This document shows, piece after piece, positions 1 through 64,000 of a stretch of 64,000 nucleotides of DNA. The notes under the pieces were generated by a model. That model was not told the origin of the DNA and did no database searches. It was given only the letters and a program-made list of their open reading frames with translations. The stretch is taken from positions 69,307 through 133,306 of the forward strand of contig NZ_JACSOH010000004.1 of assembly GCF_014349235.1 (NCBI RefSeq), given 5' to 3'. Source of the DNA: Cytophaga sp. FL35. Lineage in GTDB: Bacteria > Bacteroidota > Bacteroidia > Flavobacteriales > Flavobacteriaceae. Every line of letters begins with the position of its first letter. Within the stretch, counting starts at the first letter, position 1. The translations under genes were made by a program, and so were the position numbers.

Positions 1-9009: not shown

Positions 9010-9486
9010 TTATCCCATAATCTTCTTACAAATTACCTCTCCAATGGCCATAATCGCGTTTTTTTCATCTTCCGTAAAGTCATAAGATGTTGGTTTCGCT
9101 ACTCCCAATGTGCCATACAACTTTCCGTTTAATAATAAAGGAGCTGCTAGGGAACCTTCTACTTTGGTTTCCTTTGCTGCTGGGCGTGCTACCCCAGAAT
9201 TATCGGTCTGTAGATTGCACATCTCTACAGGTTGTTTCCTTTCCGCTGCAATCCCCGCCATTCCTTTTCCTATGGGAATAGTTTCTAACTTAGGAATCAA
9301 GAAAGGAGGAATACCCACTTGAGATTTCAACTTTAATAAGCCGCTTTCTTCTTCCAGAAAATGCAAAGTACCTGTTGAGCAATCAAAATAGGAGATGATA
9401 TCCTTTAGAATTTTATCCCAAATGGGTTCGTCAACATTTATAGCTTTATATATTTCATCTAGTAGGGCGGTATTTGTTAAACTCAT
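9010..9486 (-). CDS. stand-alone GAF-domain protein
   Basis: 158 aa. GAF-like fold pattern (GIAAERKQPV...LAAPLLLNGKLYGTLGVA). Confidence 0.7.
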   Translation of the reverse strand: MSLTNTALLDEIYKAINVDEPIWDKILKDIISYFDCSTGTLHFLEEESGLLKLKSQVGIPPFLIPKLETIPIGKGMAGIAAERKQPVEMCNLQTDNSGVARPAAKETKVEGSLAAPLLLNGKLYGTLGVAKPTSYDFTEDEKNAIMAIGEVICKKIMG

Positions 9487-9578
9487 AGAAATACGATTGG
9501 AATATTGGTTTGAATTTGCGCTATAAGATTAAAAGCAATCTAGCTCTAGTGGTTTTTGTTATCAAATTATAATTTAGA

Positions 9579-9746
9579 CTAGCCTACTTGATTGTATTTT
9601 CTCATCAAGGCTTTGTACTTCTCGGAATCTTCTTTAGAATGATTTGCGTAATCATCAATAATTGTATGCTCAATACTATTCGTCTTTAAAAAGATGGATA
9701 CTCTCTCAAGTTTTTCAGGAGTACCTTTTATCTCAATCTTGGCCAT
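9579..9746 (-). CDS. possible 55-aa small protein (MAKIEIKGTPEKLERVSIFLKTNSIEHTIIDDYANHSKEDSEKYKALMRKYNQVG). Hand-translated, and below the ORF-track size cutoff.
   Basis: ATG-to-stop ORF in an otherwise empty 450-nt intergenic gap. Coding-like composition. No recognisable family. Confidence 0.25.
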   Translation of the reverse strand: MAKIEIKGTPEKLERVSIFLKTNSIEHTIIDDYANHSKEDSEKYKALMRKYNQVG

Positions 9747-9880
9747 ATCTTATTAATGTTTAATCTAACTTCCTTGAAAATGAGTCACATGGGGGAAGCT
9801 TGCTTTTTGAAAATAAAAAGAAGCGGACTACAAATTTACATAAAATGAGTGTACACAAGGATTGTTTTTAACATCAAAAA

Positions 9881-9909
9881 AAGGCCCTTTTAACATTAAA
9901 AAGAGCCTT
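9881..9909 (-). terminator. weak candidate terminator downstream of the phytase gene (imperfect hairpin aaggccc...gagcctt followed by a T-run on the minus strand)
   Basis: Imperfect 6-bp stem with a large loop. T-rich tract follows on the minus strand. Confidence 0.3.
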
Positions 9910-9938
9910 TTACAGGTGTGTACTAAAAAATATGAAAC

Positions 9939-10964
9939 TTACTTCAAGCCCAACTTTTCTAAATTATAGAAGAAAAAGTTCTTTTCGTCGTTCATGGCAA
10001 CGAAAAGTCCGCTCGAAAAAGTACTGTTCAATGGCACGGTCACTACATCGCATCCATCAGTTTCCAAGGTGCTTAAGTTTACGGCCTTTACAAATGAATT
10101 ATCTTTTCTGGAGAAGATATTGAATTCTCCCTGCTGTTGGTTAGAAACGATCAAGTACCCTTCACCATTTTCATAAGTGGCAATAGCAATGCCTTCAATA
10201 TCACTTTTAAAATATTCCCCACCAAAGCAAGAAAGTTCTTGGTTACCCTTGGATGGTTCTGCATAATATTTTCTAATACAATGTTGCTCATCTGAATAAT
10301 AAACATAGCCCATTTCATGGTCTACCGCTATGGCCTCGATTTCTTTTTTTTCGCTAAAATTGCCAAACTTCCTCACCAACTCTGCATTGACGGTCCCTGA
10401 AGAATCTGGATTTAATTTATATTGGTACAAGTACCCTTCGGAAGGCCCGGATTTACGACCAACAATGGCATATACGGTTCCATCTTTAGGCGATTTGTAC
10501 AAGGCTATACCCATGGGCAACTTCAATTCAGGGTCAGTTTCATCAGAAAAAACAGGATAACCACCATTATCCAAGGGTTTCATATCCGGAACTGAAAACA
10601 AACGTATCTGGTTTCTTTCCCTTTCTGTAAATGCGATGACATCCGTTTTCACAGAATCATTTAATTGCAAACCGTAAACCAAATCTACATTGTTGGGTCT
10701 TTTAATGCCGGTAATGGACTTCTCCATAATTATTTTCCCATTGAGATCAAAAGCATATACACCCCCATTGGTCTCTTTATCAGTACCAAAGACAATGCTT
10801 TTACTAGTATCTTCAGGATTAATCCAAATGGCAGGATCATCCGTATCATTGATGGTTTTTTCCGTAATAACATCCGGCGCAATAGGGGACAATTTACTTC
10901 CCGTTTTACAGGCGAACGCCAGTAATAGACAAATAAGAAGCGCTTTATTTGTAATTCTATCCAT
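9939..10964 (-). CDS. beta-propeller phytase (3-phytase), lipoprotein
   Basis: BPP-phytase family similarity over the whole length. The likely true start is the internal ATG at 10964 (MDRITNKALLICLLLAFAC lipobox), not the track start at 11048, which would overlap the upstream receptor gene. Confidence 0.8.
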   Translation of the reverse strand: MDRITNKALLICLLLAFACKTGSKLSPIAPDVITEKTINDTDDPAIWINPEDTSKSIVFGTDKETNGGVYAFDLNGKIIMEKSITGIKRPNNVDLVYGLQLNDSVKTDVIAFTERERNQIRLFSVPDMKPLDNGGYPVFSDETDPELKLPMGIALYKSPKDGTVYAIVGRKSGPSEGYLYQYKLNPDSSGTVNAELVRKFGNFSEKKEIEAIAVDHEMGYVYYSDEQHCIRKYYAEPSKGNQELSCFGGEYFKSDIEGIAIATYENGEGYLIVSNQQQGEFNIFSRKDNSFVKAVNLSTLETDGCDVVTVPLNSTFSSGLFVAMNDEKNFFFYNLEKLGLK

Positions 10965-11028
10965 TTGATATTTTTTAACTATTGTAACAATGATTTTTAC
11001 GCTGTGTATTCTATCGACCACTTTCACC

Positions 11029-13926
11029 TTATTTCTTGAACAAATCATATTTAATTCCTAAGGTTCCTCTTAGACTATAATATTCTGCCTGCATGGTGCG
11101 CCCACTTACTCCTTGGTAATAGCGGAGCGGTTGGTTGGTAATATTATTTAGATCGGCATATACCCTAAGATTACCTGTAATAGCATAACTGGCATTGAAA
11201 TCAAGGAAGAATTGTTGATCGTAATACCTATCTTCAAAGGCGTTACCTCCTATTTCATCTATGTAGGCATCAGAAAAGTTGGCGGACAATCTTGCACTAA
11301 ATTTCTTATCTGCATATCCAATGGAACCATTGAACATATTGGGCGAAGTGTTGGGCAAATCCAAATCATCCCTTTCATCACCATCCTCATTTCTAATGCC
11401 ATCTGCACTAGATGTCAAATAAGTATAGTTGAGATAAACACTCATATTTTTTAAAAATCCAGGTAGAAAATCCAATTGTCTTTGCAGTGAGACTTCCGCT
11501 CCAAAAATCGAAGCATTATCACCGTTTAAAGGCTGGTAAACTTCATAGCCCTCCGTTCCTGCTCCAAATTCATTGGATGTAGTTTCAAATTGGTAGGTAT
11601 ATATAAAATCATTGATATTCTTGTAGAACACCCCCCCTGAAAGGATTCCCACATTACTAAAATAATGCTCCGCCATAAGGTCAAAATTCATTGAAGTAGT
11701 AGGTTCAAGATCTGGGTTACCTAGGTATATTTCGTCATCTTCATTTACAAATTCTTCCCGTGGGATCAAGTCTACGTAATTAGGTCTTGCCAAGGTGTTG
11801 GTCCATGCAAACCTAAGGACGGTATTATCCGTAGCGTCATATTTTAAATGAACGCCCGGCAATATATTGGTATATGAGTTGTTGGCTTCAACATCTTCGA
11901 TTTCTATACCCTCATCTATTCCGGCTTCCTCATCTTCTTCAATAAAATTCACACGTTTGCCCTTAGAGGATAGGGATGTATTTTCAATTCTCATACCAGC
12001 CAGTAAACTAAGCTTCTCCGATAAGTTTTGATTGAACATGATGTAGGCTGCCAGCACATCTTCTTGCACATCAAAGTTTCCTGAGGCGTATTCCTCTGGT
12101 TTATCTTCACCCAAGGACGGACTTAAATTCAAATTACCTAACCAGTCCTCACTAGCGAACAAACCGGCCTGATATTGACTCCCCGCCAAGAAGTTAGAAT
12201 CTGTAATATCCCTTACCGGAACCATGTTCATGGTAGAAAACTCATCTTCAAAGTCAAATTCAAAATAATCATTATTCCTTATTTTGGACTTGAACCTTCC
12301 TCTCGCTCCAAATTTGACACTCCCTTCACCATTGCCAAAGAAATCTGCAGGCAATTCAAAATTGGCAAAGAAATTAAGGTCTTCTTCCTCTGTATATTGA
12401 TTTTCATTACTAATATCACTATACTCAAAATTTGCAGGAGCGGTATCTTCCGCATTTACCGGGGAAAAAATTGGGAACTCGGCGTCCGTACCGTTATTGA
12501 TACTATATTCCGATTCAAACTCTGCATATCGTTCATCTAAACGCTCCTCTGAAGCCTTGGCATAAGAACCCATCCAATTGAACTTAAGCTTACCAAATAG
12601 ATGTATACCGCCCAAGCTGTAATTTTGCATCCGTTGATCTTCCAATCTTCTGTTCTGATTTCGGCTGCTATTAATACCACCTTTGGATTGTCTTTTTACC
12701 TCCACCGGAAAACGGCTAGGATACCCATTGGTAATAGTAAAGTCATCTACTCCAATATCTTCCCCATCCAAAATTTCATGCTCCAACCTAAAACGATTTT
12801 CCCTATCGTCCCTCCAATTATACATTGATTTTAAGTAAATATTATGATCGGCATTAAAACGATAATCCAAATTAGCCGCAAAACTCCTACGTACCCGCTG
12901 CACCAAGTACGTCCTGTTCTCAAAAACATTGGGATAGGGGTTTACATCTACCTCTTCCAATATATCTTCGCCCTCTTCATCTTGTACACCACTATTATAT
13001 TCAAACTCATCAGTCCACTCCGCTTCAATATTATGGGATCCAAAATCATTATCGTTCATGGTCGCGGATACCATCCATCCAAACTTACCGTTCTCTGTGC
13101 GGTCTCCAATCAACACGGAACCGTTCCAAATAGGCTTATCCGTTATGAAATTGATTCCTGAACCGGCCGTTGCGGAAACCCTAAAGCCCCTAGGTGCCGT
13201 TCTAGTAATAAGGTTGACGGACCCACCCATGGCATCAGCATCCATATCCGGGGTTACCGCTTTGTTTACCTCAATTGTCTGGATCATATCAGACGGAATC
13301 AAATCCATCTGTACATTTCTATTATCGCCTTCGGCGGATGGAATTCTACTACCGTTAAGAGTTACCGAATTTAATTGAGGCGATAAACCACGAACTATGA
13401 TGTTTCTTGCCTCTCCCTGATCTACCTGCATGGTAATACCCGGGATTCGTTTTACGGCATCACCTATATTCGCATCGGGAAATTTACCAATTTGGTCTGT
13501 TGAAACCACATTGGTAATGTTCATGTTGTTCTTTTGGGTATTCAAGGCCCTTGATTGACTGCCTAGCCCATAGCCCAATACCTCAACCCCATCCAGTTCC
13601 ATGGTTTTTGGGGTTATAAAAATGGAAACCGAAACCGTTTTATTTTCTTCTATAGTTACCTGCTTATCCACATCAGAATATCCCAGGTAACTTATGTTGA
13701 CAGTATAGCTTCCAGCGGGAATGTCTACCAATGAAAAGTTTCCGTCAAAATCAGAAATAGCGCCCTTTTTTAGCTCTGAAATAACCACATTGGCCCCAGG
13801 AACCGATATACCACTTTCATCTGTAATTGTACCTGTAAGGTTCCCGTTTTGAGCTAAAACGGGAAGGCTACAAAAGGCAACAAATACCAATTGCAGCATT
13901 AATTTAATTATAATTTTAGAATTCAT
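11029..13926 (-). CDS. TonB-dependent outer-membrane receptor with an N-terminal carboxypeptidase-regulatory-like domain
   Basis: 965 aa. Signal peptide. CarbopepD_reg-like N-terminus (GTITDESGISVPGANVVI). Plug domain (DAVKRIPGITMQ...NIIVRGL). C-terminal beta-barrel ending with an aromatic residue. Confidence 0.9.
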   Translation of the reverse strand: MNSKIIIKLMLQLVFVAFCSLPVLAQNGNLTGTITDESGISVPGANVVISELKKGAISDFDGNFSLVDIPAGSYTVNISYLGYSDVDKQVTIEENKTVSVSIFITPKTMELDGVEVLGYGLGSQSRALNTQKNNMNITNVVSTDQIGKFPDANIGDAVKRIPGITMQVDQGEARNIIVRGLSPQLNSVTLNGSRIPSAEGDNRNVQMDLIPSDMIQTIEVNKAVTPDMDADAMGGSVNLITRTAPRGFRVSATAGSGINFITDKPIWNGSVLIGDRTENGKFGWMVSATMNDNDFGSHNIEAEWTDEFEYNSGVQDEEGEDILEEVDVNPYPNVFENRTYLVQRVRRSFAANLDYRFNADHNIYLKSMYNWRDDRENRFRLEHEILDGEDIGVDDFTITNGYPSRFPVEVKRQSKGGINSSRNQNRRLEDQRMQNYSLGGIHLFGKLKFNWMGSYAKASEERLDERYAEFESEYSINNGTDAEFPIFSPVNAEDTAPANFEYSDISNENQYTEEEDLNFFANFELPADFFGNGEGSVKFGARGRFKSKIRNNDYFEFDFEDEFSTMNMVPVRDITDSNFLAGSQYQAGLFASEDWLGNLNLSPSLGEDKPEEYASGNFDVQEDVLAAYIMFNQNLSEKLSLLAGMRIENTSLSSKGKRVNFIEEDEEAGIDEGIEIEDVEANNSYTNILPGVHLKYDATDNTVLRFAWTNTLARPNYVDLIPREEFVNEDDEIYLGNPDLEPTTSMNFDLMAEHYFSNVGILSGGVFYKNINDFIYTYQFETTSNEFGAGTEGYEVYQPLNGDNASIFGAEVSLQRQLDFLPGFLKNMSVYLNYTYLTSSADGIRNEDGDERDDLDLPNTSPNMFNGSIGYADKKFSARLSANFSDAYIDEIGGNAFEDRYYDQQFFLDFNASYAITGNLRVYADLNNITNQPLRYYQGVSGRTMQAEYYSLRGTLGIKYDLFKK

Positions 13927-14082
13927 ATTTGATTGGTTTTACGAATCCAAAATTATGTATATCAAACAGATACGATGTTTTTTAAATGGAAACAAAAAGG
14001 AAACAATGCAATTTTTCAAGGAAACAACAAGGCAACAATTAAGATAAATTTACATTGCAATAACAATTAGCTCACAAATGAC

Positions 14083-15651
14083 CTATAAACGCGTTAAATA
14101 AGTGCTTAATTCTTCTTTTGAGTCTATGGGTAGTTTTTTTCTTAATCTATACCTGGCCACTCTTACACTGTCTGGCGTTAGATGAAGAATAGATGCAATT
14201 TCTTTGGAGGAAAGACTTAATTTCAATAACATTCCCAGTCTAAGTTCCGCAGGGGATAATACGGATAAAGCTTCATCGTTCAGTTTTTTAATAAACTGGG
14301 GATGAATTTCCTTAAAAAAAGCCAAGAATTCATCCCACTCCTGATCTTGCGTAAGACTTACTTCTATATCTTTTACGATATTTTTCAGCTTTCTCTTTAG
14401 GTCCATATTAGAACGATCCAAGCTATTTTTAAGATTTAAGGATAGATTGGAAAGCATCTTGTTTTTTTGCGCTAACTGCAAACTATATCTCGATAAAGCG
14501 GAGTTTTTTATTTGAACTTCCCTTTGTAGGTTCTCTTCCTCGATTTGTTTACGCTCCAATTCTGATTTTAATATGCGTTTCTCATAGGTTTGTAGCTTTA
14601 GGACCTCTCGTCTTTTTCGCTTCATATATAAAAACCAAAAAGTAGTCAATACCAAACAAATGATTACACAGGCCGCTAATAACCACTTTTGAAATCTATT
14701 TATTTCACCCTCATGCAATAGCTGCTTTATACGCAATTCTTTTTCTCGGGTATTGTAAATATTCTGCAAGGCACTAGCTTGATTTGCCCTGTACAGCTTT
14801 TCATTTTCTTCATCAATAGCAACAAAAGAAGCTAGGGAAGCATAAGCCATTTCAGGCTTATTGGCCAAATCATAAGCCTTTGCCAAATCCTTATAAGCAC
14901 TTGCCTCTTCCTCCCTGTCTCCCAGCATTTGGGCAATGGAAAGTGATTCTTGCGTGTACCTTATTCCTTGGGAGTAATCACCTGTTTTTCTATATATATC
15001 CCCAAGATTATTTAAAATATTTGCCGATTTGTTATTCTTGAGTGCTCCGTTTAAATTATATGCCTTCTCAAAGAAACTTTTTGCCTTTTCATACTCCTGT
15101 AAATCCTCATAAATACTTCCCAAACTCTCATATACCAAGGTGAGACCTCTGGTGTTTTGCAACCTTTCAAAAACCTCCAGACATTTGTTTTGATACTCTA
15201 AGGCCATGATGTAATTACCCTTCTTTTCATAGCAATCCCCTAGACCGCTATAGGAAACGCCCAACAAAAAATCATGTCCTGTATTTTCAGCAATATTTTT
15301 GGACTTTTCAAAATAGCCAATGGCCATATCATAGTTTTTAAGAAGCATGTGTACGCCCCCAATTCTATCAAGGGTACCTAAATAAATAGAATCCGTCACA
15401 TTTGTAGGCACAAGAAGAAGGGCTTTATTGTATTGATCAAGAGCTTCTGTATAAACCCCATTGGCCTCACAAAAATAGCCCAATTGTAGACGAGCCTTAA
15501 TTACGGTTCTTTTATCTCCGTTCTTCTGAGCTTGCTTTAGACTTTGGTTGAGCTGGTTAAATGAGTGGTCTAAATTGCTTTGCTCCTGGGACCAACCGTC
15601 TGCTCCTAGGACAAAAACCGAAACTAAGCAAAACAAAAAAAGGAATCTCAT
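14083..15651 (-). CDS. membrane-anchored TPR-repeat regulator with a C-terminal LuxR-type HTH
   Basis: Signal peptide. Multiple TPR-like repeats. One TM helix (LLAACVIICLVLTTFWFLY). Coiled coil. C-terminal LuxR HTH (ELRLGMLLKLSLSSKEIASILHLTPDSVRVARYRLRKKL). Confidence 0.75.
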   Translation of the reverse strand: MRFLFLFCLVSVFVLGADGWSQEQSNLDHSFNQLNQSLKQAQKNGDKRTVIKARLQLGYFCEANGVYTEALDQYNKALLLVPTNVTDSIYLGTLDRIGGVHMLLKNYDMAIGYFEKSKNIAENTGHDFLLGVSYSGLGDCYEKKGNYIMALEYQNKCLEVFERLQNTRGLTLVYESLGSIYEDLQEYEKAKSFFEKAYNLNGALKNNKSANILNNLGDIYRKTGDYSQGIRYTQESLSIAQMLGDREEEASAYKDLAKAYDLANKPEMAYASLASFVAIDEENEKLYRANQASALQNIYNTREKELRIKQLLHEGEINRFQKWLLAACVIICLVLTTFWFLYMKRKRREVLKLQTYEKRILKSELERKQIEEENLQREVQIKNSALSRYSLQLAQKNKMLSNLSLNLKNSLDRSNMDLKRKLKNIVKDIEVSLTQDQEWDEFLAFFKEIHPQFIKKLNDEALSVLSPAELRLGMLLKLSLSSKEIASILHLTPDSVRVARYRLRKKLPIDSKEELSTYLTRL

Positions 15652-15730
15652 AATCGCTATAAAAAAAGCACAAGATATTCCTTATACCATTTCCTTACAT
15701 TAACTAAATATTATATTAACACAAGTATCA

Positions 15731-15770
15731 AAAAACAAAAAGCCCTATCCTTTGATAAGGATAGGGCTTC
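15731..15770 (-). terminator. rho-independent terminator after rpmA (agccctatcctttgataaggatagggct)
   Basis: 11-bp perfect stem. T-run on the minus strand. Confidence 0.65.
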
Positions 15771-15789
15771 TAACTCTTTGAAAATTTGA

Positions 15790-16050
15790 TTATGCTTCGA
15801 AAGGCTCTATAGAAACAAAAGACTTTCCTCCAGCTTTCTTTTCAAACTTTACAATACCATCTTTTTGGGCGTGTAAAGTGTGGTCTTTACCAGCGTACAC
15901 ATTCTCACCTGGATTGTGTTTTGTACCACGCTGTCTAACGATGATATTTCCGGCAATAGCGGCTTGGCCACCAAAAATCTTAACGCCCAAGCGTTTCGAT
16001 TCTGATTCCCTACCGTTCTTAGAACTACCTACACCTTTTTTGTGTGCCAT
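15790..16050 (-). CDS. rpmA: 50S ribosomal protein L27
   Basis: 86 aa. [24 protein letters not shown]... is canonical bL27. Confidence 0.95.
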
Positions 16051-16117
16051 GATATGAAACTTTTAGTCGTGCAAAACTCGCTTTGCACTGGATTAATTAA
16101 ATTTTATAAAAATGGAC

Positions 16118-16804
16118 TTAGGCCTTTCCTCCGTCCAATTCATCTTGCCATTTCTTAAGCTCATCCCACTTACCTTCGGCAGCAAGTTTAGCTTGTGCAG
16201 GCCAAGTATCGGTCACGTGATTACCACGTACATCTGCGATTATTTCTGCCACTTTAGCAGCATCTGTCTTTGCCAATTCTGCAAAAGTATCAATACCTGC
16301 TTCCGCCAAAGTCTCAGCAATCTTAGGACCAATTCCTTCAATCTTCTTCAAATCATCTGCCTTTGCAGATTTCTTTGGAGCTGCCTTCTTAGGTTTTGAC
16401 GCTACAGAAACATCAACACTGGCATCTTTACCGGCAGCTTCTGGCTTAGCAGCCTTTTTAGGCTCCTCCTTCTTGGCTGCTTTTTTTGCACCCTTGGCAA
16501 CAATACTTTCAATTACAATCTCGGTCAAAGATTGTCTATGACCATTTTTCTTTTTGTAACCTTTACGTCTCTTTTTCTTAAAAACGATTACTTTGTCACC
16601 TTTTAGGTGCTTAACGACCTTAGCCTCAACAGCTGCGCCGTCTATAGCCGGGGCGCCTACAGTAATGTCCGATCCGTCTGCTAAAAGAAGTACATTGTCA
16701 AAAACAACTTTTTTGCCTTCTTCTTCCTGTAAACGGTGAACATACACTTTTTGGTCTTTTGCAACTTTAAATTGCTGCCCTGCCATCTCTACGATTGCGT
16801 ACAT
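16118..16804 (-). CDS. rplU: 50S ribosomal protein L21 with a roughly 125-aa C-terminal extension (Lys/Ala/Pro-rich linker plus a helix-hairpin-helix-like domain)
   Basis: N-terminal 100 aa is canonical bL21 (MYAIVEMAGQQFKV...). It is followed by a KKAAKKEEPKKAAKPEAAGK low-complexity stretch and an IEGIGPKIAETLAEAGIDTFAELA HhH motif. The gene lies directly upstream of rpmA, as expected. Confidence 0.85.
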   Translation of the reverse strand: MYAIVEMAGQQFKVAKDQKVYVHRLQEEEGKKVVFDNVLLLADGSDITVGAPAIDGAAVEAKVVKHLKGDKVIVFKKKRRKGYKKKNGHRQSLTEIVIESIVAKGAKKAAKKEEPKKAAKPEAAGKDASVDVSVASKPKKAAPKKSAKADDLKKIEGIGPKIAETLAEAGIDTFAELAKTDAAKVAEIIADVRGNHVTDTWPAQAKLAAEGKWDELKKWQDELDGGKA

Positions 16805-16951
16805 AATTGTGTATATATTAGTTTTTTATTTGAGCCTATTTTTCAATAAGCGGATGCAAATATACGCCTAAATCCTTAATGTACAACACAATCCCCAAGT
16901 TTTTGAAGGACGAATTATTTCTTTAAACCGTAAACCAAACGTTCTAAAACT

Positions 16952-16980
16952 AAAAAAGGGGCAAAAGCCCCCATTTTATT
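16952..16980. terminator. short GC hairpin (ggggcaaaagcccc) with flanking A and T runs, downstream of the DUF4199 gene
   Basis: 5-bp GC stem with a tetraloop between an A6 run and a T4 run. Confidence 0.45.
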
Positions 16981-16989
16981 AATTTTCAA

Positions 16990-17460
16990 TTAATTGACAC
17001 TCGTAGAAATTGGCTTTTTACTAATATTGTTACTTGTCTTGAATAACTGCATAAACGATAAGGTCAACACCAAACTGGTAGCAAAACCCATAATTGCGAC
17101 AGTGAAAAAAACAATTCCTTCAAAGTTCTTAAAATCATTGAACCATACGGTAGTCAATTCTTGCAAGAACAATGCATTGATTTCCGTAGCGTAAAGAGCA
17201 AAAAATAACGTAAAAATTAATGTGGCAACAAAACCGGTAACCAATCCCGCTGTAAAACCTTTACCGTAGTCAAAACCATTGCGCACCTCCATCTTGTAAT
17301 ATTTTATGGCCTCATAAATACCAAAACCGGTAATTACGCCATTGAACAAACTAAAAAAGACATTGGTGTGCAGATTAAATAGGGATAGAATCAAGAAGTA
17401 GGCAATAAGACAGCCACTAGTGGCAACTCCAAAACGAATAGGCAAAGCAAACTGTTTCAT
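16990..17460 (-). CDS. DUF4199-like small polytopic membrane protein
   Basis: 156 aa with four predicted TM helices. Bacteroidota-specific family pattern. Confidence 0.5.
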   Translation of the reverse strand: MKQFALPIRFGVATSGCLIAYFLILSLFNLHTNVFFSLFNGVITGFGIYEAIKYYKMEVRNGFDYGKGFTAGLVTGFVATLIFTLFFALYATEINALFLQELTTVWFNDFKNFEGIVFFTVAIMGFATSLVLTLSFMQLFKTSNNISKKPISTSVN

Positions 17461-17625
17461 ATTCTATAGTTTTAAGATTCATTCTTTTAAATTAATGAAT
17501 ATCAGCCAAATAATTTTACTAATTCCTGTTAAATTCGAAATTGCACAGTAAAATTCCCACAAAAAAAACTTCATGTTGTAACTTTATCTAGTAGGATGCA
17601 ACCCATAAATATCTAAACACATTAT

Positions 17626-18948
17626 ATGACCATGAAAAATTCACTTTTTTACCTGATACTTTTATTGGGAGTTCACTTGGGAGCCCAAGAAGTTAGGTTC
17701 GAAGAATACGACCTCCCAAACGGCCTACACGTCATACTCCATAACGATGAGTCGGCCCCTGTAGTCACAACTTCGGTAATGTATCATGTAGGTGGCAAAG
17801 ACCGTACGGAAGGCCGCACAGGCTTTGCCCACTTTTTTGAACACTTACTTTTTGAAGGCACCAAGAATATTGAGCGAGGCAAGTGGTTTGAAATCGTTTC
17901 ATCCAATGGGGGACAAAATAATGCCAACACTACCCAAGACAGAACCTATTATTACGAGGTTTTCCCATCCAACAATCTAGAACTTGGATTGTGGCTGGAG
18001 TCTGAACGAATGTTGCATCCAGTAATCGATCAAACTGGGGTAGATACCCAGCAAGAGGTCGTTAAAGAAGAGAAGCGACTTAGGTATGATAACCGGCCTT
18101 ATGGCCAACTTTTAACAGTCGTTGGAAAAGAGCTCTTTAGTAAACATCCCTACAAAGACCCTAACATTGGATACATGGAAGACTTGGACGCCGCCACTCT
18201 TGATGATGTAAAGGCCTATAACGAAAAGTATTATGTGCCTAACAATGCAGTTCTGGTCATTGCCGGAAATATAGATGTACCACAAACAAAGAAATGGGTA
18301 TCTTCCTATTTTGGCCCTATTCCAAAAGGAGCACCGGTAACAAGGAACTATCCTAAAGAAGATCCAATAACTACGGAAAGAAGAATTCAGGCCTACGATT
18401 CCAACATCCAAATTCCGGCCTATGTACTTTCCTACAGAACTCCCGGATTCAAAGAAAGAGATGCCTATGTATTGGAAATGATCTCTACGTACTTGAGTGA
18501 CGGACAAAGTTCCAAACTCTACAAAAAAATTGTTGATGACCAAAAGCAAGCACTGCAAGTAGGGGCTTTCAATATTTCTCAAGAAGATTATGGTATGTAT
18601 CTGGTATTTGCCTTACCTGTTGGTGAAACCTCTGGAGAAGTATTATTGGAGGAGATGGAAGAAGAAGTGGCAAAAGTCCGTAATGAACTGATTAGCGAGA
18701 GAGATCACCAAAAATTATTGAACAAGTTTGAAAACCAATTTGTGAACTCCAATTCCAGTGTAGCAGGGATTGCCAATTCTCTTGCAAGATACCATCTGCT
18801 CTATGGGGACACAGAACTGATCAATAAAGAAATAGAAATTTACCGTTCCATTACACGGGAAGAAATCAAAGAAGTGGCCAACAAATATTTGCAGCCCAAC
18901 CAACGTGTAATCATAGATTATCTCCCCAAGGACGCACAGGCAAACTAA
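17626..18948 (+). CDS. M16-family zinc metallopeptidase (pitrilysin-like, catalytic subunit)
   Basis: Signal peptide. Inverted zinc-binding motif HFFEHLLFEGT (HxxEH) followed by a downstream E. Confidence 0.85.
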   Translation: MTMKNSLFYLILLLGVHLGAQEVRFEEYDLPNGLHVILHNDESAPVVTTSVMYHVGGKDRTEGRTGFAHFFEHLLFEGTKNIERGKWFEIVSSNGGQNNANTTQDRTYYYEVFPSNNLELGLWLESERMLHPVIDQTGVDTQQEVVKEEKRLRYDNRPYGQLLTVVGKELFSKHPYKDPNIGYMEDLDAATLDDVKAYNEKYYVPNNAVLVIAGNIDVPQTKKWVSSYFGPIPKGAPVTRNYPKEDPITTERRIQAYDSNIQIPAYVLSYRTPGFKERDAYVLEMISTYLSDGQSSKLYKKIVDDQKQALQVGAFNISQEDYGMYLVFALPVGETSGEVLLEEMEEEVAKVRNELISERDHQKLLNKFENQFVNSNSSVAGIANSLARYHLLYGDTELINKEIEIYRSITREEIKEVANKYLQPNQRVIIDYLPKDAQAN

Positions 18949-18977
18949 TCACACGGTAAAACTTAATAATTATTCCC

Positions 18978-21050
18978 ATGTTGAAAAAATATATAACACT
19001 CACCTTCATTCTTTTTACGGTGTGCCTTCACGCCCAGATAGATCGTAGTAAAATGCCAAAACCGGGCCCTGCTCCAGAAATAAACCTGGAAGAACCCAAA
19101 GGTTTCGAACTCAAGAATGGATTGGAAGTTCTGGTGGTTGAAAATCACAAACTTCCCCGAGTATCCATTCAATTGCGAATTGACAACCCACCAGTTCTGG
19201 AAGGCGACAAAGCCGGAGTGTCCTCTTTAATGGCATCCCTTTTGGGTAAAGGATCAAAAAACATTCCCAAGGATGAATTTAATGAGGAAGTAGATTTCCT
19301 AGGAGCGCGCATCAACTTTGGTTCCCAAAGTGCCTTTGCTTCTTCTCTTTCAAAGTATTTTGACCGGATTCTAGAACTAATGGCAGACGCAGCCATCAAT
19401 CCTAACTTTACACAAGAGGAATTTGATAAGGAAAAACAAAAATTACTTACCGGACTTAAAGCCGAAGAAAAAGACGTTCCCGCTATAGCTAGAAGAGTCT
19501 CCATGGCCCTGGCCTATACAAAAAAACACCCCTATGGAGAATTTGTAACTCCAGAAAGCGTAGAGAACATTAAACTGGCAGATGTCATTAAATTCTACAA
19601 TAACAATTTTGTTCCCGCCAATGCTTATTTGGTAGTTGTGGGCGATGTTGAGTTTGAACAGGTACAACAATTGGTGGAAGAAAAATTTACACCTTGGACA
19701 AAATCCTCCCCGTTGTCTTTTCAGTTTTCAAGACCCTCTGATGCGCTTTACACACAAATCAATTTCATTGATATGCCAAATGCCGTGCAATCGGAAATTA
19801 CGGTTGAAAATCTAGTTAACCTAAAAAAGAATGATCCAGACTATTTGGCAGCCCTTTTGGCTAATGAAATACTCGGCGGAGGTGGGGAAGGAAGGCTTTT
19901 TCTAAACCTGAGGGAAGACAAGGCCTACACCTACGGTTCTTTTTCCGGTATTGGATATAATAAACATGTACCATCTAGATTTAGGGCAACGGCAAGTGTT
20001 AGAAATGCCGTAACAGACAGTGCTATGGTAGAAATTCTTAAGGAAATAGATAAAATACGAACCGAGCCGGTATCTGAAGAAGAACTAAAAAACACCAAAG
20101 CCAAATACACAGGAAGATTTGTAATGGCATTGGAAGACCCAGCAACAATAGCCGAATACGCCCTTGATATAAAAACGGAAAACCTTCCTAAGGACTTTTA
20201 TCAAACGTATTTGGAAAAAATAAGTGCCATAACGGTGGAAGATGTACAAAAAGCAGCCCAAAAATATTTTAAGCCCTCTAACCTTAGAATTGTAATTACA
20301 GGAAAAGGTAGCGAAGTGTTGGAAAACTTGGAGAGAGCCACCTACAAAGGCAAACCACTACCTGTAAGCTATTTTGACAAAGAGGCCAATAACGTGCCTA
20401 AGCCAGATTATAGTACCCAAGTTCCTACAGATGTTAGCGTTAATGATATCCTTAACTCCTATTTAGAAGCTATTGGTGGAAAGGACAAATTAGAAGACAT
20501 CCATTCAATTGCTTTGTTGGCCGAGGCCGAAATGCAGGGAATGAAATTGAACTTGCACATGAAAAAGACCGATAAAAATCAGTTCATGCAAGATTTACAG
20601 GTTGCTGGAAATTCCATGAGCCTTCAAAAATTCAATGGGGACTCAGGATTCGTTGTAGTGCAGGGGCAAAGAAAAGATATGTCCGCAGAGGAAATTGCCA
20701 AAGTGAAAGAAGAAGCAACCCCTTTTCCAGAACTTGGCTATTTAAGTTCCGAAAACATTACTTTGGATGGAATCGAGACCATTGAAGGAAAAAAAGCCTA
20801 CAAACTTAAAATAAGTGAAGATAAAATCATTTTTTATGACCAGGAGAGCGGCTTAAAACTTCAAGAAGTCAATACTGCCGAAATGGGCGGTCAAACTATT
20901 GTTAGTACCATTACTTACCAAGACTATAAAGAAGTTTCCGGTGTTCAATTTCCACATTCATTGTCCCAGACCGTAGGTCCACAGAGTTTTGATTTCAAGA
21001 TTACCGAAATTACAGTGAACGAAGGCGTTTCTGATTCAGACTTTGAATAA
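18978..21050 (+). CDS. M16-family peptidase homolog lacking the HxxEH motif (likely non-catalytic partner), with an extended C-terminal region
   Basis: Signal peptide. M16 fold-like N-terminus without HxxEH. 690 aa. Placed 30 nt after the catalytic paralog. Confidence 0.7.
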   Translation: MLKKYITLTFILFTVCLHAQIDRSKMPKPGPAPEINLEEPKGFELKNGLEVLVVENHKLPRVSIQLRIDNPPVLEGDKAGVSSLMASLLGKGSKNIPKDEFNEEVDFLGARINFGSQSAFASSLSKYFDRILELMADAAINPNFTQEEFDKEKQKLLTGLKAEEKDVPAIARRVSMALAYTKKHPYGEFVTPESVENIKLADVIKFYNNNFVPANAYLVVVGDVEFEQVQQLVEEKFTPWTKSSPLSFQFSRPSDALYTQINFIDMPNAVQSEITVENLVNLKKNDPDYLAALLANEILGGGGEGRLFLNLREDKAYTYGSFSGIGYNKHVPSRFRATASVRNAVTDSAMVEILKEIDKIRTEPVSEEELKNTKAKYTGRFVMALEDPATIAEYALDIKTENLPKDFYQTYLEKISAITVEDVQKAAQKYFKPSNLRIVITGKGSEVLENLERATYKGKPLPVSYFDKEANNVPKPDYSTQVPTDVSVNDILNSYLEAIGGKDKLEDIHSIALLAEAEMQGMKLNLHMKKTDKNQFMQDLQVAGNSMSLQKFNGDSGFVVVQGQRKDMSAEEIAKVKEEATPFPELGYLSSENITLDGIETIEGKKAYKLKISEDKIIFYDQESGLKLQEVNTAEMGGQTIVSTITYQDYKEVSGVQFPHSLSQTVGPQSFDFKITEITVNEGVSDSDFE

Positions 21051-21069
21051 GGCACATTCCAACTATTTA

Positions 21070-21106
21070 AAAAAACGGACCAGATGATTATCGGGTCCGT
21101 TTTTTA
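21070..21106 (+). terminator. rho-independent terminator after the M16 pair (acggacc...ggtccgt + T6)
   Basis: 7-bp stem followed by TTTTTT. Confidence 0.6.
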
Positions 21107-21164
21107 TATCGTCCGAACCACATATATATGCTTAGCCGTATATTTGCACTAAACCTATGAAAAC

Positions 21165-21581
21165 ATGAAAAAAGTACTTTTCTTACTTATTGTCCCTTTC
21201 CTATTCTTATCCGCTTGCAAGGAAGAAAAAGAACAAACCCAAATGCAGGAAGTAATGGCAATTCATGATGAAGTTATGCCAAAGATGAGCAAATTGGGCA
21301 CTCTTGTTGGTGAATTAAATTCCAAAGAAAACGATAGTACGGAGCTTGGCCTTAAATATAGAGAAGCTAGAAAAGACCTACAAGCAGCACATAAATCCAT
21401 GATGGATTGGATGCAAAACTTTGGCAACAGGTTTGACCCAGATGAAATTTTAAAAGGCAAGGAGCTAACCGATCAAAAACAGGAATGGCTCAATGAAGAA
21501 GAGAAAAAGGTGAAGGATTTAAAGGAACAGATCAATTCCAGTATTTCCAATGCCCAACAATTATTGGGAAAATCTGAATAA
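21165..21581 (+). CDS. small lipoprotein of unknown function (tandem paralog A)
   Basis: Lipobox LFLSAC. Shares a conserved core with the next gene (MQEVMAIHDEVM.KMSKL / KSMMDWMQNFG.RFDPDE). Confidence 0.5.
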   Translation: MKKVLFLLIVPFLFLSACKEEKEQTQMQEVMAIHDEVMPKMSKLGTLVGELNSKENDSTELGLKYREARKDLQAAHKSMMDWMQNFGNRFDPDEILKGKELTDQKQEWLNEEEKKVKDLKEQINSSISNAQQLLGKSE

Positions 21582-21679
21582 ACAAACATTCTTAATCGAG
21601 TTTATCCGTCTTTCAAAGAAGTTTGAACCCTAACTTACAGAAGTCTATCTAATTTAGATTTGGTTTTTAATCTATACCT

Positions 21680-22108
21680 ATGGAATTCAATACTAAGTTT
21701 ATTACTAGATGCTTGGCAGTATGTTTTCTTATCCTTTCCGGAACGGTTTCTAGGGGGCAAGAAAAAGAAATGACCAAAATGCAGCAGGTCATGGCCCAGC
21801 ATGATGAAGTTATGGATGAAATGCCCAAACTTTCCAAACTGATCAACCAATTACAGACCAAGGCTAATGCTTCCTACAAAAAAGAAAAGTATGAAAATGC
21901 CATTAGCGATTTAAAGTTGGCAAACAAGTCCATGATGAACTGGATGGCAAACTTTGGAAAAAGGTTTGAAGCCGATGAAATGATGAAAGGCAAAGAACTC
22001 ACAGAGGAAAAGAAAAGATGGCTCTTGGAGGAAGAGAAAAAAGTGGCCTTATTAAAAGAAGAAATTGAAATTAGTATTTCCCAAGCGGAAAGAGTATTGG
22101 GCAATTAA
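21680..22108 (+). CDS. small secreted protein of unknown function (tandem paralog B)
   Basis: Signal peptide. MQQVMAQHDEVMDEMPKL / KSMMNWMANFGKRFEADE are paralogous to 21165..21581. Confidence 0.5.
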   Translation: MEFNTKFITRCLAVCFLILSGTVSRGQEKEMTKMQQVMAQHDEVMDEMPKLSKLINQLQTKANASYKKEKYENAISDLKLANKSMMNWMANFGKRFEADEMMKGKELTEEKKRWLLEEEKKVALLKEEIEISISQAERVLGN

Positions 22109-22112
22109 TTAT

Positions 22113-22709
22113 TTATTCCTTCCATTTAAGGGTTTCCATAATAGCCCTAATGTCCTTTCTTAAGTACACAGCTGCGGGATAAATGGAGTCATAATTGGGC
22201 TTGGTATAAAAATAAAGCGATCCCGTTACAAAATGCCGGGTACTATCCGTTACATAAAACTGTGCCTGTGAGGCTGCATCTCCACTCACCTCATAAAACA
22301 TGCCGTACACTTTGGCATCATCGTTTATAAAGGGCTGCTCTAAAATTCCATCTGCCTTAACAGAATGCTCATAACTAAACTTTTGGGCATCGGAAAATAA
22401 TTTCTCCAAATTACCTTCTACTTCTTTATAATTGATAAAAATTTCACCTTTCATTTCCGGGTATCTCAATATCAAAGAATTGTTTTTGTCCCGCTTTAAT
22501 TGAGCCAAATCATTATACTGAAAAGAGAACCTTTCCGTCTCCATACCTGCTACCAAAGGTTTTGAATACTCCAGACGAAGTTCCGCTTTTGGTTTTGGCA
22601 ATACATCTTCCTTGCACCCCATAAAGCAAACCATTAGCAAAAAAACGAAGACCAAAAAACCTCCAATTCTTTCCAATACCGTTTTCTTACGTATGTTTAA
22701 ACTATCCAA
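22113..22709 (-). CDS. gldD: gliding-motility lipoprotein GldD-like
   Basis: About 190-aa lipoprotein (LLMVCFMGC). Lies immediately downstream of a gldE-like gene in the conserved mutY-ssb-gldE-gldD order. Confidence 0.55.
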   Translation of the reverse strand: MDSLNIRKKTVLERIGGFLVFVFLLMVCFMGCKEDVLPKPKAELRLEYSKPLVAGMETERFSFQYNDLAQLKRDKNNSLILRYPEMKGEIFINYKEVEGNLEKLFSDAQKFSYEHSVKADGILEQPFINDDAKVYGMFYEVSGDAASQAQFYVTDSTRHFVTGSLYFYTKPNYDSIYPAAVYLRKDIRAIMETLKWKE

Positions 22710-22720
22710 GGCACTAAAAT

Positions 22721-24043
22721 TTAATTAGATATCTCAGGCTGAGGTAGGGTCACCTTAATTTGTTTCAGCCTTTTTTTGTCCATACTCTCTACTACAAAGA
22801 CATGGTCGTTAAATTGAATTTTCTCTCCCCTTTTAGGGAAGCTTCCGGCTATTTCCAATACAAAACCTGCAACAGTTTCCGCTTCGCCCTTTTTTTCCTC
22901 AAATTCATCTTCGTCCACGAGTTTCGTTACCCTGTAGAAATCCCTAAGGGCTGTTTTACCATCGAATACAAAATTGTAATCATCCAATTTGGAAAATACA
23001 AGGTCCTCGTCGTCAAACTCGTCGGTTATATCACCTACTATTTCTTCAATAATATCCTCTAAGGTTACGATACCAGAGGTTCCTCCATATTCATCAACTA
23101 CAATGGCCAAATGGTTTTTCTTCTCCTGAAATTCCAAAAGCAAATCGTCCAATTTTTTGTTTTCGGGCACAAAAAACGGCTCCCTGATCAAACTCGCCCA
23201 ATTAAAGGTTTTCCTATCAATATACGGTAATAGGTCCTTTACATAAAGAACACCACTTACATTATCCATATTCTCCGAAAATACCGGAATCCTGGAATAG
23301 CCGTGTTTTTTAATCTCTGCCATGACCTCAGGGAACTTCATATCTTCGCTAAGGGCAAAAATGTCAATTCTAGGACACATTACCTGCTTGGTGTCTGTAT
23401 TTCCGAAGGAAACTATTCCTTCCAGTATCTTCTGTTCCTCTTTAGTGGTATCTCCCTCATCTGTTAGTTCCAATGCCTGTGATAAATGGTCCACACTTAG
23501 ATTAGAACGTTGTTTTCCCAATCTATTATAAAGAAATAGGGTACCGGAACGCATGGGCAAACTTAAGGGAGAGAACAAAATATCCAGCACTTTTAAGGGG
23601 TAGGACATAAAATGGGCAAAAGCCACCCTGTTTCTATTAGCGTATACCTTAGGTAAAATTTCGCCGAACATCAATATTAAAAAGGTAGCTACGACCACCT
23701 CCAGTACAAAGCGTAGCCACTCCAGCTCTATATCTGAAAAAAGAGTTTCTCCAATATCGCTAAACAATAATACAACCCCAATGTTTATGGCATTGTTGGC
23801 AATAAGTATGGTGGCCAAAAGCTTTTTTGGCCTATCCAACAGCCTTACAATAATATCTCCTTTAACAGATTTTTTATCCGCAATATCCTTAACATCCGTA
23901 GCCGAAAGTCCAAAGAATGCCACCTCCGCACCAGAGATAAGAGCCGAACAAATCAGCAATAGTACCAATATGGCAATTTGGAAAGCAAACGCACCACCAG
24001 AGACTAAAAATATGGAAAGCGCACTAAAAGGGTCAGGGTCCAA
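22721..24043 (-). CDS. gldE: GldE-like CNNM/CorC-family membrane protein (DUF21 + CBS pair + CorC_HlyC)
   Basis: N-terminal four-TM DUF21 domain, tandem CBS domains and a C-terminal transporter-associated domain. Synteny with ssb and gldD. Confidence 0.75.
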
Positions 24044-24167
24044 CAGCTAGAGTTTTATGATAAAACGAGGTATAATCCCAATAATTATTTTGGTTGTACT
24101 AAAAACTAAATTATTTAAAATCCCTTAGAAACCAAAAGCCTTGTTTATCAGGAAAAATTTTTCCCGT

Positions 24168-24641
24168 TTAGAAAGGCAGATCGTCCTCAGGTTCACTTAC
24201 CGAATGGCTTGGCTGACTGGCTTGTGCAGGTTTTTGACTTGATTGGGCAGCAGCTTGTGAGTTTCCACCACCATTCTGCTGCTGGTTATTGGCCATACTT
24301 TCCTTTTTGGTAGTCAAAAAGGTAAAATCCTGTACTTGAATCTCCGTGGAGTACCTAGTATTGCCATCCTCACCTTGCCATTGGCGGTTTTTCAATCTTC
24401 CCTCAACATATACCTTGTCGCCTTTGCTTAGGTATTTCTCGCAGATTTCTGCAGCCTTGTTCCTTACCACCACGTTATGCCAATCTGTATTGGTAACACG
24501 CTCCCCGGTTTGTTTATTAGTGTAGGTTTCATTGGTAGCAATGGGGAACCTTCCTATGCATCCGCCTCCTTCAAAATAGTGCATTTTAACTTCATCTCCC
24601 AAATGCCCTATCAACATTACTTTATTCAATGTACCACTCAT
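24168..24641 (-). CDS. ssb: single-stranded DNA-binding protein
   Basis: OB-fold N-terminus. Gln/Gly-rich linker. Acidic C-terminal tip DDLPF. Confidence 0.9.
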   Translation of the reverse strand: MSGTLNKVMLIGHLGDEVKMHYFEGGGCIGRFPIATNETYTNKQTGERVTNTDWHNVVVRNKAAEICEKYLSKGDKVYVEGRLKNRQWQGEDGNTRYSTEIQVQDFTFLTTKKESMANNQQQNGGGNSQAAAQSSQKPAQASQPSHSVSEPEDDLPF

Positions 24642-24661
24642 ATTCTCTTAAAGTTTAATGG

Positions 24662-25708
24662 TCAAAAGTACGAATTTTTAAACGTTTTCAAGAACTCCGC
24701 GATCAAAACCGGAACGGCAAATTCTTCGGCTTTTGAAAAGGAAATCCCATCTTTTAATTCATCTTTTAACTCAACAATCCAAAAAACGGTGTGCAGATGC
24801 CTATGCGAAAGCTTATGTACAATAGGCATTTCATTAAAACGGAAAACTGTATGGACCTTATTAATAATAGGAAACTGGTCTAACTGTGCTTCAATTTCCG
24901 GTAAGGTCATTTCCTTTTCTGATTCCAACAATGGAAACTCCCATAAATTGCGCCATATACCTTTGGATGTTCGTTGTCTAAGATGGGTTTCGCCTTTAGG
25001 GGAAATAGGAACCACGTAATTAAAATGAAGATGCTTTATTTTGGTCTTTTTAAGTTTAACCGGAAGCTCCTTTACCTTATTCGTCTTTAAAGCTTGACAA
25101 CCTTCACTTAAGGGACAAAACATACAATTGGGATTCTGCGGCGTGCATTGCACCGCTCCAAACTCCATGATACCTTGATTATAGTCCCTGATTTCAGAAG
25201 AATGCATAACCTCCCTTGCCAATTCTTTAAAATACGCAATTCCTTGGGTGCTATTAATAGGTGTATCAATACCAAAGAACCTTGACAACACTCTATAAAC
25301 GTTACCGTCTACCACAGGTTCTGGCCTACCAAAACTTATGGAAGCAATGGCACTAGCGGTGTAATCCCCTACCCCCTTTAAGCCCAAAAGCCCTTTGTAG
25401 GTATCCGGAAATTGACCGTTTAACTCATAGGCCACTTTTTGTGCGGTAGCGTGTAGGTTTCTAGCCCGAGAATAATACCCCAGACCTTGCCAAAGTTTCA
25501 TGACTTTTTCCTCGGGGGCATCTGCCAAATCCCTAACGGTAGGAAAGTTTTCCACGAACGCATGGTAATAAGGCGTACCCTGCGCTACCCGAGTCTGTTG
25601 CAACATAATTTCGGACAGCCATATTTTATAAGGATCCGTGGTTGCCCTCCAAGGTAGGTCCCGCTTATTTACATGGTACCATTTGAGTATTTCTTCAGCA
25701 AAATTCAT
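24662..25708 (-). CDS. mutY: A/G-specific adenine DNA glycosylase
   Basis: HhH-GPD glycosylase N-terminus (LWQGLGYYSRARNL). 4Fe-4S cysteine cluster (C..C..C..C). NUDIX-like C-terminal domain. Confidence 0.9.
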   Translation of the reverse strand: MNFAEEILKWYHVNKRDLPWRATTDPYKIWLSEIMLQQTRVAQGTPYYHAFVENFPTVRDLADAPEEKVMKLWQGLGYYSRARNLHATAQKVAYELNGQFPDTYKGLLGLKGVGDYTASAIASISFGRPEPVVDGNVYRVLSRFFGIDTPINSTQGIAYFKELAREVMHSSEIRDYNQGIMEFGAVQCTPQNPNCMFCPLSEGCQALKTNKVKELPVKLKKTKIKHLHFNYVVPISPKGETHLRQRTSKGIWRNLWEFPLLESEKEMTLPEIEAQLDQFPIINKVHTVFRFNEMPIVHKLSHRHLHTVFWIVELKDELKDGISFSKAEEFAVPVLIAEFLKTFKNSYF

Positions 25709-25882
25709 TTCAAAAAAATCGGAACCAAAAGTAAGGGTTTATACGCCAAAGCTCTAAACAGAATGGGATAATTGGCAAATGTAAGGTTGAACGACTTAAA
25801 ATTAGTTTGTTAGCGGTTGGAAATGAATTTAATTTATATATTTGCATCCCAAAAAATTTATACTGAAAATTTAACACGACAA

Positions 25883-26173
25883 ATGACGAAAGCAGAAATT
25901 GTATCAAAAATCTCAGACAAGCTGGGAATTGAAAAAGGAGATGTTCAGGCGACTGTAGAGAGTTTTATGGAAGAGGTAAAGTCTTCTCTTGAGGGCGGTG
26001 ATAATGTTTACTTGCGTGGCTTTGGTAGTTTTATCATTAAAACAAGAGCTGAAAAAACCGGAAGGAACATCAGTAAAAATACCACTATCAAAATTCCGGC
26101 ACATAATATTCCGGCATTTAAACCAGCCAAGGTTTTTGTAGAAGGTGTTAAAAGTAACGTACAGGTTAAATAA
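25883..26173 (+). CDS. hup: HU-family nucleoid DNA-binding protein
   Basis: MTKAEIVSKISDKLGI...RGFGSF... is canonical HU. The internal ATG at 25883 is used, because the upstream 22 codons of the track ORF are non-HU. Confidence 0.85.
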   Translation: MTKAEIVSKISDKLGIEKGDVQATVESFMEEVKSSLEGGDNVYLRGFGSFIIKTRAEKTGRNISKNTTIKIPAHNIPAFKPAKVFVEGVKSNVQVK

Positions 26174-26197
26174 TAGTAATCATTTAAATAAAAATTT

Positions 26198-26287
26198 ATG
26201 CCGAGCGGTAAGAAAAGAAAGAGACATAAGGTGGCTACCCACAAGCGTAAGAAGCGCAGGAGAGCCAACCGACACAAGAAGAAATAA
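26198..26287 (+). CDS. candidate 29-aa extremely basic peptide (MPSGKKRKRHKVATHKRKKRRRANRHKKK), hand-called
   Basis: ATG-to-stop mini-ORF 25 nt after HU, immediately followed by a strong terminator. 22 of 29 residues are K, R or H. Resembles ribosome-associated basic mini-proteins. Not in the ORF track (under 60 aa). Confidence 0.35.
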   Translation: MPSGKKRKRHKVATHKRKKRRRANRHKKK

Positions 26288-26303
26288 ACCGTAAGGGTTG
26301 GTA

Positions 26304-26333
26304 AAAAGGGCTGATAATTTCAGCCCTTTTTAT
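26304..26333 (+). terminator. rho-independent terminator (aaagggctgataatttcagcccttt + T)
   Basis: 9-bp stem and a T-run directly after the basic mini-ORF. Confidence 0.6.
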
Positions 26334-26474
26334 GCTAAATCCATTATTTTTCTTCACGTTCTTTGACATAGAGATTCAAAAAGAATTTCGGCGGATACAT
26401 ACTTCAAAAAAATCCGTTTCAATCATTGTTTAATCGATTCCGAATATATTTTTTCGGAATACAAATACATTCAG

Positions 26475-28022
26475 GTGAATAGAGAATTAATCGTAAGATC
26501 TAGTTCCGATGCCGTTGATTTTGCCTTATTAAAGGACGGTAAACTCACTGAACTGCATAAAGAGGAAGACAATAATAATTTTTCCGTTGGCGATATTTTC
26601 CTCGCCAAGATCAGGAAGCCCGTAACCGGCTTAAATGCCGCATTTGTCAACGTAGGGTATGAAAAAGATGCTTTTTTACACTATCACGACCTAGGGCCCC
26701 AATTATCCTCATTGCTCAAGTTCATAAAATTGGTGAGTACCGGCAAACTGAAAGACTATAACCTTGGCAATTTTAAATTTGAAAAGGATATAGACAAAAA
26801 TGGCGTAATAACAGATGTTGTTAAAGCCAACCAATCCATTTTGGTTCAAATCGTAAAAGAACCCATTTCCACCAAAGGACCAAGAATAAGCTCAGAACTT
26901 TCCATTGCTGGACGCTATTTGGTTATGGTACCTTTTTCAGACCGTGTTTCCGTTTCGCAAAAAATTGCGAGTAACGAAGAGAAAGACCGGTTAAAAAGAT
27001 TAGTAAAAAGCATTAAACCAAAGGGATTCGGGGTAATTATAAGAACAGTTGCAGAAGGTAAAAAAGTAGCGGAACTTGACAAAGATCTAGAAAACCTGTT
27101 GGCCAAATGGTCAACAATGTGTAAAAAAATGTATAAAGCACCTACACCTTCCAAGGTACTGGTAGAGCTTAATAGAGCTTCTTCCATTCTTAGGGATATC
27201 TTTAACGATACCTTTACGGGTATTCATGTTGATGATGAAGGACTTTATGACAAAATTCAGGACTATGTACAAGAAATAGCTCCTGGAAAAGAATCAATCG
27301 TTAAACTTTACAATTCCAACGTTCCTATATTCGAAAAGTATGGTATAGAGCGCCAAATTAAGACTTCTTTTGGCCGTACTGCGAGCATGAGCAAGGGCGC
27401 ATACCTAATCATAGAGCATACGGAAGCCCTTCACGTAATAGACGTGAACAGTGGCAACCGATCCAATAAAGCTAAAAACCAAGAGGAAACTGCATTGGAG
27501 GTGAACCTTTTGGCGGCGTCCGAAATTGCAAGACAGTTAAGGCTTAGGGATATGGGCGGTATTATCGTGGTAGATTTTATAGACATGGTAAAGGCCCCCA
27601 ACCGCAGAAAGCTATATGACCATCTTAGAGATGAGATGAAAGACGATAGGGCAAAGCATAAAATACTTCCGCCCAGTAAATTTGGACTTGTACAGATTAC
27701 CAGACAGCGGGTAAGACCCGAAATGAATATTAAAACAACCGAGGAAAACCCTAACGGCAGTGGCAAGGAGATAGAAGCTCCTATTGTTTTGATCGATAAG
27801 ATCAATGCCGATTTGGAAAAGCTTTTAAAGGGACCCAAAAAGGACAATGGTATTACATTAAATATCCACCCTTTTATTGCAGCCTATATTACCAAAGGTT
27901 TTCCGTCCATACGTTCCAAATGGTTCTTGGAACATAAAAAATGGATCAAAATACAACCTAGGGATGCGTATACGTATCTAGAATACCGTTTTAAGGATAA
28001 AGACGGTAAAACCATATATTAA
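26475..28022 (+). CDS. rng: ribonuclease E/G family (RNase G-like)
   Basis: 515 aa. S1 domain N-terminus and RNase E/G catalytic core (HVIDVNSG...DMGGIIVVDFIDM). Confidence 0.9.
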   Translation: MNRELIVRSSSDAVDFALLKDGKLTELHKEEDNNNFSVGDIFLAKIRKPVTGLNAAFVNVGYEKDAFLHYHDLGPQLSSLLKFIKLVSTGKLKDYNLGNFKFEKDIDKNGVITDVVKANQSILVQIVKEPISTKGPRISSELSIAGRYLVMVPFSDRVSVSQKIASNEEKDRLKRLVKSIKPKGFGVIIRTVAEGKKVAELDKDLENLLAKWSTMCKKMYKAPTPSKVLVELNRASSILRDIFNDTFTGIHVDDEGLYDKIQDYVQEIAPGKESIVKLYNSNVPIFEKYGIERQIKTSFGRTASMSKGAYLIIEHTEALHVIDVNSGNRSNKAKNQEETALEVNLLAASEIARQLRLRDMGGIIVVDFIDMVKAPNRRKLYDHLRDEMKDDRAKHKILPPSKFGLVQITRQRVRPEMNIKTTEENPNGSGKEIEAPIVLIDKINADLEKLLKGPKKDNGITLNIHPFIAAYITKGFPSIRSKWFLEHKKWIKIQPRDAYTYLEYRFKDKDGKTIY

Positions 28023-28032
28023 AGAATTATTG

Positions 28033-28068
28033 CAAGCGGCTTCCATATGATGGAAGCCGCTTTTTTTG
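28033..28068 (+). terminator. rho-independent terminator after rng (gcggcttccatatgatggaagccgc + T7)
   Basis: 10-bp stem followed by TTTTTTT. It overlaps the first codons of the track ORF 28047, which argues for the later recX start. Confidence 0.65.
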
Positions 28069-28121
28069 TACCCAATACTGAACTACCTTTGATAAAACTT
28101 AGCCCTCGAAGTACTATAGAA

Positions 28122-28589
28122 ATGATAAAAGGCTACACCGTACAGGAAGCTACACATAAGCTGGAACAATTCTGTGCCTACCAGGAACGTTGCCACAAAG
28201 AGGTGGAAGAAAAATTAAGAGGTATGCGCATGATTCCTCAAGCCATTGACCAAATAATTGTTCACTTGATCAAGGAGAATTATCTCAATGAAGAGCGTTT
28301 TGCCCGGAGTTTTGCGCGAGGAAAGTTCATTATAAAAAAATGGGGAAAGATCAGGATTATGCGTGAACTAAAAGCCAGGAACATCTCCCCCTACAATATC
28401 AAAACGGCCCTAAAAGAAATTGAAGACACAGACTATTTAAAGACTTTTAATGAACTGTCCCAAAAAAGACTAACTCAGATTTCAGAGAAAAATCCACAGA
28501 AAAAACGAAAGAAATTAGCCGACTATCTTTTATATAGGGGCTGGGAACACCAGCTGGTCTACGATAAAATTTACGAACTTATTCCTTAG
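28122..28589 (+). CDS. recX: RecX-family regulatory protein
   Basis: 155 aa from the ATG at 28122 (MIKGYTVQEATHKLEQFCAYQERCHKEVEEKL...). Repeated three-helix modules typical of RecX. Confidence 0.7.
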   Translation: MIKGYTVQEATHKLEQFCAYQERCHKEVEEKLRGMRMIPQAIDQIIVHLIKENYLNEERFARSFARGKFIIKKWGKIRIMRELKARNISPYNIKTALKEIEDTDYLKTFNELSQKRLTQISEKNPQKKRKKLADYLLYRGWEHQLVYDKIYELIP

Positions 28590-28595
28590 TTTCCA

Positions 28596-29096
28596 TTAAA
28601 GGAAGTTGAATGAAACCCCAATATTCACATTAAATTGATTGTGAAATTTATCGGATAGGGTTAGGTCTTCTGTTTGATACTTGGCAATTGGAAAACCTAG
28701 TTCCGTATAAACGCCTAGCCCCTCTGAAAAGAAATAGCGGGCGCCGGTATGAAACCCAAAATTCTTGAGCCCTAAATCCAAACCGGGGTACAAATCAAAG
28801 GCAGGGGTAACATCTATAATTGGCCCTAAATGTGCACTAAAACGCACTTTGGCATCAAAACGCTCTCTTGTATCATCATCTATTCCTTCTTCTATTCCCA
28901 ATAAATAGGAAGATACGGCACCCACGGATATATTCTCTCCCAAACCATAGTCATAGGAGGCAACAATTCCCGTTCCGTTATTCTGTAAGTTGGCACCTAC
29001 TTGGAACTTTTGATCTCCACGGCCTTCGTAGGCCTGTGCGGAGACAACCACAATTGTAAAAAATGCAACTATTGATGATATAACTAACTTCTTCAT
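28596..29096 (-). CDS. small outer-membrane beta-barrel protein
   Basis: Signal peptide. Alternating amphipathic beta-strand pattern. C-terminal aromatic (FNFL). Confidence 0.5.
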   Translation of the reverse strand: MKKLVISSIVAFFTIVVVSAQAYEGRGDQKFQVGANLQNNGTGIVASYDYGLGENISVGAVSSYLLGIEEGIDDDTRERFDAKVRFSAHLGPIIDVTPAFDLYPGLDLGLKNFGFHTGARYFFSEGLGVYTELGFPIAKYQTEDLTLSDKFHNQFNVNIGVSFNFL

Positions 29097-29116
29097 ATAC
29101 TTTTTTAAAAGAGTTT

Positions 29117-29977
29117 TTAGGCCGAAAGAACACGTTTGGTACGCTCAACAGCTCTGCTGTTTTTATAGTCGATCCATTTCTGGCCTTTTATTTTTCGCAT
29201 CGCGATATCAAAGCTACGCATTATGAAAATATTATAGACCCCTTTGGCAAAATTGAAGGGGTTTTTGGGCCATGCCCTTAAGCTCATACTAAACCCTGGA
29301 GTTTTATATTTCATATAATGCCAGTAACCCTCAGGCATGTAAAGAACCTCTCCATGTCCTAATTCCGTTCTATATCCGGAAGCCTTTTTTAATCCCGGCC
29401 ATTTTTCATAATCGGGATTGGAGAAATCTATACTTTCATGCGTAATCAAGGAGTGGGGAACCTTGTACAGGTACTTGGTTTCCTTAGGTGCAAACAAGAT
29501 ACATTCTTTGGTTCCCTCAAAGTGAAAATGAAAGATATTGGCCAAATCAATATCATAGTGCATAAAGGTGTAGGAGTCCCGTCCCCCAAAGAAAAGCATG
29601 GGCAATTTCCTTTTCAGTTTTAATCCAAAATCCGGGAAATCATAGTCCTGCTGAAGTGCTGGCACCTCCTTTAAAATATTCCATAGAAAAATCCTGTAAC
29701 GGGTAGGCTCTTTTTTGAGCAAATCTATATAATCTGCCATTTTCATCTGGGCATGCGGCTCGTTAAAACCATCTTCATGATTAACAGGTCTATCATCATA
29801 AAGCGGCACCGTTATATCTCCCGCCACTTCTTTCATGTAGCCCAAACTCCATTTTTTTATGGCTGGCCAGTGTTCTACAGAATTTTCTAGAACTACCGGT
29901 TTCTGAGGCTTGAAATAGTGCTTGATAAAATCTTCCTTAGTAATGGAACTTACCCGTGGAATAGCTTCTAACTTCAA
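29117..29977 (-). CDS. cupin-like (JmjC / Cupin_8) domain protein
   Basis: 286 aa. HxD...H-type cupin signature (FMHYDID...HF). Similar to the JmjC-like cupin-8 family. Confidence 0.65.
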   Translation of the reverse strand: MKLEAIPRVSSITKEDFIKHYFKPQKPVVLENSVEHWPAIKKWSLGYMKEVAGDITVPLYDDRPVNHEDGFNEPHAQMKMADYIDLLKKEPTRYRIFLWNILKEVPALQQDYDFPDFGLKLKRKLPMLFFGGRDSYTFMHYDIDLANIFHFHFEGTKECILFAPKETKYLYKVPHSLITHESIDFSNPDYEKWPGLKKASGYRTELGHGEVLYMPEGYWHYMKYKTPGFSMSLRAWPKNPFNFAKGVYNIFIMRSFDIAMRKIKGQKWIDYKNSRAVERTKRVLSA

Positions 29978-30058
29978 TGGTATACGATTGCGTTTTCCGA
30001 AGCAAATTTAATTAACCTTTTGTAAAGATTTTCTTAAAATTAACCTCATGCTATTTTA

Positions 30059-31195
30059 CTATACCAACTTGGTCTTGGCTTTTGCCTCCTCATTTCTAGC
30101 AATGGTATGACCCGGTCTGCTCCATTTGGGCTTTTCTCCCAAAGGCTGGTGTTGCGAGTCCTCCGCCTCTACTGTCTGTGGCTGACTTATCTTGGTAAAA
30201 GGTTTTTGAGGATTGAGGCCCAATAACTTGAACATTTCCATATCCTCGTTTACATCAGGATTAGGAGTGGTCAGCAATTTATCTCCCGCAAAAATGGAGT
30301 TGGCTCCGGCGAAGAAACACATGGCCTGGCCTTCCCTGCTCATTTGGGTACGGCCTGCGGATAACCTCACCTGGGTTTCAGGCATAACAATTCTGGTAGT
30401 AGCCACCATTCGAACCATTTCCCAAATGGAAACTGGCTCCATATCTTCCATTGGCGTACCTTCTACTGCCACCAAGGCATTGATAGGTACAGATTCCGGT
30501 TGCGGATTTAGAGTGGCCAATGCCACCAACATGCCGGCACGATCCTCTATTGCTTCTCCCATACCAATGATACCCCCGCTACAAACGGTAACATTGCTCT
30601 TACGAACGTTGTCTATAGTTTCCAAACGGTCTTCAAAAGCACGGGTAGAAATCACGTCTTTATAATAATCTTCGGAAGTATCTAAATTATGGTTGTAGGC
30701 ATATAGACCGGCTTCCGCCAATCTTTTTGCCTGATTTTCGGTCAACATACCCAAGGTACAGCAAACCTCCATATCCAATTTGTTAATGGTACGCACCATT
30801 TCCAAGACTTGATCAAACTCCGGTCCGTCTTTTACATTCCTCCAAGCAGCCCCCATACATACCCTTGAACTACCTGAAGCTTTAGCGCGTAAGGCTTGGG
30901 CCTTTACATGGGAAACCTGCATTAAATCATTCCCCTCTATATCCGTATGATAGCGCGCCGCTTGTGGGCAATAGCCACAATCCTCCGGACAACCACCTGT
31001 TTTAATAGACAATAAAGTAGAGACCTGAACCGTATTGGGGTCATGAAATTTTCTGTGAATCGTGGCAGCTTCATAAAGCAGCTCCATTAGCGGTTTGTTG
31101 TAGATTTCAAGAATTTCCTCTTTGGTCCAATCGTGCTTTTGTTCGCTCATAGTCTTATCTAAATCTGGGTCAAAAATAACCTTTAATAGTTTCAT
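30059..31195 (-). CDS. bioB: biotin synthase
   Basis: Radical-SAM [10 protein letters not shown] motif. Conserved BioB core. Extra roughly 40-aa Pro/Gln/Lys-rich C-terminal tail. Confidence 0.9.
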
Positions 31196-31285
31196 AATCC
31201 AAAAATCCGATTAGAATCAGTGTTGGGGATAAAAAAAGTCCATCAAAAATATGATGGACTTTCAACTTTTAAAAATACTAATTGT

Positions 31286-32716
31286 TTAGCTTTCAGGTTG
31301 ATTCTCCACAACCGTAGTATCTGTAGCATCAGCGTCATCTGCCTTAACTTCCTTTCCTTTTAGGTAATCTGGAAGTTGCATACCAGCCATATTGAACATT
31401 TCCTGTAGAGGTGGAACCGACTTATACATTCCCGAAATAAAATTGGCCGTAGAGCCTTTGTCATTTCCATTTTTTGCTCCGGAATCCCAAACGGTCACCT
31501 TATCGATTTTAATATTTTTGATAGCCTCAGCCTGGGTTTTCACCAATTCCGGAAGCTTATCGGCCACCAATAACAGCACCGCATCTTTTGGATTGTTTCC
31601 AGCGGCTTTTACAATTTCATCCAACCCTTGTGCTTGTTTGGTCAATATTTCAAATAGTCCCTTCGCCTCTGCTTGCGCCTTGAAAAGAATAGCATCCGCC
31701 TCACCTTTAGCTTTTCTCCTGATCATTTCAGCCTCCGCTTCGGCAGCAATCTCCACTTTTTTCTTATCTATTTCAGCAGGTACCACAATATCTGCCATTT
31801 GGCTACTTCTTACCCTCTCGGCCCGTGCTATTTCCGCATCTTTTTCAGCCGCATAAGATTCTTCCAAAGCTCTCGCCGCTTGTACTTTTTCCGCTGCTAT
31901 TGCCGTCCTCTCCGCTTCTGCCTCTCTTTGTCTTCGTAAGGAGTCTGAGTTTGCGACATTGATTTTTGCCACGTTTTCACCCTCAACCGCTTGGGCATTG
32001 GCCGCAGCAACTTGGGTTCTTTGATCCTGGACCGCGTTGGCCTCCCCAATGGAACCGTCCCTATTTTTCTCTGCAACGGACTTTCTGGCTGCGTTGATGG
32101 CATGTGCCGCCGCTTCCTTTCCAAGCGCTTCAATATATCCGGATTCATCTACAATATCCGTGATGTTTACGTTGATCAGTTTTAATCCTACTTTCTTTAA
32201 TTCAGACTCTACGCTTTGGGAAATATTGGTCAAAAATTTATCCCTATCCGAATTGATTTCCTCAATATCCATGGAAGCAACTACCAAACGTAATTGACCA
32301 AATATAATCTCCTTTGCCAATTCCTGAACCTCGGGCATTCCCTGTCCCAACAACCTTTCGGCAGCATTTTGCATCACTCCGGGTTCCGTAGAAATACCTA
32401 TAGTAAACCTTGAAGGCACATTTACCCTAATATTCTGTTTACTTAAAGCATTTACAAGGTTTACTTCTATGGATATAGGGGTTAGGTCCAAATATTCATA
32501 ATCTTGGATTACCGGCCATATAAAAGCCGCCCCACCATGAATACATTTGGCAGAACTGCCGGCTCCTACTTTACCGTAAATTACCAATATACGGTCCGAT
32601 GGACATCTTTTATACCTGCGTATAAACGATATTATAATGATGAAGAAAAATAGGATGGCAAACCCAATTGCCATCAAAGAGGCGCTTCCTCCTAATTGTA
32701 AGGGAATGTTTAGCAT
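31286..32716 (-). CDS. flotillin-family (SPFH/band-7, YqiK-like) protein
   Basis: N-terminal TM helix. SPFH domain. Long Ala/Glu-rich coiled-coil (EA repeats). 476 aa. Confidence 0.85.
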   Translation of the reverse strand: MLNIPLQLGGSASLMAIGFAILFFFIIIISFIRRYKRCPSDRILVIYGKVGAGSSAKCIHGGAAFIWPVIQDYEYLDLTPISIEVNLVNALSKQNIRVNVPSRFTIGISTEPGVMQNAAERLLGQGMPEVQELAKEIIFGQLRLVVASMDIEEINSDRDKFLTNISQSVESELKKVGLKLINVNITDIVDESGYIEALGKEAAAHAINAARKSVAEKNRDGSIGEANAVQDQRTQVAAANAQAVEGENVAKINVANSDSLRRQREAEAERTAIAAEKVQAARALEESYAAEKDAEIARAERVRSSQMADIVVPAEIDKKKVEIAAEAEAEMIRRKAKGEADAILFKAQAEAKGLFEILTKQAQGLDEIVKAAGNNPKDAVLLLVADKLPELVKTQAEAIKNIKIDKVTVWDSGAKNGNDKGSTANFISGMYKSVPPLQEMFNMAGMQLPDYLKGKEVKADDADATDTTVVENQPES

Positions 32717-32719
32717 TTA

Positions 32720-33298
32720 TTAAGTATTTATAAGTTGAACGATTAAAATTCCGTTGGCAGTAACCTCCTTCACCTTTACGACATTGCCCTGCACTAAATC
32801 CACACCATCATCTGTTAACGCATCTAGTTCCCTGAGGGAGCCCTGTACATTTATACTCACCTTGCCAATTCTACTTCTGTTGGCACCAATGGTAAGGTAA
32901 ACTTCACCTATTTGATTCAGGGCATTGGAAAGTTTAAGGGTTCCACTGCTTTGAAGTTTTCCTAAATAATAAAACAATGAAGCCATGGCCAACATCATAA
33001 TTAGGCCGCAGACAACTGATATAAGAACGGTAATACCTTTTGACATTCCTGCATCTAAACAAGCGATTCCAGACCAGCCAAAAATGGTAAAAAAGCCAAC
33101 AAGATTCTTAAAGGAAAGAAATTGGAATTCAATGCCCGTGTCACCCTCAATTTCTACATCTACATCTCCCTCAACACCCTCGGTTTCCCCACCAAATAAG
33201 GTAATTATCAAAAGAATCAAAAAGATTACGGAAGCTATTAGTGCTATTACCCAATAAATCTTCTCAAAAAGGAGCATTGTTTCAAACCCAGGTATCAT
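32720..33298 (-). CDS. NfeD/YqiJ-like membrane protein (flotillin partner)
   Basis: Three or four TM helices plus a C-terminal OB-fold-like beta domain. Located 4 nt upstream of the flotillin gene. Confidence 0.6.
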   Translation of the reverse strand: MIPGFETMLLFEKIYWVIALIASVIFLILLIITLFGGETEGVEGDVDVEIEGDTGIEFQFLSFKNLVGFFTIFGWSGIACLDAGMSKGITVLISVVCGLIMMLAMASLFYYLGKLQSSGTLKLSNALNQIGEVYLTIGANRSRIGKVSINVQGSLRELDALTDDGVDLVQGNVVKVKEVTANGILIVQLINT

Positions 33299-33369
33299 AA
33301 AGTCAAGTTTTAGTTGTTATTCAATTTCAAAAACAACAAAAATCGACTTAAGGGCGGGATAGAAGAACT

Positions 33370-34539
33370 CTAGGTTCTAGACAACAAAAGGCTAACGGCA
33401 TTTCCCCCAAAGCCAACAGCATTTACCATTACCTTATTTATTGTAGCGGGCAGATTCTTTGCTTCTACAAAGGGCACTGATATTACCTGTTGTTTTTGCA
33501 ACATCAAAATAGCAAGTTCCATACTTAACGATCCCGATGTTCCGAAAGTATGTCCTACTTTCCATTTATTTGTAGTCAAAGTAGGAAGTTTGTTACAAAA
33601 TACCTTTTCAACAGCCTTTATTTCTGAGGAATCGCCTTTTATCGTTCCGGGGGCATGCATCACCACTACATCTACCTCATCAGGTGAAAAATCACCCAAG
33701 GCCATCTTCATGGAACGTTGGAAACAAAGGGCATCGGTAGAAACGGAAATATTGTGTTTTAAGGGTTCCGTTGCATAACCCACGCCAACAATTTGAGCCA
33801 AGGCATTCTCTTTTTCCCCGATTTCCATACAAGCAACCGAGGCTCCCTCCCCTAGCACCATGGTATTCTCCTTTTTTTCCATCTCCAAGGCCAAACAAGG
33901 AAAATCCACTTCTTTTTGCAAACCTCGCCTTGAATATACCTTTAGGGCTTTCATTTGGGAAATGGTGAAGGGCGTTAGCGGTGCCTCACTACCGCCTACC
34001 AAAAATTTATGGGTCATACCACTTTGTAGCCAAGCAACCCCATTTAAAACGCCATGGAGACCTGTTGAACAGGTGATGGAATGTGATATTTCAGGACCAT
34101 GGGTCTTTAGGTCGTGCGCCAACCACGAAGAGATATTTCCCAAAGTAGTGGTCGGTGAGGATAATGTGGAGCTTTTACCCTGCGCCAAAAATTCTTTGTG
34201 ATAGGTTTCAAAAAGTTCGGTAGCTCCGCGCGATGATCCGATATTTATTCCGAAGTCGTCGTTTATGGTCCATCCTGCATCGGCAACAGCTTTTCTAGCC
34301 GCGAAAAGTGCATATAGAACGGTTTTATCCAAACTTCTGTATTTTGGATCGGCATTTCTGATCTCCTCGATTTTCTGAATGTCTTCTTGTTGAATGGTCG
34401 AAACCCATTCATGTTGGTCTCCAAAACGTTTTTTTGTCAAATAATGCTGGCCGTTTAAATAAGCTTCCCAGGTAGATTCCAAATCACTACCTAATGGGGA
34501 AATAGAGGATATTGCCGTAATTGATATGGGTTGTTTCAC
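33370..34539 (-). CDS. FabF/FabB-like beta-ketoacyl-ACP synthase (KAS I/II family) encoded inside the biotin operon
   Basis: Cys-His-His triad context (HSITCSTGLHG, MHAPGT, VGHTFGTSGS). The likely start is the GTG at 34539 (VKQPISITAISSISPLG). The 73 upstream codons of the track ORF overlap bioA and are rejected. Confidence 0.75.
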   Translation of the reverse strand: MKQPISITAISSISPLGSDLESTWEAYLNGQHYLTKKRFGDQHEWVSTIQQEDIQKIEEIRNADPKYRSLDKTVLYALFAARKAVADAGWTINDDFGINIGSSRGATELFETYHKEFLAQGKSSTLSSPTTTLGNISSWLAHDLKTHGPEISHSITCSTGLHGVLNGVAWLQSGMTHKFLVGGSEAPLTPFTISQMKALKVYSRRGLQKEVDFPCLALEMEKKENTMVLGEGASVACMEIGEKENALAQIVGVGYATEPLKHNISVSTDALCFQRSMKMALGDFSPDEVDVVVMHAPGTIKGDSSEIKAVEKVFCNKLPTLTTNKWKVGHTFGTSGSLSMELAILMLQKQQVISVPFVEAKNLPATINKVMVNAVGFGGNAVSLLLSRT

Positions 34540-34553
34540 TACTAAAAGTCGTC

Positions 34554-35858
34554 TTAAACGATATCCAATACCTCGGTAATGGTATCGTAAATTTTTTGTA
34601 ATTGTGCTTCGGAAATGATGTAGGGAGCAGAAATATAAATGGTATTTCCTAGGGGCCTCAAAAATACGCCGTTGTCCATAAAATGCTTGAACAAACGGTC
34701 TCTGAGATTGCCGTAACGTTCCATTTTTACATTTAAGTCGAGCGCATAAATAATTCCGCATTGGCGGGTGGAGGCCACCTTTGGATGAATTTTCACCTTT
34801 TCATCAAACTCTTGATGACTACGGATTATTCGTTTAATATTTTTCTGAATTTCTTCGGACTGCAGCAATTGTAATCCGGCAAGGGCAGCCGTACAGGCCA
34901 ACGGATTAGCTGTGTAAGTATGGCCATGGAACAAACCTTTAGCAATATCATCGCTATAAAAGGCGTCGTACACCTCTTGAGTGCAGCTCGTTACTGCCAT
35001 AGGAAGCAGACCTGCCGTAAGGGCTTTACTCATACAAATGATATCAGGCGGGGTCTGCAAATATTCCGAAGCAAAATTTTTACCTGTTTTTCCAAAGCCG
35101 GTCATTACCTCATCGGCAATGGCCAAAACCCCATATTTTTTGATCAGCTCTAAAACCTGGTTCAGATTTTCTGGGGCATGCATTTTCATGGCTGCTGCAC
35201 CTTGCACTAGGGGTTCATAGACAAAGCCGGCAATATCATTTTTCTGCAAGCGACCTTCCAGCTGCTTTAATACCTCACCTACATTTTCTTTTGTGGGAAC
35301 AGGTATTCGCTCTACTTTAATAAAGTAATCTTCAAACGGTCCGTTGTAGACGGACAGGCCCGAAACGGACATAGCTCCAAAGGTATCGCCATGAAAACCT
35401 TCTTCAAACGCCAATAAAACAGGTCTCTTTTCCCCTTTATTAAAGTGGTATTGCAACGCCATTTTAATTCCAATTTCGGTAGCCGTTGAACCATTATCGG
35501 AAAAGAAGAGCTTTTGTTGATTGCTAGGTAATATGTTGATTAACGCTTCAGACAATTTTACAGCTGGTTCATGGGTAAATCCGCTAAAGACCACTTGGTC
35601 CAGCTGCTGCATTTGCGCTTGCACCTTTTCTAATATATAGTCATTACAATGCCCATAAACACTGGTGTACCAAGAGGAGATTCCATCTATATAGACCTTG
35701 CCGTTTTCGTCATATAAAAGAGCTCCTTTCGCCCTTTTAATACCCAACATTTTTGGGTGCAATTTGTGTTGGGTCAAGGGGTGCCAAATATGTTTTTGGT
35801 CCCTTTTGGAAATACTTTCGGATTCCAATACCGCCATGTCACGTTCATTTTCCATCAT
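34554..35858 (-). CDS. bioA: adenosylmethionine-8-amino-7-oxononanoate aminotransferase
   Basis: 434 aa class-III PLP aminotransferase with BioA-specific N-terminus (HIWHP...). Confidence 0.9.
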   Translation of the reverse strand: MMENERDMAVLESESISKRDQKHIWHPLTQHKLHPKMLGIKRAKGALLYDENGKVYIDGISSWYTSVYGHCNDYILEKVQAQMQQLDQVVFSGFTHEPAVKLSEALINILPSNQQKLFFSDNGSTATEIGIKMALQYHFNKGEKRPVLLAFEEGFHGDTFGAMSVSGLSVYNGPFEDYFIKVERIPVPTKENVGEVLKQLEGRLQKNDIAGFVYEPLVQGAAAMKMHAPENLNQVLELIKKYGVLAIADEVMTGFGKTGKNFASEYLQTPPDIICMSKALTAGLLPMAVTSCTQEVYDAFYSDDIAKGLFHGHTYTANPLACTAALAGLQLLQSEEIQKNIKRIIRSHQEFDEKVKIHPKVASTRQCGIIYALDLNVKMERYGNLRDRLFKHFMDNGVFLRPLGNTIYISAPYIISEAQLQKIYDTITEVLDIV

Positions 35859-35920
35859 GCAAAGATGGGGAAAATGGACTTCTTTTTACATAATTTGAAC
35901 GTTCAATAAACGGATACTTT

Positions 35921-36538
35921 CTATAAAGTCTCTAAAATAGGCTTGAATTTATCGGCATATTTTTTAATAACAGCCTTATCAAAAGATTCCTCCTCCTCAA
36001 TGCGGCCTATCATGGAAACTCCAGTTTTATGTAGAATAATATTTTCAGTTTGAGGATTCGCATTTCCACTAAAAAGTACGGAAACATCATACCCCTTTTG
36101 CATGAGCCAATTTATGGTCAATAGACTGTGGTTGATACTTCCTAAATAATGCCTAGAAACCACCACTACTTTATGGGTAGGCATGATGATATCCAATACG
36201 GTATCACTTTCATTAAAAGGAACAAGAATACCTCCACAGCCCTCAATCACCAAATGATTGTCCGTTTGCGGCACCTTGATATGTTCACGATCAATATGAA
36301 CACCTTCGTTCTCCGCCGCTGCATGTGGGCTCATAGGGTCCTTTAATTCGTAACTGCTTTTGTGGATTTTAGACTTTGGGTTGGACAATAAGGCCTTTAC
36401 CTTATCACTATCTGTATGGTCAAGTTCTCCCGCTTGAACGGGTTTCCAATAGTCTGCCTCCATAGCCTCTGCAATAATGGCCGAGGCAATGGTTTTTCCT
36501 ACTTCCGTAGAAATTCCTGTTACGAAAAATTGTGTCAT
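35921..36538 (-). CDS. bioD: dethiobiotin synthetase
   Basis: MTQFFVTGISTEVGKT P-loop start. About 205 aa. Confidence 0.85.
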   Translation of the reverse strand: MTQFFVTGISTEVGKTIASAIIAEAMEADYWKPVQAGELDHTDSDKVKALLSNPKSKIHKSSYELKDPMSPHAAAENEGVHIDREHIKVPQTDNHLVIEGCGGILVPFNESDTVLDIIMPTHKVVVVSRHYLGSINHSLLTINWLMQKGYDVSVLFSGNANPQTENIILHKTGVSMIGRIEEEESFDKAVIKKYADKFKPILETL

Positions 36539-36547
36539 AGGGTCATT

Positions 36548-36925
36548 TTAATTAGTGATCATGCCACAATTTAGGCATTTGTATTTTCTTTTCTCCAAAA
36601 ACGGAAAAAGTTTATGCAAAAGACCCTGTCTTTTATAGAAAACCTCGGAACGTTGGGCTCTACAATTGGGACATACCCGTACATTTCCCTCCTCATCCAA
36701 GGCATATGCCCTAATCTCATCATAAATGGATATAGCCTTGTCCTTATCTTCAGAATAAACCTGAAGTTTTACACCACCAATAGCGTTGCTAATAATGGGG
36801 TCTGAATTCAACGTATTCTCATCCCTTAGAAAGACCGAAATACCTACAGACTCCAATTTACTCTTAACGATTTGTACATCTGCCGGATATTCAAAAGAGG
36901 CCAACGTATAGAATTTACCTGCCAT
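36548..36925 (-). CDS. DUF2007-like small protein with a C-terminal CxxC...CxxC zinc ribbon, embedded in the bio operon
   Basis: 125 aa. DUF2007-like N-terminus. CPNC...CLNC. Confidence 0.5.
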   Translation of the reverse strand: MAGKFYTLASFEYPADVQIVKSKLESVGISVFLRDENTLNSDPIISNAIGGVKLQVYSEDKDKAISIYDEIRAYALDEEGNVRVCPNCRAQRSEVFYKRQGLLHKLFPFLEKRKYKCLNCGMITN

Positions 36926-36928
36926 TCC

Positions 36929-38083
36929 CTAATCAACTAATCCTTTTAATAAAAATAGCAATTCTTCCATTTGCTTCTTGGTATTAAAACTGTGGAGACA
37001 AATTCGTAGTCTTTCCGCTCCCAGAGGAACCGTAGGGGACAAAATGGCCCTAACATCAAAACCTGCATCCTTTAATTTTGCGGATGCATTTTTTGCCATT
37101 TCTATATTTCCCATATGCAGACAATGAATGGCAGATTGGCTAATTATAAACCTATGGTCCAAGCCTATTCTTTCAATTTCCGACTTAAAAAAAGCGATAT
37201 TCTCTTGAAGTTTTATCAAACTATTCGAATTTGCCATTTGCTGATGAACGGCCCGAACATTGGCCAAGGAATGTGGTGGCAAGCCCGTAGTATAAATGAA
37301 ACTGCGGGCAAAATTGATTAGGTATTCCCGTAATTTCGTATCTCCCAATACTGCCGCTCCATGGCAGCCCATAGCCTTCCCGAAAGTGACAATTCTCGCA
37401 AACACTTCGTTCTGCAATTTTAAGGCCTGCACCAATCCAGTACCGTTTACCCCAAAAACACCCACGGCATGGGCCTCGTCAACAATTAACCTGCACTTCT
37501 GATTTTCGCACAGCTTGCTAAGGACCTTTAAATCTGGCGTGTCACCATCCATAGAAAATACGGATTCTGTTACCACATAAATTTCAGCATCGGGCAATAG
37601 TTTGCTTTTTTCTTTCTTGATTCTCTCCCCTAAGTTGTTAAAATCGTTGTGGGCAAATTTCTGCGCTTTGGCATTGCCAAGGGAAATACCATCCCGGATA
37701 CTGGCATGAATCAATTCGTCGTAGAACACCAGATCACCACGTTGCGGAACGGAAGCAAAAAAACCTAAATTGGCATCGTAACCAGAATTAAAAACCAATG
37801 CCGAAGGGCATTGGTAAAAACCGGCCACTATTTTCTCTGTATTCGCATAGAGCTCATGGTTACCGGTAATTAAACGAGAACCAGTAGCCCCATTTTCAAC
37901 ACAATTTTGATAATCAAGAATGCTAGCGGTGATTTTAGATACTTCTTGATTTCTGGCAAAGCCCAAATAATCGTTCGAGGAAAAATCTACCAGATGACCA
38001 GTTGTCACCGGAAGCTCACGGAACGAATTTTCAGTTTTTCTTTGCTCCAGCTTTTTAAGCAACTTAGATGGAAAAGACATCAT
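36929..38083 (-). CDS. bioF: 8-amino-7-oxononanoate synthase
   Basis: Class-II PLP aminotransferase with BioF-like motifs (SNDYLGF, DEAHAVGVFG). Confidence 0.85.
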   Translation of the reverse strand: MMSFPSKLLKKLEQRKTENSFRELPVTTGHLVDFSSNDYLGFARNQEVSKITASILDYQNCVENGATGSRLITGNHELYANTEKIVAGFYQCPSALVFNSGYDANLGFFASVPQRGDLVFYDELIHASIRDGISLGNAKAQKFAHNDFNNLGERIKKEKSKLLPDAEIYVVTESVFSMDGDTPDLKVLSKLCENQKCRLIVDEAHAVGVFGVNGTGLVQALKLQNEVFARIVTFGKAMGCHGAAVLGDTKLREYLINFARSFIYTTGLPPHSLANVRAVHQQMANSNSLIKLQENIAFFKSEIERIGLDHRFIISQSAIHCLHMGNIEMAKNASAKLKDAGFDVRAILSPTVPLGAERLRICLHSFNTKKQMEELLFLLKGLVD

Positions 38084-38126
38084 TTTGCAAAATTAAGGGG
38101 TTTACGCGTTCCTAATCCCAACAAAC

Positions 38127-38172
38127 AACAAAAAAAGTCCCTACGGTCAAAAGATAAAACCCCAGGGACTTC
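38127..38172 (-). terminator. candidate terminator hairpin (agtccct...agggact) downstream of the MORN-repeat gene
   Basis: 7-bp stem with a large loop. Weak T-run. Confidence 0.35.
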
Positions 38173-38189
38173 TCTATTTGAACTAAATT

Positions 38190-40754
38190 TTAATATAAAT
38201 TACTCTCTTTAAAATAAGACATTTCAAAGCCAAGATCCTGAGCAAAATAAGGCTGCTCTCCCAAATAGAGTTTTTCTTTGGCGGCGTAAAGCACCTCATC
38301 TTCTCCTCCGTAAAGATCCATGTACAGATAGTCCTTTTCCATCTTAAGGGAATAATATTTGATGTTTTTGGCATTGTAAGCTTTCTGCAAGAAAATAGTA
38401 CCACTTAACAGCTTGCCCCTATCCAAATTGGCCTTAGCTATTATGTTACCATCTAATCCATATTTAACCACCGAACCGTCTAAATAGCCATCTGTAAGTT
38501 GAAAGCTATATTTTAGTTTTTCGCTAGTTGGATAATACCATTCACATTTGGCTCTATTTGAATCCATAAAATTCTTTACCAATCGTCCTTGCTTTGACAC
38601 GGTTTCTTCTTTCACCAGAACACCATTCTTATACGTTTCTAAGCTGTTTCCTTTGTTATAATTGGTTTTTATACTCCTAACACCATCAAATGGCACACCG
38701 TTTTTGTACTCCATTTGGGCAATTTTCTCCCCATTATCATTGTAATAGGTAGCTATTCCATCTAATTTATCCTTCTTATAGATTTCTTGGGCAGTTAGCT
38801 CCCCGCTATAGGTGAATTTCTTGAACACCCCTTCCTTTAAGCCATTTATATAGCCCCCTTCTTCCAGTACATTTTTGTTATAGTCCAGTTTTTGATACAC
38901 TCCGGATTTCTTCCCTTCCTTAATTTCATAAAGCTCCCTAGTTGCCGTGTCATAATAGGTACCTGCCCATGGCTTCTGATCTTTGAACTCCACTTTGGCA
39001 ATCAAACTACCTTCGCGATCATAAAAGGAGGCACAACAGTTAATATCTATATCCTCAACCAAAACCGGGTCTATATTGCCGTAGGCAGAACTATAACCGT
39101 AATCATACTTTTTATAAGCCAGTTGTTGTCCGTTTTTTATGACTTCGTACTCGTTTACCCAATCGGAATCATTGAAGAATTTATATCTAGTTCCCTCCTT
39201 TTTTTCAAAATCGAAGCTTCCTAGTATCTTGCCCTTATTATCATAGAAAACCCCTTTTACTGGATTGTACTTTTTAAAATCGGTTTCACTTTGTTTTTCT
39301 CCATTGCTATAAAAAGTAACCTCCCTAACTTTGTTAAAACCATCTTCTTCATATTCTTCAATTCTTTTAAAGGTATGGGTAGTATCTTCGGTAATTTTTC
39401 TATTTCTCCATGAGGTTTTTCTAATTAAGTTACCTTCTTTATACTCCTCTATGCCATTGACTTTTGAAGTGTAGTAGTCAAAAGAAAACCTTTGACCACT
39501 GTCCGGTTTTGGGTAGGAACCCGCATTATTAAGAAGGAGCTCCCCTAATTGATTTCCATCAGTATCATAAAAAACCTCCCTTTCATTGGTTTTCTCAATT
39601 TGGGTTTTTTCCGTTTTAGGGTGATATACAATTTCCTTCATTAATACCCCTTCCTTAAAAGTTCGTTTTCCACCATTATAGAATTCTGTACCATTAAAAG
39701 GTGCATAATTCTTGTATTCCATTCGAGCCATCTCTTTCCCGCTCTCGTCATAACTAATTTGAAGGTTTTTGTACCCTTCGCTATAGCTCGTAAGGCTTTT
39801 TAGTTTTCCGTTGGAGTAGAAATTGCTTTCCTCATTAATTTTACCATCCGTGTAAACCGTCTTTCTTTGAATTTCATAATCACCGGCATAGTCATCCTTC
39901 ATCTGCCCATAACCAAATAAATAGCTTGTGCCATTTTGGGGGCGTTTACCATACCGATCAACCATATATTCCATGACCCCCATTTGCTTCCCATTTGGCG
40001 TAAAATAGGTATGTTGTAATTTGGGTTCCTTTTGAAATAAGGCCCGCACTTGTTCATTGGGGTAATAATCCGTTTGACCAAAAACCTGATTTCTGCTGTA
40101 ATATTTAATGGATTGTACCCGCATAGGGTTATAATAATAAAATACCTCTTCCCCTTTTATATCCCCTCTTGAATTTTTGGTTTTTCGGCCTATTAATTTT
40201 CCGTCCTTACCAAAGTAATTGGTATAGACTTCGTAGTTGCCAGGAGTACCCACACGTTCCAATCTAATACCGTTGATATCATCTTGATGTATTACTTCCC
40301 TAATGGTATCCCCCACCTTTTCCGAATACATCATTTGCCCTCCGTAAACGGTATTTCTCTTCCCCGAAATATAAACACCCCGCTCGTAGTGGGCGGTAAG
40401 TTTTTTACCATTTAAATAGGTGATAAAATCACCATGTAGATATCCTTGATCGTAGTTGCCTTGCTGATACATGGAACCATCTTCCTTATACCAAGTGACC
40501 GTACCTTGCCATTTTTCCTTGTTGGGCAATAAGGAATTACCAACCATTTGTTTGGTCCCGGAAATGTAGTAATCCTGAAATTGGTAAAGGTCTCCCTGTT
40601 TGGTAATCGGTAGCCTATAGAACAAAGCACTATCCTTTTCCTGAACAACTTTCCACTTACTGTTATAGTAGATAGTGTCATTTTGTGCGTTAAGGACATG
40701 AAGTCCGAAAATAAAGACTACAAGAAAAAGGGAATTTTTAAAAGTAAAAGACAT
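38190..40754 (-). CDS. large secreted MORN-variant (MORN_2 / YwqK-like) repeat protein
   Basis: Signal peptide from the ATG at 40754 (MSFTFKNSLFLVVFIFGLHVLNAQ). More than 20 degenerate G.Y..Y..NGK repeats. Confidence 0.7.
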   Translation of the reverse strand: MSFTFKNSLFLVVFIFGLHVLNAQNDTIYYNSKWKVVQEKDSALFYRLPITKQGDLYQFQDYYISGTKQMVGNSLLPNKEKWQGTVTWYKEDGSMYQQGNYDQGYLHGDFITYLNGKKLTAHYERGVYISGKRNTVYGGQMMYSEKVGDTIREVIHQDDINGIRLERVGTPGNYEVYTNYFGKDGKLIGRKTKNSRGDIKGEEVFYYYNPMRVQSIKYYSRNQVFGQTDYYPNEQVRALFQKEPKLQHTYFTPNGKQMGVMEYMVDRYGKRPQNGTSYLFGYGQMKDDYAGDYEIQRKTVYTDGKINEESNFYSNGKLKSLTSYSEGYKNLQISYDESGKEMARMEYKNYAPFNGTEFYNGGKRTFKEGVLMKEIVYHPKTEKTQIEKTNEREVFYDTDGNQLGELLLNNAGSYPKPDSGQRFSFDYYTSKVNGIEEYKEGNLIRKTSWRNRKITEDTTHTFKRIEEYEEDGFNKVREVTFYSNGEKQSETDFKKYNPVKGVFYDNKGKILGSFDFEKKEGTRYKFFNDSDWVNEYEVIKNGQQLAYKKYDYGYSSAYGNIDPVLVEDIDINCCASFYDREGSLIAKVEFKDQKPWAGTYYDTATRELYEIKEGKKSGVYQKLDYNKNVLEEGGYINGLKEGVFKKFTYSGELTAQEIYKKDKLDGIATYYNDNGEKIAQMEYKNGVPFDGVRSIKTNYNKGNSLETYKNGVLVKEETVSKQGRLVKNFMDSNRAKCEWYYPTSEKLKYSFQLTDGYLDGSVVKYGLDGNIIAKANLDRGKLLSGTIFLQKAYNAKNIKYYSLKMEKDYLYMDLYGGEDEVLYAAKEKLYLGEQPYFAQDLGFEMSYFKESNLY

Positions 40755-40994
40755 GATTAAAAGCTTAAAATAATACGGGGACAAATTTAGGGGGTGCCCA
40801 TTTTTAATTACTCCCTTTTTTCAGGGGTTTTTCATTAAACCAAAATAGTATTGCTTTTATTGCCTAAATGAAAAAGGATAAAAATATTGCCGGCTATTGA
40901 AAAAAACCTCTTACTCCTTTGTTTTAGCCTTTTCAGTAATTTAAGGAAAGGCATCCAAGTGCCAAAAGTAATTATTAAGCAAAATGGCGAGTAA

Positions 40995-41579
40995 TCAATT
41001 TGTGGGGTTTATCACGGTAAACTCCCATAGGGCATCGTCTTCATTGGTAAATAAGTGCTCTACACCAATAGAGACCGTTTCGTCATAATAAAAATCATTC
41101 CCACTAAAAAAAGTAACCCCTTGAAGGTTCAACCTAAATCGACCACTTTCTGATAAAACAATACCCATGCGCGATTCATAGACATCTTTCTCTTCGTTTA
41201 GGGTTAAGGCAATCGCATTAGCCTGGTAACCTGTATCCAGTTTTTTGCCTAAAATAAACTGTGAATCGAGAAAAAGCCAGTTATAATCTTGTGAAAATTC
41301 AGAGTACTGCTCCATTTGAAAATTAAATCCAAACTCTTCAGAATCGGTACTTTCATAAACATCGAGCAATTCGGCATACCCCTCTTCTTCTAAATATCTG
41401 CTGAACCGTTGTTCAATAATCAAGGTATCACCTACCGTAAACTCATTGCTTTCAGGAAAAGTGAAGGCATCTTTTGTAGACACGTAAATGGTGGCGCCGT
41501 AATAACTATCGTCATTAGAATAACATCCGTTGAGCAGTACGGCCAAAACCATAAGTGCAATGTTTCTAAGAAAAACCAT
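40995..41579 (-). CDS. hypothetical lipoprotein
   Basis: Lipobox LLNGC. No recognisable domain. Confidence 0.4.
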   Translation of the reverse strand: MVFLRNIALMVLAVLLNGCYSNDDSYYGATIYVSTKDAFTFPESNEFTVGDTLIIEQRFSRYLEEEGYAELLDVYESTDSEEFGFNFQMEQYSEFSQDYNWLFLDSQFILGKKLDTGYQANAIALTLNEEKDVYESRMGIVLSESGRFRLNLQGVTFFSGNDFYYDETVSIGVEHLFTNEDDALWEFTVINPTN

Positions 41580-41590
41580 ATTCCTTTTCT

Positions 41591-42205
41591 TTAAAATCGA
41601 TAACCTACTTTAATTCCCGTTCTGACCAAAGCCCCGTTCAGGAAAATAAAATCCACATCAAAATTCGTACGAATACCAAATTGAGGTTCTAGAACCAATT
41701 TATCTTCCAAAAACAAAAACCGATAACCGTAACCGATACCTAACCCGCCAACGATGAAAGTTTTGGTGCCTATGGTATAAACCCCATAACCTTCTTCGTT
41801 TACATGCCTTATATACCTGCCTGATTCTTCAACCTCACTAAGAGAACCGAAAATCTCTAAAAAATGGCTCTTTTTTTGGGCGCCATTGAAGTACAACCTT
41901 ACGAAAGGGGCAACTTCGTACTTGGTCTCTTGATCATAGCTGTAGTCGTTGGTACTGAGGTTTTCAAATCCGTTACCATAAAGTGCTCCGCCTACACCCA
42001 CTGCCCATTTATTGGCTACGGCACGCTCATAGCTCAAATCTACACTACCAAAAAAAGGCAACAGCAAATTGGTTGATAATTGATTTTTATATTTTAACGG
42101 AGGAGCTTCCGTTTGGCAAATGCCGTTAAAAATCGATAAGGTGATGCATGCCAAAGTTAATATTCGTACCATGAAGCTAGATTGGACATAACTTAGATTC
42201 AGCAA
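41591..42205 (-). CDS. hypothetical outer-membrane beta-barrel-like protein
   Basis: Signal peptide. Gly/Tyr-rich alternating strands. C-terminal YRF. Confidence 0.4.
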   Translation of the reverse strand: MLNLSYVQSSFMVRILTLACITLSIFNGICQTEAPPLKYKNQLSTNLLLPFFGSVDLSYERAVANKWAVGVGGALYGNGFENLSTNDYSYDQETKYEVAPFVRLYFNGAQKKSHFLEIFGSLSEVEESGRYIRHVNEEGYGVYTIGTKTFIVGGLGIGYGYRFLFLEDKLVLEPQFGIRTNFDVDFIFLNGALVRTGIKVGYRF

Positions 42206-42265
42206 GCTACAAAAGGTTGCTTTTAAATACTATATTGGAGGTTAAATTAAACTTCTCTAAACCTT

Positions 42266-42817
42266 ATGGCAATAGACGCATTGACCGAAATTGAATTTAC
42301 CAGATGTAATACCGATAGTGAACTTCTGCAAATTCTGGACTTGCAGCGTAGGAACTTACCCGTTTCGCTTTCTGAAGATGAAAAATTGAAAGAAGGCTTT
42401 GTAACCGTCGTACACTCCTTTGAAATCTTAAAGGAGATGAGCGAAACCTGTGCCCATATCATTGCCAAATACGAAAATAGAGTAATCGCCTATGCATTAT
42501 GCATGCACCCTAAATTTGCAGACCGTATTGAAGTTCTAAAGCCCATGTTTGCCGAAATGGAAAATCTGGAACCCAAAATAGAGAACTATATGGCCATGGG
42601 TCAAATTTGTGTGGAAAAGGCCCACAGAAAAAAAGGCGTATTTAGAGAACTGTACAGAACCATGAAGGAATTTGTAATCCCTGAATTTTCTTCTATAATC
42701 ACCGAGGTAGATGCTGCCAATCAAAGGTCTATGGCTGCACATACCAATATTGGGTTTGAAGTTTTATCAGATTATATTGTAGATGATGTTCACTGGAACA
42801 TAATCCAACTGAAATAA
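42266..42817 (+). CDS. GNAT-family N-acetyltransferase
   Basis: Acetyl-CoA-binding motif region (ICVEKAHRKKGVFRELY). Confidence 0.7.
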   Translation: MAIDALTEIEFTRCNTDSELLQILDLQRRNLPVSLSEDEKLKEGFVTVVHSFEILKEMSETCAHIIAKYENRVIAYALCMHPKFADRIEVLKPMFAEMENLEPKIENYMAMGQICVEKAHRKKGVFRELYRTMKEFVIPEFSSIITEVDAANQRSMAAHTNIGFEVLSDYIVDDVHWNIIQLK

Positions 42818-42909
42818 GAATTACTACAATGTAAATCATACTGCGAATACAATACTTCCCTAAAAGTGAAGCACAACAACCCCAAGGATTATTTTGATAA
42901 ATAAACCAC

Positions 42910-44277
42910 TTGCTTAACTTTGGGAACATGAAGACAGCAGAAGACCATAAAAATGAAGAAGAAAGGCTTAAGCTTCTAGACTCCTATTCTATTTTAGATA
43001 CGTTGCCAGAGGAAGACTATGATAATTTGACCAAACTGGCCGCTGAAATCTGCCAAACCCCAATTTCCCTGATTACGCTGTTGGACGACCATAGGCAATG
43101 GTTCAAATCCCATCACGGTCTAAATATTAGGGAAACCCCAAAAGACCAAGCGTTTTGTGCCCATGCCATTCATACCCATGAAAAAATTTTTACGGTCAAG
43201 GATTCTCGGGAAGATGCGCGTTTTTTTGATAATCCGTTGGTGACGGGAGAGCCTAGAGTGGTATTTTATGCAGGCGTGCCGCTAAAAAATTCTTCAGGAC
43301 TACCTCTTGGCACCCTTTGTGTTATAGACCATCAGCCCCACGAGCTTAGCAAGAGCCAAAAGGAGGCTTTAAATATTTTGGCCGATCAGGTCATGAACTT
43401 ATTGGAACTCCGAAAAAACAAATTGGAGCTTGAGAACAAAAACCGCGATTTAAAAAACCTTTCCAATGAACTGGAAGTTAAGGTAGAACAGCGTACCCAA
43501 GAACTTGCCCTTCAAAACCGGGAACTGGAAAAAATGAATTCGGAACTCCAGTCCTTTGCCTACATTTCCAGTCACGATATGCAAGAACCCCTGCGTAAAA
43601 TACAAACTTTCGTTTCTCAAATACTGGCAACGGAGAGCGCCAACCTTTCTGAAAAAGGAATTTATCGCTTTAACCGAATGCAATTAGCGGCTAACCGTAT
43701 GCAGACCCTGATCCAAGATTTACTTTCGTATTCCAAAGCGGAGAAATCCAACCAAATATTTGAAGAAACTTCTTTTCAGGAAATCACTGAAGAGATAAAG
43801 GACAACCTTCTTGAAGAGCTTCAGCATAAAAAAGCAACTTTAACAATTGAGGGCAATTGCAGTGCAGAACTGATTCCTTCACAGTTTAAACAGTTATTTG
43901 CCAACCTTATCGTTAATTCCCTCAAATTCGCCAAAAAAAAGGTTCCTTCGGTAATTTCCATTGATATAGCTACTGTGGATCATACGCAAATCAAAGAATT
44001 TCCTCTAAGAAAAGATACGGAGTACTGTAGAATACTTTTTAAAGATAACGGGGTTGGTTTTGACCAAAAATATGCAGAACAAATTTTCAAGATATTTCAC
44101 AGACTACATAACCGTAAGGAATATGAAGGCACAGGCATTGGTCTGGCCATCGTGAAAAAGATTGTTCAAAACCACCAAGGCTATATAACGGCCAAGGGTC
44201 AGTTAGGCGAAGGGGTTACCTTTAAAATTGTGATTCCTAGATATCAGAAAACACAACTCGCCCCATCTACCCCATAA
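42910..44277 (+). CDS. GAF-domain sensor histidine kinase (GAF + HisKA + HATPase_c)
   Basis: H-box [17 protein letters not shown]-boxes ([20 protein letters not shown]). N-terminal GAF. Confidence 0.85.
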
Positions 44278-44540
44278 CTATATGAATCTCTTGTTGAAAA
44301 GAGTGGCTTGAGGCCAACTCTTGTAATCTTCAGTTATTTTATACGGATTTTACCCACAATTTTTTTTGCATTTATTTTCAATTAAAGAAATCCCTTTCAG
44401 CCCAACAAACTTCCTGTCTCAGGAATTTTCGGTATCAAGTTGTGGTACATTAAATTGAAAATCAAGGTGGTTCTTCATCGAAAAAATTATATTTTCCCGT
44501 CAGCATTAACTTATATTTAACATTAGATAATAACCATTTT

Positions 44541-47000
44541 TTGAGCCGGTTCCTAGTCCCTTTTCTTATGTTATGTACCTATGGCTTTTCCCAAAACATC
44601 AACTTTGACCAGTTGGGCAAGGAGAAATGGCTGCGCTATAATGGCGGTATTGCGGCCAATGGTGTGTATTATGATGGAACTGCCAATAGACAGGCTTTTA
44701 CCTATTATCTTACCGGCAGCCTCAATTTTAATGTGGCGGGCGTGTACAGCATACCGCTATCCTTTACCTACTCCAACCAAGAATTTAATTTTCCCAATCC
44801 GTTTAAGTTCAACAGGTTTAGTCTGCACCCATCCTATAAATGGGCCACTGCACATATTGGGGACGTAAGCATGACCTTTTCGCCCTATACCCTTTCCGGA
44901 CACCAATTTACAGGGGGCGGTTTTGATCTGAACCCGGAAGGAAAGCTTCAGATAAGTGCCATGTACGGTAGGTTTCTAAGGGCCACGGAATACAACGAGG
45001 AAGAACCTCAAGCATTAACGGCCTACCAAAGAATGGGATATGGCGTAAAGACCGCCTATGATTTTGATTTTATGAAACTGGGAGTGATTCTTTTTAAGGC
45101 CAATGATGAAGAAAATTCCCTAAAAGAACCCTTTCCCGTAGAATTGGGACTTGCCCCTAAGGACAATGCCGTTCTTTCCTTTGAGTCCATTTTCAAACTT
45201 TTTGACAAAGCTAGCATTCGTATGGAATATGCCATTTCCGGGGTTACGGAAGATACCCGTTTAACGGAAAACAGGCCTACGGCCGGGTTGCTTTCCTTTC
45301 TTTTGGAGGAAAACATCAGCACCCAATATTACAATGCCCTAAACGCCTCCTTGGATTACCCAGCCGGAAACGGTAGTTTGGGCGTGGGCTATGAACGTAT
45401 AGACCCGGATTACAAAACGCTTGGGGCCTATTATTTTAATAACGACCTGGAAAACGTTACGGTAAATGCGAGTCAGTCCATTTTTGAGAACAAGTTGAAC
45501 CTTAACGTGAATGCAGGTTTGCAGCGCGACAATCTTAACAATGCTAAATCTTCGGACCAGCAACGCGTGGTAAGTGCCATCAATGCCAATTACACGGCTT
45601 CGGAACGTTTGGGCATCAACGCTAGCTACTCCAATTTTCAGTCATACACCAATATCAGGGACCAATTTGATTATATCAACCAAGTGGGGGCGTATGACAA
45701 TGTAGACACCCTTAATTACCGGCAGATTTCCCAGAATGCCAATTTGGGCCTTAACTATATCCTTAAAAAGACCGAAACCAAACAGCACAGCACCAACCTC
45801 AACCTGGTATATCAAAACAGTACCAATCAGCAAGAGGGGGAGACCATTGAAGGCGGTGAAAATTCTTTTTATAACGGGGTAGCTTCCTATACATTGGGGT
45901 TTCCACAACAGGCACTAAATGTGTCCTTGGCCGGAAACGTTTCTTACAATACCGTAGCTGAAGACAACAACCTTATTCTTGGGCCTACTTTGGCCATTGG
46001 AAAACAATTTTTTGACAAAAAACTGCGGAGTAATTTTTCGAGTTCCTACAACAGTTCCTTTGCCAATGGCGAACAACAGAACAACGTGCTCAACTTTAGG
46101 CTGGGAAGCAATTACGCCCTGTACAAAAAACACAATCTGAACCTCAACTTTTTAATGTTGTTCAGAAACTCGGAGCTCAATACCGGTCGCGACCTAACCA
46201 TCACCTTTGGCTATAGCTATGCCTTTGATAATTTTAAGTTGGACATTGACCCGGGCAGCAGAACTCCCAACGAGCGTGACCCTAGAAATAAAGAAAACAC
46301 TTTAAGCTTCCGCTATAGAAACGTAACCTACAGCGGCACCATTCCCAATTTAAACGAGCAGCTTACCAGTGTATATACAAGTGCTCCGTTTAGGAATATT
46401 CCACTATTTAAAAAAGACGAACTTAAAATTCTATTGACGACGGTTAAAGAGCAAAAAAGAGAGGACAGGTACAAAGAAAGTGCACTTACCTTTTTGGCAG
46501 AGCTGTACGCCTTTGGCGATTTTGAAAAAGTGTACGAAGAAGCTTTATATAACGTTATTTCAAATATTCAAGACGATATGAAAAAAATTGATATGGCCTT
46601 GGAGAACCTGTTTGTAGCCAAGAAACTGGAAGTAGACGAGCACCCGTTGCATAATAAAACAGAGGAGAATTATTCCCAAAGAGATAAGGCTTTGGCTCCT
46701 CGATATCAGGCCTTAGTTGCAGAACAACAAACCCGATTGGAAAAATTGGTGGGCCATCGATGGATGGAAACCCAATTCGCAGAATTTACCAGTATGGAGG
46801 ACATTGAAAAGGGAACCGGATTTTTAAAAGAATTTAAAAAAGACTATGCATTAAAGTCTTTTGAAATGTTTGAGAAAACAGAAAATGTAAACCAACTGGA
46901 AACCTATTTGGAAAACGAAATCATTGATTTCTATTACAAAAAATCATTGAACTTGGTGAATCCGGAGTTTTTTGAGCTGAAGTATATTAATAGGAACTAG
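44541..47000 (+). CDS. large secreted protein of unknown function (beta-rich N-terminal half, helical C-terminal quarter)
   Basis: Signal peptide MSRFLVPFLMLCTYGFSQ. 819 aa. Confidence 0.5.
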   Translation: MSRFLVPFLMLCTYGFSQNINFDQLGKEKWLRYNGGIAANGVYYDGTANRQAFTYYLTGSLNFNVAGVYSIPLSFTYSNQEFNFPNPFKFNRFSLHPSYKWATAHIGDVSMTFSPYTLSGHQFTGGGFDLNPEGKLQISAMYGRFLRATEYNEEEPQALTAYQRMGYGVKTAYDFDFMKLGVILFKANDEENSLKEPFPVELGLAPKDNAVLSFESIFKLFDKASIRMEYAISGVTEDTRLTENRPTAGLLSFLLEENISTQYYNALNASLDYPAGNGSLGVGYERIDPDYKTLGAYYFNNDLENVTVNASQSIFENKLNLNVNAGLQRDNLNNAKSSDQQRVVSAINANYTASERLGINASYSNFQSYTNIRDQFDYINQVGAYDNVDTLNYRQISQNANLGLNYILKKTETKQHSTNLNLVYQNSTNQQEGETIEGGENSFYNGVASYTLGFPQQALNVSLAGNVSYNTVAEDNNLILGPTLAIGKQFFDKKLRSNFSSSYNSSFANGEQQNNVLNFRLGSNYALYKKHNLNLNFLMLFRNSELNTGRDLTITFGYSYAFDNFKLDIDPGSRTPNERDPRNKENTLSFRYRNVTYSGTIPNLNEQLTSVYTSAPFRNIPLFKKDELKILLTTVKEQKREDRYKESALTFLAELYAFGDFEKVYEEALYNVISNIQDDMKKIDMALENLFVAKKLEVDEHPLHNKTEENYSQRDKALAPRYQALVAEQQTRLEKLVGHRWMETQFAEFTSMEDIEKGTGFLKEFKKDYALKSFEMFEKTENVNQLETYLENEIIDFYYKKSLNLVNPEFFELKYINRN

Positions 47001-47123
47001 GGAGTTAGGAGTTAGGAAAATAAAAAAATGCATTTGGTAGAATTAAAATTTGAACTTTTAAAATTAGTCAGAAAAATGCGGCCCATATGGAATACTGCAT
47101 ACTGTCCACTGAAAAAGAATTGA

Positions 47124-47486
47124 ATGTATAACCAACTAACAGCATATAAAACGGCGTTTTCATTAGCTATGGAGGTCTTTGAAATGACAAAAGAATTTCC
47201 AAAAGAGGAGCGCTATTCCCTAACCGACCAGATTAGGAGAAGTTCCCGTTCCGTTTGTGCCAATATTGCTGAAGGTTACCGAAAAAGGAGGTATGTAAAA
47301 CATTTCGTTGCCAAACTTACAGACGCCGATATGGAAAATACAGAAACCCAAGTTTGGTTAAAGTTTTCATTGGAATGCCAGTACATAAAAGAAGAGACCA
47401 AAGTAGAACTGTACAACAAGACCGTAGAAGTAGGGAAATTGCTTGGTTATATGATCAATAATCCTAAAAAATTCTGCAGCAAATGA
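47124..47486 (+). CDS. four-helix-bundle protein (23S-rRNA-intervening-sequence protein family)
   Basis: 120 aa. AYKTAFSLAMEVFEMTKEFPKEERYSLTDQIRRSSRSVCANIAEGY signature of the TIGR02436-like family. Its stop overlaps the next ATG (ATGA). Confidence 0.8.
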   Translation: MYNQLTAYKTAFSLAMEVFEMTKEFPKEERYSLTDQIRRSSRSVCANIAEGYRKRRYVKHFVAKLTDADMENTETQVWLKFSLECQYIKEETKVELYNKTVEVGKLLGYMINNPKKFCSK

Positions 47487-50400
47487 TATTTAAAACCATA
47501 AAACATATCATCCAAACACTGCAAAACCGCATCCAGCAAACGGCAAAACTGAGCGCTGCTCACTGCCTACTGCAATCTGCAATCTGCCTACTATTTTTAA
47601 CTTTTAACTACACAATCGCCACCGCCCAATCTTTTCCCGTACAGGTAATTCCGCAAGTGACGCCACCGCCACCTATATATTTTTCGGAATACGCCAACGA
47701 GAGTACGGTTAACAGTCCGTTGCGGGTACAGTTGATCTTAAACGATTTTGAGATTGTCAATCGGGAAGTCCGCCTAAGAGTTTCCTTTGAGGGTAGTGGC
47801 ATCAGTTTTCAAAGTAAGGACCTGGTTACCGGCGCTTCGCCCCTATTTTTGGAAGGAGGCGTTCCCCTGGTACTTACCAACGTAGAGCTGGCACCCTATT
47901 TTAGATATGAAAACCTCAACGGTATTTCGGGTAATGTATATGGCAATGCCATCCCTGAAGGTGCCTATAACTTCTGTTTTGAGGTATTCGATGTGCTTAC
48001 TGGTAGTCGTCTGTCCCAAAAATCGTGTGCCATTAGTGTAGTCTTTCAGAACGAACCGCCTTTTTTGGTATCCCCCAGAAATAAGACCAATGTAGAAGAA
48101 ATCAATCCGCAGAACATTGTATTTCAGTGGACGCCCAGACACGTAAATGTTAGCAATGTAGAATACGAGCTTAGCATTGTGGAGATTTGGGACACGCAAG
48201 TGGACCCCCAACAGGCCTTTTTAAGCTCGCCTCCCGTTTTTCAGACCGTTACCAATGCCACTACCTATGTATACGGACCGGCAGATCCGCTCTTCCTATC
48301 CGGAAAAAATTATGCTTGGCGGGTACAGGCAAAGGCGAAACAAGGGTTGGAAGAGGTGGGCCTTTTTGAAAACCAAGGCTATAGCGAAATCTATTCCTTC
48401 AGTTATGCCGGCAGTTGTGATTTGCCCTTGGGCATTAACCATGAGGTTAAGGGGAGCACCAACGCCAATATATTTTGGGACGATTTCTCTACCGACGTAC
48501 CGGAATACACCCTGCGTTACCGACAAAAAAACGTGGAGGGGGCGGAGTGGTTTCCGGCCAAAACCACCAGTAATATTCTCACCCTTTGGAACTTAAAACC
48601 GGGCACCACTTACGAGTACCAACTCAGTAAAAAATGTAACACGGTGTACAGTGACTGGAGCTTGTTAAAGGAGTTTACTACCACCTTGGAGTTTGAGGAA
48701 GAAAGCGTTCTGGATTGTGGCATAGCCCCCAATATTAGCGTCACCAATAAAGACCCCCTACCAAATATGGCATCGGGTAGCATTTTTAAAGCGGGCGACT
48801 TTCCGGTAACGGTGATGGAAGTAAGCGGTAGCAATGGCCGTTTTACGGGTAAGGGCTTTGTAAAAATGCCCTACCTAGAGAATCTTAAGGTGTATGTAGA
48901 GTTTACCAATATTCTGGTAAATACAGATCAAGAAATGGCGGAAGGCTCTGTAAGAACCGCCTATGACCCAACTTGGCGAAATATACTGAATACGGCTGAT
49001 TTGGCCCAGCGGGCCGGGGAGTTTGTGGATGCCGTAGGAGATTTGGGAGAAAGCGTTGACGATATTCTTGAAGATGTATTTAACACAGACGACGAAGACG
49101 AAGAGAATGCCCCACCGGTAGATCCAGAAATGGAAGAAGGTGAAACAGTGCCCCCTTCTACCGAAACTTCTGGCGAGAATGAGACAGACACGAATACCTC
49201 GGACGCATCAAATGATGCTGACAACGAAGAGTCATCATCTGGTTCCACAAGCAACGATAGTAATGGCTCTACGCCGAACACAGGTGGTTCAACAGGTGAT
49301 AATTCTTCTGACAACCCTAATCCTGACACCAATGAAGAAGATGAGCAAGAGGTAGTAATAGTTTACAATGGTTCTGAATATAGAAATGGTGATATCTTGG
49401 AAATTAAATATTCCAACAACTCAAGTAAACATTTATTCACCTTAGCAAATCACGCCAAAGATTGTAAGATAGATTGGAGCACACATGCTGACATGAATGA
49501 ATTAGCAGCAACGTCCTTTGCGGGAAGTGGGCATCAAATAGAATTAAATTTAAATAATAAAGAGTATTTAACACTACAAGCAGAATATTGGACTCCTTCT
49601 GACAGTTATCCAGAAGGAGAATCACAGAAAATAAGAATTGTAATAAAAATTTTACGTGAGCAATTTGACTTAAAAGAATTATATGCAAAACATAGTAAAA
49701 GAAGAATTGCAAAATCTGGACAAACCTTATATTTACTTGACGACACTGGTCTTTCTGAAAGTTCCAAATTTAAAAAAGTTGAATTTGGGGTTAAAATTGA
49801 CCCTAAATTAAAAGAATCTGAAATACACGATTTAAATCTTGGTTGGTATTATGGTTCAAACAAGTCTGTCTCAAAAGATGAGGCTAGTTTAAATATCTCT
49901 AGAAATATTAGGCTTAAAGAGGGGTTTGATAATACTACTGTAAAAGCTGGATACCCTAAAGCTAAAGAAAAAGATATCAATGTTAAGTGGGAAGACCAAT
50001 ATGATGTCTCTACAGATTACTTAACCAAATTCTCAAAAATACTAACTTTTTTAGAACAGTTTAATAGAATTTCTTCAAAATTTAAATCCGTTTTACCCTG
50101 CGAGGCTAGTATTTTAAATGATTTTAACGCCCTCGTAGGTGCGAAAAAAATAGCTTTTAAGTTAAGAACCTATAATGAAGAAGACGATGAAAGTAGAGAA
50201 TTATATGACGTGTTACAAACTAACTTGAAACTACAATCCTCAAGTTTAGCCGATTTGCAATGTGGTAAGGATTTAGGTTATTTAGGCGTTTCATTAGGAA
50301 AGTTTTACGGTGGGATGAGTTTAGGCGCGAATATAAATTTTAGATATTCTTTAAAAACTAAAAATGAAACGTTAGAGCGGAAAACTGTTCCCGAAATATC

Positions 50401-50719
50401 TGGTGGATTCGTATTAACAACTGATTTTGGTTTTAAAACTGCCGAAATCATTGATGAATACTTCTTCTTAAAAGCTGCTATTGAAATTAAGGCAGGTACT
50501 AAAACAGTTTACCCCTTTAAAGGGAAAAATTATCAAATAGGCAGTTATCTCTATTTAGGTAAAACGAATTTTGTAGTCGATGGTTATATTGATACTTGGC
50601 TAACAGGAAGGGAAGATTTCAATTTCAAGTACTTAATTTATGATTCTCAATGGGAAAGCGATCAAAGACTAATTATCGACTTGAAAGCACAAGACATTTA
50701 TTTAGAAACAGGTAATTAA
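47483..50719 (+). CDS. 1078-aa secreted protein with fibronectin-type-III-like domains, an acidic low-complexity linker and a compositionally foreign (AT-rich) C-terminal domain
   Basis: Signal peptide. FN3-like motifs (YAWRVQAKA, YEYQLSKKC...DWS). D/E/S/T/N-rich linker at about 49040-49340. GC drops to about 28% from about 49340 to the stop. Confidence 0.6.
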   Translation: MIFKTIKHIIQTLQNRIQQTAKLSAAHCLLQSAICLLFLTFNYTIATAQSFPVQVIPQVTPPPPIYFSEYANESTVNSPLRVQLILNDFEIVNREVRLRVSFEGSGISFQSKDLVTGASPLFLEGGVPLVLTNVELAPYFRYENLNGISGNVYGNAIPEGAYNFCFEVFDVLTGSRLSQKSCAISVVFQNEPPFLVSPRNKTNVEEINPQNIVFQWTPRHVNVSNVEYELSIVEIWDTQVDPQQAFLSSPPVFQTVTNATTYVYGPADPLFLSGKNYAWRVQAKAKQGLEEVGLFENQGYSEIYSFSYAGSCDLPLGINHEVKGSTNANIFWDDFSTDVPEYTLRYRQKNVEGAEWFPAKTTSNILTLWNLKPGTTYEYQLSKKCNTVYSDWSLLKEFTTTLEFEEESVLDCGIAPNISVTNKDPLPNMASGSIFKAGDFPVTVMEVSGSNGRFTGKGFVKMPYLENLKVYVEFTNILVNTDQEMAEGSVRTAYDPTWRNILNTADLAQRAGEFVDAVGDLGESVDDILEDVFNTDDEDEENAPPVDPEMEEGETVPPSTETSGENETDTNTSDASNDADNEESSSGSTSNDSNGSTPNTGGSTGDNSSDNPNPDTNEEDEQEVVIVYNGSEYRNGDILEIKYSNNSSKHLFTLANHAKDCKIDWSTHADMNELAATSFAGSGHQIELNLNNKEYLTLQAEYWTPSDSYPEGESQKIRIVIKILREQFDLKELYAKHSKRRIAKSGQTLYLLDDTGLSESSKFKKVEFGVKIDPKLKESEIHDLNLGWYYGSNKSVSKDEASLNISRNIRLKEGFDNTTVKAGYPKAKEKDINVKWEDQYDVSTDYLTKFSKILTFLEQFNRISSKFKSVLPCEASILNDFNALVGAKKIAFKLRTYNEEDDESRELYDVLQTNLKLQSSSLADLQCGKDLGYLGVSLGKFYGGMSLGANINFRYSLKTKNETLERKTVPEISGGFVLTTDFGFKTAEIIDEYFFLKAAIEIKAGTKTVYPFKGKNYQIGSYLYLGKTNFVVDGYIDTWLTGREDFNFKYLIYDSQWESDQRLIIDLKAQDIYLETGN

Positions 50720-51165
50720 TGCTATATAAAATTTTCAACAGATTATTTCAATTTTTCTTATTTACCATTCTATTCGTTCTATTCATTAGCAGTATAAGAG
50801 TAGTACTTAACAATATAAAATATTTTGGAATTATTAAATCTGGGAAAATAATAGATATAGATTATACCAGAGGTTCCAAATCGACTGATGAGAGAGGCAC
50901 CTATATGAATACGATATTAACGGAGGGTAATAAAGATACGGTTTATGGAGGAAGTCAGAATCAATATAAAAGGGGAGACAAAATAAAATTTCGCTTTCGA
51001 GGAATAGGAGGAAATATAATATTTGAAGTAAACGGATTGAAAGTACGCTCCAAATATGATACTTGGGATTATCTTTCTCCTATTATTCTACTTTTTTCAT
51101 CATTTATGATTTACAAAATATTAACTCATTGGTTTATACCATTTTTAAATAAAATCAGAAAATGA
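50719..51165 (+). CDS. 148-aa two-TM membrane protein, AT-rich, translationally coupled (TAATG) to the preceding gene. Candidate immunity or accessory protein.
   Basis: N- and C-terminal hydrophobic helices. About 25% GC. Overlapping stop/start on both sides. Confidence 0.45.
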   Translation: MLYKIFNRLFQFFLFTILFVLFISSIRVVLNNIKYFGIIKSGKIIDIDYTRGSKSTDERGTYMNTILTEGNKDTVYGGSQNQYKRGDKIKFRFRGIGGNIIFEVNGLKVRSKYDTWDYLSPIILLFSSFMIYKILTHWFIPFLNKIRK

Positions 51166-52439
51166 GTAAAATAATTTTTTTATCAATCTTTTTCATTTTT
51201 TACGGACTGTATTCACAATCACAGAATATTGATGGCATATGTTCAGAAGCTGATTTATTCGGGATTCCTGTGGATAATAACCAAATTACATATCATAAAT
51301 ATGCGCCAGTTCTACAACTAAAAAAGAGGTACGCTTCATTTGAAGAAGTTAAAAATCGAACACCCGAAGAATTACTAATTTCTCAAATGTCAGTACAAAA
51401 TAATAAATGGCTAGCTTATAATTTTGAAAATGATATCAAATGGAAAGAAGAGCAATTTAAAAGAATCACATCTCAAGACCCCGAGAAAAATTACATCGAA
51501 TTAATCCGAAAAATAACATACCAAATAAACGGTACAAATTATTCCATTTTAAGGTTGAAAATTTATGATGACAGAAAAAGTAAACCCGCCACTTTAAGCC
51601 TAATGGCAAGTTGTAATAAAGGGAAATGGGCCTTCGTTAAAAATAAGACACGATCTCCGTTAGAATTTTTAATGTCCAACTTAAACCTCCAATATCTTGA
51701 TAAGACCTTAGAAAATGAAGATTCGGATAATTCAAGGTTCAATGAATTAATAAAATCTTCATGGAGGTCGAACCGATTAAGTCCTACGAATATCTATAGA
51801 ATAATCGGTGATAACATGCTGGTTAACGACGGTACTCTTGATAAGGTTTATGAAAGAGCCAACCCTTCCTCTCAACAAACAGAATTTCAAGAATACCATG
51901 AAAATTTTGTATTCACTAAAAACACAATAAACGTAAACTATCTTATCCCCCTAACTGATCAAGAATTCTGTTACTATTTTCCAAATCAACTATCACAATT
52001 TGATTCGAAAAGTATAGCTCAGCTTATTGAATACTTAGAAAACGAAAACATAAACCAAGAGGGTAAAAAACCAACTATTTTCCCTATTCATAAATTTAGA
52101 TACCGACAGGACAATAAAGTGTTTGTAATTGTCAAATATTCCATTAGGCTTGAGAACGAAGAAGCCAAAATAAAAACAGAGGTATTTGATTATAATAGAG
52201 GTAGATACAAAGTACAGAATGAGATAAATCCAGTAAATAGTAATTTAAAATATTTGCTGAATGTTGCTAAATCAGATTTTATAATACAAATATCAAATGG
52301 TGAAAACAATGCAGATTACCCCGAAGTAAATGCTTTAAAACCCGAAACTAAGGACGCCAATGAAATTCTTAACCTGAAGGAACTCATACAAGTAATTACC
52401 AATAATAGTTCAAGTTTGGAAAAGTATTTAAACAATTAA
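51162..52439 (+). CDS. 425-aa secreted protein of unknown function, AT-rich, coupled (ATGA) to the preceding ORF
   Basis: Signal peptide MSKIIFLSIFFIFYGLYSQ. No recognisable domain. Same low-GC block. Confidence 0.45.
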   Translation: MSKIIFLSIFFIFYGLYSQSQNIDGICSEADLFGIPVDNNQITYHKYAPVLQLKKRYASFEEVKNRTPEELLISQMSVQNNKWLAYNFENDIKWKEEQFKRITSQDPEKNYIELIRKITYQINGTNYSILRLKIYDDRKSKPATLSLMASCNKGKWAFVKNKTRSPLEFLMSNLNLQYLDKTLENEDSDNSRFNELIKSSWRSNRLSPTNIYRIIGDNMLVNDGTLDKVYERANPSSQQTEFQEYHENFVFTKNTINVNYLIPLTDQEFCYYFPNQLSQFDSKSIAQLIEYLENENINQEGKKPTIFPIHKFRYRQDNKVFVIVKYSIRLENEEAKIKTEVFDYNRGRYKVQNEINPVNSNLKYLLNVAKSDFIIQISNGENNADYPEVNALKPETKDANEILNLKELIQVITNNSSSLEKYLNN

Positions 52440-52540
52440 CATTTAAATTCTTGTTTCCCCGCTAGCGCGGGCGTCACGCTCGTGCCAGCGGCAGCAAAAA
52501 GTAAAGGCAAGGATAATTATAATGAGCATTAAATAATTAC

Positions 52541-52646
52541 AAAACACCCCTGTAAAAACCGGTTTGGTTTTTACTGTCCCCTGTAGGGGACAATAACACG
52601 TAACAATTCCCCCTTAGAAGGGGGGGCCGCCGCCGCAGGGCGGGGG
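52541..52646. repeat. GC-rich structured repeat, copy A: aaaacacccctg + hairpin 1 (aaaaacc/ggttttt) + hairpin 2 (gtcccc-tgta-ggggac) + hairpin 3 (ccccc-ttagaa-ggggg) + cgcagggcggggg
   Basis: Shares an ordered set of motifs with 53154..53248. 60-70% GC in a roughly 40% GC genome. Confidence 0.55.
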
Positions 52647-52730
52647 ATGTATTCACCCCTGAATGAGGTGACGTTGTGCCAACATCGGGCGAGCAGAAGC
52701 GATGGTGGGGGTGTTAATGATGTAAGTACC

Positions 52731-52765
52731 AAAACACCCTTAAAGTCCCCTTTAGGAGACAATTA
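52731..52765. repeat. partial degenerate third copy of the same repeat (aaaacaccc...gtcccct-ttag-gagac-aat), abutting the DUF559 start
   Basis: Matches the leader + hairpin-2 portion of copies A and B with two substitutions. Confidence 0.35.
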
Positions 52766-52772
52766 AAAAGTA

Positions 52773-53147
52773 ATGAAAAACAGAATAATACCATATAACC
52801 CAAAATTGAAGGAACTGGCAAGGCAGCTACGCCAAAACAGCACCTTGGCAGAGGTATTATTATGGCAAAAAATAAAGAACAGGGCCTATGGGGTGCAGTT
52901 CTATAGGCAAGTGCCCATATTGGAATATATAGTGAACTTTTATTGTCATGAACTCATGTTTGCCATCGAGGTAGACGGTAACAGTCATGATCACAAATAT
53001 GAATATGATGCCGATAGACAGGCCAAACTAGAGGAGCAAGGCGTAAAATTTTTAAGGTTGGGAGACCATGAAGTAAAAAAAGAAATGTTCAGCGTACTGT
53101 TAAAAATTGAAGAAACCATAAATCAATTAAAGAACGTTAGGAATTGA
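52773..53147 (+). CDS. DUF559 (Vsr/restriction-endonuclease-like) domain protein
   Basis: 124 aa. Pattern L...QN.T.AE..LW..I...G.QF.RQ.PI..YIV.FYC.EL..AIEVDG..H ... QG.KFLR matches the DUF559 endonuclease-domain family. Confidence 0.8.
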   Translation: MKNRIIPYNPKLKELARQLRQNSTLAEVLLWQKIKNRAYGVQFYRQVPILEYIVNFYCHELMFAIEVDGNSHDHKYEYDADRQAKLEEQGVKFLRLGDHEVKKEMFSVLLKIEETINQLKNVRN

Positions 53148-53153
53148 TACTAT

Positions 53154-53248
53154 AAAAACACCCCTGTTTTGGCTTTTCCAAAACTGTCCCCTCAAGGGGA
53201 CAATTAATATTCCCCCTTTGAAGGGGGTGCTCGCAGGGCGGGGGGGGG
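53154..53248. repeat. GC-rich structured repeat, copy B: aaaaacacccctg + hairpin 1 (ttttgg/ccaaaa) + hairpin 2 (gtcccc-tcaa-ggggac) + hairpin 3 (ccccc-tttgaa-ggggg) + cgcagggcggggggggg
   Basis: Same element order as copy A. The hairpin-1 stem is fully base-swapped but still pairs. Ends 18 nt before the 1603-aa gene. Confidence 0.55.
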
Positions 53249-53265
53249 TGTAAAAAATAAAATAG

Positions 53266-56200
53266 ATGAAAAACAACTACCCACATATTTTACTTTTCAT
53301 TCTATGCAGCCTGTTTTGCAGTTGCTTCACATTTGCTTATGAAGGCCCCATAAGCCTAGCTGATAGCACTCTTGTAAAAACAACAGATTCTGTTCTTACC
53401 AAAGAAACCCTGCCACAATCTGCCGAGGCCTTTGATCCCATGGCCCATTGGGCAAAAGAAAAAAACAAAAAAGTGACGGTTGCAGACGCTACTACTGCTG
53501 GGTATAGAAGTTTTCCAGAACTCGACTCCTATACCAACAATCTTTACCTGCCTCCGAGCAACGGTTTGGCTGAGTTTACACCAGAATATGTGCAAAACCT
53601 GTTTAAGATAGATAATAATACGCAAGAGCTTTTAAACGCCGGTAAAGAGGTATTTGATATTATCGATAGGGAAAAGCGTTTTATCAATATCATTGGGGGC
53701 CAAGAAATTATAGAACTGCCCGTAGGTATTACGCAACCTATTTCCGAGCACTCCTTTATCTCCTTGGGCATCGTAAGTATGGAATATCATACCAACTACA
53801 CTGTGGTTGATCTGTTCGCCAAGATAAAACTGGCAGAATTAGGAGGTGAAGAACTCTTTTTTGCCGCCAATAACGTTAAAATTTCCCGTGAAGGCGGTAT
53901 TTATGATGAAGCCACTTTAAGTCTTTTAGGCGATTTTCCTATAAGCATGAACGGTGGACAGTGGTTGGTCACCCTCAAAGGGGGAAAGGGAGAACGTGGC
54001 AAAGGAGACGGACAAACCTATGTGACCATCAACTGCGAGGGCAAGGTAAAAGAACTGGCTTTTAACGCAGATGTGCGGGTAGCCAAAACCGTGGCCGTTC
54101 CCTTAAATGAAGACGGTTCGTTAAAATTTCCGGCAAAGACGGAACCGGGCACCGGAGAAAACCCTGTTGGTAACGATAGCTACGTGGGGGCTAATATTAA
54201 ACTGCAAACGGCCACATTAGAGGATATGCTCTTTGAGTTAGACCTACCTTTCTTTGAACTTAAAGCGTTACCTCGTTGGGGCTTTAAAATGGAAAAAACG
54301 GTTCTGGACCTAAGTGACACCAAAAACGCCGAGGGAATGCTATTTCCTGATATTTACCGTACTCAAGGTTTGCTACAGGGAAATGAAAACCTATGGCGGG
54401 GCTTTCACTCCAAGGAAGTGCGGGTCATGTTGCCCCCTGAGTTTAAAAAGAAAGGTTCCGATAAACGTATCTTCGTTGGGGCGCAAAATCTGTTTATAGA
54501 CAATTTTGGGGTCTCAGGAGACTTTTATGCCACCAATGTTTTGGACATTAATGAGGGAGATGCCAGTAAATGGCAGATTTCTGTAGACTCTATTGGCGTT
54601 GATTTAAAGGTAAATAGATTTATTAAGGCTGGCTTTAACGGGGATATTGTACTGCCCATTAGCGATCAAAAATCTACGGGTGGCACATTGGCGTATAAAG
54701 GATTGATTACCGCAGATCAATATTACTCCGTTAACGTTGAGGCTACTGACGATGTAAGTTTTGATGTTTTTAAGGCTCAGGCAAAAATCTACAAGGGATC
54801 TTATGTAAAATTAGAAGTAGAAAACGATCGCTTCTACCCAGAGGCCAATCTTACCGGGCAAATGGCCTTTAGTGCACAACAAAAAAATCAATTAAACGAA
54901 GCTGAAGGCGATGATGGTGTAGAATTGGAATTTGACGGACTTTCGTTTGAGAATTTTAAAATACAGACTCGTGAGCGACCTTATCTTTCCATTGGCCGTG
55001 CCGGTTTCAAAGATGATATTAAACTGCCCAAACTCGCAGGTTTTGAATTGGGCTTCTACGATGTAGAAATTACCTCCGATGAGAACGACAACGCCACCCT
55101 GGCACTTAATTGTTATGTAAACCTAGACGATTCCGGTATTCATGGCGATGTTGGCTTAGAAATCAATGGGGCCTTGGAACAGGGTGATTTATTAAAATGG
55201 CGCTACCAAGGAATAGAGGTTACCGATATTGAGATTGATGTAAAACGAAAGTCCTTTGAGTTTTACGGAAAAGCATCCTTTTTTAAGGACAATCCTATTT
55301 ATGGCAAAGGCTTTTCTGGGGAATTGCAGTTATATGCCGAAGATTTGGGCATAGAAGTAGGGGCCAGAGGTCTTTTTGGGGCCGTAGATGGATACCGTTA
55401 TTGGTTCGTTGATGGTCATGGGCGACCGACAAAAAATAACAATACGAATTTCACCATTTTCGACATTGGCGGCGGTGTTTACCACCACATGCGAAAAGCA
55501 GGCATGGATGAAACTGCTACCTCCCTATCCGGAATCAAGTACCAACCGGACATCAATACTTCACTAGGTTTTAAGGCTTTGGCCGCTTTTGAAATAAAAA
55601 GTGGGGCGGCCTTTACGGCCTTGGCAGGTATAGAAATCGCTTTTAACAGCCAAGCGGCTGGTGGCGGTGTTAGTAGATTAGGCTTCTACGGTGCTGCCAT
55701 GTTAATTCAGGGCAAAAGTGGTGGTGGCAATCCGCAAACCCCATTCGGCACCGTGGATCAAATGCAGCAAACCGTTTCCGCAAAGGAACAGGCATTGGGC
55801 AATTTCCATGAGCTCTCCATTGATAAAGAGGGTCTTAAATATTTTGCCGATGAAGTATTTCCCGAATTGCTGACAGGAGAAGAACTATTTGCAGCGCAAG
55901 TAGCCATCGATTTTGATTTTAGAAATAGGGCCTACTGGGGGCTGCTAGATGTTTATCTAAATGCTGGAGCCATCAGGGGCGAAGGTGAAAAGAACCATTT
56001 AGGTAGATTGGAGTACTACAATTCGCCTGACGATTGGTACATTTATGTTGGTACCCCGACCCACCGTTTTGGACTTGCAGATATACCCATTGGTCCGTTC
56101 TTGGCGAGCATCAACATGTATTTTATGACGGGCACCATATTACCAGACCCCGCCCAGCCGCCACAGAATGTAATAGATATTCTGCATTTATCTGGCAATG

Positions 56201-58077
56201 AGTTAGAATTCGGAAGAAACTTTGACCAAGAACTGGCAAGAGGAACAGGCTATGCCTTTGGGGCCAAATTTCAGCTGGGTATGGGCTTTGACTGGGGCCT
56301 TGTCTATGCCAGTGTAAGTGCAGGGGCCGGTTTCGATTTAATGATGCGTGATTTTGGTGATGCACATTGTAAAGGAAAGGAAGGACCAATAGGAATGGAC
56401 GGGTGGTACTCCACCGGCCAAATGTATGCCTATCTACAGGGTGAAATAGGTGCCAGAATCAAAGTTTTTGGCATTAAAAAAGACATCCCCATTCTATCGG
56501 CTGGCATAGCCGTTTTAGCACAAGCTCAACTTCCAAACCCCTGGTTCATTAAAGGTTACGCCGGTGTTGATATCAAAGTTCTAGGACTGGTTAATATACA
56601 TACCCGATTGAAGGTTATTATAGGGGAAGAGTGCGAAATTATTGGAAAAACAGGTTTGCAAGATGTGGTTATGATTTCTGACATTACCCCAAGGGACGGG
56701 TTGACCGATGTGGATGTTTTCGATGCTGTACAAGTAGCATTTAATGCTCCAATTGGCGAGCCTATCTATATTGAGGAGGAAGGAGGCAAAAAAACCTATA
56801 GAATTAGCTTGGATGAACTTATCGTAAAAAATGCCAATGGAATTATCGAAGGTTCTCAAGAACTCAATGAAAATAGGGATCTACTAACATTCAACTCTTC
56901 AGAAGTTTTACCTCCGGAAGATGAAATCACTGTTATAGCAAAAGTTTCATTTGAAGAGAAATCAGGAGGAAATTGGATAGTTGTCACCGAAAACGGCTCT
57001 CCCGTTATTGAAGAAAAAACGGTAACCTTCACAACCGGTGATGCTCCTAGAAAAATCCCTATTAAAAACATAGAATACATGTACCCTATGGTTGAACAAC
57101 AATATATGTTGCCGAAGGAATTTTCGAAAGGGTTTGTACAATTATATAAAGGACAAGATTATTTATTTGGTAATGGCCTAAGTGATGAACTCTACTTTAT
57201 TGACCAAAACGGAACTAAAACAAAAGCCGATTTCAGTTACAACAAAGCTGATAAACGACTCAATTTCTCCATTCCCAGTTTGGATAAAAAAAGCTCCTAC
57301 ACCTATGCTCTGATTACCTTAAACCCAGGTGATATTGAAGAAAATCAAGTAATGACAGCGGTTGAGTTCAATCAGATTTCTGAAGACCTTGAAATATCAA
57401 ATAACACCATTGTAGGGAACGCTAGCAATGGTGCTTTTATAAGCAGACTAAATTTTAATTTCAACACAAGTGAGCACAATACCTTTAAACAAAAAATACA
57501 ATCGATTAAAGCGAACAAATATGTAAATCAAAGCTTATCCAATGCAGCGCAACTAGCGGTTTACACCAAAGACTATGAGCCTTTTGAGCTTGCTGAAATA
57601 GCACCTTCAAGGTTTAATGGAGGGGTCCCATTAATAATTGGCAATGCTCTCAATAACAATAGGTATTTTAAAAACGAGATTTATCCAACGATATATGAAA
57701 ACTATCCCTTGGACAACCGTTTTGAAGTTCAAAGAGACGCTGCAATATATGGTCTTCCACCAACTAGACCCATCTCCGTTTCGCAAGTTTATGTTACCTA
57801 TGCTCAAAATCAACCTGAAAACAGTTTTCTAAAACAACGTTTTCCTTTTTACTGGGATATTGCTCAAGTATACCGAGAAGATTTCTATCACTTGCAATAT
57901 GAAATTAGTAATTTCTATGATGACCCGGAAAACCCGAAAAGAAAAGATTTTGAATACATAATTTTTTCAAGATTTCCCTATATAAATAACGAGACCTACC
58001 AGGTAGAATTTAAATATCACCTTCCACATTCCAACAACGGCAATAAGGTGATATTTGATTACAAAAATGAATTTTAA
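53266..58077 (+). CDS. 1603-aa secreted protein of unknown function
   Basis: Signal peptide MKNNYPHILLFILCSLFCSCF. Single uninterrupted ORF. Its stop overlaps the next start (TAATG). Confidence 0.6.
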   Translation: MKNNYPHILLFILCSLFCSCFTFAYEGPISLADSTLVKTTDSVLTKETLPQSAEAFDPMAHWAKEKNKKVTVADATTAGYRSFPELDSYTNNLYLPPSNGLAEFTPEYVQNLFKIDNNTQELLNAGKEVFDIIDREKRFINIIGGQEIIELPVGITQPISEHSFISLGIVSMEYHTNYTVVDLFAKIKLAELGGEELFFAANNVKISREGGIYDEATLSLLGDFPISMNGGQWLVTLKGGKGERGKGDGQTYVTINCEGKVKELAFNADVRVAKTVAVPLNEDGSLKFPAKTEPGTGENPVGNDSYVGANIKLQTATLEDMLFELDLPFFELKALPRWGFKMEKTVLDLSDTKNAEGMLFPDIYRTQGLLQGNENLWRGFHSKEVRVMLPPEFKKKGSDKRIFVGAQNLFIDNFGVSGDFYATNVLDINEGDASKWQISVDSIGVDLKVNRFIKAGFNGDIVLPISDQKSTGGTLAYKGLITADQYYSVNVEATDDVSFDVFKAQAKIYKGSYVKLEVENDRFYPEANLTGQMAFSAQQKNQLNEAEGDDGVELEFDGLSFENFKIQTRERPYLSIGRAGFKDDIKLPKLAGFELGFYDVEITSDENDNATLALNCYVNLDDSGIHGDVGLEINGALEQGDLLKWRYQGIEVTDIEIDVKRKSFEFYGKASFFKDNPIYGKGFSGELQLYAEDLGIEVGARGLFGAVDGYRYWFVDGHGRPTKNNNTNFTIFDIGGGVYHHMRKAGMDETATSLSGIKYQPDINTSLGFKALAAFEIKSGAAFTALAGIEIAFNSQAAGGGVSRLGFYGAAMLIQGKSGGGNPQTPFGTVDQMQQTVSAKEQALGNFHELSIDKEGLKYFADEVFPELLTGEELFAAQVAIDFDFRNRAYWGLLDVYLNAGAIRGEGEKNHLGRLEYYNSPDDWYIYVGTPTHRFGLADIPIGPFLASINMYFMTGTILPDPAQPPQNVIDILHLSGNELEFGRNFDQELARGTGYAFGAKFQLGMGFDWGLVYASVSAGAGFDLMMRDFGDAHCKGKEGPIGMDGWYSTGQMYAYLQGEIGARIKVFGIKKDIPILSAGIAVLAQAQLPNPWFIKGYAGVDIKVLGLVNIHTRLKVIIGEECEIIGKTGLQDVVMISDITPRDGLTDVDVFDAVQVAFNAPIGEPIYIEEEGGKKTYRISLDELIVKNANGIIEGSQELNENRDLLTFNSSEVLPPEDEITVIAKVSFEEKSGGNWIVVTENGSPVIEEKTVTFTTGDAPRKIPIKNIEYMYPMVEQQYMLPKEFSKGFVQLYKGQDYLFGNGLSDELYFIDQNGTKTKADFSYNKADKRLNFSIPSLDKKSSYTYALITLNPGDIEENQVMTAVEFNQISEDLEISNNTIVGNASNGAFISRLNFNFNTSEHNTFKQKIQSIKANKYVNQSLSNAAQLAVYTKDYEPFELAEIAPSRFNGGVPLIIGNALNNNRYFKNEIYPTIYENYPLDNRFEVQRDAAIYGLPPTRPISVSQVYVTYAQNQPENSFLKQRFPFYWDIAQVYREDFYHLQYEISNFYDDPENPKRKDFEYIIFSRFPYINNETYQVEFKYHLPHSNNGNKVIFDYKNEF

Positions 58078-60170
58078 TGAATATACGCCTATTTCAACAT
58101 ATAATTCCTTTTCTACTTTCGGTGACTCTTCATAGCGGGCCCATCTTAGCGCAAAGCACTGAAAACGACCAATGGCAACTTGCCATTAAGCATCGAGTAA
58201 AAGATGACGGTATTTGCATTAGGTGGGCAGTAAATACTGTGGAAGCATGGCAGGCCGGCGTACAATATGGTTTTATCATTGAAAGGACATTGATAAACTC
58301 TACCTCGTCCAATACCAAAAACAATGAAAAACTATTGTTAACGCCCACCCCCTTAAAACCAAAGCCGGAACAGGAGTGGCAATCGGCAGCGATGAACAAT
58401 GACATGGCTGCCGTAGCAGCACAGGCTATTTATGGCGACACCTTTTCAGTGAACAACCAAGAAGAGGAAAGCAGGTTTATGCAGGTAATCAATATGGCGT
58501 CTGAGAGAGAGCAGAGATTCGGTTTTTCGTTATATGCCATGGATCGCGATTTTAGCACCGCACAACTTGCAGGGTTTGGTTTTGTAGACAAGGATATTGA
58601 AGCAGGTGCTACTTATTTGTACCATATAAAATTAGCCTCTCCAACGCAGGATGACAGTCAAAAACTGGAGTATGGGTTTGTTGCACATACGGATGAAATA
58701 GAAGAGCTACCCAAACCCAGGGATTTTGTGGTATACTATTACAATGATGCCTTTCTATTGATATGGGAATACGATTCTTACTTACCCTATTACAACTCCT
58801 ATGATATTGAACGTTCTGAGAACGGTCAAGATTTTACGAAAATCAATAAAGTGCCTATAACAAAACTGGCCAGCACCGATGTTAGTGGGATATCTTACAC
58901 AGACAGCATTCCAGTTTACGACAAAAAGTTTTGGTATCGAATAAAAGGGCATTCCTATTTTAATGACGTGGGTCCAGTTTCGGATACTATGAGCGTAACC
59001 GCTTACAAGCAGCTGTTGGTGGCACCGGAAATAACCCAAAAGGATATTATCTCCGATAAAGAAGTAAAGTTACGATGGTCTTTTGCCAAGGACGAAGCTT
59101 GGAAAGTTACCAATTTTGACCTTCTCAGGGCAGATGATGCCATTGGTCCCTATACTACCGTACAATCAAATTTGAGCCAAAATGCGCGGGAAGCTTATTA
59201 TAATAAGCTAACTGAGAGTAATTATTTTAGGGTTAGGGCAAAAGGAATAGCTGGGGATGTACAAGATTCGTCTCCCGTTTTGATTCAACCCATAGACTCC
59301 ATTCCTCCTGCACAACCCAGAGGATTGAAAGGTACAGTAGATACCTTGGGAATTGTCAAAATCTCTTGGGAACCGAATACAGAACTCGACCTAAAAGGCT
59401 ATGACGTTTTCCGCTCTAATACTAAAAATCAAGAATTTACGCGCTTGAATAAGAATCAAATTACCGGTCAGTCGTATACGGATACTATCAATATAAAGTC
59501 CTTTAACAAAGAGGTGCTCTACCGTATACAAGCGGTAGATAATCGTTATAACGCCTCGATTCCTTCGGATACTCTGGTAATGAAAAGGCCTAACCGAGCA
59601 GCACCTTTGAGCCCTTTGTTTTCGGATTACAGAATTGCACAAGACTCCGTTCATCTCCATTGGCTACCCAGCACCTCTGAAAATATTCAGAAACAAATGC
59701 TTTTTAGAAGTTTTATAGACCAACCTGAAAATTGGGAAAAAATTTTTGAGACGGAGACCAATAACCTTAGTACGTTTATTGACCTAAACATAGAGGCTGA
59801 CACAAAATATGCATACACCCTAATAGCGGTTAACGAGTTTGGCATTGAAAGTAATCCATCTCCCCCATTGGGTCTTGTTACAGGAAAAGAATTAACAAGA
59901 GAAAGCATTAAAGGTATTTATGCCCAAGTAAATAGGGAGTTACACCTTATTGATATTAGTTGGAGAGGTGACTTAACCAATGTATCGGAACTTAGGTTGT
60001 ACCGTAAGACGGAAACGTCTCCTTTTAGGCTATATGAGACCTTGGCACCAGATTCCAAAAAATATACGGATACCCGTTTACAAGTTGGCACTTCCTATGG
60101 CTATGCCATACAAGCTATTTTTAATGATGGTACCATAAGTACCTGGGAAGAAATCATGGTAACCTATTAA
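58077..60170 (+). CDS. 697-aa secreted protein with multiple fibronectin-type-III-like repeats
   Basis: Signal peptide. Repeated about 90-aa modules ending in Y(R/F)(V/I)(R/Q)A..G..S.PS motifs. Confidence 0.6.
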   Translation: MNIRLFQHIIPFLLSVTLHSGPILAQSTENDQWQLAIKHRVKDDGICIRWAVNTVEAWQAGVQYGFIIERTLINSTSSNTKNNEKLLLTPTPLKPKPEQEWQSAAMNNDMAAVAAQAIYGDTFSVNNQEEESRFMQVINMASEREQRFGFSLYAMDRDFSTAQLAGFGFVDKDIEAGATYLYHIKLASPTQDDSQKLEYGFVAHTDEIEELPKPRDFVVYYYNDAFLLIWEYDSYLPYYNSYDIERSENGQDFTKINKVPITKLASTDVSGISYTDSIPVYDKKFWYRIKGHSYFNDVGPVSDTMSVTAYKQLLVAPEITQKDIISDKEVKLRWSFAKDEAWKVTNFDLLRADDAIGPYTTVQSNLSQNAREAYYNKLTESNYFRVRAKGIAGDVQDSSPVLIQPIDSIPPAQPRGLKGTVDTLGIVKISWEPNTELDLKGYDVFRSNTKNQEFTRLNKNQITGQSYTDTINIKSFNKEVLYRIQAVDNRYNASIPSDTLVMKRPNRAAPLSPLFSDYRIAQDSVHLHWLPSTSENIQKQMLFRSFIDQPENWEKIFETETNNLSTFIDLNIEADTKYAYTLIAVNEFGIESNPSPPLGLVTGKELTRESIKGIYAQVNRELHLIDISWRGDLTNVSELRLYRKTETSPFRLYETLAPDSKKYTDTRLQVGTSYGYAIQAIFNDGTISTWEEIMVTY

Positions 60171-60180
60171 TATAGTTAGT

Positions 60181-63100
60181 TATGAAGAATTTATTAAGTT
60201 TTCTTGTTCTTTATTGTACCCTAGGTGGTATTTTTCAATCATTTGGGCAAAGTAATGATTCTGAATACGGTATTCTATTTTTGACAGATGTCCCAAGTGG
60301 AAGTCCATCCAGTGGAACAATAAACGTAATACATAGTCAGGGCTCTTTTCTGTACAAGCCTACGTCCACAAATAGAGAAGAATATAATTACTATGAACTA
60401 CCCTCAAATTTTAGTGGAATAACAGTAAGATATAGTGCATTTGGCGTTGATGATGGGTGTTCAAATGATGAAGAAATTACTTTTACTCCGGAAGATTTCA
60501 ATAGAAGCTCCTATGGATTTTTTGGTTGCATTGGTCAAATAAGCACTTATCCAATTCATCTACCTAGTCCAGATGTAGAAAATTCTAGAATATGTCCTGA
60601 AGATGAAATTTTCTTAAGTTATGGTTGGCATTGGCAATATCAAATAATAAAAGAGGGTAATGTACAATCGGAATGGGAATATTTTCCTCCTGAATACCAA
60701 GAAAAAAGGTCTCTTACACTTAAACTTGAAGACTTCCTAACCAACTCTGAATTAGATAAAATTCAACAGATTAAATTTCAAACAGGATATGACGACAACT
60801 TCCTCAAACATATAACTTATGAAGTCACTAAATGTTCCCCAACCCTATTGACGGACCCACCAATTGCCGTTGATGAAACATGTGTAAACTCAAACAATGG
60901 CAGTTTTAGCGCCACATTTGAAAGAGGGGTTGTTTCTGGCGAAAAGATGATGGTAAAGGTTACCAATACCGTAACCTCTCAACCTTATCAAGAGGAATTT
61001 TATGAGAATGATTTCACATCCGGCACAATCAATTGGCCTAAAACATTGCCCCCGGGCACTTACTTTTTAGAATGGGTCACTTTGACGGATAATGGTGATG
61101 ACACTTTCCCCGACAAAGCAAGGAAAAGCACAAACAACTTTACCATAAATGAAGCTATACCATTAGTTTTCGACTCTCTCAATAAAACAGATGAAACATG
61201 TCAAGGAGAAGCCAACGGCATAATAGAAAACATACAAGCTTCGGGCGGTAAACCACCCTACCAATACGCTATTGAAAACCAATTTGACTTTAGCTCGGAA
61301 AATTTCTTTGACAAATTACCAGCAGGCACCTATAATGTTCTTATTAGGGACAGCAATGATTGCACCACTAATCAAGAAGTAGAAATTATTTCCGGAGAGC
61401 CCTTACCTACATTCTACTTTACCGCCAACTCCACTTCTTTTGCCCAAAACGGAAACGGTGTTATTGAAATTGCTCTAGAAGATGGCAGCAACACCAATGG
61501 GTATTCTTACGTTTGGACTAGTGACGACCCTACTTTTACAACTCAAAATTCACCTACTCTACAAAATCTAAATACTGGTACCTACTCCTTGATAGTCACG
61601 GAGACAGCAACAGGTTGCAAATCCAATCAAGTTGACAACAGCTTTACGATAAGTACAATTCCTGAATTATCTGTTAGCCTTACTGCGAACAATGAGGTGC
61701 ATTGTCCAGGCGATACATCGGCCTTATCGGCAAGCGTAACTTATGGTACTGGCTCAGGCCATACTTATGAATGGTTTGAAGGTCCGGTAGACACCGGCAT
61801 TAGTATTCCAGGCAACACTAATACCATTACGGTCGAGGCTGGCAGTTATTCCGTAAGGGTTACCGATGATGGTGGCAATACGGCAACTTCTAGCTTTGAT
61901 TTAAATTATACCGATGTCAATACAGGCAACCCCATAAACGAAATTTTAGCGGCGACAGTCGCCATTCAAGAAGACGCCAAGTGTAAAGGGGAAAGTTCTG
62001 GTAGAATAAGTCTAGACATTACAGGAGGCACCGGTTCATATCAGGTTTTTTGGGACGGTTCGTTGACTGCGGGGCCAATAGACAACAGTCAACTTGGGGC
62101 AGGACCCCATACCTATAGAATAGATGATGGAAACTGTACCATTACAGGTGGACCCATCGTAATTGGTGAACCAAGCGAAGAGCTCACCATTACATTTGTT
62201 TCAAAAACCGATGTGAATGCCAATGGCGGCTCCGATGGTTCAATTGAAATAGCGCTTTCGGGCACTACCCCAGATTACACAATTGAATGGTTGAAAGACG
62301 GAATAGCTTATACACCTACAAGTGGTTCCACAAATACGAGATTAATAGGGCTAGAAGTAGGGTCATATTCGGCTGTTGTAACCAACAACAATGGCACTGG
62401 CTGCTCCTCTACACTGGCGGAAGCGATTATAATTGGAGAACCGGGTCCATTAACTATAGAAAATCCACAAGCAATCGTAGAAGCTATTTTATGTTTTGGT
62501 GATAATACAGGAAGAATAACGGCTCAATATAGTGGTACCGCTCCTTTTGAGTTCGTATGGTTTGATGAAAACGGTATTGAAATAAAGCGAGGGAATGAAG
62601 ACTTTATTGAGAATCTTGTCGCAGGAACGTATAGTTATACAATTGATGATGCTTCTGCAACACCTCCAATAACTAGTGACGCTATCAATGTAGGTCAACC
62701 ATCGGAAATTATTTCCTTTGACATAACCGCCACTGGCACCTGTGCCAATAGCACCGAAGGAAGTATTTTAATCAGTAATGCTCAAGGCGGCACCCCTGGA
62801 TACGCCTACAGTATTGACGGTACTAATTTTAAACCCTCCGGTAACTTTAGCTTTTTGAATTCCGGAAATTATACGGTAACCGTTCGTGATAGCAATGGAT
62901 GTGAGATGGTACAAACCGATGTGGTGGTAGATAGTTATCCTGAAATTCTTTTGGATAACGAAAACACCATTGTGCTTTCTGTAAGTGCCGAGGGCAGAAG
63001 GGATGGTGCCATTTCCCCTATATTTACCGGTGGTGTACCCCCCTTTACTTATCAATGGACAGGACCGAACGTCAACGGAACCAATACACAGGATATTAGC

Positions 63101-64000
63101 GGCCTAGCGGAGGGAGACTATTCCATTTTGGTTACGGATGCCAATGGGTGTGTTCTAAACGAATCCTTTATCATTACTGAACCTGGCGAACTTATAGTTA
63201 CTGCATCCCAAACGGAAGTCATTCCATGTAGCGGAGATGCCTTCGGTGAAATTGCCGGACAAGTTACAGGTGGCGTAGCGCCTTATATTCTGGAGTGGTT
63301 TCAGCAAATAAATGGTTCTGACATTAGGCTGGCGGAAGATTCCAATCTTTTGGCAGATTTAGGTCCTGGAAGCTACTTCCTTAGAGCTACCGATGCTAAT
63401 GGAATTAACGCGGATTCTGGCATAGTGCTCATCACTGAACCGGATTTGCTAACGGCTTCGGTACTGAGCACCACCTCTATCTTATGTAGCGGGGAAGCGA
63501 CAGGGGCTGTAGAAGTTACTTTTTCGGGTGGAACGGCTCCCTATGAATTTTCTTGGAGCAATGGTGATTCCAGCCTCAACTTGACCAATGTACCTTCTGG
63601 AGAATATACCCTTTTCATATCTGATGTGAATGGCTGCTATACAGAACTTACAGCGGTAGTAGAAGCGGCACCAGATGCCTTACAAATTAGCAATAGAGAC
63701 CTCCTCAATGTTTCGGAATACAATGCTAATGACGGTAGTATATCATTGGAATTATCGGGAGGGGCCTTCCCTTTCGATATAGAGTGGACTCAATTATCCA
63801 ATGGGCTGGCAATAGGCGACCAAGAAAATATTTCCCGTCTTGCGGCCGGAAGGTACCAAGTTACCATTTCAGATGATAATGGTTGCCGACTGACGGAAAT
63901 TTTTGAAATTACCCAGCCTGATATTGTTGAGGAAACAATCATACAACCGGCTTGTGAAGGAGATACAGATGGAAGCATTTCCCTACTCGTAAATCAGGGC
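60181..64000 (+). CDS. 5' part of a giant SprB-repeat cell-surface adhesin (gliding-motility / T9SS cargo-like). Continues beyond the window.
   Basis: Hand-translated open frame from the ATG at about 60181 to the window end. Signal peptide MKNLLSFLVLYCTLGGIF. More than 12 tandem copies of the SprB-repeat signature (C.G..(N/D)G.I.....GG..PY.Y.W). Not in the ORF track because no stop falls within the window. Confidence 0.65.

Follow-up and report, generated by a model that had tools for sequence, protein, structure and literature searches.

A putative dedicated condensing enzyme of the KAS I/II class encoded in the biotin operons of Bacteroidota

Just four routes to the pimelate precursor of biotin have been described in the literature, none of them with a KAS I/II enzyme. 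The BioC–BioH route (also BioG/K/J/V) arrives at pimeloyl-ACP via the enzymes of fatty-acid synthesis, and its methyl ester is needed because these enzymes handle charged short intermediates poorly; the bioH gene often sits outside bio operons. BioZ of alpha-proteobacteria is a KAS III (FabH-like) enzyme with a Cys-His-Asn triad (PMC7645780) that condenses glutaryl-CoA with malonyl-ACP, bypasses bioC/bioH in E. coli and holds the glutaryl omega-carboxyl by Ser84 and Ser287 (PMC12625853). The BioE–BioL system of Weeksellaceae relies on BioE, a ferritin-like diiron oxygenase that cleaves long-chain acyl thioesters oxidatively and whose gene is often accompanied by one for a MocR/GntR regulator; BioE has also been reported in some Flavobacteriaceae (PMC12915131).

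The locus analysed here lies in a 64-kb stretch of DNA from Cytophaga sp. FL35 (the window) and carries the following features, given in the direction of transcription.

38088-38095, minus strand: TAATTTTG, matching the Bacteroidetes -7 promoter box, 4 nt ahead of the bioF ATG (read from the sequence)
36929-38083, minus strand: bioF (8-amino-7-oxononanoate synthase), which opens the array; TIGR00858, 1e-99; Pfam Aminotran_1_2
36548-36925, minus strand: gene for a 125-aa DUF2007-like protein with a C-terminal four-Cys zinc ribbon; Pfam DUF2007, sub-threshold at 21.7 bits
35921-36538, minus strand: bioD (dethiobiotin synthase); TIGR00347, 110.4 bits, above the cut-off of 83.3; Pfam AAA_26
34554-35858, minus strand: bioA (adenosylmethionine-8-amino-7-oxononanoate transaminase); TIGR00508, 540 bits, above the cut-off of 405
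33370-34539, minus strand: bio-operon ketosynthase (KAS), 389 aa, KAS I/II fold, GTG start; Pfam ketoacyl-synt N and C domains
32720-33298, minus strand: NfeD-like membrane protein, part of an insert between KAS and bioB (31286-33298)
31286-32716, minus strand: flotillin/Band 7 protein, part of the same insert; Pfam Band_7
30059-31195, minus strand: bioB (biotin synthase), last gene of the bio array; TIGR00433, 403 bits, above the cut-off of 225

The order bioF, DUF2007/zinc-ribbon gene, bioD, bioA and KAS given in the original prediction was confirmed by open reading frames and family matches, as was the position between bioF and bioD of a protein with CPNC and CLNC motifs (residues 85-88 and 117-120). 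The lack of a methyltransferase or esterase gene of the bioC/bioH type in the cluster was likewise borne out by Pfam scans of ORFs of at least 120 aa. The gaps of 3 to 14 nt that had been reported hold for three junctions (bioF/DUF2007, 3 nt; DUF2007/bioD, 9 nt; bioA/KAS, 14 nt) and fail for bioD/bioA, where 62 nt separate the genes. The bioB gene had been overlooked; it belongs to the same minus-strand array, behind the two-gene insert. For bioF, TIGR00858 is the best match at 333.8 bits, under its equivalog cut-off of 426. The consensus of the Bacteroidetes -7 box is TAnnTTTG, and among the 8-mers that precede bioF in 74 related loci the most frequent is TACATTTG, a box related to the one found here. 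The GTG start of the KAS at 34539 was set from the N-termini of homologues and from a separate gene prediction for the source contig; the mechanical ORF (33370-34761) overlaps bioA. The NfeD-like/flotillin pair is an insert outside the pathway: it occurs in just 25 of 82 loci, an AbiH gene occupies the same spot in Euzebyella, and in many loci bioB directly follows the KAS.

The association of the KAS with biotin genes extends well beyond this genome. Among 82 Flavobacteriaceae loci, the KAS immediately follows bioA in 78, with bioF upstream in 76 and a bioB of like orientation downstream in 57. In 40 of 77 loci, no more than 100 nt separate bioA from the KAS. The median identity of the KAS to its window counterpart, 63%, is in line with the values for bioA (65%) and bioD (62%). 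More distant members, at 36-41% identity, are found in tight operons ordered bioF-D-A-KAS-bioB, bioD-KAS-bioB or bioB-F-D-A-KAS, the last including Candidatus Kryptoniota, and another context reads bioB-x-F-D-A-x-x-KAS. The KAS lies among bio genes in 8 of the 9 distant contexts and is the sole non-canonical gene of a five-gene bio operon in five of them; bioB directly adjoins it in two distant operons (L085 and L087), and a single family member (P0380) has no adjoining bio genes. The position of the KAS next to bioA is therefore not due to chance, and its linkage to bioFDA(B) has been kept, with several different gene orders, from Flavobacteriaceae to other Bacteroidota and Candidatus Kryptoniota.

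The KAS scores 144.6 bits with TIGR03150, the equivalog model of FabF, far below the cut-off of 493.75, and it stays far under the cut-offs of all other KAS equivalog models. It scores 88.6 bits with E. coli FabF; over the solved FabFs its scores range from 88 to 111 bits, the best being 111. E. coli FabF itself scores 440-485 bits against the FabFs of Firmicutes, Thermus, cyanobacteria and alpha-proteobacteria, 306 bits against KasA, 278 against the actinorhodin KS and 250 against FabB. The family comprises 375 representatives at E<1e-30, within which scores do not fall under 238 bits even at 36% identity. Judged by these scores, the KAS of the bio operons represents a large separate family and is not a housekeeping FabF. 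Its AF2 model (pLDDT 93) nevertheless has the FabF fold, FabF being its best fold match (TM 0.87-0.89 at 22-26% identity).

Three further features of the gene are relevant to catalysis and to the acyl pocket.

34228-34230, minus strand: Arg104 codon, aligned with E. coli FabF Ile108 at the back gate of the acyl pocket
33550-34071, minus strand: catalytic span, with Cys157 (34071-34069), His295 (33657-33655), Lys325 (33567-33565) and His330 (33552-33550)
33411-33409, minus strand: codon of the gatekeeper Phe377, equivalent of FabF F400

Residues C157, H295, K325, H330 and F377 correspond to FabF C163, H303, K335, H340 and F400 and are invariant in all 139 full-length representatives. With this intact catalytic set and the confident FabF-fold model, the KAS is predicted to be an active condensing enzyme. 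It shares with FabF and FabB the fold, the catalytic Cys, the two His, the Lys, the GFGG loop and the gatekeeper Phe, and presumably also the malonyl-ACP extender. It differs from them in a deletion of about 12 residues near the C-terminus and in the acyl pocket, where Ile108 is replaced by Arg, Phe202 by Met (Met196) and further positions by more polar residues. Five such family-specific changes are 93-100% conserved: FabF L111 to T, V134 to S, I138 to T, A162 to T and G201 to Q. Of these, L111, V134, I138 and A162 are positions that we take to line the acyl pocket of FabF. Arg104 is found without exception in the 139 full-length representatives and in another 233 homologues examined; its placement relative to Cys157 comes from the alignment to FabF, and the Arg104/Ile108 register was identical in three independent alignments. 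The hydrophobic Ile108–Phe202 back gate of FabF is thus absent from the KAS in the alignment. In FabF this gate lies at about C7-C8 of the bound chain and passes long acyl chains, the I108F substitution restricts elongation to C6 to C8, and a glutaryl methyl ester has roughly the length of a C7 chain (PMC9006962). An invariant Arg at this position would provide a concrete structural reason for a condensing step specific to dicarboxylates.

It is hardly credible, on this evidence, that the enzyme is an ordinary ketosynthase of fatty-acid or secondary-lipid synthesis (a housekeeping FabF, or a KS of the flexirubin or polyketide type) that adjoins bio genes fortuitously. Such an identity would account for the FabF fold with its full Cys-His-His triad, for the name '3-oxoacyl-ACP synthase II' that automatic annotation gives to some family members, and for the one member standing alone. 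It is disfavoured by a score far under the FabF equivalog cut-off, by a distance from FabF greater than that of FabB or the polyketide KS, by the back-gate Arg, which should block chains longer than about C6-C8, and by a bio linkage that survives rearrangement across phyla. Genes of the FabF/FabB surroundings are missing as well: neither the window nor any of the loci retrieved contains acpP, fabH or a second KAS, and the KAS sits in bio operons, not beside acpP and fab genes.

Genes of the known pimelate routes were also searched for. In the window, Pfam scans covering almost every ORF of 120 aa or more revealed no methyltransferase or esterase gene, and the neighbours up to 10 kb away in over 90 loci included no gene of a BioC plus BioH/esterase route. 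Neither the window nor the conserved neighbours contain BioC, BioH, BioG, BioZ, BioW, BioI or a BioE-like protein, nor a ferritin-like gene or a MocR/GntR regulator, BioE being recognised here by its description. One unannotated neighbour of 177 aa (c29) was considered as a BioE candidate and rejected, as it is a small membrane protein and 10 of its 12 copies lack an ExxH motif. Should BioC and an esterase, or BioE, be encoded elsewhere in the genome, the KAS may have an auxiliary role. In one form of this explanation, which we regard as distinctly improbable, the KAS is a specialised elongator of the methyl-ester intermediates produced with a distant bioC and esterase. The frequent location of bioH outside bio operons would allow it, and a private copy is conceivable, since the general KAS enzymes of E. 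coli elongate methyl-ester intermediates (PMC9006962; PMC12915131). However, no methyltransferase occurs in more than 90 clusters of different gene orders, the Balneolaceae, related FCB bacteria that use BioC, keep BioC in the operon (PMC9909488), and the invariant Arg and the accompanying polar replacements are better matched to a free carboxylate than to an uncharged methyl ester.

We consider it fairly probable that the KAS is instead a dedicated condensing enzyme of the biotin pathway, which would join an omega-carboxy acyl primer, probably glutaryl, to malonyl-ACP. We infer its substrate and product, and the involvement of the Fab reductases, as follows. Cys157 would be acylated by a short acyl chain with a free carboxylate end, the likeliest being glutaryl (C5, carried as a thioester of ACP or CoA), and this carboxylate would be held by Arg104 in place of FabF Ile108, among the Ser/Thr/Gln substitutions of hydrophobic residues. 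With His295, His330, Lys325 and Phe377, the enzyme would decarboxylate malonyl-ACP and condense it with the primer to 3-oxopimeloyl-ACP. Housekeeping FabG, FabZ and FabI would convert this product to pimeloyl-ACP, from which BioF, BioA, BioD and BioB, encoded alongside, would make biotin. The KAS would stand in for BioC/BioH as a functional analogue of BioZ; the end, pimeloyl-ACP obtained through fatty-acid synthesis enzymes, would be that of the BioC–BioH route, whereas the clusters have neither SAM methyltransferase nor esterase and the carboxylate could stay unmasked throughout the proposed chemistry.

The likeness to BioZ concerns both the gene context and the proposed chemistry. Each is the single extra gene of a bioBFDA operon (compare bioBFDAZ) in clusters without bioC/bioH (for the KAS, 78/82 loci and 8/9 distant contexts). 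The logic proposed for the KAS is that of BioZ: an omega-carboxy primer and malonyl-ACP would give 3-oxopimeloyl-ACP, finished by Fab reductases, with polar residues proposed to hold the terminal carboxylate. They differ in that the KAS belongs to another class, having ketoacyl-synt N and C domains and Cys-His-His with Lys and gatekeeper Phe instead of a KAS III fold with Cys-His-Asn. The primer carrier of the KAS would likely be ACP rather than CoA, as KAS I/II enzymes normally take acyl-ACP primers; its carboxylate ligand would be the back-gate Arg, and its range is Bacteroidota and Kryptoniota rather than Rhizobiales. BioE–BioL resembles the KAS in its occurrence in the same phylum, its place beside bioF and bioD and its status as the sole dedicated early-step gene, and differs in that the KAS would condense rather than cleave. 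The original prediction had started from a bio-linked KAS, asked whether such enzymes form their own group, and proposed a dedicated condensing step, BioZ-like in concept and different in structure. The linkage proved to be conserved, and by their scores the enzymes form a large family far from both FabF and FabB. A private condensing step gains support from the separate family, the bio linkage, the lack of bioC, bioH and bioG in the clusters and Arg104, and this Arg fits the proposed analogy with BioZ.

One variant of this condensing role concerns the origin of the primer. The operons, including those of only five genes, hold no gene for making or supplying glutaryl-ACP or glutaryl-CoA. The KAS could start from malonyl-ACP and carry out two rounds, loading first malonyl and then glutaryl with its carboxylate free, with the Fab reductases acting between them, so that pimeloyl-ACP would derive wholly from malonyl-ACP and the route would require no methylation and no glutaryl-CoA from lysine. 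Iteration and dependence on ACP are inherent in KAS I/II enzymes (PMC9006962), and a flexible Arg in a polar pocket could hold carboxylates at two chain lengths. We nevertheless think this variant unlikely: charged short intermediates are handled poorly, FabG, FabZ and FabI would have to reduce 3-oxoglutaryl-ACP, and an Arg at the gate, level with C7-C8, seems to lie too far down the pocket for a C3 chain.

The small protein encoded after bioF, of which we found no published description, falls below the PF09413 gathering score of 25.7, and many homologues at 70-93% identity carry a precomputed match to this family. It has 648 homologues in that identity range, with 54 invariant columns; its motif cysteines are encoded at 36673, 36664, 36577 and 36568. 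Its AF2 model (pLDDT 72.5) gave weak fold matches to PII and to the founding DUF2007 structure 2hfv (for the latter, probability 0.99, E 0.09). The gene, present in 48 of 82 loci, always lies between bioF and bioD, at most 30 nt from bioF in 44 of 47, and occurs in none of the distant KAS operons. The protein is a lineage-restricted accessory rather than a constant companion of the KAS, and is probably a small partner with a role in ligand binding or regulation that the chemistry does not require.

The glutaryl-primed condensation outlined above remains our preferred reading of the KAS. In many marine Bacteroidota, this uncharacterised enzyme is probably the source of the pimelate precursor for biotin.

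The biotin genes of Cytophaga sp. FL35 lie on the minus strand together with the gene of a KAS I/II-type ketosynthase (hereafter KAS or, for the family, bio-KAS).

Biotin array in the window
36929-38083, minus strand: bioF
36548-36925, minus strand: 125-aa DUF2007-like protein with a CPNC...CLNC zinc ribbon
35921-36538, minus strand: bioD
34554-35858, minus strand: bioA
33370-34761, minus strand: KAS, with both Pfam ketoacyl-synt domains (mechanical ORF, running into bioA)
30059-31195, minus strand: bioB, past an NfeD-like/flotillin pair on the same strand; a Cupin_8 gene is next

Homologue N-termini and an independent gene call concur in placing the true start of the KAS at a GTG at 34539, which gives a protein of 389 aa. 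From bioF to the KAS the gaps measure 3, 9, 62 and 14 nt; the spacing of 3 to 14 nt given in the original prediction is thus correct for three of the junctions and wrong for bioD/bioA, where it is 62 nt. A TAATTTTG box, which we take to be a match to the Bacteroidetes -7 promoter element, stands 4 nt ahead of the bioF ATG. When the array was scanned for terminators and sigma-70 promoters, nothing rose above shuffles, and Rfam revealed no riboswitch or other RNA element in the window. Two related loci, L046 and L035 (Algibacter, Tamlana), carry ATTATCGAA-N-AACAATAA repeats approximately 60-110 nt upstream of bioF, which could be operator sites of some regulator; these repeats are not present in the window, where the -7 box stands alone. 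Pfam analysis of nearly all window ORFs of at least 120 aa detected no gene for a methyltransferase or esterase and none resembling FabH, BioW/BioI or ferritin, in agreement with the initial observation that the cluster contains no bioC- or bioH-like gene.

The association of the KAS with biotin synthesis is not peculiar to this strain. With one genome scanned per species, matches came from at least 485 species; the best 80 loci were analysed along with two Euzebyella loci (n = 82). The KAS gene lies immediately 3' of bioA in 78 of these 82 loci, with a gap of 100 nt or less in 40 of 77, and is accompanied by bioD (77/82), bioF (76/82) and bioB (68/82). It is conserved to the same degree as bioA and bioD, the median identities to the window proteins being 63% for the KAS, 65% for bioA and 62% for bioD. 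Clustering of the neighbouring ORFs of the 82 loci revealed no conserved neighbour resembling BioC, BioH, BioG, BioZ, BioW, BioI or BioE. Related clusters show sporadic inserts between bioF and bioD, bioD and bioA or bioA and the KAS. Considered as hidden BioC or BioH, the inserted genes (TraB/GumN, ECF sigma factor, PMT_2 glycosyltransferase, SET, LysR, PD-(D/E)XK, OmpA-like and NAD-binding proteins) were rejected as unrelated and sporadic. A conserved 177-aa neighbour, c29, was likewise rejected as BioE-like: it is a two-helix membrane protein in which the ExxH motif is missing in 10 of 12 copies.

Gene contexts were also looked up for nine distant family members. Five are five-gene operons whose genes overlap or are separated by short gaps: one is arranged bioF-D-A-KAS-bioB and four bioB-F-D-A-KAS, including one from Candidatus Kryptoniota. 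The others comprise a bioD-KAS-bioB arrangement (contig L087), a bio operon with three extra uncharacterised genes, a KAS near bioF and a KAS alone, with no bio neighbours. Given these contexts, the KAS-bio association outlasts changes in gene order and crosses phyla. In each of the five-gene operons, the four universal late-step genes are joined by the KAS alone, which occupies the place of bioZ in the alpha-proteobacterial bioBFDAZ operon. The KAS might instead be a specialised helper for a BioC-esterase route encoded elsewhere in the genome; such distant genes would escape a survey of neighbourhoods, but with no BioC or esterase as a conserved neighbour, we consider this improbable. The unnamed genes of the distant operons gave no NCBIfam match except one YciA-like thioesterase. 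This 4HBT acyl-CoA thioesterase, encoded just before bioD-KAS-bioB at 6734-7243 (plus strand) of L087 and found on that contig only, may be relevant to whether the intermediates are carried on CoA or ACP.

Two genes (31286-33298, minus strand), for an NfeD-like membrane protein and for a protein of the flotillin/Band 7 type, separate the KAS from bioB; the same pair occupies this junction in 25 of the 82 loci, Euzebyella has an AbiH-family gene there and many genomes have nothing. The junction looks like a hot spot for insertions within the bio array. Immediately past bioB, a 286-aa Cupin_8/JmjC-like protein (29117-29977, minus strand) has a putative HxD...H iron site (H140, D142, H220). Its gene follows bioB in 48 of the 82 related loci, is missing from the distant minimal operons and still adjoins bioB in two loci (L060 and L083) where bioB sits on the opposite strand, apart from the KAS; a tie to biotin or iron-sulfur chemistry is possible. 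Next comes a DUF6646 outer-membrane beta-barrel-like protein (28596-29096, minus strand; 18/82 loci), followed on the other strand by RecX and RNase G, a conserved chromosomal neighbourhood.

Several features elsewhere in the window deserve mention. At 2025-3694 (minus strand), where GC content is low (34%), three tandem paralogues encode secreted proteins roughly 100 aa long whose signal peptides (MKK[LI]FITTVFALGSLTAFAQEE...) are nearly identical. At 3917-6614 (minus strand), genes for a nicotinamide riboside/NMN transporter of the PnuC type, an AAA_28 (NadR-kinase-like) protein and a DUF4301 protein of 517 aa follow one another; together they resemble a vitamin B3 salvage unit that includes an uncharacterised partner. 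The gene of an Sfp-type 4'-phosphopantetheinyl transferase (6896-7528, minus strand), adjoining that of S-adenosylhomocysteine hydrolase (7613-8929, plus strand), has no obvious tie to the bio cluster. Finally, 44541-64000 (plus strand) holds a run of very large genes without Pfam match (819, 1078, 148, 425, 1603 and 697 aa; one weak fn3 match in the second), followed by a further ORF that is cut by the window end. Amid them, 47124-47486 encodes a 23S-rRNA-IVP/bAvd-like four-helix protein and 52773-53147 a DUF559 endonuclease-like protein, and GC content falls to 31% near 50-52 kb. The region is possibly a mobile island or one for surface structures.

Searched exhaustively, 1.84 billion cluster representatives yielded 375 KAS family representatives at E<1e-30, the best 150 of which score at least 238 bits at identities down to 36%. 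The KAS itself reaches 144.6 bits against the NCBIfam FabF equivalog, for which 493.75 are needed. Judged by sequence, the bio-KAS constitute a large family of their own, an outcome in favour of the original prediction. The nearest named relative of the window, the marine Flavobacteriaceae member Euzebyella saccharophila, has a KAS 85% identical. Other named members come from Zobellia, Maribacter, Flagellimonas, Tenacibaculum, Cellulophaga and Flavobacterium, including F. psychrophilum, within the Flavobacteriaceae, and elsewhere from Schleiferiaceae, Pontibacter (Cytophagales) and Candidatus Kryptoniota. NCBI names them merely 'beta-ketoacyl synthase N-terminal-like domain-containing protein', a generic domain name which indicates that the family is without a specific curated model.

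Among solved structures the top match of the KAS is Listeria FabF (111 bits), with E. coli FabF at 88.6 bits. As a yardstick, E. coli FabF itself reaches 440-485 bits against FabFs of Firmicutes, Thermus, cyanobacteria and alpha-proteobacteria, 373-401 against mitochondrial KAS, 306 against KasA, 278 against the actinorhodin KS and 250 against FabB. By this measure the KAS is more remote from FabF than is FabB or a polyketide ketosynthase. Its confident AlphaFold model (pLDDT 93, pTM 0.94) adopts the FabF fold with TM 0.87-0.89 at 22-26% identity, and tblastn with E. coli FabF, AcpP and FabH over all fetched loci returned the bio-KAS only. An unrelated or housekeeping ketosynthase would be in keeping with the fold and catalytic residues shared with FabF; however, the KAS departs from FabF in score, in similarity at the orthologue level and at the back gate, and in the fetched loci it lies among bio genes with no acpP or fabH gene nearby. 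We regard that explanation as highly improbable.

The active site was examined in an alignment of 139 full-length family representatives with E. coli FabF and FabB. The equivalents of FabF Cys163, His303, His340, Lys335 and Phe400 are invariant in all 139, from which the KAS is expected to function as a decarboxylative condensing enzyme. The position of the FabF gate residue Ile108 is Arg in 139/139 representatives and 233/233 further homologues, in a register identical in three independent alignments. Polar replacements, 93-100% conserved in the family, are found at FabF positions that we take to be pocket-lining (Leu111 to Thr, Val134 to Ser, Ile138 to Thr, Ala162 to Thr and Gly201 to Gln), and Phe202 is replaced by Met in the window protein. 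The predicted pocket is charged, polar and shortened, as would be expected for a short acyl chain with a terminal carboxylate, and would argue against ordinary long-chain elongation. The I108F substitution is reported to hold FabF to C6-to-C8 elongation and to confer cerulenin resistance (PMC9006962); glutaryl methyl ester corresponds in length to a C7 chain (PMC9006962). BioZ similarly holds the omega-carboxyl of its glutaryl group with polar side chains, Ser84 and Ser287 (PMC12625853).

The pimelate half of the biotin pathway is variable and only partly solved. Four routes are described: BioC-BioH with its esterase variants, BioI/BioW, BioZ and BioE-BioL (PMC12704756, PMC12915131). Flavobacteriia count among the chief marine producers of biotin, 69% of them carrying bioFADB (PMC9561691), and BioE has been reported in some Flavobacteriaceae (PMC12915131). 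We saw none of the known early genes in the Flavobacteriia bio clusters, and the openly accessible literature yielded no description of a biotin enzyme of the KAS I/II type or of the bio-KAS family.

By analogy with BioZ (PMC7645780, PMC8024396), and from the observed anatomy, conservation, fold and residues of the KAS, we infer its substrate, its product and the transfer of that product to the Fab enzymes. The reading we prefer, and hold to be reasonably probable, is a glutaryl-primed KAS making 3-oxopimeloyl-ACP. Glutaryl, as an ACP or CoA thioester, would acylate Cys157, its free carboxylate being bound by Arg104; malonyl-ACP would then be decarboxylated and joined to the primer to give 3-oxopimeloyl-ACP. 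FabG, FabZ and FabI would reduce this to pimeloyl-ACP, and BioF, BioA, BioD and BioB would complete the pathway. The KAS would thereby work the BioZ way, although it is not a member of the BioZ family since its fold class and catalytic triad differ; it may be classed as a ketosynthase-based entry into biotin synthesis on a different ketosynthase class. An iterative, mask-free route starting from malonyl-ACP would draw on the same pocket, but we think it unlikely. It is equally doubtful that the Arg-gated KAS represents a fifth, mask-free pimelate route (malonyl-ACP to glutaryl-ACP to 3-oxopimeloyl-ACP) and the main marine biotin route in Flavobacteriia and related FCB phyla. Were it true, the KAS would take free-carboxylate chains, one extra enzyme with the general Fab reductases would be enough, and BioC, an esterase and lysine catabolism would all be unneeded.

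The DUF2007 protein has homologues 70-93% identical with 54 invariant columns. Its gene, always between bioF and bioD, occurs in 48 of the 82 loci and is missing from all the distant operons, which indicates a lineage-specific accessory; the protein is not a necessary partner of the KAS. Its mediocre model (pLDDT 72.5) gave no significant fold match and shows a weak likeness to the founding structure 2hfv and to PII, with the zinc ribbon attached. The modelled fold suggests a small ligand-binding or regulatory protein.

The question is directly testable, given one conserved candidate gene and, in Arg104 at the position of the FabF Ile108 gate, a mutable candidate specificity residue. If the glutaryl-primed reading is true, two different ketosynthase classes would have been recruited convergently for the same step, and the KAS would offer a natural KAS I/II pocket re-engineered for dicarboxylates, of interest for the production of odd-chain diacids. 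Confirmation would also put right the labels 'FabF' or 'beta-ketoacyl synthase domain protein' that are widely attached to the bio-KAS family and thus improve the prediction of biotin prototrophy from genomes and metagenomes.

Follow-up and report, generated by a model that had tools for sequence, protein, structure and literature searches.

A putative envelope-targeting toxin cassette at an exchangeable locus of Cytophaga sp. FL35

Within a stretch of 64,000 nucleotides from Cytophaga sp. FL35 (contig NZ_JACSOH010000004.1; hereafter the window), an FN3 protein of 1078 aa changes composition inside its own reading frame, and the low GC content continues through two translationally coupled genes. 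What does this AT-rich block encode? An earlier note, made from the sequence, had taken it for the effector C-terminus and immunity genes of a polymorphic toxin. Since this exchangeable end lies at a locus that carries known antibacterial toxins in related marine flavobacteria, the block probably encodes a putative, undescribed envelope-targeting toxin together with protective proteins.

A compositional step inside a conserved gene

The block (49340-52439), comprising aa 621-1078 of the FN3 protein and the two coupled genes (Table 1), has a GC content of 30.6% against 39.9% elsewhere, the lowest of any 3.1-kb segment in the 64 kb and about 4 SD under the mean. From about 46%, GC drops to about 31% near 49350, and it rises again near 52450; the maximum-likelihood change-points are 49353 and 52456. 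The drop starts directly past the linker (aa ~531-620), where the earlier note had placed it at about 49340; its figures of 42% and 28% were approximate, the local values being about 46% and 27-32%. GC3 falls from 48% to 24% at the block start (N-terminal 619 versus last 460 codons of the 1078-aa ORF) and stays low in the 148-aa (23%) and 425-aa (28%) ORFs; being visible at the codon level, the shift is more than an effect of amino-acid composition. The three ORFs with their stop/start overlaps (TAATG between the FN3 and 148-aa genes, ATGA between the 148-aa and 425-aa genes) are as the note described them, as is the abrupt return of GC at 52440, which is caused by a cluster of GC-rich palindromes.

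Table 1. Features of the FL35 locus (window coordinates).
Feature	Position	Strand	Remarks
819-aa conserved upstream gene	44541..47000	+	signal-peptide-like N-terminus
120-aa four-helix-bundle gene, 23S rRNA IVS protein/bAvd-like	47124..47486	+	PF05635 E=6e-33, PF22296 E=5e-10
FN3 protein, 1078 aa, polymorphic scaffold gene	47483..50719	+	Pfam FN3 domain, aa 324-386; identical to an NCBI protein of Cytophaga sp. FL35
Conserved N module, aa 46-530	47618..49072	+	TANFOR-like region, FN3 domain, further conserved part
Linker, acidic, Ser/Thr/Asn-rich, low-complexity, aa 531-620	49073..49342	+	sequence
C1, aa 621-845, two β-sandwich Ig/cadherin-like domains	49343..50017	+	AT-rich block begins here
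C2 tip, aa 846-1078, helix then long β-hairpins, candidate effector part	50018..50716	+	
148-aa inner-membrane-type protein, candidate immunity	50719..51165	+	two TM helices (hydropathy); coupled to FN3 gene
425-aa exported protein, candidate periplasmic immunity or assembly factor	51162..52439	+	two similar α+β halves; ATGA coupling
Right edge of variable segment	52440..53265	.	GC-rich palindromes either side of DUF559 gene
Conserved downstream genes, 1603 aa and 697 aa	53266..60170	+	present wherever the locus sequence extends far enough
SprB-repeat protein, running off window	60182..64000	+	PF13573 E=2e-48

For comparison, 79 species loci were collected, the N module standing at the syntenic locus in at least 79 species of Flavobacteriaceae. 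A GC dip was present in 60/60 measurable loci, whichever cassette they carried, with a GC of 0.29-0.42 in the variable segment and 0.33-0.50 in the flanks and a regression slope of 0.53, a pattern consistent with a shared cassette pool. Low GC was rightly noted, but because the dip is found in all 60 loci, the step is no evidence of recent import into the FL35 genome, nor is it the recombination junction, as junctions fall inside the conserved N module or where it ends. It is extremely improbable that the block arose as a compositional accident, or that it is an unrelated island, horizontally acquired and functionally independent of the FN3 gene. Such orphan DNA typically shows low GC and no database matches, and in Pfam and NCBIfam none of the three products matched a family beyond FN3, as the note had anticipated; yet the block lies in frame inside a conserved gene and consists of three translationally coupled ORFs, its depth is extreme for the window, and homologous three-part cassettes occur in other genera, so that the comparative data contradict this reading.

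Exchange of C-termini on a conserved scaffold

The N module is common to all family members, with 45-79% identity to 120+ proteins, and matches to it stop at aa ~521-542. Beyond this point the homologues differ: their N-terminal ~520 aa precede ten different known toxin Pfams, including AHH, EndoU, ART, deaminase, HNH/WHH/colicin-DNase, Tox-SHH, NS_2 endonuclease, PF21111 and PF14021. Only the N module is held in common, and different small genes follow each C-terminus, at the same locus beside bio genes in Zobellia, Arenibacter, Cellulophaga, Pseudozobellia and others. The C-terminal displacement that the earlier note had proposed to look for was found, and its ancestral alternative, that orthologues all carry the same low-GC C-terminus, does not agree with this diversity. 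The majority cassette consists of a long stalk bearing a nuclease, deaminase or ADP-ribosyltransferase domain, and the immunity gene behind it is of the cytoplasmic kind. The end seen in FL35, class A, takes its place in about 11% of species; here two Ig-like domains and a β-rich, barrel-like tip are in every case succeeded by a member of the 425-aa family, and in many cases by a 2-TM gene as well.

Exchange was also evident within one species. Two strains of Zobellia uliginosa differ in this cassette only, locus L089 carrying class A and locus L013 class B. Their sequences agree at 96.8% as far as FN3 aa ~523, which marks the junction, do not match over the cassette, and show 92% identity again in the next gene. 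In FL35 itself, third codon positions match those of L008/L009 at 65-84% over aa 46-340 and at 45% beyond, a sharp fall that reveals mosaicism of the FN3 gene with a recombination junction at aa ~340, near nt 48500. By homologous recombination, within the N module or where it ends, the whole downstream part would be exchanged along with its cognate small genes.

The strongly conserved N module would serve as a Sec-exported scaffold for trafficking or display, by a route of export and delivery that is inferred. Delivery from a gliding or T9SS surface protein, which the earlier note had considered, is hypothetical here: the FN3 protein has no T9SS C-terminal domain, and only the neighbouring SprB-repeat gene links the locus to that system. 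The linker can be aligned weakly, among class A proteins only. The C2 tip is hypervariable among them, with N898, E900 and R905 invariant, and its likeness to membrane β-barrels appears in models of low confidence only.

Partner genes and the role of the cassette

The partner genes co-vary with the C-terminal tip. In locus L001 the tip is 69% identical to that of FL35 and the N module only 51%; its 144-aa and 427-aa proteins share 47% and 46% identity with the FL35 partners, while the 159-aa and 401-aa proteins of L002, which has a different tip, show no BLAST similarity to them. The 148-aa protein has hydrophobic segments at aa 4-33 and 122-140 with a loop of ~88 aa between, and its homologues sit after matching tips, in L001 and at an orphan cassette of T. 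maritimum (42-43% by BLAST). On inspection, the N-terminus of the 425-aa protein resembles a signal peptide; only 3 relatives were found in a database of 5.8e9 proteins, and the AF2 model was unusable (pLDDT 45), a point against the toxin reading. In many species two ORFs take the place of this single gene, and both products carry a signal peptide. A family HMM found it downstream of 12/12 class A genes and in 0 class B variable regions, which makes it the partner common to all class A C-termini. Of the immunity set of two coupled genes that had been proposed, this member is therefore constant, whereas analogous 2-TM genes occur in 7/12 class A loci, and their absence from the other 5/12 counts against a toxin/immunity reading.

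Orphan cassettes were found in Tenacibaculum and Zobellia. That of T. maritimum comprises linker, C1 and C2 (53% identity to FL35), then an intact 2-TM gene (43%) and a 425-like stub truncated by an IS. In Z. uliginosa DSM 2061, the final ~125 codons of the class A tip survive beside an intact 2-TM gene, and the class A strain of this species retains paralogues of the class B post-toxin ORF. Because the Z. uliginosa remnants share 98.7% identity with the intact copy, they may persist through being recent and not through selection. Taken together, C-terminal exchange, co-varying partners, the strain swap, the orphans and the family-wide GC dip make a polymorphic-toxin organisation of the locus well supported.

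This organisation is the part of the earlier reading that stood; a toxin was the part that found no direct counterpart, as aa 621-1078 yielded no recognisable fold or family of a toxin or an enzyme, and toxicity of the class A tip would hence follow from the logic of the locus. We lean slightly towards the view that the block is an exchangeable cassette whose candidate tip hits a neighbour's envelope while two partners protect the producer. The β-rich tip may form a barrel or insert into membranes, and could act on the envelope of a neighbouring bacterium, e.g. by permeabilising its membrane; such a pore or barrel mechanism is conjectural. The co-transcribed 2-TM protein and the exported two-domain protein would be the producer's cognate protection, a putative immunity function. 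All class A partners have predicted signal peptides or TM segments, whereas the first ORFs downstream of class B mostly lack both, which provides a compartment logic for an envelope-acting tip.

Rather unlikely, in our estimate, is a non-toxic structural role, in which the tip anchors in the producer's own outer membrane like an autotransporter and displays the Ig-like domains and the N module, with the 425-aa periplasmic and 2-TM proteins as dedicated chaperones or assembly factors and with variability and low GC due to diversifying selection on a surface structure, e.g. by phages or grazers. The adhesin-type Ig/cadherin-like fold of C1 speaks for it and counts against a toxin; it also touches the adhesin fold that the earlier note had named as its counter-case. 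The same holds for the confinement of the tip, which was found on no delivery scaffold other than FN3, typical polymorphic toxin domains being borne by several delivery systems. The class A partners, moreover, form one homologous though divergent family of the same architecture across variants and not unrelated cassettes, which would also fit co-evolving structural partners, and ...QF is the ending of many class A proteins, which recalls the C-terminal Phe of OMPs. The FL35 protein and its closest tip relatives, however, have non-aromatic ends (...YLETGN, ...YFTD, ...IYLE), and no autotransporter or OMP Pfam model matches the FL35 products, which sets them apart from type Va autotransporters with their β-domain and terminal aromatic. 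Class A also sits exactly where orthologues hold soluble, bona fide toxin domains with immunity genes, and neither tip remnants beside intact 2-TM genes nor reciprocal "immunity-like" islands between strains of one species would be expected of assembly factors.

Known systems and neighbouring genes

The closest published class is the TANFOR-FN3 polymorphic toxins of Bacteroidetes with SprB/T9SS neighbours (Jana, Salomon & Bosis 2020, PMC7073777). Both have a Sec signal and an N-terminal domain followed by FN3/Pur_ac_phosph_N at aa ~300-400; both families show polymorphic C-terminal toxins (AHH, WHH, EndoU, deaminase, TNT, ART-type), downstream immunity genes, separate scaffold and toxin genes in some members, nearby SprB-repeat/T9SS-CTD genes and a restriction to Bacteroidota. 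They differ in that TIGR02542 scores 12-15 bits on the N modules against a cutoff of 67 (FL35: E=0.06, 13 bits), with hits to 3/10 N modules, best E=0.006 and always colinear; this places them outside the TANFOR family, to which remote homology is plausible. That study lists neither Zobellia nor Arenibacter in its tables and gives no account of a fixed five-gene locus, of the class A C-terminus or of the exported partner genes. One gene in its BaCT list, from Maribacter polysiphoniae, has an FN3 protein encoded next to it on the upstream side; going by the coordinates in print, this gene abuts the split FN3 ORF of our locus L017.

CdiB/CdiA/CdiI loci are likewise built of a putative outer-membrane partner, a large exoprotein with a variable C-terminus and an immunity gene, with displacement by recombination at a conserved junction and with downstream orphan CT/immunity modules. 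Among CdiA-CT toxins there are membrane ionophores, whose immunity proteins are small and integral to the membrane. The FL35 system differs in its phylum, in having no VENN-type motif, in its extra conserved genes (1603 aa, 697 aa, SprB-like), and in its FN3 and 819-aa proteins, neither of which gave a hit to TPS, haemagglutinin-repeat, POTRA or ShlB domains. Colicins A/E1/Ia and VasX/Tme-type T6SS effectors, which act on the envelope and have a small inner-membrane protector encoded adjacently, recall the 148-aa and 425-aa genes, but they are α-helical pore formers of recognised families, whereas the FL35 tip is β-rich, barrel-like with low confidence, and familyless.

The fixed gene set consists of the 819-aa gene, the FN3 gene, the variable segment, genes of ~1600 and ~690 aa, and a SprB-like T9SS substrate. 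The 819-aa gene lies directly upstream of the FN3 gene in every locus examined (58-94% aa identity), and its product, a candidate outer-membrane or export component, has no relative in Pfam, NCBIfam or PDB. No family or PDB match was obtained for the 1603-aa and 697-aa genes either. Across species, the former falls into two deeply divergent types (identity 63-71% or ~31%), a division that follows neither 819-gene identity nor toxin class. Dimorphism here suggests balancing selection on the whole locus and, with the allele-like diversity on a conserved architecture in tip and partners and the tandem Ig/cadherin-like domains, would suit a determinant of self/non-self recognition or adhesion, a variable surface ligand with co-varying membrane partners that would act in the manner of identity-recognition systems, with no killing. 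We consider this quite improbable, as in most species the scaffold bears killing effectors (nucleases, deaminases, ARTs) and as the orphan remnants are typical of toxin/immunity loci. The counterpart of the SprB-repeat gene in relatives ends in a T9SS Por_Secre_tail domain.

Two further features were noted at the edges. The 120-aa gene, which overlaps the FN3 start codon via ATGA, is an insertion specific to FL35, relatives showing only a 60-120 bp gap there. The right edge holds a 124-aa DUF559 endonuclease-like gene (52773-53147; DUF559 E=3e-28) and three copies of GTCCCCTnnAGGRGAC, a sequence with 0 copies elsewhere in the window.

Composition and genes of the AT-rich block

The AT-rich block at 49340-52439 has a GC content of 30.6%, while the window has a mean of 39.5%. 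It is the GC minimum among all windows of 3.1 kb in the 64 kb, about 4 SD under the mean, and the best two-boundary fit placed its change-points at 49353 and 52456. The GC drop reported in an earlier note on this DNA was therefore confirmed. In the 1078-aa ORF of the FN3 protein, GC3 falls from 48% in the first 619 codons to 24% in the last 460, and it is 23% and 28% in the following 148-aa and 425-aa ORFs, respectively. As GC3 is halved, an artefact of amino-acid usage was rejected as the cause of the low GC. The three ORFs overlap as that note had described, with TAATG joining the 1078-aa to the 148-aa ORF and ATGA joining the latter to the 425-aa ORF. Two hydrophobic helices in the 148-aa protein and a signal-peptide-like start of the 425-aa protein agree with the transmembrane and secreted products proposed there. 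Likewise, the three AT-rich products had been said to match no recognisable family, and scans against Pfam and NCBIfam gave nothing significant in them or in 16 C-termini of the same class (class A, see below).

Features of the locus in the window
Feature	Position (nt)	Strand	Remarks
120-aa four-helix-bundle gene	47124-47486		
1078-aa FN3 protein	47483-50719	+	Pfam FN3 at aa 324-386
148-aa protein	50719-51165	+	hydrophobic helices at aa 4-33 and 122-140 (hydropathy)
425-aa protein	51162-52439	+	signal-peptide-like N-terminal segment
GC-rich short palindromes	52440-52772 and 53148-53265		flank a 124-aa DUF559 endonuclease-like gene
GTCCCCTnnAGGRGAC	52576, 52745, 53186		nowhere else in the window
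1603-aa gene	53266-58077		
SprB-repeat ORF	60182-64000		E=2e-48

Recent direct import was considered as an explanation of the GC step and rejected. From the conserved N-terminal part of the FN3 protein (N module) to the ~1600-aa gene, GC content lies below both flanks in 60 of 60 measurable loci, with a mean dip of 6.2 points and about 10 in the window; across loci it ranges from 0.29 to 0.42 in this variable segment and from 0.33 to 0.50 in the flanks, with a regression slope of 0.53. Being found in every locus, the dip is a property of the cassette pool across the whole locus family and no mark of recent import. Nor is the GC step a recombination junction, the junctions being situated upstream of it.

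The recovery of GC at 52440 is due to the GC-rich palindromes around the DUF559 gene. These palindromes look like REP-type elements, and hairpins of ccccgctagcgcggg and cccccttagaaggggg type are also present at this edge. In the relatives' loci L005, L009, L026, L031 and L033, genes resembling IS200/Y1 transposases lie within the variable segment.

Exchange of C-termini and partner genes

For the 1078-aa protein, an identical entry exists under "Cytophaga sp. FL35", named "fibronectin type III domain-containing protein"; this name is the sole annotation carried by the locus family. Among the best 120 of the 489 homologues of the protein, the matches stop at query aa ~500-640 and the C-termini differ, forming two groups. 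Class B, the majority of these 120, comprises proteins of 1200-1890 aa matching aa ~30-540 only, with 55-79% identity, and many of its C-terminal ends carry toxin domains, such as PF14412 AHH, PF14436 EndoU, PF01129 ART, PF14424 deaminase and PF14414 WHH; WHH plus colicin-DNase, Tox-SHH and Endonuclease_NS_2 are further named ends. The precomputed Pfam hits in homologues also include the accessions PF12639, PF15652, PF13930, PF21111 and PF14021, the last two likewise among the class B ends. The smaller class A, to which the window belongs, has proteins of 1025-1120 aa with the N module (~70% identity) and a low-complexity linker in common; its members also share aa 641-840 (C1, 27-55% identity), and the last ~240 aa (C2 tip) are mostly not shared. 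At the end of the N module (window ~49040-49075), class B proteins have a conserved ...GE(F/L)FEGDNDLDE, in place of which class A has ...GDLGES(V/I)DDIL(E/K). By analogy with motifs that mark such boundaries in other polymorphic toxins, this could possibly be a class-specific junction motif.

Comparison of the neighbourhoods of six homologues and of 79 species-representative loci revealed one syntenic order near biotin genes: a ~810-820-aa gene, the FN3 gene, the variable segment, a ~1550-1700-aa gene, a ~690-aa gene and an SprB-repeat protein, which in relatives carries a T9SS Por_Secre_tail. The window holds this entire set, its ~690-aa gene coding for 697 aa. The locus is spread among algae-associated marine Flavobacteriaceae, e.g., Zobellia, Maribacter, Arenibacter, Cellulophaga, Aquimarina and Tenacibaculum, including the fish pathogen T. 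maritimum. Over the 79 species loci, nine of which are class A, the FN3 ORF varies from 616 to 2463 aa, and within Arenibacter both classes are present at the locus. Scaffold ORFs of 616-771 aa (L017, L018, L029, L046) end soon after the N module.

The displacement of C-termini among orthologues, proposed as a check on the earlier reading, was found at strain level. Two strains of Zobellia uliginosa, GCA_030547785 of class A and DSM 2061 of class B, are 96.8% identical at the DNA level from the 819-aa gene up to aa ~523 (nt ~1570) in the FN3 gene. Their cassettes share nothing (in one, a class A end and genes of 170, 234 and 207 aa; in the other, a class B gene of 1919 aa and an ORF of 168 aa), and identity recovers to 92% in the ~1650-aa gene. 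For the window, the closest N modules are those of Pseudozobellia sp. WGM2 and Flavobacteriaceae MAR_2009_75 (L008/L009). Third-position identity to these is 64-65% in the 819-aa gene and 65-84% over aa 46-340 of the FN3 protein, dropping to 45% from aa 341 onward; a junction is thus located at about nt 48500, some 850 bp upstream of where GC drops. As the flanking housekeeping gene bioF, a few kb from the locus, reaches only 40-46%, the left part of the locus (44541-48500) seems to have a more recent cross-genus ancestry than the surrounding chromosome.

The partner genes vary together with the C-termini. In all of 12 class A loci compared, a member of the 425-aa family lies downstream, either as a single protein of ~400-427 aa or as two neighbouring ORFs (~234-250 and ~209-229 aa) that both have a signal peptide of their own; a 2-TM gene of 140-167 aa directly follows the FN3 gene in seven of the 12. 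Neither family occurs in any class B variable segment, where the small ORFs after the toxin vary with the toxin and mostly have no signal peptides. Homologues of the 148-aa and 425-aa proteins are restricted to class A ends and track the similarity of the tip: L001, with a tip like ours, encodes 144-aa and 427-aa proteins with 47% and 46% identity to those of the window, while L002, with a different tip, has 159-aa and 401-aa proteins that BLAST did not link to ours, the latter being a 425-aa family member by HMM. Pfam and NCBIfam gave nothing significant in 22 members of this family, and a model from a four-row alignment reached a pLDDT of 45. Judging from secondary structure, the 425-aa protein seems to consist of two similar α+β halves, in agreement with the versions divided into two ORFs. 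The family is split in L019, L026, L031, L033, L037, L044, L048 and L089 and fused in the window; a similar motif, N-x-P-x-Y-P-x-I-N...L-N, is found at the end of both halves, suggesting an internal duplication.

Orphan and reciprocal remnant patterns are typical of toxin/immunity loci. T. maritimum (L007) has an orphan region at 4439-6508, downstream of its main class A gene and the partners of that gene (141 and 422 aa). There, just downstream of a short N-module remnant, a 543-aa ORF begins in the linker and spans C1 and C2, with 53% identity to ours. It is followed by an intact 2-TM gene of 140 aa, the product of which has 43% identity to the 148-aa protein, and by a stub, 41 codons of a 425-like signal peptide, cut by an IS remnant. 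Z. uliginosa DSM 2061 (L013) carries, upstream of the 819-aa gene, a 903-bp piece (5450-6352) with 98.7% identity to the class A strain, consisting of the last ~125 tip codons and an intact 2-TM gene. Reciprocally, the upstream island of the class A strain (L089) holds two paralogues of the post-toxin ORF of the class B strain. The high identity of these remnants indicates that they are young, a caveat on their retention. In both strains, this small-ORF island (2400-7000 in L013, 2300-7100 in L089) lies between M61 peptidase/acetyltransferase genes and the 819-aa gene, and another variant of the 425 family is represented in it by a 126-aa fragment; the whole looks like an orphan-immunity island and is absent from the window.

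Likeness to described toxin systems

The polymorphic-toxin organisation suspected for the AT-rich block was thus borne out by variable C-termini, co-varying partners and orphans. Several features general to polymorphic toxins are present, namely a conserved N-terminal region with alternative C-termini, toxin domains in homologues, co-changing downstream small genes and orphan modules, and the view that the block is an exchangeable cassette of a TANFOR-like polymorphic-toxin locus is well supported.

No delivery route outside T6SS is known for polymorphic toxins of Bacteroidota, and TANFOR (2020) is, to our knowledge, the only published class of these. In this Bacteroidetes class, the published system closest to the locus, a TANFOR domain and FN3 follow a Sec signal, the C-terminal toxins are polymorphic and immunity genes lie downstream; the neighbours include SprB/T9SS-CTD proteins, and export by the T9SS was hypothesised (PMC7073777). 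Its members are the standard of comparison here. The window protein resembles these members in its Sec signal, judged by inspection and hydropathy, and in FN3 (aa 324-386) and Pur_ac_phosph_N (aa 338-400), as in the TANFOR table of that paper; the window also has an SprB-repeat gene, with Por_Secre_tail in the relatives' counterparts. However, the TANFOR model TIGR02542 matches the window protein with E=0.06 and 13.3 bits (aa 128-181), far from its cutoff of 67. Three of ten N modules matched it, colinearly, at 12-15 bits (best E=0.0056), and it is the sole NCBIfam model with any signal in the N module. At such scores, the family is regarded as TANFOR-like, but not as a TANFOR member. The tables of PMC7073777 hold no Zobellia or Arenibacter entries. 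The BaCT list of that paper includes a gene from Maribacter polysiphoniae that lies downstream of one for an FN3 protein. By the printed coordinates, the listed protein abuts the split FN3 ORF of L017, the locus of that species in which the toxin is in a separate downstream gene. In the literature searched, no later paper on TANFOR delivery and no experimental follow-up was found.

Other known systems fit less well. No match to a canonical T9SS substrate CTD (Por_Secre_tail type A or type B) was found on the 1078-aa protein, the C-terminus of which is the variable tip, and it showed neither the β-domain family match nor the C-terminal aromatic β-signal of a type Va autotransporter. Gene order, displacement and orphans recall cdiBAI, but TPS and Omp85/POTRA domains are absent from the FN3 protein and five members of the 819-aa family. 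Those five proteins gave nothing significant in Pfam or NCBIfam, and PDB sequence searches with the 819-aa and 1603-aa proteins, as with the N-module and class A profiles, returned FN3 only.

Nature of the class A end

An AlphaFold2 model was built from 16 class A sequences (mean pLDDT 72). It displays two β-sandwich domains at aa 621-845 (pLDDT ~90), followed by a helix and by β-hairpins at aa ~887-1076 with 20-27 residues per strand (pLDDT 50-65). The class A tips can be aligned, with N898, E900 and R905 invariant. Matches to the C2 tip were limited to P0002 (69%), the Tenacibaculum-type proteins P0121 and P0122 (53-62% over aligned regions) and, weakly, P0112. Since the N module of P0002 is just 51% identical to ours, the tip is more conserved than the scaffold. 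A tip profile run against 1.84 billion representatives retrieved 36 proteins, all class A or fragments thereof, and none of these carried the tip on another trafficking scaffold (Rhs, CdiA, T6SS/T7SS adaptors). Toxin domains common to several scaffolds are frequent in polymorphic toxin systems, though not obligatory.

No toxin or enzyme fold or family was recognised in the class A C-terminus by Pfam, NCBIfam, the model or the fold search; in the latter, Foldseek matches in the PDB were dominated by the Ig-like half and none was informative on the tip. The main rival reading takes class A for a non-toxic end that serves in anchoring or display and has assembly factors of its own; we consider it unlikely, if plausible. 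The positional equivalence with class B toxins, the co-variation, the retention of orphans and partners that are exported or lie in the membrane speak rather for a toxin acting on the envelope. From these sequence features, we lean, with some reserve, towards a cassette encoding an envelope-acting toxin and its immunity proteins.

A more specific and quite speculative version is that the class A end would be a novel antibacterial effector, a membrane-inserting β-barrel domain on Ig-like domains, neutralised by exported immunity proteins and delivered between cells of Flavobacteriaceae by an undescribed dedicated apparatus encoded by the invariant neighbours. This apparatus would comprise the 819-aa outer-membrane-type protein, the dimorphic ~1600-aa and the ~690-aa proteins and the SprB-like T9SS adhesin. 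If so, the locus would be the Bacteroidota counterpart of contact-dependent inhibition.

Polymorphic toxins shape competition within dense microbial communities. The locus offers a fixed set of candidate delivery genes, and the class A and class B strains of Z. uliginosa form a natural isogenic-like pair. The class A end, a C-terminal module whose partners are exported, is so far uncharacterised; it is apparently non-enzymatic and would be directed at the envelope. If toxic, it would represent a new effector/immunity family; if non-toxic, it would mean that, at a single locus, a toxin scaffold may carry structural ends in alternation with toxic ones.

Two further genes of the window differ among relatives. 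The 120-aa gene between the 819-aa and FN3 genes, a member of the 23S rRNA IVS protein family with a bAvd-like match too, overlaps the FN3 start by ATGA and is absent in relatives. In its signal-peptide region (aa 1-45), the FN3 protein has only 39% identity to relatives with which it shares ~98% over aa 46-340. The bAvd-like match suggested a diversity-generating retroelement; a general family scan gave no reverse-transcriptase match among the flanking ORFs scanned, and four-helix genes of the bAvd/IVS kind are common as stand-alone genes in Bacteroidota. The 1603-aa gene is dimorphic among loci L003-L040, being 63-71% identical to ours in some (e.g., Z. barbeyronii, M. polysiphoniae and M. 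polysaccharolyticus) and ~31% in others, including species with the closest 819-aa gene (91-94%). The two forms occur irrespective of toxin class, which suggests that allelic lineages are deep or that recombination has also affected the right side.

Follow-up and report, generated by a model that had tools for sequence, protein, structure and literature searches.

The 64-kb window analyzed here, by which we mean the whole stretch of DNA under study, carries a lone 124-aa ORF on the plus strand (52773-53147), between a 425-aa gene (stop at 52439) and a 1603-aa gene (start at 53266). Pfam and structural matches identify this ORF as a DUF559 nuclease of the Vsr-fold, PD-(D/E)xK type. Residues 11-116 match PF04480 (E = 3.2e-28; 98.2 bits, relative to a gathering cut-off of 20.6), the protein sequence matches the solved DUF559 structure 3HRL (E = 1.5e-11), and 3HRL was also the top Foldseek result for the AlphaFold model (pLDDT 87.8; E = 2.4e-6, TM 0.83), consistent with a Vsr-type alpha/beta fold. 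The second-best match to the model, and hence a predicted likeness, was the homing endonuclease I-Bth0305I (3R3P; E = 3.4e-4), which we take to be a free-standing, Vsr-fold enzyme of the EDxHD class; the Vsr structures 1VSR and 1CW0 matched more weakly than either. These results bear out the first-pass annotation in regarding the ORF as genuine and as standing alone between its two neighbors. It is the only DUF559 ORF in the window and the sole ORF of the module described below, in which no recognized transposase was found, and no intron or intein context was evident around it. We know of no role assigned to this large nuclease family.

GC-rich hairpin repeats bracket the ORF, at 52457-52764 and 53158-53251, as the first reading of the locus had proposed. 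All are described on the plus strand. Immediately 3' of a low-GC cassette, the repeat block opens with a GC-rich hairpin module, M0 (CCCCGCTAGCGCGGGCGTCACGC..., 52457-52495), which also precedes repeat elements in Maribacter polysiphoniae (locus L020, ~16858) and lies 3' of DUF559 in Pseudozobellia (locus L021, ~10402); given this recurrence, M0 is itself a repeat module. The stretch 52457-52540 was also considered as a unique orthologous spacer, which the repetition of M0 rules out. Two composite elements follow, A (52544-52650, extended to 52714) upstream of the ORF and B (53158-53251) downstream of it, which share orientation and module order and are therefore direct, not inverted, repeats. 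The common order is a C-rich tag (ACACCCC), a variable mini-hairpin, GTCCCCTnnAGGGGAC, TTCCCCCTTnGAAGGGGG, CGCAGGGCG, and a G-rich tag, GGGGG(A)TGT. In element A, the C-tag ACACCCC (52544-52550) and mini-hairpin (52552-52574) are succeeded by the hairpins GTCCCCTGTAGGGGAC (52576-52591) and TTCCCCCTTAGAAGGGGG (52607-52624), then by a small GC hairpin and the G-tag GGGGGATGT (52642-52650). The counterparts in element B are the C-tag (53158-53164), the mini-hairpin (53166-53184), the hairpins GTCCCCTCAAGGGGAC (53186-53201) and TTCCCCCTTTGAAGGGGG (53210-53227), and a G-tag (53240-53251), with which the element ends 14 nt upstream of the 1603-aa gene's start codon. Element A is extended (52651-52714) by one more hairpin (52653-52671) and, facing the ORF, a further G-tag, GGGGGTGT (52707-52714); this extension is conserved in the 94%-identical relative L148. 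A decayed single repeat unit, ACACCC-TTAAA-GTCCCCTTTAGGAGAC-AATT (52734-52764), stands 8 nt 5' of the DUF559 start codon, and the Maribacter and Pseudozobellia leaders contain the unit as well; its hairpin is broken in the window, whereas L148 has the intact form ACACCCCTAAAGTCCCCTCAAGGGGAC at this position.

The A and B motifs are absent from the rest of the 64 kb, for which 0.01-0.5 matches were expected by chance. A 63-aa minus-strand ORF (52571-52762) overlaps both the decayed unit and element A, is contained entirely within repeat DNA and has no Pfam match; as had been suspected, it is spurious. A 77-aa 'gene' has similarly been called in the repeat DNA of a Maribacter relative. Abrupt GC transitions had been proposed at both edges of the segment. 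That at 52440 is clear (0.28 to 0.51), but the change at 53265 is mild (~0.39 to 0.43).

Both composites fold stably (z = -3.8 and -4.3 for A and B, respectively): element A as a multibranch structure closed by its two tags, and element B (-49.3 kcal/mol) with the two tags forming the closing stem. The mini-hairpin sequence varies between copies while its pairing is kept, and the genes of the cluster around the module share one orientation and, in a relative, are translationally coupled. Such features would suit repeats that act as RNA, in the form of structured leader or trailer elements with a role in stability, processing or attenuation, serving either the DUF559 transcript or the surface-protein operon, with the DNA-level pattern being secondary. 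We regard this as very improbable. An Rfam search at a permissive threshold returned no family (the best result was a chance CRISPR-DR match, E ~1), and a scan for sigma-70 promoters and intrinsic terminators, which was not tuned to Bacteroidota, returned nothing above shuffled sequence. Further, the repeat units are found in either orientation and, for the most part, far away from DUF559, a DNA-level element would be expected to show just this palindromic symmetry and mirroring of the tags, and the E. coli counterpart showed neither promoter nor terminator activity in published tests (PMC4666352).

The DUF559 copy in the window bears signs of decay. Asn55 replaces an otherwise invariant Asp, and Tyr44 an invariant His; D55 and H44 are kept in 119/120 homologs, both are present in L148, and the D55N and H44Y changes are unique to the window copy among the 120. 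The catalytic residues E66, D68, and H72 are retained, but the full motif (the Asp of the 'IVDF' strand, Glu-x-Asp-Gly, and His) is not intact. Loss of the catalytic Asp, together with the broken repeat unit adjacent to the start codon, suggests that this copy is probably inactive or decayed.

Beyond the window, the repeat unit ACACCCC-TAAA-GTCCCCTCAAGGGGAC is REP-like and widely dispersed, as singlets and as inverted doublets. The 16-mer GTCCCCTCAAGGGGAC was found at at least 120 metagenome loci. Among the matches listed, 69/120 carry an ACAyCyCy tag, in both orientations and with many inverted doublets; the ~40% of listed matches without a tag may reflect chance or other contexts. DUF559 adjoins only one of the 39 assessable GTCCCCTCAAGGGGAC sites among the matches listed (~3%), and is the sole recurrent non-housekeeping neighbor of the repeats in that set, in which no Y1 gene features among the recurrent neighbors. 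The repeats far outnumber the gene. In being dispersed, intergenic, multi-copy and present in both orientations, the tagged unit resembles the BoxC/PIT or 'triplex-motif' repeats, of which the E. coli unit (TM_ECO/BoxC) occupies a median of 15 places per genome.

Comparison with relatives indicates that the gene and its repeats vary in position. When the N-terminus of the 1603-aa gene product was used as a protein query, only fragments were returned, two of them with usable loci. Three states of the orthologous junction can be distinguished: in the metagenomic relative L142 there is no spacer, repeat or DUF559, and the genes overlap; in M. polysiphoniae a single repeat element of A/B architecture precedes the 1603-aa ortholog, with no DUF559; and in the window DUF559 is set between repeats. 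In both M. polysiphoniae and M. polysaccharolyticus, DUF559 and repeats are found at the next junction upstream within this cluster, and homologs of 80% (Pseudozobellia) and 77% (M. cobaltidurans) identity lie in unrelated contexts; the closest DUF559 homologs occupy four unrelated sites. DUF559 and its repeats therefore behave as a discrete, position-variable module, which is present or absent at orthologous sites. The expectation that 52440-53265 would come and go as one unit was not borne out, as the repeat alone can persist in M. polysiphoniae.

The junction comparison also bears on the suggestion that the module, as a recombination hotspot, brought in the neighboring low-GC cassette. The repeat block begins within ~15 nt of the right border of the cassette, and E. 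coli triplex-motif loci are reportedly more rearranged than controls (PMC4666352). In all three relatives, however, the interval between about residue 530 of the fn3 protein and the first residue of the 1603-aa ortholog is low in GC and lacks homology; these relatives include M. polysiphoniae, with its solo repeat, and L142, with neither repeat nor DUF559 (GC 0.28-0.36 in these two). The left border falls inside the fn3 gene, at about residues 506-530, in all three, which fits cassette exchange through conserved flanks. As the cassette varies just as much in the absence of the module, a role for the module in its gain is not supported, and we consider the idea hardly credible.

The association between DUF559 and repeats of this design extends well beyond the flavobacteria. 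C/G hairpins occur within ~300 nt of DUF559 in 18/18 genome loci across Bacteroidota. In a modest sample of 30 DUF559 loci from Bacteroidota, Cyanobacteria, Deinococcus, and alpha-, beta-, and gamma-Proteobacteria (including E. coli ycjD), BoxC/PIT-like 'intrastrand triplex motif' repeats flank the gene in 26 when a strict detector is applied, and essentially all DUF559 loci surveyed have repeats of this kind on their flanks. Strict matches within 300 nt of DUF559 number 74 (4.1 per kb), compared with 14 in 234 kb elsewhere (0.06 per kb), an enrichment of about 68-fold; dinucleotide shuffles predict 0.62 matches where 57 were observed. Loci with the pairing include those of Cyanobacteria, Deinococcus, Neisseria, Photobacterium, Sphingomonas, and Azospirillum, and, among the units beside DUF559, those of Bacteroidales, Cytophagales, cyanobacteria, Deinococcus, and Azospirillum satisfy the strict definition. 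At E. coli ycjD, an exact TM_ECO/BoxC unit (consensus from PMC4666352) lies ~170-200 nt downstream; the RefSeq annotation near ycjD lists no repeat features, and the unit was found by reading the spacer sequence. The composites of the window yield no match to the strict definition (C-block, complementary G-block and mirrored G-block, with loops of 1-8 nt), because mini-hairpins of 12-23 nt part the tag from the hairpin. The arrangement is also oriented: the nearest upstream unit is G-type in 16/20 DUF559 loci and the nearest downstream unit C-type in 17/20, giving the recurrent order of hairpin and G-tag, ORF, C-tag and hairpin. A gene-repeat pairing of fixed orientation thus recurs across bacterial phyla. 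Inverted-repeat flank scores were higher at DUF559 loci than at 619 control ORFs (p = 2.7e-5), reaching 24-32 at several Bacteroidota loci. A limited literature search returned no paper linking DUF559 or ycjD with these repeats, flavobacterial REP or intrastrand triplexes, and the partnership is apparently undescribed so far.

Some loci capture discrete insertions. In Deinococcus psychrotolerans, DUF559 sits between paaD and paaZ, bounded by 56-nt inverted repeats that are 98% complementary, whereas the paaD-paaZ spacer of D. sp. QL22 is empty of the module; on a Synechocystis plasmid, a DUF1156 gene is interrupted by a 516-nt block of repeat and DUF559. These insertions, between operon genes and inside a gene, could mark an autonomous insertion sequence, in which DUF559 would be the transposase, the palindromes its terminal inverted repeats (56 nt in Deinococcus, 24-32 nt in Bacteroidota loci), and the ORF-less doublets with the same ends, which abound among the matches listed, MITEs mobilized in trans. 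We think this quite unlikely. Target-site duplications had been proposed as a check on the segment edges; the window, L152 and L160 show none there, and only the repeat units themselves are duplicated. The gene occupies one place per replicon in 32 records, whole chromosomes included, and the flanking composites of the window are direct, not inverted. In most loci the tags face the ORF, which implies that the ORF lies between repeat units, not inside one. A 120-aa PD-(D/E)xK nuclease also has no known strand-transfer chemistry: strand transfer is beyond a lone enzyme of this kind, and TnsA, the known PD-(D/E)xK case in transposition, needs TnsB. The spread of repeats by a lone nuclease without strand transfer would consequently need host functions. 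The first-pass view of a selfish or mobile module thus holds insofar as the module is discrete and position-variable; its repeats, on the other hand, are not private to the locus, target-site duplications are lacking, and the copy is probably inactive.

An ordinary host function must also be weighed. DUF559 could be a Vsr-type, very-short-patch mismatch nuclease that acts with a cytosine methyltransferase encoded elsewhere. The repeats would then be unrelated intergenic clutter, or hairpins with an insulating or regulatory effect that build up around a gene of weak expression and potential toxicity. DUF559 and Vsr share a fold, the DUF559 protein is under strong purifying selection (dN/dS 0.12-0.15, with ~35 invariant columns in the homolog alignment), the gene is single-copy in each replicon, and its identity between the window and Maribacter (79%) resembles that of the flanking genes (71-74%). 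Caulobacter VsrA, the sole DUF559-domain protein with experimental data, can damage DNA in vivo and is linked to cytosine methylation, with its methyltransferase unlinked (PMC12907096). A repair enzyme does not, however, readily account for a gene whose position varies among close relatives and whose orthologous sites can be empty, nor for one repeat design, in fixed orientation and with ~68-fold enrichment, in six or more phyla. The 56-nt terminal inverted repeats in Deinococcus and the interrupted coding gene in Synechocystis are likewise at odds with it. Other small ORFs that we checked, namely GIY-YIG genes and the PF05635 gene of the window, are without these repeats, and no methylation motif common to the repeats is visible. 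We therefore consider the repair reading unlikely. DUF559 has both fold and family in common with Vsr and VsrA, but there is no linked methyltransferase, the repeats hold no methylation motif, and the module, unlike repair genes, carries terminal repeats and varies in position.

The closest precedent for the repeats is BoxC/PIT/TM_ECO, which has been known in E. coli since the 1990s, has representatives in hundreds of genomes, and is associated with local rearrangement of the genome, although no enzyme or mobility function has been tied to it (PMC4666352). In each unit, a C-block is joined through a short loop to its complementary G-block, which a 3-nt loop (TTA or CCG) links to a mirrored G-block, and these units are likewise intergenic, multi-copy, present in both orientations and often in inverted pairs; the unit beside E. 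coli ycjD is an exact match to the TM_ECO consensus (Holder et al., 2015, PMC4666352). The flavobacterial units differ in their short G-runs, with 4-5 triads, and those of the window carry mini-hairpins between tag and hairpin, failing the strict definition. The triplex-motif study found no associated mobility or nuclease gene, and does not mention Bacteroidota (PMC4666352). REP/REPIN-RAYT systems offer a parallel in their short palindromes with a conserved tag at the hairpin foot, their dispersed intergenic singlets and inverted doublets, and a low-copy enzyme gene flanked by repeats in inverted orientation. RAYTs are HUH/Y1 (IS200-type) transposases, however, whereas the enzyme here is a Vsr-fold PD-(D/E)xK protein; a C-run mirroring the hairpin arm forms the tag, as opposed to the GTAG or CGTC of REP; and the position of the DUF559 gene is not conserved among genera. 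Free-standing homing endonucleases such as I-Bth0305I, to which the modeled fold is similar, share with DUF559 a small nuclease ORF, presence/absence polymorphism at an orthologous site (here the window versus M. polysiphoniae and L142, and D. psychrotolerans versus D. sp. QL22) and signs of decay after fixation. They differ in that DUF559 lies neither in an intron or intein nor beside a conserved host target gene, and the gene remains single-copy even though the repeat that would be its putative target is multi-copy.

The most likely explanation is a partnership of nuclease and repeats, working in the manner of REP-RAYT or homing. A low-copy, Vsr-fold DUF559 gene is embedded between units of dispersed, tagged, G/C-rich palindromes, in each of which a short TAA-type loop connects a C-rich tag with a C/G hairpin, in the BoxC/PIT 'intrastrand triplex motif' design of E. 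coli. From their co-location, we infer that the nuclease may recognize DNA at or near the repeats and nick or cut it. Recombinational repair between dispersed copies could then duplicate, delete or move repeat units, and homing-like gene conversion could occasionally relocate the gene. The module of the window would be a fossil inside a surface-protein gene cluster, its catalytic Asp lost and its adjacent unit decayed. Overall, we give about an even chance to the segment being one lineage-specifically placed, probably inactive copy of a compact nuclease-repeat module. Several observations run counter to this explanation: efficient homing into repeats predicts many gene copies, where one per replicon is seen; purifying selection and neighbor-like divergence (79% compared with 71-74%) fit a vertically inherited host gene; and target-site duplication is absent, while the window units fail the strict triplex-motif definition.

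For annotation, the repeat DNA accounts for recurrent spurious calls of small ORFs, and DUF559 genes should be flagged as position-variable modules as opposed to fixed housekeeping genes. More broadly, we tentatively propose, at somewhat less than an even chance, that DUF559/YcjD-type nucleases are the missing partner enzymes of BoxC/PIT/triplex-motif repeats across bacteria, and constitute a second REP-RAYT-like system, with another enzyme fold and with G/C palindromes that form triplexes or hairpins as its basis. The oriented, cross-phylum pairing gives DUF559 and the BoxC/PIT repeats each a candidate partner, and is directly testable in E. coli, with ycjD and TM_ECO. If true, the partnership would account for the dispersal of these orphan repeats, as well as for the reported instability of the genome where they occur.

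The 124-aa ORF at 52773-53147 (+ strand) matches the DUF559 family (PF04480, E=3.2e-28) and the solved Neisseria DUF559 protein 3HRL (E=1.5e-11), which is also the nearest solved structure to its AlphaFold model (pLDDT 87.8). Second nearest is I-Bth0305I, a Vsr-fold homing endonuclease, through its catalytic domain; Vsr itself scores below both. Within Cytophaga sp. FL35, a Maribacter-like flavobacterium, the ORF stands between a 425-aa gene (stop 52439) and a 1603-aa gene (start 53266). The upstream flank of the ORF holds a GC hairpin module (52457-52495), then composite repeat A (52544-52650, extending to a second G-rich tag at 52707-52714) and lastly a decayed single repeat unit (52734-52764); composite repeat B (53158-53251) lies downstream. 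Repeats A and B share one module order: a C-rich tag (ACACCCC), a mini-hairpin that differs in sequence between the two and retains its pairing, GTCCCCTnnAGGGGAC, TTCCCCCTTnGAAGGGGG, a small GC hairpin, and a G-rich tag, GGGGG(A)TGT, which is the complement of the C-rich tag. These motifs do not recur in the 64-kb window (0.01-0.5 occurrences expected by chance). The family match, and the presence of repeats on both sides and nowhere else in the window, confirm the first-pass annotation of a DUF559 ORF between repeats. Its dismissal of a 63-aa minus-strand ORF as spurious also holds, as that ORF lies within repeat DNA and has no family match; of the two abrupt GC transitions it described, that at 52440 is real (0.28 to 0.51), but the change at 53265 is small. 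A publicly annotated 77-aa 'gene' of Maribacter polysiphoniae (locus L020, 9710-9943), wholly inside repeat DNA 5' of DUF559, is likely spurious in the same way.

The repeats flanking the window ORF are members of a dispersed family. Scanning metagenome contigs for the 16-mer GTCCCCTCAAGGGGAC returned at least 120 loci; among the matches listed, an ACAyCyCy tag and TAAA-type loop precede the hairpin in 69 of 120, inverted doublets (tag-hairpin-about 20 nt-hairpin-tag) are frequent, and a DUF559 gene lies within 700 nt at one of the 39 repeat sites having at least 700 nt of sequence on both sides. DUF559 is nonetheless the only recurrent non-housekeeping neighbour among these matches, and no Y1 transposase was seen near them.

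Viewed from the gene, the pairing holds at nearly every locus examined. C-run/G-run hairpins lie within about 300 nt, on one or both sides, at 18/18 genome loci recovered with the DUF559 protein (Flavobacteriaceae, Cytophagales and Bacteroidales), and flank inverted-repeat scores have a median of 11.5 vs 8 for 619 control ORFs (p=2.7e-5). In the common layout a hairpin, a short loop and a G-tag precede the ORF at a distance of 13-78 nt, and a C-tag, a short loop and a hairpin follow it. The DUF559 stop codon falls within the C-tag in several lineages. Throughout this layout the tag mirrors the hairpin arm. This mirrored design equals that of the BoxC/PIT 'intrastrand triplex motifs' of E. coli and more than 260 genomes, with which no mobility gene was found associated (PMC4666352). 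The E. coli DUF559 gene ycjD, chosen for inspection before its flanks were seen, has in its downstream spacer (fabI-ycjD), about 170-200 nt away, a unit in exact agreement with the TM_ECO/BoxC consensus as published; E. coli genomes carry it at 15 places (median). In E. coli K-12 (NC_000913.3) this unit occupies about 1351170-1351230, a place that carries no RefSeq feature.

Searching plasmid records (whole chromosomes among them) with the window protein (tblastn) matched 32 records with one DUF559 place each. Tag-loop-hairpin units adjoin DUF559 in nine of the ten loci read (from Pseudanabaena, Synechocystis, Picosynechococcus, Deinococcus, Photobacterium, Sinorhizobium, Neisseria, Sphingomonas and Azospirillum), Sinorhizobium having related hairpins only. 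A strict detector, demanding a hairpin plus a mirrored third block, was positive at 26/30 DUF559 loci, giving 74 matches within 300 nt of DUF559 (4.1 per kb) vs 14 in 234 kb elsewhere in the same loci (0.06 per kb), and 57 observed vs 0.62 expected from dinucleotide shuffles. The nearest upstream unit was G-type in 16/20 loci and the nearest downstream unit C-type in 17/20. Small GIY-YIG ORFs from the same metagenome loci are flanked by other hairpin repeats, unrelated to those of DUF559, and the DUF559 pairing is therefore specific. We show, then, that a low-copy Vsr-fold nuclease gene is embedded, in fixed orientation and across phyla, in units of a far commoner tagged-palindrome family. The stand-alone GIY-YIG nuclease ORFs (about 105 aa, PF01541; flavobacterial metagenome contigs L122, 9495-9812 and 10641-10964, and L078, 2104-2421), closely framed by inverted repeats of their own (20-24 nt, with a hairpin), may represent a second kind of repeat-boxed mini nuclease gene.

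Comparison with relatives shows the module to be variable in position. M. polysiphoniae shares the window's gene cluster, with an 817-aa gene 74% identical to that at 44541-46997, an fn3 protein homologous over only its first 506 or so residues, non-homologous small genes, and, as counterpart of the 1603-aa gene, a gene of 1639 aa (71% identity); its junction corresponding to that of DUF559 holds a single composite repeat, built like those of the window, and no ORF. A metagenomic relative (L142; 1603-aa ortholog 66% identical) lacks any spacer there, its upstream gene overlapping the ortholog's start codon. In M. polysiphoniae and M. polysaccharolyticus, repeat-DUF559-repeat instead occupies the next junction upstream in the cluster, that of the 817-aa gene with the fn3 gene, where the window has a PF05635 gene and no GC hairpins; DUF559 homologs 80% (Pseudozobellia thermophila) and 77% (M. 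cobaltidurans) identical have unrelated neighbourhoods. The check proposed with the first-pass annotation, whether the segment is present or absent as a unit, thus favours a position-variable module, with a correction: what is gained or lost is the DUF559 gene, usually with one more repeat copy, and the repeat can persist alone. The PF05635 gene (23S rRNA intervening-sequence protein/bAvd-like, 120 aa, 47124-47486, + strand) lies between the 810/819-aa and 1078-aa fn3 genes, its stop overlapping the fn3 start (ATGA) and GC hairpin flanks absent. Short tandem heptamers follow the 817/819-aa gene stop, (CAGTAGG)n or (CAGTGGR)n in Maribacter (L020, 9625-9680; L004, about 3670-3720) and GGAGTTA x2 in the window (about 46985-47010), so that the position is conserved and the repeat variable.

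That the module brought in the neighbouring low-GC cassette, as first proposed, is unsupported. From fn3 residue 506-530 or so to the start of the 1603-aa ortholog, GC is 0.28-0.36 in all three relatives and the interval is non-homologous between genomes; this holds equally in L142, which has neither repeat nor DUF559, and cassette variability is therefore independent of the module. In the window this hypervariable block (about 49100-52439, GC 0.27-0.34, no Pfam domains found) takes in the 148-aa and 425-aa genes together with the C-terminal half of the 1078-aa fn3 protein. L020 and L142 have other, non-homologous low-GC genes in its place, and its left border falls inside the fn3 gene near residue 506-530, as if a variable C-terminus and accessory genes were exchanged as a cassette. 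In L142 (13892-18629) the cluster runs on to a giant protein that carries SprB repeats and a type IX secretion signal (Por_Secre_tail). A gliding or adhesin surface-protein cluster is therefore the probable setting of the giant genes of the window (53266-64000). Neither the 1603-aa nor the 819-aa protein matches a Pfam family. Diverged direct repeats (70-79% identical) at 2173-3699 (spacing about 580-780 nt) and 21223-22104 (about 533 nt) probably arose by internal duplication, inside genes or between neighbouring ones.

Discrete insertions elsewhere show that the module can interrupt operons and genes. In Deinococcus psychrotolerans the paaD stop codon is followed immediately by a DUF559 ORF enclosed in inverted repeats of 56 nt (98% complementary), whereas the paaD-paaZ spacer of Deinococcus sp. 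QL22 is an unrelated 83 nt holding no such element. On Synechocystis sp. B12 plasmid CP101712.1 (1799-2316), a 516-nt repeat-DUF559 block splits a DUF1156 gene between its residues 196 and 203; the gene carries a frameshift as well. Another copy sits amid pieces of a BREX pglX methyltransferase gene (CP101716.1, 3460-4900). Both insertions are in defence-system genes, and the same plasmids are rich in toxin-antitoxin genes.

The copy in the window is an unremarkable member, and a decayed one. Across the 120 closest homologs some 35 columns are invariant, and the window protein alone has Tyr at His44 and, at position 55, Asn for the Asp of the 'IVDF' strand. The 3HRL alignment, together with what is established for Vsr-fold enzymes, identifies this Asp as the metal-binding residue. 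Both residues are retained in a relative that is 94% identical and shares the flanks; there the repeat unit just 5' of the start codon also has an intact hairpin, which is broken in the window. The sites hit, rather than the rate, point to decay, and as dN/dS between the two is still 0.15 overall, that decay would be recent.

The main rival reading, suggested by strong constraint on DUF559, its single copy and work on Caulobacter VsrA (PMC12907096), is that it is a host Vsr-type repair nuclease and the repeats are incidental; this reading is weakened by the fixed orientation of the flanking across phyla and by the insertion cases, although a domesticated role may be compatible with both. As the most likely mechanism we propose instead that the enzyme would act on the repeats or close to them, and that recombinational repair among dispersed copies would move or duplicate repeats and sometimes the gene. 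The arrangement resembles REP-RAYT in its repeats and the low-copy enzyme gene flanked by them, but DUF559 is not a Y1 transposase and the module is not a REP-RAYT member; it resembles homing in that a nuclease ORF is gained, lost and then decays, but involves no intron, intein or conserved target gene and is not a member there either. Neither target-site duplication nor a strand-transfer function is evident for the module. No paper connecting DUF559 with these repeats was found in the literature searched, and the general pairing of DUF559 with tagged palindromes appears to be new; it is directly testable in E. coli.

Follow-up and report, generated by a model that had tools for sequence, protein, structure and literature searches.

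The BoxC/PIT/TMECO repeats have been known in Escherichia coli since the 1990s and, to our knowledge, no function, origin or mobilizing enzyme has been found for them. The small nucleases of DUF559, which form a very large family, likewise have no role that we know of. The TMECO pattern of these repeats is CCCTCNCCC N3-6 GGGNGAGGG N3 GGGNGAGGG (pattern and Table 1 of Holder et al. 2015, PMC4666352, where the earlier BoxC/PIT work by Bachellier/Hofnung and Hoyne/Maher is cited), and that 2015 survey never saw a mobility-related gene adjoining them; the published work on BoxC reports no associated gene. In the window, by which we mean the whole 64-kb stretch of DNA analyzed here, Bacteroidota versions of a DUF559 gene and of a BoxC-type repeat lie side by side, and in the open-access literature we found no description of this repeat family or of a link between DUF559 and BoxC.

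The two repeat families share the same block order (C block, 3-6-nt loop, G block, 3-nt loop that is often TTA, G block) and frequent inverted pairing around a short core, such that an inverted pair of the E. coli motifs has the architecture of one Bacteroidota unit. The two families part in the sequence of their blocks: those of the window family are CCCC(C)/GGGG(G) runs of 4-6 nt with ACA...TGT ends, whereas BoxC has 9-nt CCCTCNCCC/GGGNGAGGG blocks, and the C4-5/G4-5 runs of the window depart from the TMECO pattern in being free of TC/GA interruptions. Both families are GC-rich, intergenic (with the exception of two in-frame copies described below), without strand bias and present in tens of copies per genome; the loci of both are prone to rearrangement, and both occur directly 3' of a DUF559 gene with the stop codon inside the element. 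The Bacteroidota units are set apart by additional hairpins inserted at each of the two 3-nt loops and by their host phylum. PIT/BoxC sequences are further characterized by an intrastrand triplex in vitro, for which CCCCCTTTGAAGGGGGTTAGGGGGATGT, with its short blocks, would be a candidate in the Bacteroidota family.

Two full units and one half unit, all on the + strand, surround the DUF559 gene of the window (52773-53147, + strand), where an earlier note on this DNA had placed two full copies and a partial one. The sites of these elements held, whereas their ends had to be redrawn, as the true unit runs from ACACCCCT to GGGGGATGT (unit A, 52544-52650; unit B, 53158-53251). What the note had called a leader is the 5' half of a closing stem, and its tail comprises a small hairpin together with the 3' half of that stem; the GC content, which it had put at 60-70%, measures 55-57% for the units against 39.5% for the window. 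The motif GTCCCC-N4-GGGGAC is found at 52576, 52745 (with one mismatch) and 53186, and CCCCC-TTNGAA-GGGGG at 52609 and 53212, with a chance expectation of 0.11 for the latter. A covariance model built from unrelated genomes had no match in the 64 kb beyond these three sites, with E-values of 1e-11 for unit B, 6e-9 for unit A and 6e-4 for half unit C.

Unit A, delimited with the family consensus, has a predicted fold of -50.4 kcal/mol (z = -3.3 versus shuffles) and consists of P1a, ACACCCCT (52544-52551), a variable hairpin insert (the 'hairpin 1' of the note, 52552-52574), the left hairpin GTCCCC-TGTA-GGGGAC (52576-52591), a core (52592-52608), the right hairpin CCCCC-TTAGAA-GGGGG (52609-52624), a small hairpin CCGCC-GCAG-GGCGG (52630-52643) and P1b, GGGGGATGT (52642-52650). 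Unit B (-49.3 kcal/mol, z = -4.0) repeats this order with P1a (53158-53165), a variable hairpin insert (53166-53184), the left hairpin GTCCCC-TCAA-GGGGAC (53186-53201), core (53202-53211), the right hairpin CCCCC-TTTGAA-GGGGG (53212-53227), a small hairpin (53230-53242) and P1b, GGGGGTGT (53244-53251), and a nearly identical counterpart, insert included, is present in Euzebyella. Half unit C (52734-52760) retains the left end only, ACACCCTT-aaa-GTCCCC-TTTA-GGAGAC, with one stem mismatch, and is followed by AATTAAAAAGTA and then the DUF559 ATG. Unit B starts 10 nt past the DUF559 stop codon and, as it ends 14 nt ahead of the ATG of a 1603-aa gene, must lie within the transcript leader of that gene. 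The Bacteroidetes -7 promoter motif (TAnnTTTG) has zero occurrences in 52300-53300, sigma-70 and terminator scans of the region remained at chance level, and the cassette as a whole had no BLAST match in plasmid and phage collections. The local effect in the window is mainly structural, with ~100-nt palindromes of about -50 kcal/mol separating a 425-aa gene, DUF559 and the 1603-aa gene.

A genome scan and extraction recovered relatives in many Bacteroidota (~55 loci), and an alignment and model of the compact unit yielded 217 matches, 94 of them non-overlapping. The window copies belong to a family of DNA repeats, GC-rich and built of nested palindromes, that extends across the Bacteroidota. 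The unit is an imperfect inverted repeat, ACACCCCT-N3-GTCCCC-TCAA-GGGGAC ... CCCCC-TTTGAA-GGGGG-TTA-GGGGGATGT, in which a C block, ~3 nt and the left hairpin are followed by a variable core, and the right hairpin, ~3 nt (often TTA) and a G block complete the right end, with ACACCCCT and GGGGGATGT pairing as the closing stem. The left end is 67% identical to the reverse complement of the right end (50% in shuffles), and the inverted repeat is nearly perfect in two loci (L095 and L105). Small hairpins enlarge the 3-nt loops of the window copies, whose blocks are 4-6 nt in length. Apparent 'circular permutations', in which the closing stem followed the right hairpin as a local hairpin and preceded the left one, were considered as a ribozyme-like three-way junction and rejected, being abutting units in inverted orientation.

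The earlier note had read the differences between the copies as covariation implying selection on structure. Every pair of hairpin 1 does differ between the two copies, but this hairpin is an optional insert, missing from most members of the family and highly diverse, with many unrelated versions, where it is present. The difference represents module replacement rather than stepwise compensatory change. The core C4/G4 stems are almost invariant in sequence across the family, with nearly no true compensatory change, and most alignment cells in which both sides of a stem appear changed stem from reverse-strand matches of the palindromic element. The hairpin potential is a real property of the family, but since it is equally expected for DNA palindromes it is no pointer to RNA.

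What the units do is typical of DNA-level repeats such as REPs and MITEs, which supports one of the candidate explanations of the earlier note. They occur in either orientation relative to the flanking genes, in tandem, convergent and divergent intergenic regions alike, including regions of only 77-140 nt that hold single units; they are solitary or arrayed, the arrays having ORF-less spacers of ~30-40 nt, and are mosaic with nested inserts. In-frame units are found inside an orthologue of the 1603-aa gene (L051, ITPLKSPQGDNSPFEGG...) and inside a type I HsdR gene (L069, TPLWSPQGDN...SPFEGG), with the reading frame of the unit being identical in these two unrelated genes. With Rickettsia palindromic elements (RPEs) and bacterial MITEs such as Correia and Nezha the units share a length of ~70-150 bp, terminal inverted repeats, a variable core, a non-coding and multi-copy nature and the tolerance of in-frame copies in protein-coding genes; they differ in that the ends themselves hold hairpins, and in that neither a cognate IS transposase nor a target-site duplication was identified, an all-against-all blastn of the fetched loci having returned no such duplication or clean filled-versus-empty pair. 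We know of no sequence similarity of the units to named RPE/MITE families. A bulk MITE census of Bacteroidota has been published (PMC11602168). With the system of REP/BIME plus RAYT, the REP-associated tyrosine transposase ('REPtron'), they share short GC-rich palindromes in intergenic mosaic clusters, a small nuclease gene flanked by repeat copies and a repeat sequence that varies with the enzyme clade. Unlike in REP/RAYT, the nuclease is here a Vsr-like PD-(D/E)XK protein (DUF559) and not a Y1/HUH (IS200/IS605-like) transposase, and the units are larger, nested palindromes; membership in REP/RAYT was rejected, as no Y1 transposase gene recurs beside units in the 8-kb loci. At the place of the conserved GTAG tetranucleotide of REP elements, the linker ahead of the left hairpin is variable, reading GTAG, ATAG, AAAG, GTGG or AAGG.

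Unbiased clustering of the 185 ORFs situated within 1.5 kb of units in the 8-kb loci showed DUF559 to be the sole protein family recurring beside units outside of synteny, and among the same ORFs no transposase, RAYT, integrase or other mobility gene recurred; the suggestion of the earlier note that the repeat is the target or boundary of the DUF559 module gains support, read as a boundary or a partner of it. Nine loci selected by the element carry DUF559. Conversely, in ~11 of 13 distinct loci selected by DUF559 a unit lies within ~100-200 nt of the gene, and in 10 of 12 cases its stop codon is 0-26 nt from the next C block; a metagenome scan with the DUF559 protein yielded no more than nine loci, useful though few. 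The usual layout has a unit or half unit just 5' of the ATG and the stop codon inside, or a few nucleotides before, the next C block. This adjacency extends over Flavobacteriaceae, Cyclobacteriaceae and Hymenobacteraceae, and a half unit directly ahead of the DUF559 ATG, as in the window, recurs in two other loci (L093 and L094). Where the DUF559 protein has only 50-54% identity (L087-L089) the flanking repeat, GACCCCACCCCT-ga-CCCCTCCCC...GGGGAGGGG-tc-AGGGGTGGGGTC, differs in sequence but is alike in design, and its blocks CCCCTCCCC/GGGGAGGGG are intermediate between the window family and the BoxC pattern.

The 124-aa window protein is a clear DUF559 member (Pfam PF04480, E = 3e-28, 98.2 bits versus a cut-off of 20.6) related to PDB 3hrl (E = 1.5e-11). 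In an alignment of homologues it has N55 (IVNF) where 29 of 29 have the Asp of an (I/V)VDF motif, the likely catalytic residue by analogy with the Vsr family, and Y44 where the other 29 have His. Given the D55N and H44Y replacements this copy is probably inactive or decayed, and a degenerate half unit precedes it; an intact flavobacterial DUF559 protein at 94% identity retains Asp55. Compared with Vsr/DUF559/I-Bth0305I-type endonucleases, the window gene has no evident mismatch-repair context (no dcm partner was seen) and lies in neither an intron nor an intein.

A parallel arrangement is seen in Enterobacteriaceae: in E. coli, and at a second locus in Enterobacter and Phytobacter, the 3' end of the DUF559 ORF falls within a BoxC pair. 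This pair is intact and inverted for an E. coli variant and for the homologues of the other two genera. TMECO no. 9 lies ~165 nt from ycjD, the final codons of which, CCC TCT CCC TGA, form a degenerate C block. Of 5426 complete E. coli genomes, 3378 carry the gene. BoxC-like places number 18 at the median where the ycjD locus exists and 5.5 where it does not (~3x, p = 1e-9), a difference confounded by phylogroup. O157:H7-type genomes have no ycjD locus yet keep 12 BoxC-like copies, and 22 of the 23 BoxC copies of K-12 have no DUF559 gene nearby. Salmonella is missing from the best 120 YcjD matches, and TMECO is absent from Salmonella (PMC4666352).

In light of these observations, the best explanation, and a reasonably probable one, is in our view that the units are a DNA repeat similar to REPs and MITEs, accompanied by a Vsr-like nuclease that is either its cognate enzyme or its parasite. 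DUF559 with an adjacent unit would constitute the gene-carrying form, of which solo units would be gene-less derivatives; the nuclease may recognize and nick the C-block/hairpin end, either as a duplex or as a folded single strand, and subsequent repair or copying could spread units and gene, rendering such loci unstable. This mechanism is an inference, as we know of no nuclease activity or cleavage site for any DUF559 protein. For most units, moreover, including the many solo units of Ekhidna at all of its loci, no DUF559 gene is close by, so that the enzyme would have to act in trans. A broader proposal, which we advance more tentatively and with rather less conviction, is that BoxC/PIT-type repeats have their cognate enzymes in the DUF559/YcjD-type nucleases, and this in two phyla or more (Bacteroidota and the Enterobacteriaceae). 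If this coupling is functional, E. coli ycjD would gain a testable function and the instability reported at BoxC/TMECO loci would be explained. The nuclease would then create or process the repeats, giving the repeat family an origin and DUF559 a function, and a second, RAYT-independent 'repeat plus nuclease' system would stand beside REP/RAYT.

We consider it unlikely, though deserving of serious attention, that DUF559 is instead a free-standing homing-type endonuclease gene that parasitizes the repeats, with the unit end as its target, while the units spread otherwise, via an unlinked transposase, replication slippage or recombination. Homing endonucleases of the Vsr-like/DUF559 fold do exist, I-Bth0305I being grouped with Vsr/DUF559 (PMC3424549). 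The DUF559 gene is always between units and never within one, which leaves the boundaries of any gene-carrying mobile unit undefined; this, the abundance of units without a nearby gene, the presence of an identical DUF559 protein in several contexts of one population and the replacement of eefRABCD by ycjD at a single E. coli site (PMC12817139) all accord with such a parasite. However, by itself homing explains neither the higher BoxC-like copy number of ycjD-positive E. coli nor, unless the enzyme simply tracks its target, the shift of repeat sequence with DUF559 clade, and no other mobility gene recurs beside the units in the 8-kb loci.

The earlier note had also entertained a structured non-coding RNA or 5'-UTR, that is, a multi-hairpin cis-regulatory or intercistronic RNA controlling DUF559 or the 1603-aa gene. 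The very stable predicted folds, with a closing stem and 3-4 hairpins, the co-orientation of all window copies with the genes, the position of unit B in a transcript leader and the conservation, across three genera, of a half unit immediately 5' of the DUF559 ATG are consistent with this reading. Nevertheless, we judge it very unlikely: units lie in both orientations, divergent promoter regions included, in tandem arrays without genes and in frame within ORFs; the core stems are invariant and hairpin 1 is optional; and no Rfam family matched in the 64 kb at gathering thresholds (the best permissive match, CRISPR-DR57, reached 17.7 bits versus a threshold of 39). Earlier work on PIT/BoxC had moreover revealed neither promoter nor terminator activity (cited in PMC4666352). 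Finally, the possibility that the units are attC-like sites, with DUF559 a cassette in an integrase-less integron-like array (CALIN), is largely refuted and very improbable: while the units, 60-140 nt in length, are imperfectly palindromic around a variable center and flank small ORFs, many ends read ...AACACCCC and GGGGRTGTT, and a toxin-antitoxin pair (HTH_17 + PIN) lies alongside in one DUF559 context, the defining AAC/GTT triplets vary (5' ends read TACA about as often as AACA, and 3' ends read TGTT, TGTC or TGTA), the closely spaced arrays hold no ORF, single units sit in short intergenic regions and inside ORFs, and no integrase family recurs beside units in the 8-kb loci.

Turning from the alternatives to the repeats as such, the units have a bearing on annotation in that they break assemblies, extend or interrupt ORFs and may pass for structured RNAs. 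Two further modules accompany unit A. An extension of this unit to 52717 was dropped, as comparison with other genomes sets its right end at 52650; the segment 52654-52717 (+ strand) is a right-end-type fragment (CACCCCTG ... GCGATGGTGGGGGTGTTAATG), the 3' end of which matches the extended right ends of Ekhidna units (L078, 'gcaaaagcgatggaaGGGGGATGTtaatg'; L004). Upstream of unit A lies a second GC-rich palindromic module (TTCCCCGCTAGCGCGGGCGTCACGCTCGTGCCAGCGG, 52455-52495, 76% GC), which is also found beside units in L051 (~4280-4320) and L092 (~3395-3430).

The palindromic repeats on either side of the DUF559 gene in the window belong to a DNA repeat family that spans the phylum and has the architecture of a BoxC pair; in both Bacteroidota and Enterobacteriaceae, DUF559 genes are physically coupled to repeats of this kind. 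The intergenic stretch around the gene (52440-53265) contains two full units, A (52544-52650) and B (53158-53251), and a half unit comprising a C block and the left hairpin (52734-52760), which is followed by AATTAAAAAGTA-ATG. The motifs named in the earlier note were recovered, GTCCCC-N4-GGGGAC at 52576, 52745 (with one mismatch) and 53186, and CCCCC-TTNGAA-GGGGG at 52609 and 53212 against a chance expectation of 0.11. In the predicted folds of both full units, ACACCCCT, first regarded as a leader, pairs with GGGGGATGT at the end of the "tail" to form a closing stem surrounding three to four hairpins, and the limits of the units were placed accordingly. The predicted folding energies are -50.4 (A) and -49.3 (B) kcal/mol (z = -3.3 and -4.0), and the GC content of the units is 55-57%, rather than the 60-70% originally stated, against 39.5% for the window. 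Comparison with Rfam, as that note had proposed, returned no match for the units. Their local effect is probably strong secondary structure between the 425-aa gene, the DUF559 gene and the 1603-aa gene, and little else.

One genome per species was scanned for the exact pattern, yielding 81 stretches, approximately 55 of them from Bacteroidota, including Ekhidna, Flagellimonas, Zobellia, Pseudozobellia, Euzebyella, Zunongwangia, Marixanthomonas, Pontibacter and Roseivirga, as well as Cyclobacteriaceae; the remainder are chance matches in GC-rich genomes. The compact consensus takes the form ACACCCCT-N3-GTCCCC-TCAA-GGGGAC-(3 to 30 nt)-CCCCC-TTTGAA-GGGGG-N2-5-GGGGG(A)TGT. A covariance model made from 20 compact units matched A, B and the half unit, and no other site in the window; in 56 Bacteroidota loci it gave 217 matches (94 non-overlapping), among them tandem arrays with a period of ~100 nt. 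The neighborhoods examined were 8-kb loci (L-numbers) from other genomes or metagenomes. Compared with the reverse-complemented right end, the left end shows 67% identity (shuffles, 50%), and in some members (L095, L105) the two are nearly identical in inverted orientation; the units are thus imperfect inverted repeats with a hairpin in each end.

Within 1.5 kb of the units, DUF559 was the only ORF family recurring in non-syntenic loci, being present in nine loci chosen by the repeat element. Loci chosen by the DUF559 protein alone, from Pseudozobellia thermophila, Maribacter polysiphoniae, Galbibacter, Tamlana, two uncultured flavobacterial lineages and metagenomic contigs, almost always carry units within ~100-200 nt, usually on both sides. 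This adjacency under either choice supports the suggestion that the repeats are a boundary of the DUF559 module. The same half unit lies immediately 5' of the DUF559 ATG in the window, M. polysiphoniae (L093) and Galbibacter (L094), and in 10 of 12 cases the next unit's C block is 0-26 nt from the DUF559 stop codon, with several of the proteins ending in unit-encoded residues (...HP or ...SPFEGG). The DUF559 genes of L087-L089 (50-54% identical) are flanked by another, similarly designed repeat, GACCCCACCCCT-ga-CCCCTCCCC-tacgat-GGGAGGGG ... CCCCTCCC-atcgta-GGGGAGGGG-tc-AGGGGTGGGGTC; as both gene and repeat differ in these loci, the repeat sequence changes along with the enzyme clade.

This second repeat resembles the BoxC (PIT, TMECO) motif, CCCTCNCCC-N3-6-GGGNGAGGG-N3-GGGNGAGGG (PMC4666352). 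At its right end, the window unit shows the matching order of C block, loop, G block, 3-nt loop and G block, and the whole unit corresponds to an inverted BoxC pair. TMECO has 23 copies in E. coli K-12, intergenic, on both strands and including five inverted pairs; its second loop is often TTA, it is linked to local instability, it has no associated mobility gene and it is reported absent from Salmonella (PMC4666352). The E. coli gene ycjD itself belongs to DUF559, its product sharing 37% identity with the DUF559 protein of the window. A degenerate C block is formed by the final ycjD codons (CCC TCT CCC TGA), and TMECO no. 9 lies ~165 nt beyond; with 23 copies in 4.6 Mb, we estimate the chance of a TMECO this near at ~0.002. 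In another E. coli lineage the ycjD ORF crosses the first member of an intact inverted BoxC pair. The homolog in Enterobacter asburiae, E. cancerogenus-type Enterobacter and Phytobacter is at a different locus (radical-SAM HemN-like gene/DUF2884/yggL) and likewise ends inside the first member of such a pair, resulting in ...PSPRPSP C-termini. Of 5426 complete E. coli genomes, 3378 carry ycjD; in phylogroups A, B1 and C it sits at the sapF-fabI site, replacing the eefRABCD operon (2026 study, PMC12817139). In an evenly spaced E. coli sample, BoxC-like places number 12-26 with a copy at the ycjD locus (median 18, n = 37) and 1-15 without (median 5.5, n = 22), a difference (p = 1e-9) that is phylogenetically uncorrected and confounded by phylogroup. 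No Salmonella protein occurs among the best 120 YcjD matches, and the searched open-access literature yielded no paper linking ycjD or DUF559 with BoxC.

We posit that DUF559 may act on the unit ends, perhaps nicking at the C block/hairpin. It could be the enzyme by which the repeats spread or persist, comparable to REP/RAYT systems, or a homing-type gene that takes the repeats as targets. Gene-less units far outnumber DUF559 genes, and, with palindromes throughout, the limits of any mobile segment carrying the gene can be drawn in more than one way. The window gene (52773-53147) encodes a 124-aa Vsr-like PD-(D/E)XK protein (Pfam E = 3e-28), with 3hrl as the nearest solved structure (E = 1.5e-11). 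It has N55 and Y44 versus the D and H of 29/29 other aligned homologs, and a 94%-identical relative keeps H44 and D55. These substitutions, along with a stem mismatch in the half unit upstream, suggest that this copy is likely to be decaying or inactive.

The units behave as REP/MITE/RPE-type DNA repeats, a REP/MITE-like element having been raised at the outset, and not as an RNA gene, based on their occurrence in both orientations relative to neighboring genes, in all intergenic types, in frame within genes, at gene ends and at assembly breaks. In tandem gene pairs, ~23 intergenic regions have the same orientation (many being arrays around DUF559) and 10 the opposite; units are also present in convergent regions and in divergent ones, some of these as short as 95-150 nt. 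In Pseudozobellia sp. WGM2 a unit (L051 3414-3488, -) lies inside the 1232+ aa ortholog of the 1603-aa protein, ~200 nt past an N-terminus identical to that in the window, and is translated in frame as ITPLKSPQGDNSPFEGGARRAGDVF. Another in Pontibacter (L069 6169-6251, -) falls in the HsdR subunit of a type I restriction system, in the linker that separates domain 3 from the C-terminal domain, and reads TPLWSPQGDN...SPFEGG; the two share a reading frame (TPL.SPQGDN...SPFEGG), analogous to the Rickettsia palindromic elements. Units also supply the last codons of genes in L013 and L077. A structured ncRNA or 5'-UTR, also entertained in the earlier note, is unlikely in view of the orientations, divergent regions, in-frame copies and lack of an Rfam match. 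Short-read contigs (Logan) break off inside unit B of the source genome, and other Logan contigs stop 5-100 nt past the enterobacterial DUF559 stop; the repeats routinely break assemblies, and copy numbers in draft genomes are therefore underestimates.

The covariation first seen in hairpin 1 calls for a different explanation. This hairpin is missing from most family members and, where found, sits at the junction of the C block and left hairpin in many unrelated forms (GAAAAGTAGTC-taa-GACTACTTTTC; GAAAAGCACCTC-aa-GAGGTGCTTTTC; GTTTTGG-ctttg-CCAAAAC), with Euzebyella (L061) carrying the form of unit B almost unchanged. Hence, the difference between A and B is real, but reflects replacement of an optional palindromic module rather than compensatory change in one helix. 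The C4/G4 pairs of the core helices do not vary in >125 of 146 rows; cells with both sides changed are mostly an artifact of reverse-strand matching, with left and right hairpins swapped, and the loop-closing pair (C:G versus T:A) is the only real two-state change. Such conservation would suit protein or DNA-level recognition better than RNA shape alone.

The product of the 1603-aa gene (53266-58077) has no Pfam domain, and its Pseudozobellia ortholog (L051) gives a sub-threshold match to DUF6603 (19.1 bits versus a cut-off of 27). A Galbibacter homolog (L094) likewise has DUF559 and a unit directly upstream; the DUF559 proteins are 72% identical, though the Galbibacter homolog is only 30% identical to the 1603-aa protein, and the arrangement is either old or a preferred site. 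A 120-aa gene for a 23S_rRNA_IVP/bAvd-like four-helix bundle (47124-47486, +) overlaps the start (47483) of the 1078-aa gene directly 3' of it, which encodes an fn3 protein; the covariance model found no units flanking the IVP gene. In M. polysiphoniae DUF559 and units hold the equivalent slot, upstream of a 71%-identical homolog of the fn3 protein, and thus different small "selfish-looking" genes fill intergenic slots of one conserved gene cluster.

In an uncultured Algibacter-like population (L095, L096, L101) one identical DUF559 protein occurs in three arrangements (esterase-DUF559-methyltransferase; PIN/HTH_17-DUF559-methyltransferase; DUF559-142aa-HTH_17-PIN), with a ~175 bp repeat on both sides of the cassette, which suggests that recombination between cassettes gains or loses the toxin-antitoxin module. 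In L105-L107 (about 1880-2600) a Sua5/YrdC-type gene 3' of DUF559 and a left half unit is called at 144-181 aa only, and the half unit abuts sequence resembling the middle of the YrdC domain; this is possibly an insertion into, or truncation of, that gene. A second GC-rich palindromic module, CCCCGCTRGCGYGRGCGTCACGCYCGTRCC (76% GC, window 52455-52495), also lies beside units in L051 (about 4280-4320) and L092 (about 3395-3430), three genera in all, and is a separate repeat family traveling with the main one. Finally, mini-insertions of 24-50 nt (TACTTCG...GCTCAGCACACCG) occur in either orientation between the CC and CCTYRAGG of a left or right hairpin (L020 about 2140-2200; L046 about 230-480; L080 about 4480-4540 and 5080-5200; arrays of L063 and L035); this nesting of repeats in repeats suggests that the hairpin is itself an insertion target.
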